From contig NC_092670.1 in assembly GCF_964355755.1 (NCBI RefSeq), positions 7,306,201-7,370,200 of the forward strand: a stretch of DNA of 64,000 nucleotides. Reading direction: 5' to 3'. A model generated the notes under the pieces. That model saw only the letters and a program-made list of their open reading frames with translations, was not told the origin of the DNA and did no database searches. The stretch is from Antedon mediterranea (lineage: Eukaryota > Animalia > Echinodermata). This document shows positions 1 through 64,000 of the stretch, in pieces. The position numbers and the translations under genes are program-made. Every line of letters starts with the position of its first letter. Positions within the stretch are counted from its first letter, which is position 1.

Positions 1-545
1 GTAATTACAGTTCTGCTTTTTAATAATTAATTTGAAAATATCATTCTTTTCTTGCCATTGTGTCTTAGTTTTATAAGGTAAAATGTGATTACTGAATTTT
101 GAATACATCTATTTTTTAACTGTGTTAATATCCCGTATAAAAGGCCGGGATATAGATATTTAGGAGACAAAAAACTGGAGATACATGCATTCTATTGTCT
201 CCAGACATACGAGTATCAGGTGTACCAAATTGTCATGAAGGTATCTTAAAATGGCGGATTATAATACTCGTTATATCTTATTAAAAAGTAATATAAGTAG
301 GCCTAATTATTATAATTATTATCTTTAGTTAGTACTTAAAAATCATAAACACTTACCGTATCATTTAACTTACTTTGTAATGTCATTGTTGTTGTTAGGT
401 TGTACGACACAAGTTTTGTTTCTGGCAAAGGTCCGCCCCACCCTATGCCAACCAACCCCCCACCCCCACACCAGTTAAAACTCAATACAAGTGTGGATAA
501 TGATGACATTTTATTTAAGTATCTTAAATTAATATAAAATATTAC

Positions 546-2477
546 CTGTCAATAAGTTAGCAGTGGAAGCAGGAATTGTGAACTGAGACTCAATAAACTT
601 TGGTACAAATTTGACAAAACCACTGACTATAGAAAACTCTGCACATGCCGTCATACATACAAAGAAGTATATTGGATTACTGACAAGTCTCCAGAACGCA
701 TGAGGTAATTCTAGATAATAATAATAAAAAACAAATGTCAATAGTTGTCAATAATTCAATTAGTTTTGCTACGAGCAATACCAAAGTTTGGATGTAGAAC
801 ATTTACTATAAATGTGTTTATCCAAACGTCAGTTTAACCATGGAGGATCACTAACATAAATCGAATTGTGCCTATTATAGTTTATAATATATGATCTATG
901 TATATAATGACATGCACAGTGCTTTGGAAAGATTACGCACATGTAAAAACAGGTGCTAGGTAAACGTTCAACACATGACGTAACACACCTTTTAAGGATG
1001 AACTTTGAAAGCTCATTTGTACTCTTCCTTCTGAAGGATCTTTACAAACATCATCGTCAAGTTCTTCTTGTTTGTGCATCTTCTGTGGATACATTATTAT
1101 TGGACATGCTGTGAAAAATATGCAAATTGAACAGACGAGAAATCCTAGCCACCATGCACCCACCCACTGTTCATCGTCAGGTGATACCTTAATATCATCG
1201 TCATCAACACGTCCTACATCAACGTACACCTTCAGGAAAAGACTTCCGAATACATAGCCGAGTGCTGGACCTGCGGCTCCCATACAGTATAATACACCTG
1301 CCAAAATAGAATCTTACTTTAAGCGAACTCTGTACTACATACAATGTGTACGTAAGTCATAATAAGTAATAATAAATAATTGTATAATGCAAAACAGAAC
1401 TTAAATCATCAAAAAAAAGAGGAAACGTGTAGGCCTATAATTACTTAATTGTTATGTGCCCATAATATATTATATGTAAAGGATGATGTCATATCACTAC
1501 CATATTTGAGCATATCACTACATCTGGTAACACAATTTGTTTTTTCAAAAGTAGTGTAAATATAATAAACTATATGGCACTCCATGCGTGAGTTTGTTCC
1601 ATGGTTAAACACTCTTAAGTTAAGCTGATGACGTTCTTAGATATATTACGTGTATATACGTATTAATAAATCACAGACACGCATGGCAAATACGGAAAGG
1701 TTTGAAACCTCTAGGCCTATATAAATTACACGGATCTAGTAGTAAAATAATGTTCTACTTACTGATAAATATGGATCCTTCACTTCTCTTAGCAAAGTCA
1801 TCTATATATATAGTACCAAGCGTCAACACTGATGTTGATCCAATACCTATAAGAAACTCTGCTAGGATAAACACGGCAATGGTACCACGATGACTTATCT
1901 CTTGACTCTCACAAGTTAAGTTTTGTATGTTATTAGAAGATAAACACGTGTTTTCTAAATCTTCCATTTCATTAACAATAATATAAGATGGTTCATAAAC
2001 TGGACCTAGAAAGTGTGGAATAGTGTAAACAGCAGCGCCGAGTGACATTAAAAAAGAACTGAATGTTATCCATTTTGGCTTGTTGGCTGTTGGTCTACCT
2101 CCAAGATAGCTTGTGAATATAACAGCTGACAAACAGCCGATGTCATAAACACTGACAATGAAACCGACGAGGTACGTTGGTAAATCATACCGACGCTGGA
2201 TGGTTGTAACCACGCTACCTATGTAACCAACGGCTAAAGTACCTTGAAAAACCGAGAGAATCGCGAGTGAAAGCACAAATTTTCGAATGGTTGCAAAACA
2301 TTGTATGCAGCTAGGGCGAAATGACCAACATCCACAGCGCCCTACGACATAGTCAATATCAAATTCATCGTTAGATGTGCTTGTGGATATATCTACACTT
2401 GATTGTGATAACTTAGTGTTATTGTTCGCGTTGTCGCATTGTAGAGAGCCATTCTTTAAATTACTTTCCGAATCCAT
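546..2477 (-). CDS. Solute carrier organic anion transporter (SLCO/OATP family), 5' part; gene continues beyond the left edge
   Basis: Three phase-compatible GT-AG exons: 2477-1763 (ATG MDSESNLK...), 1297-989, 710-546. OATP hallmarks: CGCWSFRPSCIQCF, TTIQRRYDL, SYLGGR...KPKW, LGTIYIDD, GPALGY, D-x-x-WVGAWWLGF, L-x-x-NPIY, KFIESQF. Confidence 0.95.
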
Positions 2478-5400
2478 AGCGTACCTCACTATACTTACTG
2501 TACTAACACATTGCTTAGATATTGAACAATGATGTGCTCGCAGCTCTATTGAGATGTAACGGGGTCAGATATAGATAAGAACGAAGTCCAAACCACCAAG
2601 AACAAACACACACAAAATTAATAAATTAATTATTTACTAGATTCATAGTTAGTCTCTAAACTTTATCAGCTATTTAAATACAGAAATAGGGAAGTTGTCA
2701 TAATTGATACGATGATACAATCACATTATCTTAAAAGACTTTTAGAATGTAATTGCCTTACTCCTAATAATACTTAACTTTACAGTTTTAAAATGTACTT
2801 GTATCGATATGTTTTACAGTAGGTTGGCAAATAGAAAAAGAAAGAGAGTTACATAGGAACGGACTCTTTTTTTAAATGTTCAACTTCTGTAATAAGAGAT
2901 GTGATAAAATGTATCACTAAATAATAACTAACTAGCTAATCGAATTTTTTCAGTCCAAAATTATAATATGTAGTGTACAAATATATTATAGTAAAACACT
3001 AGCGGTTCGTAGACTTAATTTAAATTATATATATTAAAAATATATATATCAAAATATATATTTTATATAATAATGGGGTATTCTGTGCCTAAATTACACT
3101 TATGTATCTCAATCATTCCTGGATAGGTCTATAATAAACACTAAGTACTATCAACAGGCAACAGCGACCTGTTCAATTTTTAATTTATATTTACTAGATG
3201 GTACAATGGAAACTGTAATTTCGGTGTAGAAATGTACAAATAGGCTACGCAGGCTATGTGTACCGCAGTACTATGTATAACTAAATGCATGTCGTCCACA
3301 CGGAACGGATAAAAATAACTATAATAGCCTACGGTGATTCCTGCAGTCAAATAAAATTACTTTTAACCTACTATTACTTTTTCAATCATGTTCATACCTA
3401 TATATTATGCAGACATATGTATTACATTTACCTATCAGGCACAATTTGTGTGTTTATCACGGTGCTATAATGTATGGTTACTGAAGTTGCTATGGTATCA
3501 TCTATCTTTTAGAGAACCAAAATACTGTATTTTTTGTAGGCACTTATTTATTATTGAAGGTAATAAGTCTGGAAGAGGGATTATAATGTTTTATTAATCT
3601 CCGACAAGCAATATTTTTGGTTTAAACGTATTCTATACATTAAAATAATATTTTATAAACGTTGTTTGTCAGTTAACATTATAATACTGCACAATTAAAA
3701 CAGCTATTGTAGAAGGAGATAAGATAAACCCGTGGTCCAGAGTTCAATCCTGACCTAGTGTCAGTGTTGTAACTCACGACTCTTCAACTCACTCCCTAAG
3801 CCTCAAATGTTGGATGCGTATGAACAAAAAAAAACAACAAAACTTAAGAAAAGATTATTTTGAGCGGGTATGTTTCAGCATCACGAACTTTTCGTTATGT
3901 AAACTAAACTCGTTTCAATCGTCATTAACTATCTAACTAATCTAAGTGTACTGGTTTTCATTAGGTGTTTAAAATAAGTCCAAAAAACAGTGTGTACCAA
4001 TTTTCTATACCATTGAGTGAAGTTACGCTTGATTACCCGTACATAAATCAATATATAGATTAAAAACTATACCCTTAGGAGATATTCATTGTTTCCTTTA
4101 TATCAGCAAAATGTAAACCATGGAGGTTCCTCCATGTGTAAACTAAGCTGATGTTTCTACAATGTTATACTATATTATAATACCGTGTATGCAGTTTGGC
4201 CGTAATAGAATACAGCATAGCCTGCCACTGTACAGCTTCTTCTGTAAAACAATTATTTCAATCTTCTAATTCCTGCCAGTCAAATCATTGGGTTAGAACT
4301 CCAGTGGTCGATATTTTAAATAATACAGTGATATGTACAAGGTAGGTTAAGTGAATGTATTTAGCAGTAAGGAGATATGGACAAGATGTTAACATGGTGC
4401 ATTTTCATTAACTTTTAATAGAGTGTAGGTAAAAAACTCCTCATCTTTCTAAAATATTGCTTTATAATATCTATAGAACAGTCTTATTCGCCATAAGAAA
4501 GAATGTTTTCCTCGGCAGATCATTTTGTTTGTTTTAGTTTGACCTGTGACAAAATATGATCGGTTTTTATTTTTTTTTATTTTTTTTTTTTTTTTGAATC
4601 CACATAAGAGAAGAAAGTAAAAAAGTTAAATGAAAATTTAAGAAGTTATAGATGCAAAAAAGGATCTGCTGGTTTTGTAAACATTAAAGAACAAAAATAT
4701 TAATATTAATATTAATGTTAAAGGATGAGAACAATATTATGTTAACAGTAAACATTTAGTAAGTAATGAGTATAACAGAGAATATGCATTGTTAAATGAA
4801 AATGTGGTAGATGAAAAAATCAAAAACAACTATGTAAGAAAAAAAATAAGCTTGTTAATGAAAATGTGTTACAGATAATATGTTTAAAAAGAGGAAGCTA
4901 TGTAATCAATGTGATAATATGTAAACAAATGAATAAAACTCTTTAAATAAGTATATGTATACAGATGATTTAACAAACATTGTAAATATAATGATATGTA
5001 TAGTGTATAGTGAAAAATATATGTAAAGAGAACAGTGGGAAATAAAAGTGGGATGAACCCACATAAGATAAAAAAAAAAAATATGATCGGTTTCTAAAAC
5101 GTATTTTTACATTTTTATGACGCACATAATTAAACATGACACTGAATTATAAAAGTTAGAGAATAAAATGGTTCTTGGATATTTCAAGATGCACTGTTCT
5201 CCAAAACATAAAAGTGAATACAACTAAAATTGTAATAGGTCATTTTGTAGTTTTATTAAAAGTTAATCACACAAAAAATAGTAATTTCGCTTATAATTAA
5301 AACGAAGGAATAATTAAATATTGTGTATCTAAACCACACCCCCACCCGACTCCCAAAAATACAAAAACAAAAACAAAAAACGAAATTAACTAAATTTTGG

Positions 5401-5819
5401 TGAGCTATGTTTTATAAACGTTTATATTCACATAATTGGTTGAAAAAAAAACCACTGTACTTATATTATGTATGTCAGAAATGAGTGGCATTACTTTATA
5501 TGAATAACTATGGATTAATTCCATATCTTTGCTACTTTCTATAGCAAATAATTTATGATTTTGTACTTTGAAATATGCGCATTCAAAAACTTTTCATAAA
5601 TATTTGCATATATATATTTTTTGTATAGTTTTTTAATCATATGTACTGTAAATGATAACTTCTGTAAATAGTTTTTTAGTAAGTAACGGCCTTGTGAAAA
5701 ACACCAATATGGTGATTAAAGTGTTGCATCCGATTTTAAATAAAGTTATTATTATTATTATTATAAAATTGTTCAAAAATGCTTTATTTAGGTATCGTTA
5801 TAATGATAATCAATCCATA

Positions 5820-6770
5820 TCAGTCGGAAGTATTAGTTTCGATTTCCTGTGAAAATGACTGTAACTTTTTTAGATAGGTTTTTCGGTTTGTAGACAACAT
5901 ACATTCTTTATATCGTTGTTGGCGTTCTAATTGAGAGAGGGGACGATAGTTACATCGGCGTGTCATATTTTCTTTACGATTATTACAAGCTGGCGGATCG
6001 CTAACAGTAATAGTATTGTCTTCAATAGTATTGGTTTCCGCAGCATTTATCGCTGGAATTTCATCATGATGGATTCCTATTGAACTGCCATTGTTTTCTT
6101 CCGGAAAACTTGTAACCGTTTTCATTGTGTCCATATCTCTCATATTTAGTTGCTGCAATGCATTGTGATCTTGTTGTAACGTATTATGATGTCGTGGTAA
6201 CGCATTAAAATGTTGTTGTAACGCATTATGGTCAACATAGCTCATTGGTAGAGGATCTAACAAGTGACGCAGCATCGAAGACTTTTCACCCTGCGGTTGT
6301 GGATGTTGATCTTTAATAAATATACTTTGACTTTGCTTAGGGATGTTTAAGTGTGTATTATTGCATACTCCACTGTTTCCCGGAGTACCGCCTTCAACAG
6401 GACGTAGGCCTACATTTTTATTTGAAAACGCAGGACCCGTATACACAAGATGTTTATTTGGTACAATATCAGAACATGGATTTAATACTTCGCTACACGA
6501 ATGGCTGTCTTCGGATTGTATAAATTTCGATTGGCTGAAGGATGTTTCATCTTTAGGATCATCCGAAAAGTCAAAATCTGGTGGAATCTCAAGAATATCC
6601 ATGTTACTAGATGAGTCTGCGCCGAACACAATCGCACGAAGATAGTTGGATTGTCCTTCTTTGGAGATAATTAAAGTCGGTGGAAAGTTTGAATCATCTT
6701 GGTACACTGGTACCATACATGGATCTTGATTATGAATTAAATCATAAATTCTTTTTCCGTTAGTTGTCAT
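5820..6770 (-). CDS. Uncharacterised single-coding-exon protein (~316 aa), probably largely disordered
   Basis: 950-bp stop-free frame in very AT-rich DNA. First ATG at 6770, splice-acceptor-like tract (ttttctccattttag) at ~6840, AATAAA ~32 nt past the stop (5788-5783). No recognisable domain. Confidence 0.6.
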   Translation of the reverse strand: MTTNGKRIYDLIHNQDPCMVPVYQDDSNFPPTLIISKEGQSNYLRAIVFGADSSSNMDILEIPPDFDFSDDPKDETSFSQSKFIQSEDSHSCSEVLNPCSDIVPNKHLVYTGPAFSNKNVGLRPVEGGTPGNSGVCNNTHLNIPKQSQSIFIKDQHPQPQGEKSSMLRHLLDPLPMSYVDHNALQQHFNALPRHHNTLQQDHNALQQLNMRDMDTMKTVTSFPEENNGSSIGIHHDEIPAINAAETNTIEDNTITVSDPPACNNRKENMTRRCNYRPLSQLERQQRYKECMLSTNRKTYLKKLQSFSQEIETNTSD

Positions 6771-8524
6771 TTTTACCAAATGCTATTGTTCCGATTGATT
6801 TTATATTCTACAGATATATGATATCCAAAAAGAGTTTTACTAAAATGGAGAAAACAAATATAATGTATTTGTAAGTTATAGAATGAGTTTTTATTGAAGT
6901 ATTTACAAATATCCATCGCATGCCTGTATGTACATTGAGCAAGATTTTAATTCTCGCCTTAAAAAAAAATGTAAACGCTCTTATTTTAAGAAATAGTTAG
7001 TTCAGTTAAGTACTGGAATGACCTTTGACATTGACCCCAAAGACAAATTCATTATTATGAATCTGTATGGTCATGTTTATATTCGAGTTTAGTACATTAG
7101 AAACTACACACTTCTGTATGGTTTATGAGATAACTGTGGTTAAAGTTGTCAAATGGCAGCCATTTTGATTTTATGCAAATTAGGTCACTAATTATACTGG
7201 ACAATTCAGGTTAGATTTTGGATATAGCATTCTCTAATATATTTTGGAGATATTTCAACAATGAAAAACAATAATGCAATGTGTTTGATTCAAAGGCTAT
7301 GTTGAGCTATTCCACTAGACATAGCTAGGCCTAGGCCTAATATAAACTAGTTATTTGTAACAGCGTAACGTAATCGTTTCTAATAATGTTACTTGATGCC
7401 TAACTTGAATTCATTTCTTATTGTACTTACTGTTTGTCAGCTTTCAAATAACTTGTTTAAAATAAAATAAAATTGTGAAATTCTAGCTGAAATCCTACCT
7501 GTACGTTTCTCCTGAAATTATAAACCGTACTACTAGTCTAATGAACAACAAAGCATTATATCCAATGAAACTTATTATCAAAGTACTAAGAATAGGCCTA
7601 CAATATTGTATTGAATAATACGTACATTTATGGTGTTCATTAAACCATGACCAAGGCCAACCTTTCTTTAATCGCAGTTTAATAATGTGAGCGTTTCTAT
7701 ATTTGGAATCATAACCATACAATCCAAAAATGTATTGTTATTCCTTTTCCCTAAAACCTATTTGAATTTACTGACACGTAAAGATACGCTTATCAACCTG
7801 TATTATGTATTGAGTGTCCAAAATATATAATCATACAATGGATTGCGGTATACATGTGTGTTTCCAAATACAATTGCATATACTTTTTTTGGAAACACTT
7901 GGTGTTACTTAAAATCATAATGATTAAACATATAGCTGTATTATGGGAGATTTTTCCAAATGGCAGGAATTTCATTCACAAGGAGTAAGCCTACTTAAAG
8001 TGTGTAACGGGCAAATGGGATGCAGGAAGTAGGGCAATCTCTTCTTTGATGAATAGTAAAGAAAAAGTAAGATATTTAGAAAATATAGAAAACAATAGCA
8101 AAGACTAGACAGTTTTCTTCTATTCCCAAAGACATGTACACTGTGACAAAGTATTAGGTGTGTGTTGATGAAGTAACACCCCACATCTATTTTCCGCGCT
8201 ACTGCACTTGCTATAAATGAAAAGAATTTCTTGCAAACAATACAATACGTCAAGCCCATTTGGTATTGCACAGTATATTGTGTATTGCTTCACGTTTTAA
8301 AGCTACATTGTTAAACTGCATTTAACTGAATAAAACCACACCATGTATCTATTCATGCTTTTATAATATCAGGTAATTGGTGCTAACTACACGAAAATAA
8401 AACATTCGAATATATGTATAGCCTACCCACACAGTCGCGGGCTAACATTATAAGATGACCATTATGGCTTCTTTCATACCTTGGCCAAGGTATAAGCTGG
8501 GCCTGCTTTATGTGATTGGATCTT

Positions 8525-8846
8525 ATGGGACAGTTATGGGAAAATTTACCAAATACACCAAATGTCAAAACGCCCTCTATAATTGAAGATAGCCGACGTC
8601 CTCATTCCTAAATGCTAATAACTGAATTTAACCCGCTAAACAATCTCTATTAAAATATAATAATATATATTAAAAAGACATCGAAATGGGACAGTTATGG
8701 GAAAATTTACCAAATACACCAAATGTCAAAACGCCCTCTATAATTGAAGATAGCCGACGTCCTCATTCCTAAATGCTAATAACTGAATTTAACCCGCTAA
8801 ACAATCTCTATTAAAATATAATAATATATATTAAAAAGACATCGAA
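8525..8846. repeat. Perfect 161-bp tandem duplication (8525-8685 / 8686-8846)
   Basis: Two adjacent copies from ATGGGACAGTTATGGG to GACATCGAA that read identically. Confidence 0.95.
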
Positions 8847-9292
8847 GAATTCGATGGGGTTGTTCAAACAGTCCACAACGTGAAGTCTACACAATTGCAC
8901 CACACAAGATGTAACCCATGATATATATGCGTTCTGATTGGTTAAACTGTAGTGGGCACAAATATCCGTAGATAAAAATATGTAAGCAGCCTAATGTTTT
9001 ATCTTGTTATAAACCTTTTTTTTTCGCCCTGGGTGGCCCTGGGTGTTCCATAATTAGGTAATCCACCACAATAATACTGATAGTAAGTAAAATGTTATCT
9101 ATAAAATAGTACTAATCTTTGTACTGTAGCCTACCTCCATAGAGTAATTATGCACACCATTGTTGTACTGTTTGCATGTGTTTGCACGCATGTTCAGATC
9201 ATTGTTGACTTCTTTTGGCAAATTCAAATATTACAGAAAACGAAAGTCCTTCAATTATAATACTAGTAGACTATACAACAAACTGGAACAAA

Positions 9293-12236
9293 ATGACACG
9301 TATCAGAAGTATTCAGAGAGAACATGCAGAAGACTCTCGAAGAAAGCAAGTAGCAATAATAGTTAATAGTACTGTATAGGTAAGACAAGTAAGGAGTAGA
9401 TAATTGAGAGAGTGATCAAGAAAGTGAATTTGTGAATGTGTCGATTACATTGACCGATTGATAACACATAAGTGAAGAAGAGTACAAGAATGAACAATAT
9501 CATAAGAATGGCATTGATAAAAATGTAATAATAACAATTAATGGTGCCTAAAATCACTATTAAATTTCAGTTATTTCATTCATAATTTTACATCAACGAT
9601 GGCCTTTAACAAAAGCATACACACACTGATCCCTTCATTCAAGTTGCACTCTGGTCCCCAAGTCTTATTTTTATTTGCCTATTTAATTAGATTATGCAAT
9701 TTACCTTTTGTGACCTTTCAGCGGAATTACTCGTTTAATCAATTGATTTTCTCAACCAAATAGTGAGGATAACCAGGTAAACTACACCAACTCGTCCACA
9801 ACCGTTTTAAAAGCAAACGTATGAAATAATTCGCTTAGTCCTGGATGAGGATAGCCATAAATAAGGAAAAATAAAAAAAATACAGTTTATGAAATGCATA
9901 TTTTGTTTTGAAAATATCTCTACCAACTAATATGTCTACTAATTTTATTAGATGGTTCTCGGAACATTAATTGGATTTTTTGGTATAATGGCAACAACTT
10001 TAGATTGCAGTATCTATTTCGGAGCAGGTATCTGGCAAGGAATTCTGGTAAGAGTATCCTAGGCCTATATTCTTAAAAATGTATCCATCCCATTATAATC
10101 TAGTGAAAATGAAACTTTGGTGAATTTGTTTACAAACTGAAGAAAACTTGTTAATGGTTAATTACAATAGAATTTAAAACGTATTTCTAAAACTACGATA
10201 TAAATTGGATTGTTTTTTATTTGTATAGTTCTGTTCTGTTTCAGATAGCGATTGTCGCTAAGTTTGGGCTAATTTTTAATAACCCTATACTTGTTGAACT
10301 AAGAATCTGCCTAGTAAGTATTAAAAACTGTAAATATCACTAAATATACCAATAATGGTAATTATAATACAGTTATAAATGTTTCTTAATTGCACTACAT
10401 TACAGTTATCTTAGTGTTGACAATAGAGAGCCCTATAAAATGTCCTACAGAATTCTATAGAACATTCCAGCATAGAACATATAGAAGGGTTAATTCACAA
10501 ATCTTATTAATATATCAAATTGTATGTATCTTACGCCGTTTTTCCACAGCCAACAATTAACCGATAATTAAACGATATAGTTCCTGTGGAAACGGGGTTT
10601 AACCGATTCCACGGGAATATCCGATTATCTCATTCAAATCAGCTAATTATCGGATAACTGTGATAATTGTTAACCTTTGACCTATTGAAGAAATTGTTGC
10701 GTGTGATTGGGATCTTGGTCGTTCGGTACCGTAATGTCTGATCATGCGCACATTATTTTATTGTTTTTATTATTTGATTGGTTAAAAAAGGAACCAATAA
10801 TTTTGTTACGGCTGTGTAAACACGGCCAAAATAATTATTTTTCTATAAAAATATTTAACAATTTCTCTGTCGTTCAAGTTTTACCTTGAATGAAAGATTG
10901 AGATATTGATTGAATGCAGATCTTTTTATTAAAAATGTATTTCCACATATTTAAATTCTAATTTTCTATTTTCAGCTAGTTACATTTAACGTAGGCTGTA
11001 TTATTGTTGGTTTGAACTCATTATTTATCATTGTTTTAGCGTCTATTGCTGCCTCTAAAGAAAAATACTATGTAAGAACAAATCATTTTGAATCTTATCT
11101 TAATTCTAAAATATTATTTTTATCGAAGACCACATAAAATGTTATCCTATAGTTCTAAAATGAACACTTTTTAAATTTACTTTTTTTATGTAAGAAAATA
11201 TTTATATATCTATTATATGAAGGACAGTAAATAGTTGTTATTATAATTATTATTCATATTAATTTCATTAATTATTAAGGCTAAGATGAAAATGTTTTTG
11301 ATTTATTTTGTTGTCTGTTTAGATTTGTTAATCTATTGACGTCGTTTATTATCGTCCGTTGTATAGTCCGTTGTATAAACAATAAATTTGTTGTATTTTT
11401 ATCTTAATATTTATTAATTAACACTTTTACATCGTATGGGCACTGTAGAACGCTCTTGTATTATTTATTGTTTAACATTTATCAATCGTTATTTTAAAAT
11501 AAATCAATACAGGATGCAATTATTGGCACTGGTTACCGGATTTGTATGGATATATCTTTGGTTATTCTGTGTGTTGTTGAGGTGGTTATTGTGTTATGGG
11601 CATTGTTCCTGACGTCAGAAGACGCTTATTGCTCACCACATATTGAATCGGTAAGGAAAGGTGTAAAGAAAACAATAAATACTGACAAATGCAGTGTAAA
11701 AGATAAAAAAGTTTCTATGCCTTGCCTCCCTCAACCAATATGTCGAAATCCTGGATTCACATTGGTTGGGAGGTTGATACTTTTTTTCTCTAAAATAACT
11801 ATGTAATACATGTGAATTCATGGTGGGCCTTGGGATGTGCTTGCTCGCGAATTCCTCGGTAGGATTGTTTGTACAGACGACGATATAGTTTACATGTATT
11901 TTGATTCATTCAGTCAATTAACTATGTTTGAATATCTTGGTAGGTAAACACACAACCTGGTATGCAAAATGATGACGGTTTTTTATTAACCAGGGAGTAC
12001 CCACTACAACCACCACAACAAGTCGGTAAGCTCAGTACATTAATATAGGCCCACATAATATTAATTTAATAAATTATTTTGGTTTAAAAGCGCACTATAA
12101 TAAGAAAATCATAGAATAGAGCAGCATTTCAATTCTTTGGTGACCGTGTTTTATAGTAGCAGATGCTTATGTTTAATTTTAAAAGAAAGTATATTTTGTA
12201 AATATCACAGGCACACAACCAACCCTACAATACTAG
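9293..12236 (+). pseudogene. MS4A/CD20-like 4-TM gene, copy 1; truncated or pseudogenised (two in-frame TAGs)
   Basis: Exons homologous to copies 2-4: ~9293-9379 (ends GTA TAG|gtaag), 9952-10047 (MVLGTLIG...GAGIWQGIL), 10245-10313, 10976-11071, 11513-11650, 11944-12025, then ~12190/12211-12303 with TAG at 12234-12236 where copies 2-3 have CAA/CAG. Confidence 0.75.
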
Positions 12237-14589
12237 TCGTACCCGGGCCACTATCCACTCCAGTCGTACACAGGCCAACCAAACCAGAACCAACCAAGTC
12301 AGGGTAAGTTTTCCGATAAGTGCAGTCGCATGTTTGTTTGTAATATGTATTGCTATGTTTTGGAACAAAACATTAACACAAGATGAACTCAAAAATGTTA
12401 ATATTCTCTCCTTACAGGAAAATTACGGTATTTCGAAGTTATTTTAATAACGATATAACATAATTTTGAAATAAACAGCATTATCAGAAAACAACCCCTG
12501 ATATTGGAGATTTTTAATAAGTAATGATGACTGCCAAGATCAGTATATTCTCATTATATTATGTTTATATTGTAGTTTCTCTGAATATGGAGAATGTTTC
12601 GATTACACAGAAGAAATAAATGGTAGCTGGTAGCATACATTATTGGAACATAATAGATCAACGGGGAGCTGGAATATTTTATGCAGTATTTCATTATGTT
12701 TTATTGATATGAAACCACCGCTGAATCAAAATAATAATAATAATAATATATCGATTTAGTTGACAACAGTTGGACAGATCGACAGAGAGTTGTTATATAT
12801 ATTTTTTTTCAACTTCGATTAGATTACAAGTGTAATAATAGTTTTCAGATACACTTAAGTTCGCTGGTGGCGCTACGAGACAATTTACAAGGCAAACTCA
12901 TTCCGTTCAAATAGGTCCAAATAAAACAAACTGAATATATATGTCTTTTATTTCGGTTTTCAGTCATCATCTTATCGATTCATATTTTTTCTGTGATCAC
13001 TTTAGATTTCTAGTTGTTTTCAAAACTCTCTCCTTTCTTGTTTAACCATTACCAAAAAGTGTTTATATAGATTGTCTAAAAGGCGTACTCATGACTGGCC
13101 TCTGGTCTTAATGTATTATTATTATTTTTTTTTATATTAAATAATATTTTTTAACACATTTACGGCCGCCATCTTGGTGGTTCCCTCTGCCTTTTCAGTG
13201 TGGAGTACGCCTTCTAGCATTCGGCTTATAAACAGCTCTCTGCCAAATTCACAACATAACATAGGAAGGACATTGTATACGCCCTCTATAATACAGTAGG
13301 TACTTACTCATCAAACACGTTATCTCTTTAATCTTCTGTAATATTATTATACTTTGTACTCGGCGTACACACTGTAGTAAATTATTAATGTAGCCATGGG
13401 TACATCATAAGTTCTAAAATGGTACGCGTGCGCATGTGCACGAACACAATAGTGAGAGTTTGATTGAATTTGTTTTATCTTAGTCTGTAGTGTGAGGAGA
13501 ATAAGCGCATTTATATAAAATATAATTTATAATATACAAAACAGCCCCTTTGTATCAATTATTTCGGTACGTTATCTATTTCAATGGATTAATAATTAAC
13601 CTTTTCAATGTTTGCTTAATCTATGTTCCGTGTTGTAAAAATTAGTGGTATTCAAAGTCCTAAACTCACAGACAGTAAAAGGTGTAAGGAAAATAGTTAA
13701 AGGTAAGAATATTGTTACATCTTTTTCTTAGTACAAATTAAAACAGCACGAGTTTTGGTGTTGATCTTTATAATAATTATACAATTATGTTTTCATATTG
13801 TATACTTTCCTCAATTGCTTTTCCGCATAAAAGTCTTGAAAGTGTGTTCAATTTGTCTGGTCCTAAGTTACGTTAGGCCTATAAATTATGTCTATACCAC
13901 CACCGAAAATGAAGTACAAAATATACTTCTCATTATGCAATACACCGCGCTTTAATTAGTTATTAATTAAGCTTTCCACAATATAGTGAAAATTCAACTA
14001 AAATGAATAATATCTTTACATAATTGACAGATTATGGATTTACTGCTACAGAAACACTTTCTCGTAAACTGGACATAGTCGTGCATAATATTTTATTAAT
14101 TTTGTCTATAATTCATGTGTACCAAATACATCATGTCATGTCTGTAAAACCAAAAACATTCCTCAACGATTATTTTTTTTTTAAACGTTATGACCCGGAA
14201 CTTATCAAAACAAATTTTGCAATTGTATTCATTAGCGCGTGTGTGGACGAATATGCGTACCAGTCATACATAACGTGTGTGTATTATAGGCCTACTAAAG
14301 TTTCTACATTTTTCAAGATAGGATTTAAAACTCAGGTTGAACAAACTAAAATGTGAACAGTCAAGGTGGATTCCCTATTTTATCATAGCCATAACATTAT
14401 TGATCATATCAATTTTCTTTTTCAAAGTAGTATTTTTGTAATTAAGTATAGTCGTTTTGATATTGATATAGCCTACATACATTAACACCGTAACTCCTCG
14501 GAAGCCCCTCGTTACACAAAGTGGACGGGCAAGCTATATTTTGTTGAGTTTATAAATACTATTACATTCAGATACTTTCAGTGAAAACC

Positions 14590-17500
14590 ATGGCAAGCCA
14601 TGTGCAGACTGTCCCTCCTCCACAATATTATGGAAATCAGTATCCACAAACTGGAATAGTGATGACGTCAGGTGTGCAGACGATCACTACTGCGGTTGGG
14701 ACAAGAAGAGAAGATGCATCATTAAGAAACAATGGTATTGCACAGGTAAGCAAAAATGTTTTTAATAATGAAGATTATCTTGCGGTGATAAATATGATAT
14801 TGATGAAGAAGATAAGAAGGATGAGGAGAATGGCGATTACAGACAATTACATTGAAGGTGATAAAAGGAATTGTTAAAAACACCGATGGTAATGATAATA
14901 ATAATAATAACACATAATAATAACAATAATAATAATAATAATAATAAAGGCGCTGATGGAAAGTTGTTGATAGAAATATCAACCCATCAGGTAGACGACA
15001 AAGATAACTATGGTAATGATTTTTTATTTTTAATGGTTTATTTTAGATAATATTGTATTGTTGGTATAATTTGGTGATTTTATTTTATTTATTTATTAAA
15101 CCTTATTTAAATAGGGTAAACCTAAACAGCATATGCTGACAATCATATAAAAAATATATATAAAAAAAAATATGTTAAACATACACATACTATACAACAA
15201 TACAAAATATAAGCTACAATACTATACAAAACGTAGAGATTTTTCTTTTGGTGTGAAATATATTTTTTAGAGCAGACTTAACATCTTTTATTGATTCTTA
15301 GTTTGAAGAGTGAGTCATATGGCCGAGCGGTTAAGGCAGGGGCGCCGTTTACCGTACCTAAAGAGCCAACAACAACATCGGCAAGGGTTCGAGGCCGACT
15401 CGCTCCTAGTTCTGGTGGTGGAACAAGTCTTCTCGGATAAGGACTATAAACCGTAGGTCCAGTGTACACAGTTATAACCTGTGTGTACTTTAAAGAAACC
15501 CAGTTCATTATTCGAAAAAGAGTAGGGGGTTACCCCGGTGAACTGGTTCACACAATAGCCCCTGTATCAGAGGGATTACCACCTATCTGATAGGACAGTG
15601 ATTAATTCACTATTGGTAATCCTTGGCCACATTGCCTAAAGACATAAAATAAAATAAAATAAATAAATAAGGGTAGCATATTTAGTTTTTGCTCTTCTTT
15701 TTTCTGTTGATTGTTCAGCGCGCTTAGGCGTCCTGCATTTTGCGCTATAGTAAATTGAACATTATTATTATTATTATAAGCACACACATTCAGATTTGTG
15801 AACATACATTTTGAATCTTGGCCAGGCTAGATCTGGAATATCCTCTCAGTGACAATTTTTTATTCCTTTTCCTTCATTCCATTCCATTTTCACAAGAAAA
15901 AGCGCTTTGCTCATTGTAAATGAATGACAATATTGATGTTAATTAAAAGAATTAAAACAAAATAAACCGTACCTAATTATAATTAACTATTATTAGATAC
16001 TCCTTGGAACATTAATTGGAATTTTTGGGATTGTTGCAGTATGTATAGATTGCAATATTTACGACGGAGCAGGCATTTGGCAAGGAATTATGGTAAGATA
16101 ATTATTTCACAATTTTTACAAGAGATGTATCTATTGCAATTTAACAGCTATTATTTAAACAGTATGCCTCTACTTTTATGTTATTGTAAGTTCTCCTACT
16201 GCTAACAGTAAAAAACTTTGATGATTTTATTGTAAAGTGAAACCCAATGGTGTTCTGAATAATGATGAAAAATGAATGAAAATGTCATTATACCAATCAT
16301 GAATTAATACCTTTGTAACTTGTAAACCCTAATTTAGTTATACTGTATTTCTTTAGGCCTATCCTTTGTTGTTTCTCAATCATTTCAAGTACATGTTTAT
16401 TAGAATTTTTCATTTTAACTACTCCAGGAGAGCAAGATTGTGGCTTTTTAAAAATTGTCTTTTAAACTATTTTTCTTTCAAATTTGGGCCTTCTTTGAAC
16501 TTTTTACACTTCATTGTATCGAAAAACAACTGGAACCAATATTAATGTGTTCATATGAACCAAAGTGATATCCTATGGTATCAGCCAATAAAGTGGCCGT
16601 GTAAATCCAAAGTCTCTTAAAACTACAAGACTGTAACCACAAATCATTTATACACCACTGATGGTATAAGCCAGTTAAATTAATAATGTGATGGTATAAT
16701 ACTTACATTTATATTCTTTTCTATTCAATTAAGATTGTGATCGTGGCTACTTGTGGGATTTCTGCCAGCACAACTTCACACTTCTCACAAAAGCACTGCC
16801 TAGTAAGTATAATGTAAAAAAAACATACTACATACAGATCAAGAATTACACTTGATCATATCAGGAAAGAGTGAAATTTCATTCTTCCCTGATCACATTA
16901 ACAATAATAGATGCTTAATCACAAAACAATGTTGTGTCTGTGTACTCGACAGAAGAGAGAAGGAAATATCCGGAAAGATAATCTACTACAATTAATACAA
17001 AAAAGAATAAATGTTTAATTTCAAAAAAATTAACCGATTATGTCAACAATTTTAATAAAATATTTATGATTGCTTATTTCAGCTAGTTACATTTAATGTA
17101 TTCTGTATCATCATTGCCCTAAATGCCTTGTCCTTAGGTATTTTATTCAGCATTGCTGCCTCTATGGAACAACCATACAATTATTATTATGTAAGTTTTA
17201 AATTTAAAAAGTTGTTTTTTACTTGACTAAATAAAATATTGTTTTTCTTTGGTTTTTTGTTTGGTGGGACGATTTATATTGCTGGGATATTTATCGAGTA
17301 TGTAACCATATTTTATTGATATTACCAATGTTGATACAATATATATATATGAATTACTAAAAAACTTAACTTTATATGCAATATCAATATTTCGACAACT
17401 TTCGTTATTCATACATTCGCAGAGCGAGCAACAGAGGACGTGACTTATATACATCATTCTCGTGGCTAAACATGACCATTTACGGCAACGTTTTATAGCC

Positions 17501-19296
17501 CTATATTTTCATATTTTTGTTATTCCTAGTACGGAAATTATTAAGTAATCAAATAATGAATGTTTATGAGTTGGGTGGTGAGAATATTTCAGTTGAAAAA
17601 TTGACTGCTTTAGTTTTACAGCAGGATGAGTTCATCAAATGAAATATTCTCTCCATTCAAAGAATACAAAACATTCATTATCTGTTTTATAACACACCTA
17701 CTTTTTTACTTAATTTTTCATATATGTTTTATTAAAACGGTAATACAATATATGTACATTTTATTATGTATTAATATTATAATATTTTTTACAGTATTCT
17801 TCGCAATCTGCTCGAATTGGAATCGATATAACTATGGCGTTGTTGTCTTTTTTTGAAATGTTTGTTGCAATCTGGGCTGTGATCATGACGGCAAGAGATA
17901 CTTACTGCTCATCTCGTAATCAAATGGTAATTAGACCTAATGATACTCAGTAATACACTGTTCTACAAGTGACATAAAATGACATTATTTGTATAGTATC
18001 ATATACAAATTTCATAATATAGGCTCACATGACGTATGTCATAACATATAAAAATATGTTAGGCTTAGTGCATATGATACAGTTGTCATGTGAAAGAACG
18101 GAATTTGCTTATAATACTGTACCCACGTAGTAAATGCAGTACCGAGAAATGTATGTAGGCCTACATACTGTGTGTACCACTTTACAATTATTATTTGTTG
18201 GAACAGCCGAATCACTTTGCTTTTCTTCCTTATATCTTTACTCTAAGTGAAAGCTAATACTGATCAAATAAACTGTTTTCTCAGCAAAATGTATATACAA
18301 AGTTATTCAAAAACGTCAGCAATTTTAAATAAACGTATACATCATACAGTACAACGTATATTTCTATCCTCAGAAATAATAAGTCAATACTTCTATCATT
18401 TAAAAGTCAAAGAAAGTCAGGTCTCGGGTCCATTATATAGTCACCACAGATTGACTTCTTCGTCAGTACTTCTATAAATGGATGATTTTAAACACTTACT
18501 GCATGTACAGTAGTGACAAATAATGATTATAAATGTTAGTTTAATAGGCCAAAGCCTACAATGTTACAATTAAAATCATAACTAGAAGAGTGTACAAGAA
18601 AATGTTGAGAAAATATAGAATGCAACGGGCAATATTGATTCTTAAGAATTAGTATATCAACGTCTTTTAAAATAAAATAATCAAAATCAATTTATTAAGC
18701 ATTTTCGTCAAAAGCCTTTTTTAGATCACATAGAAAGTAGCAATTTAAACAGGCTGTAAAGACTAGATTTGTATGGGCCTAAATAATGTTGTTGTTTGCC
18801 TTTTAGGTAGTAGCACAGCCACGCGTGGAATACAACACTGGTGTACAATACAACCCTGGTGTACAATACAACCCTGGTGTTGCAACTATACAGTACTACC
18901 CACCTCCACAGCAACAACAGCAACAAGGTGGTTACCTTAATAACATTTTTAAATGAATAGTAGTATTTATTAACTTTAATTACATTACATATTATAGGAT
19001 AATGGAAAGTACAGTGGGCATAACTCATTGTGTTGCATTTCAAACCAGAAAGATGATGTTTTTACAAACTTTTAATTTTGTAGTGTTTGTGAATACTGCA
19101 CAGCAGCCTCCCCAATACCAACCGTACCCGGGACAGCCGCCGTACCCGGGACAGCAGCCGCATCAGGGCCAGCTGCATCAGGGCCAGCCTGTAAAGCGTA
19201 AGTATGGAGGTTTTGCAGCTTTACGAATACCCTAAAGAAAATGAATACGTCACAAAAAAATGAATTCGTTGTTTACATTTTTATCTTACAGAATAA
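14590..19296 (+). CDS. MS4A/CD20-like four-transmembrane protein, copy 2 (~267 aa)
   Basis: Coding exons 14590-14745, 15997-16092, 16734-16802, 17083-17190, 17795-17926, 18807-18930 (weak donor; 18927 is an in-phase alternative), 19084-19197, 19292-19296. Open throughout. Four hydrophobic segments, GAGIWQG motif, P/Q/Y/G-rich tails. Non-coding first exon ends at 13702. Family assignment is by topology and motif. Confidence 0.85.
15309..15780 (+). mobile_element. tRNA-derived SINE with Deu/Nin central domain
   Basis: A box TGGCCGAGCGG, B box GGTTCGAGGCC, core GATAAGGACTATAAACCGTAGGTCC...TTAAAGAAACCC...AAGAGTAGGGGGTTACCCCGGTG resembling the DeuSINE/AmnSINE domain, (ATT)n tail. Confidence 0.85.
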
Positions 19297-22200
19297 TGAT
19301 ATAAACATTACTTCTAAACACCTAATCAGACATTATCTGGCAGCGACAACAAAACGTAGAAAAAAATAAAGTTGAAGGCATTGTATTTCTTTTATTCATC
19401 ACTACTTAAATGTTTAATTTTTGTTTAGTGTAGTAAAGACGTACTACTGCAACATTCCTTTATTGTTATTGGAAAATGTAATACACACTAAACCACTAAA
19501 CGCATTTTACAAATTGTTAGGTATATCATTATTTTTTGTGTGTTTTTGCTTTCTCGTTATCTCGTTATCTACTAATTTGTTTTGACAGTTATTATCTGCG
19601 AAGCTGGGACTTATAGAGCAGCTTATTAATATTGAATGCATAGGCATACATTAACATAAAATATAAGTTACTTTGGGATAACCTTTGATAGTCTACTATG
19701 TTTTCAGTTTAGAAATATTGAACTTTTTATTGTCCAATTTGAATATAAATTAAATTATGTGTACATAAGTGTGATTATGCTAATAAATTTAAATGATTTT
19801 TTTTTAAATATTGTCATTATTGCTAATAATGTATATACAGATATTGTATTTTATCCGTATTTTAACAATTCTTGTTAAATTTTAACCTCATTTTTCATGT
19901 AAAAGTTTAATTTTTTACCTTTGAGCAAACAAAAATAATTTCAATCCATGTACTGTATTTAATATGTTTGACAGTGAATAAATAAAATATCTATGTCTAT
20001 GGTGTCGTTCTTAACATCGACTTTCTATAGGCCTAAAGGTTATGACTTGTTCAAATTGATTTAATTGACACATTTGTATAAGGATACTCTACATGTCTCT
20101 ATGCCTTGCATGATTCAGCCTGAAATTGTCAAGCTGCTTGATGAAACGGATGCCAAAATGGAGGGACATACTTGCAAAATGCAAGTAGCCGCTGATTGGC
20201 CGAATACAGTATGCGTTTCATATGGACAGCGCGGGCTGCAATACTTTTCAATCCATTATTCCTGATTTCTGCCTTACGAATTAAAAAAAAATGTTTGTTC
20301 GGACGGCGATTATAATTTTCCGTACAGAAGTTCAGCAATTCGCTCCAGATGCACTCAGTAATTTGCGTTCTTAAAAAAAAATACTTGCGCATACGCATAC
20401 TTTTTTTTCTACAGGATTTGGCAGTCCACTGCAGGACCAAATATTTTCTAAGGTCATTTCCATCTCATTTTCGTTGCCTCTTTTCCTTTTCCCGTTCCTT
20501 GGTTGCCCAACTGTAGTAGTCCTGCTTGCTCATCTATTGTCATGGAATTACTTGAAACAGATCTTTGGTTTTTATCTTTCTCTTATTAGTTTGCATGATG
20601 GTTCATTATGGTTACGCCAAGCATTCTCCATTCTTGATCTTAACTCACGGATACAGTAAAGTTTAAATATGAATTAAGGAATATATATTTATATTACCTA
20701 TTGATCAGTTAGCACACATTGTAATAATGTACTTTGAAACCTCCATGATGGATTATTTCTTACATGTTCTGTTACTTGAAACAGTTAGATTTATGTCTGG
20801 ACATCGGTACGTTTCATTGAGTTTACGGATATAAACCGTTGGCGAAGCACTTTACTTGTATATAATATTATAGCAGTTAATCTGATACAATTTTAATAAT
20901 TTTACTAAGCACATGGTGTGAGACTGCACCGTTTTGTCATTTTCTATTTCTTTCTTCAACAAAAACAAAATAGTAGAACTAATAGCTTGGCTTCAGTAAA
21001 GTTGGGAAGTTACAGTTACTGAAAGAAGAATTGAACATAACATAAACATTAAAACAATAGTATTGCTATATGCGATGTGTGTTGTAAGTTTCATAAGTTA
21101 TAATTTGTTCTAAATGAAATGAAATTGGTACAGGTGGTGATAATGTGATGATATGTGCAGGGAGTTGTAATTTACAACTCCCTGATATGTGGTATGTTAT
21201 TTGTTAAAGCTTCACTATTTATGTTATAAAAAGAATTAGGTACAATATTAGGCACACTCGATAATTCGTTTACAAAGTTCGTTGGTTTAAATGTTTAACA
21301 TAATTCAGTAAGTCCATTAATGTAATCAGAGTGTTGAACTTTATCTATTCAAAATAATTAATGATTAACTTGATTAATATTTGCCTAACATAGTTATGTT
21401 TCCTGTTCCACCAATTTATTTTATTCAAAGTCGAATGAATCAAAACAATTCATAAACTCACGCCAGACGGTAAAAGGTACCAGTAAATTTATACAGGTAA
21501 GAATTTAAAGAAATTTACATCTAAATGTATATAATGTATCCTACTATACTACTGTATACAATGATGTAATAAAATAACTACCACGTAGATCAATGGACTT
21601 TGATCGGTCATTGAGGTTCTCTCTGTGTTGTTTGTTCATGTGTTTGATTCGTGTTTAAAAACTTGTCTTTGATATTGTTTCGATTTTAAATCTACGGAAT
21701 TATTAAGCTGTACATTATTCCCTGGTTACTTAGCCTTTTAGTCGTTGAAAAAGGGCCCATTTTTCTTTAAAAGACCCCATAGTATAACAATAATAATATC
21801 TTCTTTTCACTTATTCTATTCGAAAATAATTTACTAAATTGTTACACAACTTCTCTACTTTACAATTTTTTAAGGAATGAAATAAAGTATTTCTATGTGG
21901 AAGACAAAAAAAAAACATTTTCGCAAAAAAAACCGGTAATTATTGTCATTATCAAGTGATAGTGATTTGGCCAATCATATTCGATTAGTTATTCAAACTG
22001 TCGCTTGTTATTATTATTATTGTTGCTTCTTGTAATGAATACTCACACACAGAACACATCCTGAGTAACGTTTTGTAATCTTTACCAAAAGTAACTTATA
22101 AATAACCTGAGTGACTTTGTTTAATTTATTAAGATGTTTATAATTGAACTCATTTATAATAGGCCTAAATAGAATAAATTTAGACTTAAACTGGTGGTTT

Positions 22201-22342
22201 TACAATTTAGGAGATTTGGTTTGATTTATTCAATATCGGCTCATAACAATTACAACAGAATACATAAAAATACAAAAAGAAACAAAAAGTCAGTGTGTAT
22301 AATTAAATTCATTTATAATAAATAAGATCAGTTTAGACTTAA

Positions 22343-22466
22343 AGCTCTGTCTACAATATAACATTAGCTAGTGCCCAAATATGGTGGTAATTAGGATATC
22401 ACCATGTCCATATTATAGGCACATCACAATTTAGTTGTCACACATACAGTTTGATAGTGTAGAGTT
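22343..22466. mobile_element. PIF/Harbinger-type MITE, TAA TSD
   Basis: AGCTCTGTCTACA...AGTGTAGAGTT flanked by TAA (22340-22342, 22467-22469). Same family as 49433-49562; degenerate piece at ~1455-1560. Confidence 0.8.
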
Positions 22467-22497
22467 TAAATTGGTGGTTTTATAATTCAGGAAAACT

Positions 22498-25400
22498 ATG
22501 ACTAGCCATGTACAGACAGTCTCTCCTCCTCAATATTATGGAAACCAGTATCCACAACAACCCGGACTTGTGATGGCGCCAACCGTACACGTGACAGGTG
22601 TGCAGCCAACCAATACAGCCGTTATTGGAAATGAAAGAAATGATTTAGCAGTAAGACATAACAGTATTCTACAGGTAAAAACACTTTATTTAAAACGAAA
22701 GTTGAAGAAGATGATGATCATCCTACGATGAAAATAAGGCGTTTGATGGAGATAGAAAGGCTATAGAAACTTGGTAGGCCCAAACATAATAGTAGAATGT
22801 GAATGGAAAAATAAAAAGGTTGTAAGCCTAGCTATACACTATAGTGTTACGTATATGTAAGGTTTATTTATGAATGAAAGTATATCTCGGACACCACCTA
22901 CCAAAAGAGAAAATCTGAAAATGATTTCAACGACAAAGACGATGATGATAGAGAGAATGTTAATGAGATCAATAATAATTATTAATGACAGTAGATGCAG
23001 ACACAGTGAATTTTGAAAAATGAGATATTAATTATAGGGAAGATGTTGATGATAATTCTGCAGATTATAACAATACAGTATATTGATGATGTAAAAGAAT
23101 ATGACAGCAAAAGCAGACGATTTATTATGATGATAATAAAGGATATGATGTCAAGAAAAAAGATATGATAACAGGAATCATTGTTGACAATGATAAAATA
23201 GAAAATTAAATTGATAGCAATGATTAGTATGATGATGAGGTGATAATATTATATAATAGATGAAATGAACAGATTTTACTTAAAGAAAATGCAATTTGAC
23301 ACAAAAGGATATTTGACTCAGACAATGGTGATAATGGAAAGAAAAGAAGAGTGAAATCTTCTGATAAGCTATGATAGGTATTTTAGTCATTGAAAATTAC
23401 ACCCTATGTTGTATTATATTATTCTTATTAGCTGTTCATTGGAGCATTAACTTTGACTTTTGGAATTGTTGCAGCATATACACGTTGCTCTGTCTTTACC
23501 GGAGCTGGTATTTGGCAAGGTCTTATGGTAAGACATTACACACTTAAGTAGTATGCATAACCATTTCGTTCATTAGGAGAGGAGCGAAGATTTTTTTTTC
23601 ATAAACAAGGCCATATACATGGCTGCAGTCGTGTGCTAAAATTTGAGTTAGTGTTTACCGACCGAATGTATAGCGAGATTATAATGTGTTCATTTGTTTC
23701 TGTTCTATTATTCCAGATCTTCGGCTTTGCTAGCGTTGGATTGGCTTCCAGCACAACTTCGAATTTTTCACGAAAGTACTGTCTAGTAAATATTATTTTA
23801 AAATAATATATATTAAAATAAATTAAAAACGAAATAAGTCTTTCCATTTAGTATGGGCTGGTCTAATGATGCCTAAATATTTGACAAATAAATTCAAAAG
23901 TATCGTCATACCGTTTCATTTTGAATTGCCGCAATGAAATAGAACGTAGGATTCAAAGAACTTTTATTGGCGCTCTTTGTAATCAAGGGCTGTTTATTTG
24001 TATAATTGTTTTCTCTTTTCTTTTATTTCTATGATGTAATTGTTTTTAAACTTGATTACCAAATACAGTTTAATTATCAAAGAATACAATGACAATACAG
24101 TATCAAATTCAAAATAATATAGACTATTAAAAGTATTTAAATAAAACATTGCTGATGGTTTTATTTTCAGCTGGCTACATTTAATTTATGTAGTATCGTT
24201 GTTGTAATAATTGCATTGATCACAGGAATTTTAGCTAGCATTGCTGCCTCGGTGGAAGAAACATACGAATGGCAAGTCAGTGTAGGCCATATCTTGTTAT
24301 GGTATATCTTTTAGTAATTTATGATTCGATGTTCTAATTTCAAAGAAAACTAAATAAAGAAAACAGTTTACAGAAGGTTTAATTAAAGAAACTAATAATA
24401 ATAACTAACGAATACAAAAATCAATCAAATCATTCTTAATTTACTTTACTTAATGTATTTATATATTTGTTTATATTGAACATTTTTAAAGGATATTTCA
24501 TCAAGATCTGTCCGTGTTGGAATCGACATAACGCTTGCATTTCTGTCTTTTATGGAGGTGATTGTTGGAATGTGGGCGGTGGCCCTAACATCAAAAGCCA
24601 TCTGCTGTAGTAGTCAAATGGTAATTAATAAACGATATTCTATGAATGATTTCAGACTAGACAAAAGGCATCTAAAACTACCATTTCATTGAGTAAAAAA
24701 TATAATTTTGTTTGTATTTATTCCATTTCTGATAATTCGCTTCTGAATAACCATCTAAAAGAAATATTGTTTGTATCTACTGCATTTCTGATAAACTTGC
24801 GCTCCTAAATAACGGTCTAAATAAGTGGTCGTCGACCGAAACCGTTAACATTACCCAAAATGCATTGGACACTGGCGGTCAATTCAAAAGTTACAGTTAC
24901 TAGTGTAGTTGACTATAAATCAGCGGCTCTTAATCCAAAAACCGTTATATTCTGCATTGCCTAAAAGTTTGCACAGCAATAACCGGTTAAATGGTAACGC
25001 TATGACAGCCCGTATTCCAACAACATTGAGTAATTCATAAATAATATTTCCAGCTCTCAACGAAGAAATACTAATAACCATAAACCAGAATTGTTAGTTT
25101 GTAATAGGCATTATATTATTCAGATATACATCTGTTTTATTGTAGAGAGTGGAACAACAAGGAAGAGACAATCCCAACTTTACACCCATACAGTACTACC
25201 TTCATCCTTCTCAACAACAAGGAGGTAGGTTCACTATTATTTTATTTTATTTTTATTTCATCAAAACCAACAGCAACGAAAGTTGCCATTTATTGTATGT
25301 AATTTGCATATTTCTACTCTACAAAGCTCTGCTAAAGACATATATATATATACTAAATGATATAAATATACGTTTCAAAATAACTAAACAACTTGAGATA

Positions 25401-25626
25401 CTTGGCCAAGATGTGTATGATTTGTTTCAATTATCTGGCAGTGAATATTCAGAAACATGTTTTTTTATATTTATCAAAACTTAATATTAGTATTTTATTT
25501 TATTTGTTGTTAGTGTTCGTGAATACCATCGACCCTCCCCCACAATACCAGCCGTATCCAGACCAGCAGTACACGGCACAGTCGCCTCAGGATGATGATG
25601 ATGCCACGTGTAAAGATGTGAAATAA
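22498..25626 (+). CDS. MS4A/CD20-like four-transmembrane protein, copy 3 (~255 aa)
   Basis: Coding exons 22498-22674, 23432-23527, 23717-23785, 24171-24275, 24492-24620, 25146-25224, 25514-25626. Open frame with the same exon phases as paralogs. Non-coding first exon ends at 21496. Confidence 0.87.
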
Positions 25627-27353
25627 ATTGTGTGACATGTGTCTTTGGGGAAGCTGATGACAAACTAAATACTTTAAACGTCAATAAAGATAACTGTTAC
25701 GTACATTTATAAATAAATAGTTTAGTTTGTTTATTTGTAAAATTGATCGATTGGTAATCTATTAAACTTTAAAATACAATTATTGTAAAATCAATAAAAG
25801 CAATTTTTTTTGCAAATGAGTACGTTGAGCACATTCATTTTTGTGCTATATTTAGTAATGTGGTATACGTGATGAGGGTGTTTATAAAATAGTTATAGCA
25901 ACCTATAAAATCCCATTGAACCAATGAATGCGGTTTCTTAAAGTAATGTATGATTAGGCTGTATTTTTGTGTTGTTTGTTCAACAAAATACGTGATTTTA
26001 TTATATTCAAAGTCTAGTCTTCTACTGTACAATCGACAAGTCACATTACAGTAACACGTACGGGAGAAATAACAACTAAAGGTAAGAATACTAAATAAAT
26101 GTACATGTAGGCTTTTTCAAGAAACTATTAGATTCATTTTTCGTTTTTTCGTATTTACGCAAATTATGTTTCCATAACTTGCAAAGTGCAATAATATATA
26201 GGCCCTAAGCCTACGCAAATCAATGTGATAATATACGAAATCCTAAGGCCATTTATTCACACTTTTAGTCTTCGTTCGTAGTTACTAAATATAGCATTTG
26301 TATGATTAAATACGTGTCACCATAGGAATGACGATCGTTGGAAAATGTAGTATGCATACAGTACTGTCAGGAATCTGCCATCGCACCCGATTCTCGGTAC
26401 TGCATCTAGATGTCTCCAATATCCTAGGAATCTTCGTTAATACATCATCACATGTGTTTCATAGGTATCGCCTAGTATCATAATAGACCACAACCTATAC
26501 ATGACACAGGCACTGAATATTACTTTGAAACTAGGTAAATATTATCGTATGATAATTGAGAATTGTGTAAAAATCAGTGAAATGAGTGATGTCATTTCTC
26601 TCGGTAAAATTAACAAGATTCTTATATTGGTCCATTTGCCCATAACTACAGTAGAAGTCTATCGTTCATGAACTAAATTATTATCTCTATGAAATTGTAC
26701 AGCAGTTTGTACATAGACTAGAGAGAATAGCATTAGTTCTTTTTGTTCTCTTTATTCAGAACTGATTACAGAATGAACATTTCTAGCAATAAGGGTTCCT
26801 CACGCAAGTTACTATCTTTTAGTCTAATATTGTTTTTAATTTGTCGTATTAAAAAAAACTATTGAAGCAATAAAGTTAGACGAACACCCACAACATTAAA
26901 AAGGAAGTGAAAAATACTGTAAGTGGTATGAATTGGACAAAAAAATAACTCGGTCTCTAAGGTTAAGAATGCAATAAAGCTATTCCAAATAAAACAAATA
27001 TACATAAATAGGTAACAATGCAATAACTTGTAATAACGTCAGGAACATTACCAAAGAAAAGCAAACACAGGAGCGTGTTATAAAACAATAAATCTATAAT
27101 CCATACAAATAATATGACCGTATTAGAGGGTGAATTGGTTTGTTAAATGCATTTATTTTCTGTAATGTATAGGTTTTTTCTTCCTCATTATACTTAGCTA
27201 TGAGGTAGGTTGCTTAATAAATGCTGATTTTATTGGACTGAAGTTTACACTAGAGTATAAAAGATTCTGTAAATCAGAATTTGCTTTTCTTATTGTATTG
27301 ATTATTCCTGTTGCTATGATACAATAACAAATACAACTTTTGTATAGATAACC

Positions 27354-30300
27354 ATGTCAAGTCATGTACAGACGATCCATTATGGAAACCATAATCCACA
27401 ACAAAGTGGGATAATACTAACGCCCACAACACATGTACAACAGGAAGTCGTAATTAATGGAAATGATAGATCCATAAGACTTAACAGTAGTGCACAGGTA
27501 AACGAGCAGTTTTAAAGGGGAACGTTGAAGATGATGATAAAGATGATGTTGTTATAAAGGTTTAATGATATGATAAAGAGTTGATAAAGAAGAAGTTAAT
27601 AAAGCTGAAGATAGATATAATCATGAGCATGATCATATTGATGATGATGAATATGAAGATAGATGGTGGAGAAGTGGTCGAAAGTAATGTAGATGGAGAT
27701 GAATATAATAGTAATATAAGAAGATGATGATAGTATATTTTTATGAAGAATGTAATATGAAGGACGAGTGTAGAAGTTGATTACGAGGAAGATAGTAAAG
27801 AGAAGTTTGTCAAGATGATGGAAACCTTGATGATGTGTGTCATAGAAACAATCTGAGAGCTATCCTAATGTCAGTGGTCTACAATCATAATCTTGTCGAA
27901 CTGAGTCACTTTCATTAAAGGTTAGTGATACTCGTTTGAGAATGCTAGGACATGTACTTCAAAATGACGACAACACTCCTGCAGCTCTTGATATGCCATG
28001 CGTATGCATATAAGGAAAACAATAAAAACTGGTAGAATCGGTAGATCAAATAAGTATTAGTATTAGATAGGGTGTTGATGAAAAAAGATTATTAATGAGG
28101 ATGCCGATTAGAGTAGTAAAACAAACGGAAAAGTGTGTTGGCCCATAACATGTACGATAATTTATAATAATACATATTTAATTTAATGAGTAGTAACAGT
28201 AGTAACGGTCGGTCGGTCTGTCGGTCTGTCTGTCTGTCGGTCCGGTATCACTATGCGTTTTATCGCTTTCTGACCTTATCTTGATATCAGTTTAAAGATG
28301 TATTGTCCCTTGAAACACAAAAAATGAAAAAAAAAGATTCTAAATTTAAATTGGCCATATCAAAGTAATATTAAAGTCATTCACTTTAAGTCGAAAATTC
28401 AAGCCAAAAACTACAAGTTTATGTAATTAACAGGTAAATTAATTTGATTACATTTCGTCTGGAAAATCGTCACGGCCGAAAGTAAACAAAGATTTCAAAC
28501 GATTAGTATGCATTATGCATGATGCTAATTAGGATTGTTTACAACTCGTCGCGGTTGAGAAGGTGTTTTCACACAGATCGCGAAGAAGTTTTATGATTAT
28601 GCATACAGAGTAGCCAAACAAGCGCGTTGCATTATGAGATATGTTTTGATCGAAAACTTTGACTGGAAGTCAAAATAACCTCTGTATTTTTATTCTATTA
28701 TGATACTTCAAAATGACCCACTTTTTTTCGAAATATTAACAAAAATATTTTTTTTTTTAATTAGTCAAAGGGACAATACATCTTTAATCTAGATAAGTAA
28801 ATTTTTCCCAGTATATTCTTTATGGCCAGGAATCGATGTGGTTATGTTTTCACGGTGCGCAATAAAAAATGACGCGGTCTACGCACGATTTAACGAAATC
28901 ACGTTTGTTATCATATCTTCACAACCATGAATCACAAATAAAATTTGGTACTCATAAATTTCAGGACATAAATCATCATATGGCAATACAATTACGTGCG
29001 TAGCGCATGTAACGCATGCGTACGCGCGCTTAAAATTTTCAAAATTTATTTTCGATGAAATAAGAGTACGTTTCAGGCAATTTTAAGCGTTTACAAAATT
29101 GACATGAGTGCGCATATTTTTGCGCGCGCACTGCGCGTTAAATGTTATTGCGCACTCTTTTTGGCCGATTTCTGTTTTCTTGACTTACTTTTCAACTCGA
29201 AATTACGTTATACGAGCACGTCAAATGTGACAGGCTACGCACGTGTAAATTAAAAAAATATAAATGTTTTTAAACATTTCAACATTTTTAAACATGTTCA
29301 GTAATTTCGGTCAGTTGGTAGGTTGGTCGGTCGGTCGGTAAACACGCGACTGCAGCCATCTATATGGCCTTGTTATATACGAAAAGGGCAATTCTTACCA
29401 GGTTATTGATTACTTTTTTCTTTTTTTGTTCATTAGTAAAATACAATTTTATTTGTTGGTTGCTTAAAATAATAAGTGTATAAAAAAGGCTGTCTAATTT
29501 CTTTGTAGTATAGATATTCCAAAACAAAGTGATATTCATTTTCAACTACTGTACGTTGCATTTGCAAACTTTACAGATTCGTTTTTCCTTTTTATTTCAA
29601 CAAAACAAATAAATATATTATTTTGTTGTATTACTTGTTTAGATGTCATTTGGAATCCTGATTGGAATTTGTGGGATTACTGCAGTAAATTATGATTGCA
29701 ATATCTATTTTGGAGCAGGTATTTGGCTGGGAATCATGGTGAGATATAGCACATTTATATAGATTCATCAAGTTCATTAGTTATAAAATAGGCTGATAGA
29801 AAGTTTATTTTCTGTTATGAATCTACACTTAACTATAAATTATTGCCTGAAGAAAAATGTCAGTGGTGGCGGCGGCAGTGAATACGACGATGTCGATGAT
29901 GACGACGACGAAAACAAAATAGTTGATATATGTCAATTCTTGAATATCGGCCCTAGAATTTACTTAATTTATACTGGCATAAAAATGAAGAATTCATGAT
30001 TTCTGCCTTAGACGTCCAGTATTGAACATAGGCCTATTTATGTTCAGAGTACATCATCTCAACTAAGACACCATACCATTGTATATGTAGCTAGGAGGGG
30101 CGTCCAATGGAATGAAGACACTACAGAAGCTTCACAATTTCAAATCACTTTACTTTTACGGATACATTACATTATAGTATGTCATATTTTGATCTATTTC
30201 AGATCATAGCCGGCGCTATCTGTGGGTTGATTGCCAGCATGCACTCGATGGACTTCGAACAAAAGAAATGCATAGTAGGTACTATAAAACATATAACATC

Positions 30301-33300
30301 TTTTAAAAGCTGCTATTACTTTGGTAATATTTATATAGTAGCTAAGTTACTTGATTTCTATAAATAATAATTAATAAACAAGTAAAGAGAGAGAAGAATA
30401 CTGGAAAATAATATTAGCAGATAGACATACCGAAGAACATTTTAGAAAATACAAGAGAAGACAATAGACAATTAAATACTACTATAATAATATAATAGCT
30501 AATATAAGGACTGAACTGAGTCCATGAAATACTTGTCAGACTAACTCAAAGTGAACAGTGTATACAAGCTGTTACACTACACTAAGAGGAGACAGCACAA
30601 TACAACAAATCGATGAAACATTTATCTTTCGTTGCACATACCCTCTTGTGTTGCGTTCTTGTGTTGCGTTCTTGTGTGAACTATTAATAGTAACAAAGAA
30701 CTTACAACACAACAATCTCCTCTTCGTCCGAAGCTTGTAACAATTTTGAAAGGCATTGTAGGATAGAATAATGGGTGGCGCCATTGTGAGCCATGGAGTA
30801 GCGTGCCCGCATCAAATTGGAAAGTCAAAATCATAAAAGGGATCTGCGAATAGTATAGGGGAGGGTGGGGGGTTGGATAGAGTAATTGACTGAGCCCTCT
30901 ATAGGAATTAATAATTTTGACTTACTAGTTTGGAGAGGGCGCTGCTCCATGCTGTGAAATGGCGTCGCCCAGTTTGACCTTTTAACCCTGTACTTCTGAT
31001 ACTGTGTTTTGAATGCAACTTGAAGAACAGGAGATTCTTGAGTTCTTTGATAGTAATACAAATAATAGTTTCTGTACAGAAAATAATGAAGTCATTAACA
31101 ATTGAAGAGCCTAATAAACGGCACTTATAGCAAAATGCAAATATTAGTGTCAATACTTAAGTTCAGCTGAATATACTTTATTCAAAACAAGTTTTACAAT
31201 TAAGATTAATGTTTTTTATTTTTACAGTTAGTTACATTTAATGTAAGCAATATCATTGTCGGCTTGCATGCATTGTGTGTAGGTATCGTATCCTGCGTTG
31301 CTGCTTTTAATGAACCGGAATATTACGAGTTTTATGATTGGTTATACGACGTACCGGTAAGTGAATGCATTCTTTGATCTTTGATTGATTGATTGATTCT
31401 TTCTTTATTTTTCACACAACATTCATAACACATATCAAAAAAAGGAAAATAAAGTACAATAAAGTTTGAAAAACAGGATAACCACAAGCAAGCAAAGCTT
31501 TTTATCTGTGGCATCTAACTTAAAATATAAATTTACAAATACATTACAAAAATGTTTTCATGTAGTAAATCAATTATTAAAGAAAATACAAAGTGCTGTA
31601 ATATAAAAATACATCACAGTCACAGAATATATACAAAAATGTAATTAATTAATTTGAAACGATAAAGATACAAGATGATGAATATGTTATATATAAAGAA
31701 AGAATTCACATGTATTGGAAGTAATAAACTGAATATCTTCTTTTAAGAAAAATAAATGTATAAATAATCATGTTAGAAAAACACTATCGCTTTATGATGA
31801 TGAACAACTCTAAAATGTAAATAGGAAATGCTTTTTTTTTATTTTATATCTATTATGTTGTGTTTATTGTTTTATGTTTTTTATGTAAAATGGTCCTGCG
31901 AAAACAGAAGTGTCGATCAACTTCTCTATGCAGGATCCATGCCATCATTTATGCTATAAAATTATGTTTATAAACGATGAGTAAATAAATGTGAATTAAA
32001 ATGTCTAAGTTAGACATATTTTACAAATGTTGTTTTCACAAAGATATATTGTTTCTTTATAACTATTAATGCGTTTATTTAGTAATAGTTGTTTAAATAT
32101 GGATATATTTTTACTCTATATTATATTTCTTATAAGTTAGACATTTCTTAGACATCCAATAACAACAAAATCATACAAAAGTTTACAGAATTATTTAATT
32201 GGCTGTAATCTATTATACCTATGCTTTTGTTTTATAGAGTTCACCGAAAATTCTTCGAATTTCAATCGATGCGAATTTGGCCATGTGGTCTTTTTGTGAG
32301 ATCGCCACTGTAATATGGGCTTTAGTTCTGGCGTCAGCACATAGGCCTTCGATTAATACGGTACCCAAATCAATTCAGCTGCTACTGTATAACTATTAAC
32401 CACTACCATTATATTATAGGCGGTCCGGGTATTCATTATACTATAATCAATAGGCGTAGAGGATACTAGAAATTAATATAGTAAGCCTACTTGAAGAGAG
32501 TGAAACAGTGTGCTTGAAAGTTAAAATTCTCATTTCTGATCGATTTGAGTTAGGTGCAAACATATTATGTAACTAGTAGTAGGCCTAGCTATATTTTCTA
32601 GCAAACGTAAATAAATGTTCATACAGCAGAAATTAGTTTAGATAACAATAATAATACAGTATAGGCCTAGGTTGTTATGTCCCTCAACCATTTTTATTTG
32701 CTTTACAATATAGGTAGTTCCACAACCAGTCTTACAAACTAACACTGGCGTTACAACTGTACAGTACTACCAACAACAGCAACAACCACCAGGCGGTAAG
32801 CAATTTATTTATTGATAACAAGTATCATACAGTCTTTAAGCTAAAAACTGAATAGTTTTGCTTCTGCAAAACAAAATTAAAAACCAACAATGTTATTTAT
32901 TTATTTATTCCACATTTATTTAGTCATCAATCACATCATAATTGCAATACAACTGATAAAAAGGATCCTGCATAAAAAAGCTGTAGCTTCGTTTGTTTTT
33001 TTTTGCAGGACCCTTTTACATAAGAACCATATAAGGAAGTATAACTTAGATAAAACAGTCATTTCCCATAAACAAAGGTGTTAATCAGCATAAAATAGTG
33101 ATAAAAAGTATTTTTGACCTGTTTTTATACATTTATTTTGTTTCTTTAAAATAACCGGTTTATTATCACCATTGTGAATTCTTTCCACATTTTTGGTGTA
33201 TAAACTGTTGACTGCAAGTTAGTCTTGTGAAGGGAATTTTGAATTCAGTTTCTGTTCTGAGGTTATGAGTAGGCCTAATACTGTCACAGTAATTAAAAAT

Positions 33301-36051
33301 ATTTAAAATATGATGTGGTAATTCATTAAATTTTACATTTGCCATAAATCCTATGACGTTTACTTTGTGAATATCATAAACATTTAATATTTTTAGTTTC
33401 TTAAACAGTGGCTCTGGGGCTTGTCTGAGTTTAGAGAAGGTAATGCATTTTACAGCTCTCTTTTGGAGTTTTAGTATTACTTCACATTCATTTAGACTAG
33501 ACAAAAAGTAGTGAGCCCTCTAGCGGTCATTTGTGATTTCTGAGATTCATCGAAGCGCGACAACATCACCCGGAAATGATGTGAATTTAAAATTTTAATA
33601 GGGGTTAAACTCTTTTAACCAATTGAAAGCCTTAAATTATAGTTCCTTATGAATAATTCATGAGAATAATTAAAGCAAGGGTTGAAGAAGCATGTGACTT
33701 GGTTTTTGGAACAGGATAGCAGTTATGATCGTGTCAGGTAATCATTGAATTTGCTCTTCTTTTTGTTAGATTTTATACGGTTTTTATCAATAATAATATT
33801 GTACATTTTTACGAGACCATAAAAAAATTCCTCAATTTTTTAGTAAACGAGTGACTAAATAAAAAGTTACTATGTAATGTAAATATTCGTTTGACAAAAA
33901 ATGGGCATGTTGATATTTTCAGGTATTTTTTAAATGGCGATTGAAATAGGTAAACAAATCACATGTATAACGGTGGTTTGTGCGAAGCTGGGCCTAGCCT
34001 TGATGGTCCAACTCGTACTGCGTGTTAATCAATGCGTATAAGATACACACGTAGTCGTTTAGGCCAATTTTTTTACATGTTTATTTATTAATATTAGGCC
34101 TTATTCTCATTTATTTTAATTAATGTACTGAATGTACCACACTTTACAACTCTATATAAATTAGATTTTGTACTTGTATTAAATTCAAACGTTTTATGGG
34201 ATTTAAAACATTAAGCTAGGCCTTGTAGTAGGCCTAGGACCACATGCTAGGTTTTTCAGCCTAATTTATCATGCAGTATACCTCTAGCCCATCTTTCAAA
34301 TACATATTTAAATTAACATACTTTTTATATTTCTATATTTTTTATAGGATCTGACTCCAGAAAACATTTGCATCACTTGAAAGCGGCTATTTATGGACAG
34401 CATGTTGACATTTAAAAAAATTTGACCAGCTCTTATTAATTAAATGTCTTTTAAATTAAAGGTTTTCATTATAATGAAATGTACGGTGACAGAAATTTAA
34501 ATGATTCTCATAATTGAGGTTTCTCATAGATTTAATATTGAAGGTAAATAAATAAAGCTGTTTGTTATTCTTGCCTTTAGAAATAAACATGTTGTTAGTA
34601 CTATATTATTAGGCCTAGGCCATTATACAAATTAAAACTAAAAAATACAGTAATCATATTTAAGGCCTACACACAGTACCTTACTTGATTTGATTTTTTT
34701 CAAATATTTAATTGATGAAATAAATGAGTTTGACTTTTCAATTAGTTGCCATTTTATTAGTTTCTGTGTGTTTTTATTTATATTCTTAAAACAATTGTAT
34801 ACAACAACTTTAAAGTATTGCGCAGAAGTGATCAAATTATAGTAGGCCTATTTGTATGTTATTGTCGCTTAAAATTATGCAGTTAAAGTATTTGATTTTA
34901 GGGTGACAGAAACGGTTAGGCAAGAAAAGAAATAAATTTGGGAATTTTGTTATGCGGTAAAAACAATTAAACATAATTTACCCGTAATGCATGTAAATGT
35001 AGAAAACATTTGCTTATGTTAGCGCGACCGAAACTCGCTACTGGGAATAGATCCTGCAAAAGCGACGCGTACACACCTACTCGGGCACCGGTGGAGCGCG
35101 ATCGATAGTAAATATACCCGATTTCAAATGATCATAAAATTCTTTTTAAAAATATCAACATTTTGATTTTTTGAGGATTAAAAGTAAAGATATTGAAATT
35201 TAACATAATATTTACAAATATGTATTTAAAAATTCGGAAACAATTTTAGCGTGATATTAAAACAAACTTTTTAGAGTTCCGCGATTTCCTACGCAGGATT
35301 TGTTTGTTTTCATTGTTAATGGGCGAATGTTACCTAAACTAGAATCGTTATAAATCTTTTAAATTTGTATTATAAGTAATTTCTTTAGTATTCTTAGTAA
35401 CATCGAATGTCTCTAATTAACTAGCAGTTATTTATACTAACTATTGTTCAATAATAAGCGTGTATGAAGTGAAAATCTATAGTAATAATGTTCTTAGTCA
35501 GTTCGTCTCGCTCGCGTGAAGTCTTCGGGTTTCTCAATACAATTCTCAGCGGTAAAGATAGGCTCGCGCTAATGTTTAAATCAAAAGGGCTCTCAAAACA
35601 CTTTTTGTCCAAAATTCGCAATATGACGTGAGTGTGACTTCTAACGTGCTCTTGTATGTATTTCCCATATTAAGTTACCATACTGAAGGCGAGGTAATAC
35701 TAAGGTGTTATACAGACTAATAAGGACTTTATGAGGAAAGCATTCTTCTACTTTTAAAAGTATACCAGTTGCCCTAGACAATTTTTTCCTAATAAGCTAA
35801 TAAGCATACTATATAGCTAGTAGTTTAATTTCGTTATTGCACAGCTCAATTTAGTTTTCATTTTTGTTACAGTGTTCGTGAATACCATACAGCCAAACTT
35901 ACAATACCATTCTTATCCGGGCCAGTCACACTTAGGCCTGCCGCAACCGGGACAACCGCAACCGGGTCAGTCACAACCAGGCCAGTCACGACAACCCGAT
36001 CATCTGCACCAGCCGCACTCGGACCAACCGCTTCCGGGCCAGACTGTTTAA
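27354..36051 (+). CDS. MS4A/CD20-like four-transmembrane protein, copy 4 (~274 aa)
   Basis: Coding exons 27354-27497, 29643-29738, 30203-30274, 31228-31356, 32238-32360, 32714-32795, 35873-36051 (QPGQ repeats). Non-coding first exon ends at 26081. Probable 3'UTR exon from 37161 with AATAAA at ~37352. Confidence 0.87.
28200..29375 (+). mobile_element. Non-autonomous Helentron/DINE-1-like (HINE) element
   Basis: (GGTC/TGTC)n microsatellites near both ends and a 3' stem-loop GCAGCCATCTATATGGCCTTGTT. The 5' boundary is approximate. Confidence 0.6.
28296..28783. mobile_element. MITE with TTAA TSD and AG...CT termini (Kolobok-like), nested in the HINE
   Basis: Perfect 16-bp TIR AGATGTATTGTCCCTT / AAGGGACAATACATCT; TTAA at 28292-28295 and 28784-28787. 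Confidence 0.85.
32893..35800 (-). mobile_element. 5'-truncated CR1/L2-group LINE remnant (end of ORF2, 3'UTR and (AATA)n tail), split by a DNA transposon
   Basis: 35790-35641 translates to GILLKV...LISLYNTLVLPRLQYGNLIW(G)NTYKSTL (one 1-bp deletion) and resumes at 33482 with EVILKLQKRAVKCITFSK...EPLFKKLKILNVYDI, typical of the post-RT region. Confidence 0.85.
33483..35636. mobile_element. Non-autonomous DNA transposon, CAC...GTG termini, 4-bp TSD (Chapaev/CMC-like), asymmetric RSS-like ends
   Basis: TSD ACTT at 33479-33482 and 35637-35640. Removing the element plus one TSD rejoins the LINE peptide NTYKSTL-EVILKLQKR. Ends share inverted blocks CACAYTCA, GACAAAAAGT and GAGCCCT. No transposase ORF. 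Confidence 0.85.
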
Positions 36052-36057
36052 TGTAAG

Positions 36058-36378
36058 CGTGTGAGGGCGTGTGGCGCAGTGTGTTGGACGTTGGACTACC
36101 GATCGTCAGACCTAGGTTCGAATCCAACTCTCGCCGCATTGCTTGTATCCGTAGACAAGATACTTTACTTACGTTGCCTCTCTCCACCCAGGTGTATAAA
36201 TGGGTAGCCAGTTAGATCTAGACACAACTGCGCTGGTTACCGGCTGCATTATGGGAGTATGTTTCCATACGTGTTTGATCCCAAAAAATACTGGGGTAAT
36301 AATGCTTGTAAAGCGCCCTTGAGCATGATTACTCATGAAAAGGGCGCTATATAAATCTGGTATTATTATTATTATAAG
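36058..36378 (+). mobile_element. tRNA-derived SINE with L2-type tail
   Basis: A box TGGCGCAGTG, B box GGTTCGAATCC, core CTCTCCACCCAGGTGTATAAATGGGTA, tail GTAAAGCGCC...GGCGCTATATAAAT...(TAT)n. Confidence 0.85.
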
Positions 36379-38045
36379 TAGACTCAGTCCAAAGAAATGG
36401 GTAATTAATAATATGATGATGACGATGTAGATAATATAATCACAAAAACAATTAGGATATGATGACGACGATAACGAAGACGATTACGTAGATTTAAATG
36501 CGACAAACAAATAAAGAGATGAATGATGATATTGACGAGAGAGAAGCATTTACGGATAATTTAAAATGATTATGCTACGGTTGTGTTTGGCCTGCTGTCA
36601 CGTCGACTGTACTATTACAGCCATTATAACACGCATAAATATTATATTACTCTTGTAGTGGGTCACATGGCATTTGACTATTAAAAGATCGTGTGATAGT
36701 ACTTTTTTAGCTTTGTTGTACGAAAAAAAAAATCTTCACACGTACAAACAAAAATCTAAAGACCAACTGTAAACAATACCGGAATGTAATGTAATTTAAA
36801 CCAGAAACTCACTTAAATTACCTTTTGCTCATTTTATGATTTTTATTAATTGGAACAATTCAACAACAAAAAAACACCACTAGCCTAAATCAGTTTAATA
36901 GTTGCCTAACCCAGCTATAAGCGTAATAATGTGTTTCGGTTGCTGACATATTAGGGTAGGATGTGTTATAAAACAAATAATGATGATGTTTATGAATGCG
37001 ATGCTACAAGTACTATGGATATTTAATAGAATTCCATATTTCACCACCAAAATAATACCACCACAGAACTAGAACCACCAAGCTACCATGAAAAAAGTAG
37101 AGCATGCATATAATACATTATTACTATATTAATACTATTATTATTGTTTTTATCTTTTAGAATAGCAAATGCGACGAATACAACTGACCCGGTACGCAGT
37201 AGTAATCACTCACTCGCTCACTTTCTTATTCACAACGCTATCTTATAATGTGACATTTCTATCATTTACTCAGCACGTAGAAAATGTATCCAGATTTCAT
37301 TCAAATGTTTGTAGCCTATATTTTTAGAAAATAAGATTACGTTTCTGCTTTAATAAAATACAACCCCTTAATGGACGTCACTGGTTAAGATGAGACAAGC
37401 TTAGAAGTGTGAAATCAATCAATCAAAGTAACACTTATTTCTCTTATAATTTCATAGTTAATACAAATTAACAGTAAATATGATTAAAATAAAAGGGGCA
37501 ACATTCCAAAAAAAGCGAAGCCCATAAAAACTGAAAAAGAAAGCAGGACAACACGGGAACCGAAAACAGGACAAAATCAGAAATAAAATGACGAACTTTT
37601 TGATGTTTTATATGTACCAAATTTGGTTTTAAAATGGAACAATAAAATATTCATGGAATCATCCTATCCTAGACGGATAATCACTACGCTCGCAAGAAGA
37701 AGGTATGCAATGAATGTATGTATCTCTCGCGTAGCCTACCTAGGCTTACTAGGCCTAATCGCTACCGGTACTCACTACTGTAAGCACAAATCAAATCTAC
37801 TGAGCACTAACGTTAATAATAAGTAAACATTACTTTATATTATAACCTACCTACTTTGTTAGGTAATGAGTATTCCAACCAAATTCCAAACAAATGATTC
37901 AATCCCAACGATAGCTGTTGACGGTTGACGGATCACATAATATAATAATTATGATCTGTATTGTTTTCAAATTTCCGCCAGTCAAGCTATATGACGTCAT
38001 AGCCCAACTTACGTATAATTGAATGATCACTTCAATCGAATGAAC

Positions 38046-38938
38046 TGTCACACCAAAATCAGTCCGGGGCAAAATCGGTCCGGCGGACCAGTTTTGCCTG
38101 CCAAAATCAGTCCGGGGGACCATTTCTGGCTGCCAAAACCTGTCCGGCCGGACCAATTTTGGCCGCCAAAACTGGTCCGGCCTGGATTAAATCGGTCCGG
38201 GCAGTAGGACTGTTTTTGGCCGCCAAATATGGTCCGGTCTTACAAATATATGGTGCGCAAAATGAGTCATAATGTATATATCATTAAAAAAAAGGCCATG
38301 ATTAGTCATTATATTGAAAACTACGGGGTTTTTATTTGTTATTTTAATATTATAAATTAAGCCTGTTTTTTTATTATCATTATTAGTAGTAACTCATCAA
38401 TAATTAGTACTAATTGTTAGGCTTTTTGTATACAATATGTATCTCTGCCTGTTTTTAATCTATTTTGTTCTTTTTTAACATCGTCGTTTCCCCATGATGT
38501 TAAAAACAATTTAATTTATTAATTATTTATGGTTAATCAATCAATATATCAATTCAATACAATTATTATAAAACAATTATCCAATATTGATTAGGCTGAG
38601 GAAGGAAAAAGGTCTCAATCATAAATAAAATCTAGCTGGCAATATCAGCGTCTCATACCCATTCGTGTGTGAGGCCGAAATATGAGTGAACACCTAAGTC
38701 ATGTTTTTAGATAAAATACATTTATTTATAGTATTTATCCGACAAGATAACTTACTAATATATATCATGGGATATTTTTCTAGCCATAAACAACTTAAAA
38801 CAGCATCATAGGCCTAGTAATTCAATTAAAATCGACAGAAGAAAAGCCCGGACCGATTTTGGCAGTGGCGGACTGCTTTTGGCCACAATTTTAGAGCAAA
38901 AACTGGTCCGACCGATTTTGGCCATATTTATCGTGACA
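38046..38938. mobile_element. Non-autonomous Ginger-like DNA transposon with palindromic subterminal repeats
   Basis: TGTCAC...GTGACA termini, 4-bp TSD GAAC (38042-38045, 38939-38942), ~32-bp CCAAAATCGGTCC-GG-GGACCA-TTTTGG units at both ends. Confidence 0.8.
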
Positions 38939-40071
38939 GAACAATCATCTTCCACAATGCATGGGCCTACACCTACGATGTATTTTGGCCGCCTTACACA
39001 AAACCGTATTTGAAATGGATTGTGTGCGCTCATCATCTGATTATTTAGGTACACATTATGCACTGCAGTTGTGTAGGATAATGAATAACTACAACTTAAG
39101 ATTGTACCGGTATTGGATGAACAAAACTAAGTGTAGGCCTATACCTCTATGAATAAAACATTTAGCTTTGCTTCAATATTCTAAACAGTTACATAATCAA
39201 ACCGTATAATGCGATTGTAGAGTGGCTTTGGTTCGATATACAAATGCATCATTTATTGATCAATATTTATGTTTGCATCAATTATTAGGACAAGTTAAGG
39301 AGGAAGAATGCAGAGATTGTAAACTGGAGTTGGTTTGGTATTCTAATATTGGTCAATAGGGGGCAGCCTATATCCGGTCGTTTGTTAGTTAATTGTTGTA
39401 TACGTTTGTATTGGTCAATAGGGGGCAGTCTATATCCTGTCATTATTGTTGAGACGCTGTGAATCAGTATTTTGACTATACAGATATTGTGTACACAATG
39501 ATGTACCTTCGTTCGATAATCTATTTTAATTAAAAACTACATTAACACTGTGTGTTTTATATCAATATTGGGACTGCAGATAATCCAGATTTTATACTTT
39601 GTAGGCCTATACGGTATGTTATTGTACACATGCTACAAAATATTTTAATTGCTAAATACAATGACGATTATTTTTCTGTTGCGATATTTACAAATTAAAT
39701 AATTTCAATATTATCCTTTACAATGTTGTCATAAATCAATTGTTATTAATATTATTCCCCTGTTAGTTGATACAGCCGAAACAAAATACAAATTCAGTTC
39801 ATCAATACACTTTCATTAATACATTTTAAAGTCTTTTTTTTAGCAACGTCAAAAAGACCAAGAATGATGAATACGGATAACAAGTCGTCTACACACACGT
39901 CACGTCAGATCTCTGTCTTTTTTATGAGACTGGAGAACTATGCGCAATTTTGTTTAGCATAGCTGATACACTTTCCTTCTTTGACAAAATACCGAAAACG
40001 TATTATTATACATAGCGGTTGCGGTAACAGTACATAGTTATTACGCTACCAAACCGTGAATCTCTGATGAT

Positions 40072-43000
40072 TTAACTATCAACGTCATACACGTCAGAGC
40101 GGTAAGAACACCAATCGCGTGCTTCGTAGGTTTCAACCTGAATTGTTGCCACGTGGAGGTTGAACCTTGATTTCAGAAGCTTTTGTGCTCTGCTTAGAAT
40201 ATCTTGTCCATCTACTGGCTTCCCTTCATATAGGTTGGCTACAAGATAATAAGGAAATATATTCTATTAGAAAAACACAAGCAGGGTAAACACGCTGTGC
40301 CACTACAAAATCAAGGTCTTATTATTCTTAACTATCATGAAGAAAAGAATACTCAGTTTGAGAATATGTGGTTCTCATGTGAAATCCAGAACGGTCACTG
40401 GCGGGGAAACAGTTTTAACTCCCGTCAAAGTGGTTAAACTACTAACTCTGTGTTTCCACAACGGTAAACAAATTACTTTTTTATTAACATCGCATTCCCC
40501 TGTTACGAGAAGTTGAATAATCATTGTGGCGACGTATGCAAATCGGTATGGAATATACGTCGTCGGTTCCTACTTTTTTCTCACTTTTATTTGCGTCGAT
40601 AGGCCTACATTCCGTCTACGTCCTTCGCGTTGCGTCCTAGTGGGAATCAAGCTTAATGGTTACTCACCTAATGTTAGATGCACAGCTATTGCATTCACGC
40701 CGATCGTCAGTGACCATATATGTAACGAATGAATACTCTCAACTCCGTCTATTTCAACTAATGTACGCCTTATGTTTGTGTAATCTAAATTTCTTGGCGA
40801 AGCTATGTTGAGAAGAAAATATATTCAAGTTATACAAGACTTATAACATTAAATGATAAACATAAAGCTTCCTGTACCAGGCTTTGATTTGTAATTAGCT
40901 TTTTTTGCCGAAGATCACGCATATAATAGAACATATATATAATATATATATATAATATATACAATGTGTACAGTATGTGTGCCGAAGGGCTCCTAATCTA
41001 TTTTAAAAATGCGTACATTGGTGTAGATAATATACAGAGGCCTACATTTTTTGCCATAGGTAATATTTGTTGTTGATATTAATTTACCATATTATAAGTT
41101 CATCAGCAACTTCATATGGATAGAGAGTCGTGGTCCATTGTGTTCACAGAGCGTGTTTATTTGATTCGACATCGGCAATGTTCTTTAATGTTACCGCCCA
41201 GTACGAATCCTTTTCTCGTTTATCCCTGGTTGTAATATAATATAGAATACAACATATAATGTGAACACGAACATCTTTGACAAATGTGTGTACATACCTG
41301 CCATTAAAACCTTCATAATATCGAAAGAAATTCCAACTGTAGTTATAAGAACCAAGATTGCGAAGAGGAAAGTACAAATAGGATCGAGAATACCAAGATC
41401 AGGCTATAAATAAAACAAAACAAAAGACAAAATACAAGTGACATGTTCTTTCTTAGTGTATGGCAACATTAAAAGTCAAAAGTGTTGAATTAACAACAAG
41501 TTATTAAAGTATGACTGTTCAGAATGGTTCTTTCAATTCAACTGTTTTATTAATAAGGTAGACTTCCAATTCTCAAGGTATTTCTTGATTCAAAACACCA
41601 CAAGATATGGATGTTTCCAAGCTAATTATAGTTCTGACAACATATTTTTTTTTAACGAATATTAAGCTGAATCGCCGCCTAGGACCTAGAAAGATGGTTT
41701 GTGAGATGTCGTGTAGTGACGTAGCTATTATTATGGTTATTGGTAACCAACATTGGTTTTTACCATTTTACTTACGTTTATATAAATAATGATAGCGGCT
41801 ACTAGTACTACAGAACTTTGGATCATGTCACCGATCACGTGAACCATTGCTGTGCGCCGGTTGCCGCCATCTTCGTCGTAGAAACCACTGTAAATATCAG
41901 CTACAGCATTCAACTGCGCACGATCACGGGTTGAAGTTAGGCACATCTGCGCATGTGCAGGGCAGTATGTATGAAGAAGCAACGATATCCTACATAAGGA
42001 GAGACCAATATTGTTAGATTAATTTGTTACCAATATTAAACATTATGTTTAAAAAGCGTTAAAATGTATTATTAGCGGCGTGTGTGGTGGTCTCGGGTAC
42101 TTGTTGTGGTGCGCCCCTATTTTAGTTAAAAGTTTTGAATTTACCACACAGAGGTGTCGCTAATTTAAAACTGTATTATCTCCTCTTAATTTGGCTACCA
42201 ATAGAATCAAAACCAAAGATTTATTATTAATGCATGACACACGTGTGCTCTACCTAGCCGACATACACATTATCAGTACGCACGTCACAATATCAACGAC
42301 CAATTCTTAGTTGCCAAAAATATTAATTCCTTATTTCTCAATTTACACAGACGAGCGGTAACGGTCAGCGGAGCAAACAATATAGCATCTATGTTATTGC
42401 TTATGACCATTTACGTGAAGAGGACGGGCGGTTAGGATACACATTCATGTGGGACATACAAGCTACGCGGATTTCCGCTTACCGTTACCGCTCGTCTGTG
42501 TAAATTGGCTTTAAGTGTGTTGATTCATGCGTAACTTATCAGTATGAAATGTGTCATTAAACTTACAGAAAATTAACAGCTACGCCGCATGCGGCAGTAA
42601 TCAGCATAATATCCGATTGTACATCATACTTTTGTAGACGTACTCTCTCGATTCCAAAGTAAACAAGTATTCCAGTCAAAATCCAAATACATAATATAGA
42701 CAATAATGTAAAAATTACCTCTAGAAAAAAACAAACAAATCAAATATTTAACATCCATAAAACATTGTGAGATGAAACCTTAATCACATTTGACAAAGAT
42801 GGCGTCGCCAGTTTGGGTTAGACTTAGACGCAGATTTGTCTCATTATTGTTTTGGCAACGTGTTAAGGCAGAGAAACAATGAATAATACATGAACATTAT
42901 TATTTTTTAAATTGTATAAATTAACGTATGACGTCAGCATGAACAAACTACAAAATGTTAATGACACTAAGCAGCTATTTGTACAGAAAGTAAATAAAAT

Positions 43001-46000
43001 ATAACATAGAAATGAGAAAGGAACAAAAATGAATGTGGATGAAAAGAAAAGTCATTTTTTTTTCTATCTCCTATAAAGATTTAAAAAAAACGTTCACTGT
43101 AGAAATAAAATCGTGATCATTACGGAAATGGGGCATTGTATTAACAAAAACAACGTATGTTGTATATAGGTCAGTGTGTAATTATTGTAAAGTACAAATC
43201 GCCTTAGGGTGATTATTAAGCCTAAAATGAGTGGCTTAGTCATCAGTGGAAGCATAGTGACCGATGAATGTGAACTCACTCTATAAATCTCATTAAAGAC
43301 GTTTAGGATTAGGCGTAGGTGAAGTTGGTTCATATTCTGTACACGACGCCATTGACTGAATACCATTTTAAAAAATTGAGAGAGAAGAAGAGAAGAGAAA
43401 TTGATACGTGCGTTGCACTGCTGAGGTATTTGTTTTCACTTTTTGCTTACATCTTGTCTCAGAGGTAAAACACGTAACAAGCAGCACATGTTAACACCTT
43501 TATATCGAAGTACCGTAGAAGGCATCATACATACCTAATCGATACCAACCAAATGTCATCGATTTTGAAGGAGAACGCTCCGACATCCAAAGTGCAAATA
43601 GACTGATAAGAATAGTTATTAGATCCGTTAGCATGTGTGCAGCGTCCGTGAAAATAGCAAGACTATTCGACATATACCCTCCTAAAATAAAATGTACGTA
43701 AACAACAGTTTAAGATGGACGTTGAAAGTGGGACATTCATTTGAAGTAAATGTCATTATTAGTAAAAACCAAAGAGTCTCCGAAACGACAAAGGAAATTA
43801 TAAACGTTACTTTATTAATTACATCTGAATATTTAAATGTAGGCCTACCCTTACGGTGATTTAACGTTCACGTAGTAGGCTAATCAACGTGAATGTTTAA
43901 AACAAATCAAAATGACTGTCGCCTAACGTCACATAGTATAAACAAACGATTGTAGAGTACTTTTCCTTGAAGAGTAAAGTTGATTTCTCAACGTACATAT
44001 CTTCAATATGGCAAATTAGAAGAAGGTTGTAGTTGGGAGATGTGGAAGGCATATTGCTTAAAATTAAACTTTGAACTTTAAGGGAAAAAAGTCTACTATC
44101 TACAATAAATACCTATAATTTCGCCAGCTGTAAAAATGAAGCACACGATAGCTGCTAATATCAACTTTTGTCGAGCGACTCTTACATCACCACGCCGAAC
44201 ATACAACCTCCTTTCGATGTCAGCGTTGAAGTCGTCGAACGCTCCGTAGTCCATGTGGCCGGGAGGCATGAGGGAGATTCCATCATCACTCTTTCCACCT
44301 TTCCTTCTTGCTCCTTGCCTCGGACTTGACGGAGGGATTCTTGAAAATAAAAAAATAATATAATAAAGAAATGTTTTGTACTAGTTAGGGTAGATAGGGT
44401 CATTTGTATAAGGTTTATCTCGATCTCGCTATAGTATTCAAGTAATTTTTCTTTTGGATGATCCAAAGTTTAATACCAGCTTTCGCTGGTCAACGACGCA
44501 GCTTACTACGACGACTTTTATTTGACTTTGGATCATCCAAAAGAAAAATTACTTGAATTTTAGATTTTAGGTCCATTAGTTTCACGTTATCTTGCCAAAA
44601 TGTTTATGCATGCATCTTTACATAACGGGTAGCCTACAGTTGAATTATCGCTACATGTCATTCATCAATACATATTTCTTTACGCAATCACCTCTCTGTC
44701 AAAAACGTGCGGCTCAATCGACCACCAACCAATCTCGATCCACGCCGTGAGTCAATATACGACCTACTGCACTACGCCTACTCACATCACGTTTCGTTTC
44801 AAATGTGAAAGGGACGCTTCAACATGTCAAATAGTGAGATACTCCTGGGTATGCAAATATTGCCTATACGTCTGCTAAAAACCTAAGTGCGGAAATATCG
44901 ACAAATCGTCATACTACCGTGACATGAAAGTATACTACGCCTACTCACAATATCAACAGGTAATACTGTAAATCCTCTAGTTTCGCTATCAACCAATATC
45001 GATCCAACCCGTAACATGAATGTATATTACTTCATACACAGTTACGTTTTTTAAAACAATAACCATGATGAAGGTAATCTATTACGTCCACTCACAATCA
45101 AAAGGCAAACCGTATGAAAGTCAGACTACTTTAATTACGTTCCAAATACAATTACAGTAGTAACCATCATAAAAGTGAACTAGCTTACCCAAAATTATGT
45201 ATATCATTAAAGCTTCAACCTATTAATGATCAAGACACAACCTTGCGCTGATTACTATATCTGCATTGTGGGAGTATGTTTCCATAATGACTGGGGTAAT
45301 AATGTTCAGCGCTTAAGATTGGTTCCCACTAGGACGTAAACGCAACGCAAGCGTTTTAACCAATGACAAGCGAAGTTATAGACAGTTAGCAATCACAAGC
45401 GAATAAGCCATCGCTTGTGATTGGTCAATTCACTTCTTGCGTTGCGTTACGTCCTTGCGTTGCGTCGCTAGTGGGAACCACGCCTTAGTTGTTTCATTAG
45501 GCGCTATATAAATCCAGGATATTATTATAATATTATTAAACTTAGATATGACATAAACAAACAACAGCAATCTAACTCAATCAATTCCCTTAATCTAACT
45601 CGATTATCTCATCAGAACTCATTCGAACATTACCATCAAAGAACGTGATATGTTTACATATTCCTCTCCACACACAACTTCCAACGTAATAATTACATGT
45701 ACCATGACCACACTGTGGAACAACTTACCTGAAAACATTTGAAAATCTGTATTGAAGAAAAGCTTTTCTCAAATAATACCACTTTTACAGTTTGTTTTTC
45801 ATTTTTGCAATTGGTCTTTTCTTTTTCCTTTTTTTCTATTTGTAACCCGTCTGTTTTTTTGTACTTTTTTAGGCTTTTGCCCTCTTCTATAATTTAGTCA
45901 TGCTTTGTATTTTGTCAAAGAAAATAGATGTTTACCCGAAATGTATTCCACCCACACTTAAATATGTTTTGTGAACGATAGCAGATAATCGAACTTTATT

Positions 46001-47355
46001 ACGCCACCCACATAACAAATTCCAGAAATAACAAACGTATCGGTTTTAAACTATACTGATTGCATAAATCACAATACCTTATCCTTACTACTGCGCATGC
46101 GCGTGTAATTGACTGGTGTCAAGTTTTTTTTTATAAAGTCAATAATTTGTCTTAGGCCTAAAGTTACATTCACACTTGTTTCGTCTCTAGGAACGAATAT
46201 CACAGGCACCCATCCATCCGGATGATGTCTATTGAAAAATATGTATGTACTCTTTTACTATTTTCTGATATTAGATACTCAGATATTAGAAACCATTGAT
46301 AAAAAATGAAGACAAAATGATGCTACTAATTAAATTGCCTGGTAACATGATGTTAGTTCGATAATTACATTTTACATCATGAGCAACAGCTATTACTAAA
46401 TATAAATTCACAAGGGACCTTTTCCCGATATTAATTACATGGATTATTCATACATTGCTAATAATTAAGTAAAAATTATACATTAAACTCTGCGTAAAAC
46501 GGTAATTACGTTCGACCTCCCAATGCATTATCACAGACGCGAACAAAAGAGAGCCGGATTAAAGCAAGTAATTGGACATAACGTTGTTATTTGATCAGTA
46601 ATTTTAATGTTGATTAAAATGTAAATATAGATGAATGAAATAAAACTACAAACTGGTATAGTATAACAAGGGAAGACTAATTTTACTCTTCTGTGGTATA
46701 ACTTGATACTAAAATAATGGTCCCTAAAAATTATCTTAACGAAATCCTGAGTCTAATTCTTAACTAACTGTAGGCCGATTTTAACACACAAAAATAGGCT
46801 CTCCAGATCGAATTTGGTGTGATTCGAGTATCCTAAACATTGGCAGCGCATACAATTGCCACAGTCATGATGTTGCCTCAGCATAGACCAAATGAATCCA
46901 ATGTTGATTTACGCTTATTTCTTAAATATTACTATGCCTTAATAACATGCAACCAGAAAAGAGGAATTTTAAACATAAAGTCGTCTCTCATGCTTAGGCT
47001 ACTGGTTTATTAAATACTATAGCGTAGGGCCTAGAGCAAAATTAATTGATAATCAAACGATTAAAATAGACAAAATAAAAGTTCCAAGTTGTTGGTGGTG
47101 GAAACTTTTTTGTTATTCGTGTTTTGCACACAACAACCAAGTAAATTTTAATACAGGTACTTACAACGTAATACATTACTGCTGGTGATACCACTTTTTA
47201 TAGTTCACTGCTAATTCGCAAACAACATCAATACTCACTTGTTTATAACTTAAGGTTACAGATTACAAAACAAATAGACCTATACAAAAAAAATCGAACA
47301 AGACATCCATTACCTACCGTTTCCTTTCTCCTAATCTTGGCGATTTGTCTGCCAT
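40072..47355 (-). CDS. SLC30 (ZnT, cation diffusion facilitator) zinc transporter, ZnT2/3/4/8 group, 395 aa
   Basis: Eight phase-consistent exons: 47355-47318, 44339-44113, 43681-43535, 42720-42567, 41989-41776, 41403-41298, 40802-40668, 40238-40072 (1188 nt). Motifs [53 protein letters not shown]. Confidence 0.95.
42339..42507. mobile_element. MITE with ~34-bp terminal inverted repeats in a ZnT intron
   Basis: CAATTTACACAGACGAGCGGTAACGGTCAGCGGA / TCCGCTTACCGTTACCGCTCGTCTGTGTAAATTG. Confidence 0.75.
44436..44558. repeat. Perfect 34-bp inverted repeat with 55-bp spacer (small MITE or foldback)
   Basis: ATTCAAGTAATTTTTCTTTTGGATGATCCAAAGT (44436-44469) and its exact reverse complement (44525-44558). 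Confidence 0.9.
45244..45538 (+). mobile_element. 3' fragment of the SINE family seen at 36058, interrupted by a MITE
   Basis: Shares CTGCATT-TGGGAGTATGTTTCCATA, CTGGGGTAATAATG and GGCGCTATATAAATC...TATTATT with 36230-36375. Confidence 0.75.
45316..45484. mobile_element. PIF/Harbinger-type MITE, TTA TSD
   Basis: TIR AGATTGGTTCCCACTAG / CTAGTGGGAACCACGCC, TTA on both flanks. Related copy at ~49332-49430 and a right-end remnant at ~40620-40655. Confidence 0.85.
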
Positions 47356-47451
47356 ATTCCAAGGTATAGCCGTATCCACTCCAGCTACTGAACGAATGCT
47401 TTACAAACACGACATCTATCAATAATATCTAACGCAACAAGCCGCAGCGTT

Positions 47452-47461
47452 CTGATTGGTC
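47452..47461 (-). promoter_or_regulatory. CCAAT box in the ZnT proximal promoter
   Basis: GACCAATCAG on the minus strand ~100 bp upstream of the ATG at 47355. Confidence 0.4.
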
Positions 47462-49331
47462 GAACTGTGGATGAAGTCGCTGAAGTGTTCAAATTAATAC
47501 TGAGAACAAAATTGCAAATACAAGATACAAAAATAAATTAAAACTATAAACGTGATAAATCGAAGAGGTAGACAATATACTATCACTAATACAAAACACA
47601 ATTACATTTACTGTATTGCTGTTAGCAGTACTTTTTCAATTAATAAACATAAATTCTTCCTTCTGTATCTCGTATTGTACCTAGTAAAATTCTACGATAC
47701 TGCGCCACATCACTAAACAGCATCATATAAACTGTATTTACATGTTAAAGACCTACCTACCTTAAAATGATTCGAAACCGCATGTACCGCACAATGTATA
47801 GGCTACAGTACAGTATCATGGAATTTATGCCAGCCAGTAAGACTGATAAATATGCGGATGGTTTGATCATGAAATTAGAATTTACAATGTGACCACGGGT
47901 TACAAGAATAAACTTTGTAGATTAGTACTTGCTCCATACCTCATGATGTATGATAAATTAAAGACAGCGACATGTACAGTAGTTGGTCACTCATGTTTTT
48001 CCAAACACAATACAGTCGAGTACAAAATTGAAGTATAAACAATAGAAAAAAATGTTCAATTGAAACTACCGGTTAAAATTAAACTTTAGACGAAGAAAAA
48101 TGAAACATAACGTATCGAATAATGTGACAGTACAATTATAACAAGGAATAGAAAATGTTACGTTTTAAAGCAGGGTGGATTAAGTTAAACCATGAGATAT
48201 TTCAGGAGTAAAACAGACTCATTAAAATGATACGAAAGCTTATCGGCCATAATACCAGAGAGGAGAGAGGAGGCAATAATCAATTCATCAGGTAATTAAA
48301 TATTAATTGAGTTATTGATGGCGTTAATTTACATTTTTAATTTAAAATGCGTTGTTTTCAACGTTATATTCCAAGACGTTCAATAAAACCTAACTTGATT
48401 TTTTGTTATTCGCTCGATTTGTACGTTATACTTTAAGGCGTCTAATGATAAACGAACCTGTATTGTTATTCATTTGTAGTCTAATTGTATTCACCGTTTG
48501 TATCAATGCTGCTGAGATAATATAATATTCTGCTTATGTTATATTTTACAGCAAAATTATGTAATGATTCTTGTTATTCACAATCGGATCTATATATAGA
48601 TTGTCACTGCAATTATATTTATAATAGTTCATATTTTTGGCGACATTTTATCGTGAAATATCATTTTTAACCTAATGGTATTGATATTGAGTTTAATGGG
48701 TTTGTCTTTCTGCAATGCATATTATAAAACGTTGTTATGTCTTCTTCGCATTCGGTTGGAACCAATGTAACCATAAGCCATACATGTATAAAGTAATTAA
48801 TGTATTCAAATTAAATTAAACCATAGTCATAAGCTTAGCTTAGTTGCATAATATTGTTATACGGCTGATGAAATAAGTGGAACGTACTCACAAAAAAGCT
48901 ATACGAAAAATAAGTAATTCCACAGGTTCGCTTCTATATACATATAACGTACATTCGGAACGTTTTTTTGGACCCGTTCATAATGATGAATACAGTTATA
49001 CATAGTAGGATTTAAAACGGCAACATTTTCACCAAGAGCAACCAGGACACAGTATAAAAAGAAAATTAATAAAACGTAGGACTAAGCCTTATAATTCGTA
49101 TTTCACGTACATTACAATTCTCTTGTGATCTTAAGTATTAGTAATCTTTCACCTATATGTCAGGTATACACATTTCTTTCGAGATATTATAAGAATTAAG
49201 ATATACGGCAAAATACCGAACGTGTTTCGGAGAACCTGATTATGATAGAAATTATAGGGCCTACATACATGATGCAGTTGCTACAACTAGGCTCATCCTG
49301 CTTTTAAATGTTTAACAGTCACCACCCCAAA

Positions 49332-49562
49332 GCTTGGTTCCAACTAGGGACGTAAGCTGCAATTGAATTGACTGATAACAAGAGACAGTTGGAATAATCA
49401 ATCGCTTGTTTTCTAGTGGGAACCAAGTCTAAAGCTCTGTCTACACTATCAAACTTTATGTGAAAAAAATGCGATGTGATATGGTCATGATAATGTTATA
49501 TCACAACCATATTTGGGAACATCACACTTTTGTCAAACTAGTTTGAAAGTGTAGACAGAGCT
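49332..49562. mobile_element. Two abutting Harbinger-type MITEs (~49332-49430 and ~49433-49562)
   Basis: AGCTTGGTTCCAACTAG...CTAGTGGGAACCAAG followed directly by AGCTCTGTCTACACT...AGTGTAGACAGAGCT, with TWA junctions. Confidence 0.8.
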
Positions 49563-52500
49563 TTAGGGAATAAAGGAAGTCCGCATGTTGTATACGGTTT
49601 AACTACTTTTACATGCAGATCGCGTATAACTATAGTATAACGTATTGCAACTGAGCCTATGTGCTAATAAGTTGGTAAATTGCCCACGTCTCACAAGTAC
49701 AAGTAATATAAACTGAATGTAGGGTATCTATCATTCTATCCAACTAGTTATTACTTTACTATGTGGGATTGTAGGGAGTCGTTAAATGACCAAACATGCC
49801 GCGCAGCACATTATGTTCGAGGTATCGTGCACCACTAATCGACACCGGCTTCGCTAATGGTTTTCCTTTATGCAACTTAAAATGTATATATTCTAAGATT
49901 AATAAAGCAGTGCGTATCGTATTCGAAGTTCAATCAAGGACATCAAAGATAATTCTATAAGTTTTGATATTGATAGATTCTTTAAAAAGTTAGCCAATTG
50001 AGTTAACTTATTCCATTTCCCCAACTCATTCGTAAACGTGAGTATAAAGATGTGTCGCCTGTGCGCACATTTAAGCCAAATTATGACCACTACGCCACCA
50101 GATGACCGTAGGCCTACTATTTTCGATGACTCGTGAACGTCCCGGAGAAACCAGGAGAAAAGTGAGGCGTACCGACACTACGAATGCACTTTGTCCTTTC
50201 GTATTATTTCAAACTTTCCTTCTTCATTCTTTAAATACGAATAATTATTCTCCTCGTCGTGAAATTGAAGTTAATCCGATTTGATTACGTTTTAACGAAA
50301 TTACACAAAGTAATAAGAAGAAACCAGCTACAATTTCACGGAAATGTAATTATTTCATTAGGCGTCGTTCACATGTCTAATATTAGTACTGTCATTATAC
50401 GCTTCTAATAGGTATAGATACCATCAAGTAATGTTTACATAGTTTAGGATCCCATTGGAAATAAATGTTAGGCCTATTTTCTAAGACAATTTACAGGAGC
50501 TTTCCTTGCATCATTTTAACCTTTGTAAACATTTGTATGCTTATCGTTTGAATTGTAAAGGTCTTGATGCTAAATAAAATAATACATAGGCCTACTGTAA
50601 CAAATAAAACATGTAGATATGTTAAGTTTTATAAACAAAATTGACATTGCAACCAGCTTGGATGTGACCAAAACAGGAATTGTGAAACTTTTAACATGTG
50701 CTATATTTTGACGTCACTGATAATTCGGATTTGAACAAGAAATAACTGTAAAACATTAGTTGGTTAAAAATGGGATAACGAAATGAAAGGGGAAGTAGGG
50801 GGATTCCTACTCCCCTGTCGGTGTTTCTAAAAGGTCATTCTTTATGTTTAAAAAAATTGTAATTAGAACAACACTGGAGTATAAAGTATTAATATGAATG
50901 CATTTTACGGAATTAAAAAAAGGTTTTTGCAACCTTAATCATTATAAGTTACAAACATGTCAAACAATTTCATCTTCTTTATAAACAATGATGCCGTAAG
51001 TATACGTGATTATAGTACAGTATATGTAATAGAATACATGAATTTAACGCCTAATGTCGTTCACAAATATTCATCCAGATAGTGACACGTTATTATTTTA
51101 ACACCGTCTTATTCATATGTGCCATTATTCCACCAAGATAGAATAATTGTCATTGGATCGCATATTAACCAACAATCTCATTAGCATTAACTTAATTGTA
51201 TTGTCCATAGCTATATACAATAAAATGTAACTTATTAAATGATAATCATTAGATAGACAAAATTCTAGTAACCATTAAAAATATTATTATTCTACTTAAA
51301 ATATCGGCCATGATTGTATGACGCAGCTGAAATCCTTGTTAAATAAAATACAGTATAATATAATAATATCGATAATTTTTAAATAAAAGTAAACATTAAA
51401 AACCCTATATATAAAACCTGTTAGAGCGTGATACAAAAAAAGACACATTATATGAATCGCGCTTGAAAAATATTAAAATAGTACAGCTTTTATACGCGCG
51501 CGCATATTTTCTGCCTTTCATACGCACGCGTCAGTTTATTGTCTCTTTCTGGAGTCACACAAAAAAATCGAATCTAATCAAACAATTGCACAGAATGTAA
51601 TTCACATAAATTCTTATCTTCGTTAAATTTGAGTTTTATCTAAAACTGGCAACTCCTAACAATATATCTAGAAAATAGTTTGTACAAATCTCCTCGTAAA
51701 ATATATATAATATACTTTATACAATAGACAATAAGGAATTGTAATATGAAAAACTATAGGCAGTCAATAAGGTTATTGTGCAAATAAAATGTTACTGTAT
51801 TAATATTATTAGTCATAGAATGGATAAGTAGGAAAAACATGATTCATTATCGAATTGTGCTAATTTCTATAGATTATTTTGCAACAATAAAGATCGAGCA
51901 TAGTTCCCGCTGATAACCAAATTAAGAAGAAGAAGAAACGTTGAACCATGACGTTCCTCTCATTATTTGGAGTTTATCTTCTGATATAATATACGGCATA
52001 TTTTAACATAAATTTACAGTATTAAGAATATTAGAAACATTGTATATAAATTACATCCAAATACAGGCCTCTTTTCTAGTATAATGTATCATTAGTAACT
52101 ACCTTCCAAAGATGGGCATCCTTGTCGTGTTTAATGTCGAGTACATTATACACGACAATGCTGTACGACACAACATTATGCTCTTGTCGAGTATAATGTT
52201 GTATCATTTTAAAAAAGGCTACTTTTTAAAACATTGTAATCAGCCATCGGCCTACTTTTCGAGATATTTTAAAGATCATACTGTATCTTCTTTCTATTGG
52301 GTATACTAAATAAAACATGTACTGATTTGTAGAATATATAAAGACGAACTGTTGCATCAAAGTAGCTTGAAATTATACAACAGTATCTGTTGGGCCTGGA
52401 GTGCCTTTAAGCCACAATTATTTGCATTTAGTTTTAAACACAATCGCTATTCAACATGTCTAATATTACAAAGGTAACTGTATCCAAAGGCCATCAATAA

Positions 52501-53828
52501 TCAATGTATTACAAGTTGCGACTTTATAATTATGGAAAATAATTAACGTGTAATATACATCAGAATAATTCCTAGTTGACACAGTTTATTAGCATACGGG
52601 TTAAAGATCATGTAGGAATTTAAAATTATTCGTTATATCACAAAAATAACATTTATGTCCTGTACAAATTCCTTTCATGTAAATTACAGTAGGCCTAATT
52701 TATTTTCTATTTCATTTCAATAATAAATCTATGTAAATATCGCATGTAAATTATATAATATATCATGTTTTTTTTATATTTTAAAACTATCCAAACTATT
52801 AGATACTACAATTAAAAATATATATATTTGTATCATAAACAAAATCGTATCGTTTTGAATTCAGGGTAAATTTTGTACAGATTAAGACCATTCAAAGTTA
52901 CAACAAATTTAATTTTAACAAACTTGTTTTTATACAGTTCGTTTCTTGCTTTGTATGTTTGTTTGCTTTATATATTGTTGCTTATATAAAAAAACTCAAC
53001 AAATTAAAATCTCGAGTTATCTGTATCTTCAATATAGGCCAAAATATTAAATAGCGCGCCCTCTATCGGTATGTTCATTTTGCTAAGTATCTCGCTCAGT
53101 TTCTAAGCGCTTAATTTATTAAATATTATTTTTTATTCACTGTGCATTATTAACAATTGTACGTACAAGATACAAGAAAAAAACTCTGAACTACATACAC
53201 TGCAACAACCAAGCACAGCATGTTAAAAATCATGATTTTTAGGCATGTGTGGAGTTTTGGTACCACCAGCAGCTGCGTTAACTGCACGTGCAGCTCCAAC
53301 TTTCTTCAGCTACTTCTAAAAGCTGACCACAATTCAGTATAATTCAACATTTTCCCCATAAATTCTTTGAAGTAGAACGGTTCTGCATTAGACTTCGCCA
53401 AATGTTTAAGCAAACAATTTAGTAGAAAAAGAGGATGGTGTAGAAATAAAACTATTCTTTATGCGTTACAATATTTAGTGTTTTGACAAACATGTAAAAT
53501 GAGGACCCACTCAATCGTGACACATTTACGGACTTGTATCAGATGTATAATCTCCGAAATTGCACTTAAAACCGATATTGCATTTGAGATGTATTAACTG
53601 TTCTTCTTTATCGGCTTTTAGATTGTATCTAGTATATTACATCAATATGGAAAGTGCCCCGAGGTGAACATCATCATTTATATCCACGTGGTACATAGAG
53701 CGTATAACCCCAGGGTAAATGTTGTTCTGCGGGATCCAATATAATTCAATTTAAAATATTATTGTCACACATTGGAAGTGCAAACAATTGTTAATGTGAT
53801 CCTAATGGATATGAATTAAACTTGATGA

Positions 53829-56800
53829 TCATTGCGTAACATTATCATTAGAAGATTGAATATTATCAGACTCCCGGTGGATCCGACGCAACCGATAGGG
53901 ACGTACAAAAACACCATGCTCCGGCTTACACATGAAGTATCTAACACCGTTTATACATCCGTCATTCTTTCCTATGAATAAAACAATAAATAAATTAATT
54001 AATCCAACATCAACATCTAATGAGTTAGTTAAGACTTTGCACTAGATATGTAATTACGATGTTAATGACATGATCATGACAATGATTGATTTTGAAGGAG
54101 AGAAGAGGCGAGAAAGCAAGTTTGAACTTTCTAAAAGGAGGGAGAAGGACTAAGGTAAAATTTAAAAAGTAGGGCAACATAAATAAATGAGGCAGAAGAC
54201 GGATGGATGGATCGAAGAATGAAGGAGAAAGGGATACGAAGACTACCAAAAAGAGAAAAAAAGAAAAGCAGCCGGTAGAAGAAGGATACGAAGATCAGTC
54301 TATCGCAAAGAGAAAAAAGAAAGGCAGCCGATAGAAGAAGGATACGAAGACTATCGCAAAGAGAAATAACAGCCGGAGGAAGACCATCGATAAGGAAAGG
54401 AAGACAGCAGGAGGAAGGAAGATACGAAGACTATCGGTAAGGAAAGAAAGAAAGACAGCCGGAAGATGAAGGATACAACAACAATTTGTGTTTGAAAGAC
54501 AATGGTTTTTGAGAGTTATAATTAAACGTTTCTTTCTTTTTTTTATATGTGAACAAATATTATTTTTTTGTTACAGAGTCTGTGTTTCATATCAGTCACT
54601 TTAGTTTATTTTATTGCTAAGGTCCAGTCTGGGGGGTCACTTCATTATGCCTAGATACTTCATTCTAGTGTGAAGTATCATCTGACAGCGAATTATATAA
54701 TATCATAGGACTCATAAATACCACAAATGCTTTGGGATTTGTCATTCAACCGTTAGACTCTTTCCCAGATGTTTTTTGGTGGTACCTATAAATTACAGTC
54801 GAGTATACATTTTTGCAAAACTGTCAAACTTAGATATATAACTGCTGCTTTACTTTCGGTTTCTTAATGAGTCACCCCCCTGGGACGTAGCGGGCTAAAG
54901 CAGCAGCGTGAAAACAATCGGTAAGGAAAGAAAGAGAGAAAGAAAGTAATAGGAAAGATATGAAGACTATGGGTAATAAAAGAGAGAAATGATGATGGTA
55001 GTGGTGATGGTTATGATGGTGATGATGTGAAGGATGAATGCATACTAGTATTTAACAATAACCAATTGAAATGGGAAAACACAATAATTGCAATACTCGC
55101 AATACAACAGAAGATCTAATTAATTCAAGGCTCACACAACAACAAGAAAATTCGTAACGAGCAAAGGAAATGATTTACAAGTATTGTCAGTACATACGCG
55201 TTATTACTTCGTGATCCCAACTATAATTTAATATTCCCAAATAATTATATTTTTATTATAAAATGTAACAATGTTACTTTGCCTATACTGAGCAGGTGAA
55301 TTGTACAGTATATCGATGTATCATACATTTCCTTGTCTGGCACCATCACTCACATTTCCAGTTATTTTAATATGCAACCCGACTGTTCCGATAGGTTACG
55401 CGTCCGGAAAAACTTTCTTTTTAGACTTATAATTTTTATAGTAGGTCTATACCTTACTAATCGATAATATTAGAACCGAGATTCGCCCGACTATTAACAA
55501 ACCGAGAAAAGAACGTTCGCAAATAATACGTGAAGCGATCATAATATTGATAGCAATCAACGCAGTGTATTCAAATACAAATTAGAACCGACTCACAAGA
55601 TCGTTATCCATCATCGAATTCTCAACTTGATAGTTATAATCATTTCGTTGGTTCTTCAGAAGTTTGAAATGCAATTTGCGAAGAGTTTTACAGCTTCCTT
55701 ATGTTCGCAACGTTATTAAGAATAAAGTAATCGATATAATGAATACGTTTCTGAAACTAATATCTTTGAATGCACACCCAGTACACCTGCTAGTTGGTTT
55801 TTAATCGTTCTTGTTTAAATGAACTTGCGGTTAATAGGTTTTATATGGAGGATGTACAGTACTCACGTGACTCATCTTATAATGTAATTACATGCGTTTG
55901 TGTATAAAATATTAATAGTGACGACAATTTAGAAGATTATACTGATGACGAAAAAACAAAAATAATTGCAATGGTATATTTCCAAGCAGTAAACTACTGT
56001 AGACCTGAACTCGCCACCAGGGCGAGTTATACGTTATCCGCGAAAACGATCAGTACGAAACAAACGCCGTGTATGTGCGCGGAAATGTTAGGATACCAAT
56101 ATAGATGTGAAGAATATTATATAAGAGTTACATTAAAATCTATGCTTGTTTCAAATTTATGATTATATATAAGTGATTAATGATTAAGCAAGACAATTAA
56201 AATAATTGAACGTTAAATACTATAATGACGATAATGGAAATAAAGATAATATTGATACTGTCAATTAAGACGTGTTCATCATACATCTAACACGTTTAAG
56301 GTACCTAGGACGCCTTTTAATTTACAGACAGAAAACTACCTTTAAACCAACCTATTTCATTTTCAAAGCCTTTAAAATACAATTTTGCCTTAATCAATCA
56401 CTATCTATCTTGTTATGTCTCTGGAAGGCATTTTAGCGCTTCGTCTTCTCAGTTTAATATTCAAACCGCTTTTATTTTATTACCACCTTGTCTAAGGGAT
56501 TATATTCAAAGCGGCCGCAGGCTAGAGAATGCAGTGTAATTGTTAATGGTATTGAGTGGATTTTAATAATTAATATAATTTATAGTGCAACACAAGAGAA
56601 CGTCTTTCATCTTACAATATCATTCAACCGTAACGTAATCAAAAGTGAGTTAATAATAATTTCGCGGATAACAGAAACATCTATTTAAAAAATATGTGTC
56701 TACTTTCTATGTATAAACAGGGACGTATCGGACACAAAACTATTGGTTAATCTTTCTATCACAAGTTATTATTACAAAATTACTGCGCTGTAATTGGCCA

Positions 56801-59507
56801 AATTGTCCTTACGTTGCATCCTAGTATAGTGGAAAGTCTTACTATACCTAAAATGAACAGCAATAATTCAAACGTCTGCTTAAAAATAAGTTATAACTAT
56901 ATATATTTTTCAATCAGACACTTTAAAAGAAATTTGTATTCAGTACGGAGTACGTGGTAACGCCTTAAAGGGCAATTCCGTATTTAAAATTCGTAAGGTT
57001 TAACATGTATCTATATTGTAATATCCCTAGCGCTGAACGTCATAAAACAAAACGACTGATACTCAAAATAGGCGCGCGCGGGAGCAGAGCAATTACAGAC
57101 TAGTCGGCGTATTCAGCAGGTTTATTTTCGTTGTCGTATTATTTATATCGGCTTGTGCTATGTGTTATAAAATGTATTATATAAGTGGCTATGTATATGT
57201 CTGCTTTATTTACACTTACATAATTACAAATAGGGTAATGATGTATAATAACAATAAACAACAGGGAACGAAACGAATTGTCGACGAAGTCAACAACAAA
57301 CACTCGAAACGCGATCATTTTAATTATTTGTCACAGTTTGGAATTTGCATTTGCAGTTTCTTATTTGCATTTGAAGATCTAATTATTTGATTTCGAATAA
57401 ATTACGTTACTGTACCATTTTTTCAATAGCAGCAGCTTTCAAAAAGTGTATAATCACTATATCAGACGATTTGAATAGTATGAACGGAAAACGCATTATT
57501 TACAGGTGTTAACCAACTTAAAGGATTTTAAAGAACATAAATTATATAATAAGTTGTATAAGCTCGTCGTCTTCAATGCACATTTAAAATGGATGCACAT
57601 TTAAAATGAATGCACTTTATTAGGATAGTGCTTGTGTATAAATAAGCAATTTGTTTCCTTACAATATGTATACATATCTTCAAAAATGCATGAGACATTA
57701 GTGTATGCGGGTGGTTAAACCTCTGCAGAGCAAAAATGAAGTTCTTGTTTTAATGTAAATATTTTTCATTATTCAGAAATTTAAAATGTATATTAAAAGC
57801 TGATTGATTGATTGAATACTTACCATTGGCTTTATCTAGTCTTAGCCCAGCCCACATTCCTTCTTTGAAAGACGTCTTACCAAGGAATGCGACTTCACCG
57901 ATCCGAGATTTGCCAAATCTTGCTCTTACTCCCAGTCGCACCCAAGAGGGGATGCACACACTCGGCTCTTCCATGCTTGTATCATGCACGCTGTTACTGG
58001 ATGTGTTCCAACTATACACTGAGAGCTGACTTCCTAAGCTAACAATACCAGTGTCAGAGCTGCTGTTACTATCAGCGTAAAAGCTACCGACACTACTTGT
58101 TTCGATGTCAGCATTCATCTTGCTAGCTTTCCTTTGCTGGTTCTTGTCGATGCTATTTCCTTTGTTGAAGTAACAGTTCAAAGTTTTGACGTCCAGTATA
58201 GCTGCTGGACTTTCATTGCTCTCATTGTGTTGAACTATTGAAATTGGCTTAGATATTCCTTCAAAGAACTCTGGTTGAAAATCTTTGCACATGTTATTAT
58301 TATTGTTGCTATTGCTATTACTGATACATTCTTTATCAATATGAGTTGTTTCTGTAGAATCATTAATCACACCCTCTAACAAGTTATCTGTGTCGTGCTC
58401 GAAAAGAATATCAGGAATGTGCATATTTGTTGCAACATTTGCATCGTTTTCAGTTTCATCCATAATATTCATAATTGTATTAAAGTCATCTAGTACATTT
58501 GTTGAAGCGTCTACATCTGAATGTTCATTTATACATTCTTGTTGAGATGAGCAATTATTAGATTCATCAAAAGTTAATTTATCAAACTTAAAATATTGAT
58601 TTCCATCTTTTTGGAATGTTTTCTCACTGTCTTGAGTAGGTAATAAAGAAGTGACAGTTTCATGACATTTCTTTCTGGGTGAAGTTTCTGTTACGTTTAA
58701 CAGTGGTTTTGATTCCTTCTGAGGGAATTGGTGCGATAATGGTGTGGGTTCCTCCTGCAAATGTTTTCTATGTACTGTTGTAAAATCATGGTTAGTACTT
58801 TTATCTAAATCCTCTATCCATGACTTTCTATTTTGGCTAATCTCTTGAATGTTAGAATCTTCTAAATTGTCATCAGTGTCATCGTCGTCAAACCCTATAC
58901 ATGTAAGACTAAGAAAATCTGAAAAGTTCCGTGACCCATAACCGCTTGACACTGAAGAGACAGGACTTGATCTGCCACCTACTAACTCAGAACTTTCTTT
59001 TTTAAGCTGGAGGCTAGAATGTCTTCCAGGAACTTCTTTGGCAAATGGTTCTCTTTTATGATTTTGAGAATTATTATCAAAGACCTCAGCTACCTCTTTA
59101 ACAGTTGTTTCCTTTCGTGTTGGAGAGCTTAAAGATTCAGTTAATACATTTTGACTGATTCGTTCTTGTTCAAGTGGATGATTAAAAATACTAGCCGTGC
59201 TGTTGATAATATTGTTTTTACATAGTGATGATCCATTGTTCAAAGTACAATTTTCACTTACAAAATCAGAAGATTTATCACTACTATAAGTTGTACAGGG
59301 AGCAGAGGAAACACTGTAAATAGGGATGGTGTCTAAGGTACTTGGTCCCAAGTCTTTAGTTATTGCTAAACTACTAAGGAATGTGGAAGTGCTTGCGGTC
59401 CCATCAGGAGAAACATTCAAACTTTTGTCCAAAATTATCTTTTCTATGTAAAGTTCATACGATGAAGTCTTGTTTTCTAACACTGATGGCTCAAGATATG
59501 TATCATT
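53829..59507 (-). CDS. C-terminal exons of a CAP-Gly domain protein, kinesin-3 KIF13B/Khc-73-like; upstream exons not identified in the window
   Basis: 1684-bp Ser/acidic-rich exon 59507-57824 ending PSWVRLG...[26 protein letters not shown]|, spliced in phase to 53971-53829 ([25 protein letters not shown]...stop), completing the CAP-Gly domain. KIF13 identity is inferred from architecture only. Confidence 0.85.
54140..54480. repeat. Degenerate purine-rich minisatellite (~50-bp unit, GAAGGATACGAAGACTATCG...CAGCCGG)
   Basis: About five imperfect units; resumes at ~54915-54990 after an intervening sequence. Confidence 0.7.
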
Positions 59508-62500
59508 CTGTGAATCAAATACAAATAAGATTAATTACAATATCATGGATGCAAAGGCTACATAGTCTTTTCAATACATGGAAGTCTATTACAATTATGG
59601 TAGAAATCATACTTATAACAACTATAACACATGTTTGCATTGAAATCAATAGTTAATATCCTACAGCAATAGCTGTTAGTTGCACTTTCTACATATTTTA
59701 ATATATATTTAAACACTAGATAACTTTTCACACACTGATTATAGGTATATTGACTTCAGTTGAGGGAAATAGTTCAATCAAACTCAAAAAGATTTTGGTA
59801 TAAAGTTTAGTTTCACCAGATTTTAGGCACATAACATAAACTCATGGTTGGCATGTTGCCATATAATTACATAGCAACCTACACTTTTAGATTTACATTA
59901 TGGCGAGACATATTGTTGTTAAAATACATAAAAATAGAGAAAAACAAAAGAAATTATAAAAAAAAAAATTGAAGAACTTTTTTGAGGTAGACCTTTCACA
60001 TTAGCAGTGATGAGAACCATGACTGTATATTTCCCATGGTATGAAGATAATGAGGTCATGTTTGAATTTATCTCGATTGAAATTACTGTAAATGAAAACA
60101 ATGTATTCTCCCATCATACTTCAACAGTATCTAATGAATCTGACCATAAAGTATCAAAAAGCTTCGCAAACTATATTAACTAAAAGAAGCCAAGAAGCTA
60201 AAAGACTAAAAAAGATAAGCATGCATATAAAAACTGTAATTGTTATGTAATTGTTCTTTATATATCTGAACTTGTGGTAATTTTTCAGTACTGACGCCAC
60301 TAATAATACAAAAACATGCAATCTAAAAGACTGTACAACTACAATAAAAAAAATGTATAGTAATAAATAATGAGTATAAAAATACTAAAAAAATTTAAAA
60401 TAATTTGGTAAAAAGGAAGAAAAAGAACACCCAACATAATATTTTAATACAGAATTTTGCAATAAAGTACTATCTGTAGTATAAGGTGATCTATTCTTAA
60501 GACAAAATATTAATATTTTCTTATTTACTGACCGACGATTAATTGAGTTTTGCCATTTGCTGGTGTAACAATATCTATTTGACAAGTCTTGAAAGGTTAT
60601 TTTTAAATACAAGTGATAAATCCAATTTTAAGGAAATATTAAATTACATGTAATATGATAGCATTTTTATTTTTAAATAAGGTTATAAGATATGCATCAG
60701 TTATAATACTATGTATGTGTTATAAATTGAACAGATAAAATAGAAAGAGTGCATGTTGTTAATTTAAATACAAATGTCAAAAATAAATTGAGTAGAAAAA
60801 CAAATTTAATTTCTTTCAATAATTATGAGTGTGAATACCAATTATTTTTATATTATTATTTATCAATCAATAATCTATTTAAATTGTTAATATTAAGTAT
60901 CTGTACTTGCAAATATAATATTTCAAATTATAATTCTAATTTTAATATCTTTTAACATCATATATTATAATAACAATGGTACATAGAATATATATTATTT
61001 ATTTATATATTTCTTCTCCATGGTAAATAATTGACCTTTTGAGGATAATGACTTTTTTTCATAGCATACCTGTACATGTATTCTTTACAAATACTCTTTT
61101 TTAAAGATTGTTATGTTGCCAAGGCAAAAGATCAATTAAAAGACAAGGTTATTCAGTATATTTTTAATTTGTGTTAATGACATAATATGAATTCTTGAAT
61201 AAACCAGGGAGTTGTAATTCAATGCACTCACCAAAATAGATTTGAACTATAATAAAAAAAAATCATCACAAATTACAACAGACTACACATAAACTAATTA
61301 ATAAGAAACTTGTTTATTGTGATAACGACAAAAATAAACAGATTCCATATTCTACGCTATAATATTTACATGCAAAAAAGAAATATTAAAGGCATGCTGT
61401 GCAACTTTACCTACCAATTTTAATCATAGTTGTCCGTTTGACTATTGTGAAAAAAAAACACATCAAAAAATGAACCATTCAAATCAATAATTAATATAAT
61501 ATTGAATAATGTTACTGTATTGTATCACACAAATTATAATAAAAATATCATAAACGTTATGAACAACAGAGAGTGCAACAAACTTATTTTATTAAACAGT
61601 AGGTTTTGTTTAGTTTGAGAGATGGCATTGGTATTTATTTCAAGGCCTACTGTATTACAAAATACAGATTAATATTATGGATCAATACAAATAAATATTA
61701 AAATATTTATATTGATAGTATGAAACGAGTAAGAAAAATGGCTTAATGTTGATAATAGTTTAATAGTACCAGATTTGATATCTACAATTAAGGTTCTGCT
61801 GTAAAAGAGCCTAAAAGTGCAAAATGTGTCCAAATGGTGGAGCCCGATGTCGCACATTTCATATCTCTCAGGTTTCATATCATCTTCCTGTAGGTACTGT
61901 ACAGAACCTTGTTTTTAGTATATTCGCACATGGGGATTCCGCTAAGGGGCCCTTTGTGTTGAGCTGCCACCAACAGTGCTTATTTTTCTGTTCAAAGACA
62001 GGGGCTTAGATGGACACCTACTCGTTCACTGCACTGGGTTCTTGTGCACATAAGTCAGATGTGCATTGTATCTCTAGTTTTAATCTGTACGTGAGGAGAC
62101 ATGTTTGGGGAGAGATTTCAACATGTGCTAACTTTATGGCTATGGTTTGAAGTGTCCCTGTAACGCTTGGTGTGGAATATGAGAATGGGGTTAGGTATGT
62201 TATAACCAAATATAGTACCTATGTATTGAGTATATCCGTATCAGTATTTTTGGACAAGACATAGGTATGTTAGTGGTAGATGTAATTAGGAGAAGACAAA
62301 CATTTGCAAGAAACGTTAAAAAAATCAATAGATTCAGAAGGATATATTAATACGCTTTATGTATGCATACTATGATTCTATAACTTTCTAAGAAAATTAA
62401 TACCTACTTTATCTGCATACAAATACCTAAAATAAATGTATTGTTTACACTACATATTGCTGATATTTTGTACAACAAAGCGATATTTATGCTACTGGCA

Positions 62501-64000
62501 ATTCCTGGAGACAAACACTTAAACAAATTTATGACCATGGAAAACTGCAGTGGTTCTGTCACTTATAATCATGAGATTAATAATAGACAATTTAGAAACA
62601 AGCCACAGGTAGCTAAGCTAATCATCCAGGCTACTTGGAGAACCAGGGCCTTAGCATTTATCTTTTTACATAAATATCCCCAGGTATCTGTTTATGGGAC
62701 ATTAAGGATTTGATGGTTTGGTTAACATGCTATAAGAATATATCTAGTTCACTATTTTAAAATGCAATGGGTTAAATTAAAAAGAATATAAAATTCAGAT
62801 TAATGATAGATAATATATAAACACACCACAGGTGTTACTGTTAGCAACACATCCAGGACACTTGGTAAAGTCAGATAATATGCCTGGAAAGTTTATAGTT
62901 ACTAGCTACAATTTCAATCAAAAAAGTTGAATAGTTAAAATAAACAAAAAATGTAAATGAATAATGCTAAAATAGACAATTCTCCAGCATATCAGAGCAA
63001 AATCCAAAAATGTTTAGTTAATCATGTGACAGATCAAGTATTTAGTGGCCAGAGCCTTGTTTTGTACGTTACAGATTATTCAGTACAATATAATTGTAGT
63101 GAATTTATAGAGTCTATACTCTATATGTCTTTCTACTATGATCTTATTTTCTCTCCCCATTAATATCTATAAGATTTACTACTTATACTTGACATGCAAA
63201 TTAGGGGCTTCTGAGGAGGATCAAATGTTGCCTCCAAAAGTTTCCCACCAAAATTATACTATTCTGATTGGCTCATAAATTAAGCAGACTAGTCTGAAAC
63301 ATCCTTTATCTAACTACAAGAAATCAGAAACATAATATTATGACAATAATAATTATTTCATAATTTAAAAAAAGGAAATATTAATTAATTATTTGAAAAT
63401 GTAGGTGTCTTTTATGTTAATAGTATAAAGTAAACTAATTATCTTGATAATTGGTTGATGCCACTGTCTCCTGCAGTAATGGAAATAAAATGTCAAGATA
63501 TTTTCAAAACTATAAACAGTGATTTCCTAGAAACGTGGCCTTACTTGCTGGAGTTTATTTGCCATGCAAACAATAATTGTCAACTTGTTTTTAAGTAAAT
63601 TTCTCTTATCAACTCGCAGTAAACAGAGAACACTCGTTTGATTGCCCTTAACCAGTGACTGCTATGTCAACCCACTTATGACAATCTGTTTGAATATACA
63701 ATTTTAAGAAGATCAGGCTTAACGACTAATCATTTTTGTTCAATTATTTCAGTACTATTTGATTTATTTATTTCCTTTCTGACATCAAGCAGTACTCAAT
63801 TCAGGCTTATGGTAATTGCTCATTCAGTTTTTAACTTCAATATTTACTACAATATTATAAATTTATCAATCATTGAAACAAAAGTATCAATAATAATTGT
63901 TGACCTCAATCCTCTCATTTCTGATAGCAGACATCTCCTATGGGTACTGTATGTTCAGACTCTTAACAGGAGAGTTAAGGCCCTTTTATACTAGGACGAT

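What the first reader, a model, noticed from the sequence alone, without database searches (positions are those of the whole stretch)
33483..35636. DNA transposon whose two ends mimic a 12/23 pair of V(D)J recombination signals (11/21-bp spacers)
Seen: left end is CACATTC (33483-33489) + 11 bp + ACAAAAAGT (33501-33509). Right end, read inward, is CACACTC (35636-35630) + 21 bp + ACAAAAAGT (35608-35600). The spacers are dissimilar in sequence and differ by 10 bp, about one helical turn. Boundaries are independently fixed by the ACTT TSD and the rejoined LINE peptide. Established: the RSS is CACAGTG-12/23-ACAAAAACC; Transib/ProtoRAG/RAGL elements have CAC ends with 5-bp TSDs, while Chapaev elements have CAC ends with 4-bp TSDs and a transposase N-terminal region similar to that of RAG1. 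Inference: this may be a non-autonomous member of a Chapaev-like family using a bipartite one-turn/two-turn end code (5/7 heptamer, 7/9 nonamer matches), outside the canonical RAGL lineage and relevant to the origin of the 12/23 rule.
Basis: partly seen in the sequence, partly recalled or inferred. Interest (0 to 1): 0.88.

Follow-up and report, generated by a model that had tools for sequence, protein, structure and literature searches.

The report
Young crinoid transposon, unequal RSS-like ends
This is one copy of a young, gene-less jumping-DNA family in a feather star whose two ends carry the same short signal one DNA turn apart, like antibody-gene recombination signals; that layout is already known from RAG's closest transposon relatives, and what is likely new is finding it on an element with a 4-base insertion footprint, which would point to the more distant Chapaev group.

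Summary
Contigs of two studies show the empty site, shorter by 2,158 bp. The element has about 35-40 times single-copy depth, so it is a young family. Both spacers are the family state, and 6 of 9 listed right-end pieces keep 21 bp; 3 differ by one base and none has 11. The host is probably the crinoid Antedon mediterranea. No transposase remnant or partner was found, so the Chapaev call rests on CAC ends plus one 4-bp TSD. That TSD could also be 5 bp with a lost C. One-turn asymmetry is published for Transib5, TransibN1-3_AG and PflRAGL-A (12/22), all with 5-bp TSDs. The new part is only its likely presence outside that clade. A pairing rule and homology to the RSS nonamer are untested.

The parts
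33483..35636 (+). Non-autonomous DNA transposon copy, 2,154 bp, CAC...GTG
   Evidence: empty-site joint skips 2,158 bp in X1 and X5
33479..33482 (+). Left target-site duplication ACTT
   Evidence: 5-bp alternative ACTTC discussed (5 letters fit both sides)
35637..35640 (+). Right target-site duplication ACTT
33483..33489 (+). Left terminal heptamer CACATTC
   Evidence: X5 piece 9 (depth 188) starts at 33483 with no other letter
33490..33500 (+). Left spacer, 11 bp
   Evidence: X5 piece 9 covers it, its one gap matching the row at 33601
33500..33509 (+). Left internal box GACAAAAAGT (nonamer-like ACAAAAAGT at 33501-33509)
33513..33519 (+). Third shared block GAGCCCT, 3 bp after the left box
35630..35636 (-). 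Right terminal heptamer CACACTC
   Evidence: X1 piece 6 (depth 494) ends at 35636
35609..35629 (-). Right spacer, 21 bp
   Evidence: no gap in 6 of 9 listed pieces that span box and terminus
35600..35609 (-). Right internal box GACAAAAAGT (ACAAAAAGT at 35608-35600)
35586..35592 (-). Third shared block, 7 bp after the right box; GAGCCCT in the window, GAGCGCT in family contigs (35588 G>C)
33713..33737 (+). 3' part of exon 1 of a spliced transcript (true start not known)
   Evidence: X7 contig and X5 joint; donor CAG|GTAATC
33738..34347 (+). 610-bp GT..AG intron
   Evidence: joint 33735>34346 (cut +2) in X5 and X7, none in X1 or X6
34348..34741 (+). Exon 2, ending at a poly-A run in the X7 contig; no long ORF
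33070..33482 (-). Multi-copy LINE-like repeat, left half of the insertion target (start approximate)
   Evidence: depth of hundreds and joint; open frame 33166-33519; LINE label from a recalled motif
35637..35798 (-). Multi-copy LINE-like repeat, right half of the insertion target

Best explanation
This is a recently inserted copy of a young, gene-less cut-and-paste transposon family with fixed unequal ends, likely moved in trans by a Chapaev-type (CMCT-clade) DDE transposase that would cut at the terminal CAC and likely bind the internal GACAAAAAGT box with a second domain. Shown: boundaries, empty site, many near-identical copies, the family-wide 11/21 layout, a spliced joint inside the element, and no coding capacity. 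Inferred: (1) the enzyme class, from CAC ends, a 4-bp TSD and mostly AT-rich flanks; (2) that the box is a transposase site, because the last 70-80 bp stay alignable in diverged relatives and in another organism while similarity falls below 80% further in; (3) that the 10-bp offset keeps both boxes on one helical face, so a synaptic complex would favour one short plus one long end, as RAG's nonamer-binding dimer does. My odds: real mobile family 0.97; Chapaev-type enzyme 0.65; offset used as a pairing rule 0.4; box homologous to the RSS nonamer 0.2.
For: Empty site at depth 430 (X1) and 134 (X5), 2 of 4 runs laid, skipping 2,154+4 bp. Element depth about 420 against 10-12 on unique flank in X1 (contig depth is only a rough guide). 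The window copy differs from family contigs at 11 listed bases and 3 one-base indels (tables cut). Family left end unchanged in X5 piece 9; family right end gap-free in X1 piece 6. 6 of 9 listed right-end pieces keep the 21-bp spacer, including one from organism D whose heptamer reads CACATCC in the same register (20 of 38 pieces listed). Several different flanks follow 35636, and at least 5 of 9 listed begin with A, unlike the mostly C-starting GC-rich Transib targets. Chapaev hallmarks are CAC...GTG and a 3-4 bp TSD (PMC4079192). Shared 10-mer chance 0.46%.
Against: No transposase: none of 47 in-element ORFs reached a Pfam cut-off, 0 hits for 6 read-through frames, one spurious tandem-repeat hit. 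Only one TSD could be read, and it is ambiguous by one base; the window differs from family contigs by 3 homopolymer-length indels (33601, 35009, 35663). 3 of 9 right-end pieces differ by one base, and one copy changes 2 of 9 box bases; these may be dead copies. The third block is offset by 14 bp, out of helical phase. TSD length is labile within Transib (bioRxiv 10.64898/2026.08.26.747230). Left ends of diverged relatives could not be read base by base.
Confidence: 0.58

Rival explanations
1. It is a non-autonomous Transib or RAGL-type element with the already published 12/23-like ends; the true TSD is ACTTC (5 bp) and one C was lost at the left junction, or this lineage has a shifted TSD length.
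For: Five letters fit both sides of the joint. Three homopolymer indels separate window and family contigs. Spacers are exactly 1 bp shorter than PflRAGL-A's 12/22, whose 3' box also ends in AAAGT. The short end lies upstream of the transcript, the 5' short / 3' long polarity of Transib5-type ends. In a 12/22 register the box matches the Transib nonamer at 6/9 with AA at positions 5-6. Echinoderms carry RAGL-A.
Against: A C after a 4-bp TSD has 16% chance, against my rough 1-3% for a lost base in one G/C run. The target is AT-rich and most other listed flanks start with A or T. The ends share no TR2 or extended TIR beyond base 8 and do not fit the RAGL consensus CACTWMCAAAC. No RAG1L/RAG2L remnant.
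Confidence: 0.25
2. Chapaev-type element with ordinary imperfect TIRs: the box is a generic transposase or host-factor site, the 10-bp offset is a frozen accident of one ancestor, and the RSS likeness is an A-tract coincidence or convergence.
For: The heptamer match is uninformative (29%) and a 9-11 bp offset has 12% chance. All relatives seen descend from one family. The third block is offset by 14. piggyBac shows that asymmetric ends arise without RSS ancestry. One relative alters the box.
Against: A 7/9 nonamer match at these spacers is a 1% event per end. The register is held across two organisms while the interior diverges. The layout parallels PflRAGL-A closely.
Confidence: 0.35
3. Assembly artefact or chance juxtaposition, not a transposon.
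For: No listed contig spans the filled junction; the filled site was not seen in X1 or X5.
Against: Empty site, high depth, several flanks and sharp contig ends at 33483 and 35636.
Confidence: 0.02

Closest known systems
Chapaev transposons, 4-bp-TSD groups (CMC/CMCT clade; PMC4079192, PMC4411706, PMC12730594, passages read)
   Same: Invariant CAC...GTG termini; TSD within 3-4 bp; marine invertebrate host.
   Different: No transposase here, so the Chapa domain and core are untested. I found no description of 11/21 or other one-turn ends for Chapaev. The 2007 Repbase Reports descriptions and Panchin & Moroz 2008 could not be read. Chapaev3 has short symmetric TIRs and a TWA TSD, which does not fit.
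PflRAGL-A of Ptychodera flava (PMC10629977; passages and supplement excerpts read)
   Same: CAC heptamer, A-rich box, 10-bp spacer asymmetry, short end at the 5' side; by my count from File S2 the spacers are 12 and 22.
   Different: 5-bp GC-rich TSD, conserved TR2 next to the heptamer, RAG1L and RAG2L genes. Here: 4-bp AT-rich TSD, no TR2, no genes, spacers 11/21.
Asymmetric Transib families Transib5, Transib2_AG, TransibN1-3_AG (PMC1131882; passages, parts 1 and 3 of 3 of Fig. S4)
   Same: Non-autonomous members exist with RSS12-like 5' and RSS23-like 3' ends.
   Different: 5-bp GC-rich TSDs such as CASTG/CAWTG, CACA(A/G/T)TGG termini, longer TIR identity.
V(D)J recombination signal sequences (12/23 rule)
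   Same: CAC, then an A-rich nonamer-like box one or two turns away; 7/9 match.
   Different: Spacers 11/21 rather than 12+/-1 and 23+/-1; the box ends GT, not CC; an extra third block; no evidence of RAG recognition.
piggyBac LE35/RE63 ends (PMC7351741, passages read)
   Same: Shared internal motif at different distances from the two tips; asymmetry is needed for activity in cells.
   Different: Unrelated superfamily, TTAA target, 17-bp insertion; a mechanistic analogue only.

Membership tests
Chapaev | 5'-CAC...GTG-3' termini | tested here: met
Chapaev | 3-4 bp TSD (4 bp outside Chapaev3; that split is partly recalled) | tested here: inconclusive
   4 bp is the best reading at the one site readable; a 5-bp reading with one lost C is not excluded
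Chapaev | Transposase with Chapa zinc finger and C(2)C / H(3-4)H DDE core | tested here: inconclusive
Chapaev3 | 3-bp TWA TSD, short symmetric TIRs | tested here: not met
Transib | 5-bp, GC-rich TSD | tested here: not met
   4-bp ACTT as assembled; other flanks mostly start with A or T; one-base caveat; TSD length labile in Transib
Transib | CAC plus AA at nonamer positions 5-6 with RSS-like spacing | tested here: met
   met at 11/21 and at 12/22; 21-22 is at or just below the 23+/-1 range
Transib | Transib transposase | not testable with these tools
RAGL (A or B) | Convergent RAG1L and RAG2L genes | tested here: not met
   no such ORFs in this copy; non-autonomous RAGL elements exist
RAGL (A or B) | Heptamer followed by conserved TR2 shared by both ends | tested here: not met
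   ends diverge after base 8
RAGL-A / asymmetric Transib end layout | 10-11 bp spacer difference, short end 5' | tested here: met
   11/21, family-wide; polarity taken from the spliced joint
V(D)J RSS | Cleavage only of a short/long pair (12/23 rule) | not testable with these tools
   needs an excision assay

The most novel reading that the evidence does not exclude
A recently active Chapaev family in a crinoid enforces a one-turn/two-turn pairing rule through a box homologous to the RSS nonamer. The 12/23 logic would then predate the split of Chapaev from Transib/RAG, and the young family would offer a live enzyme to test it.
Probability: 0.15. Interest if true: 0.8.

Novelty: new variant of a known kind. 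Interest (0 to 1): 0.42.

Why it matters
The origin of the 12/23 rule is debated between a RAGL-A source (PMC10629977) and a Transib seed (PMC8355894); both place it among 5-bp-TSD elements. If a 4-bp-TSD Chapaev family uses the same one-turn offset, the asymmetry is either older than those lineages or easily re-evolved, and either result weakens arguments that trace RSS ancestry from end geometry alone. The family is young and appears polymorphic, so an intact transposase may exist for assays. If the TSD proves to be 5 bp, this is just another asymmetric Transib/RAGL derivative.

Tried and rejected
No host genome was available, so copies could not be listed and TSDs could not be tabulated. 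Strict end patterns found 0 loci in viral contigs and 0 in metagenome contigs. Looser patterns gave 30 viral, 118 metagenome and 71 prokaryote-genome loci. A screen of all 219 loci found no convincing BLAST match (best E 0.058); the 189 non-viral loci showed a flat spacer distribution and no paired ends with a TSD, so all were rejected as chance. Pfam on 47 in-element ORFs of 22 aa or more (47 of the 59 inside the element were sent, plus one running into the right flank) and on six read-through frames found nothing real. Exon 2 looks by eye like the end of a ZAD/Chapa zinc finger, but a search of 1.84 billion proteins gave one hit, a tandem-repeat translation: rejected. The LINE label was not confirmed (Atlas unavailable). 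No RNA holder is on record; X5 is only guessed to be RNA. X6 holds 99%-alike pieces at depth 2-3 only, possibly carry-over, and X11 matched only the flank in the right-end stretch; neither is used as evidence. Earlier notes by sequence or place gave nothing. Panchin & Moroz 2008 is not held, Repbase Reports are not in the library, and bioRxiv supplements (Table S2 of the Nozomi preprint) are closed; these may already describe Chapaev end asymmetry.

Full report
Observation. All motifs and coordinates are as stated. The shared block is ten bases, GACAAAAAGT, and a third block GAGC(C/G)CT follows after 3 bp on the left and 7 bp on the right. Against 1,296 background CAC-starting 60-mers, a shared 10-mer has 0.46% chance and a 7/9 nonamer match at these spacers about 1% per end. 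The 5/7 heptamer match (29%) and the 10-bp offset alone (12%) are weak.

Host and setting. An exon at 1758-2564 is 100% identical, over 89% of the query, to an NCBI protein named from the crinoid Antedon mediterranea. The element sits in a multi-copy LINE-like repeat within what appears to be the last intron of one gene of a tandem array.

It is a real, young family. 15 runs from 6 studies hold the element or part of it; I laid 6 of them. In 2 of the 4 runs, contigs join 33478 to 35637, skipping 2,158 bp, at depth 430 and 134. These are mostly paralogous copies of the flanking repeat without the insertion. In X1 the element has depth near 420 against 10-12 on unique flank, roughly a few dozen near-identical copies. 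The window copy differs from the family contigs at 11 listed bases and 3 single-base indels (tables cut). No listed contig runs from the element into this flank in X1 or X5, which hints that the insertion is polymorphic; contigs cannot prove absence.

The asymmetry is not private. X5 piece 9 (depth 188) starts at 33483 and has no other letter over 255 bases. X1 piece 6 (depth 494) covers 35580-35636 with one substitution, no gap, and stops at the tip. Of 38 pieces laid on the right end, 20 are listed and 9 span both box and terminus. Six have no gap. Two, probably one copy seen in X1 and X5, lack one base (placed at 35609 for X5) and change 2 of 9 box bases. One in organism D lacks one base of the A-run. 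None has the 11-bp spacer. In organism D and in diverged X1 copies the match falls below 80% about 70-80 bp in, and one D copy reads CACATCC in the same register. One diverged left end starts at 33483 with 27 differences in 150 bp, but their places were not shown, so spacer drift against box conservation is only partly tested.

No enzyme. Contigs of X5 and X7 show a 610-bp GT..AG joint that X1 and X6 lack. The X7 contig carries a template-switch-like leader (recognised from memory) and a poly-A run at 34741. This suggests a retained + strand transcription unit, though neither run is on record as RNA. No ORF or read-through frame hits a transposase family, and the single hit of a 31-residue search was a tandem-repeat artefact. 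Pattern scans of viral, metagenome and prokaryote collections gave only chance matches.

TSD. As assembled it is 4 bp. Five letters, ACTTC, fit both sides of the joint, so a 5-bp TSD with one C lost reads the same. The window does differ from family contigs in three homopolymer runs. A chance C costs 16%; a lost base in a given G/C run costs roughly 1-3% by my estimate. At least 5 of 9 other listed flanks begin with A (those rows are partly selected by matching the window's A), unlike Transib's mostly C-starting GC-rich targets. I put 4 bp at about 0.8. A 2026 preprint warns that TSD length varies within Transib (passages).

Mechanism. Shown: excisable unit, duplication of target bases, fixed unequal ends. 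Inferred from RAG, Transib and piggyBac: a trans-acting DDE enzyme cuts at CAC, a second domain binds the box, and the 10-bp offset keeps both boxes on one helical face so that a short/long pair is favoured. The third block is offset by 14 bp and does not fit that phasing.

Comparison. Chapaev is defined by CAC...GTG and 3-4 bp TSDs (passages) and shares the Chapa/NZD domain with RAG1 (passages). RSS12/RSS23-like ends are published for five Transib families (passages, supplement part). PflRAGL-A has a 10-bp asymmetry (passages), 12/22 by my count from its supplement, one base longer than here at both ends and with the same polarity. All have 5-bp TSDs. piggyBac needs asymmetric ends without any RSS ancestry (passages). 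Searches (listings, plus the passages cited) showed no paper describing such ends for Chapaev, but the primary Repbase descriptions are not in the library. An earlier AI note on another genome (e1-9549352) reports unequal conserved ends in a Chapaev family; it is a lead that I could not check.

Verdict. A genuine young non-autonomous CMCT-clade transposon with family-wide 11/21 ends. It looks like the published asymmetric Transib/RAGL-A ends and most likely belongs with Chapaev, but membership hangs on one slightly ambiguous TSD and no enzyme. Interest is moderate (0.42) and would rise sharply if the partner is a Chapaev transposase that needs the short/long pair.

Noticed in passing
window 33462-35666 (X1 record 6): A single-copy-depth contig covering the unique flank 35666-36088 joins to 33462: an allele lacking the element and about 35 bp of flank. 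Possibly an excision scar; only 20 letters on the short side, so weak.
   Followed up: no
window 33514-33525: The left third block extends to GCCCTCTAGCGG, which on the minus strand resembles the CTCF core motif (motif recalled, not tested). A YY1 site in ProtoRAG TIRs is the subject of PMC7481187 (listing only).
   Followed up: no
window 34348-34440 (+): Exon 2 reads by eye like the end of a ZAD/Chapa-type zinc finger with a stop at a cysteine position; no database support.
   Followed up: yes
window about 9300-36050 (+): Tandem array of 4-5 paralogous multi-exon membrane-protein genes with Pro/Gln/Tyr-rich tails, MS4A/CD20-like by eye; Pfam on 5 single exons gave no CD20 hit.
   Followed up: partly
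window 34376-34516 (X5): Contig depth 1,382 on exon 2 against 140-230 on the rest of the element, consistent with an abundant non-coding transcript if X5 is RNA.
   Followed up: no
window 36060-36200: Very high-depth tRNA-like SINE start (depth above 10,000 in X1, many loose ends); SINE label by eye.
   Followed up: no
window 42339-42507, 44436-44558, 28289-28790: Short inverted-repeat elements (34-, 40- and 43-nt arms), probable MITEs of other families.
   Followed up: partly
window 38084-38914: Array of 32-34 bp palindromic units, likely a satellite or transposon subterminal repeat.
   Followed up: no
window 8525-8846: Perfect 161-bp tandem duplication, recent or an assembly artefact.
   Followed up: no
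window 933-2564 (-), 41737-44469 (-), 57750-59534 (-): Host exons: OATP/SLCO5A1-like, a cation-efflux (ZnT-like) gene and a CAP-Gly protein.
   Followed up: partly
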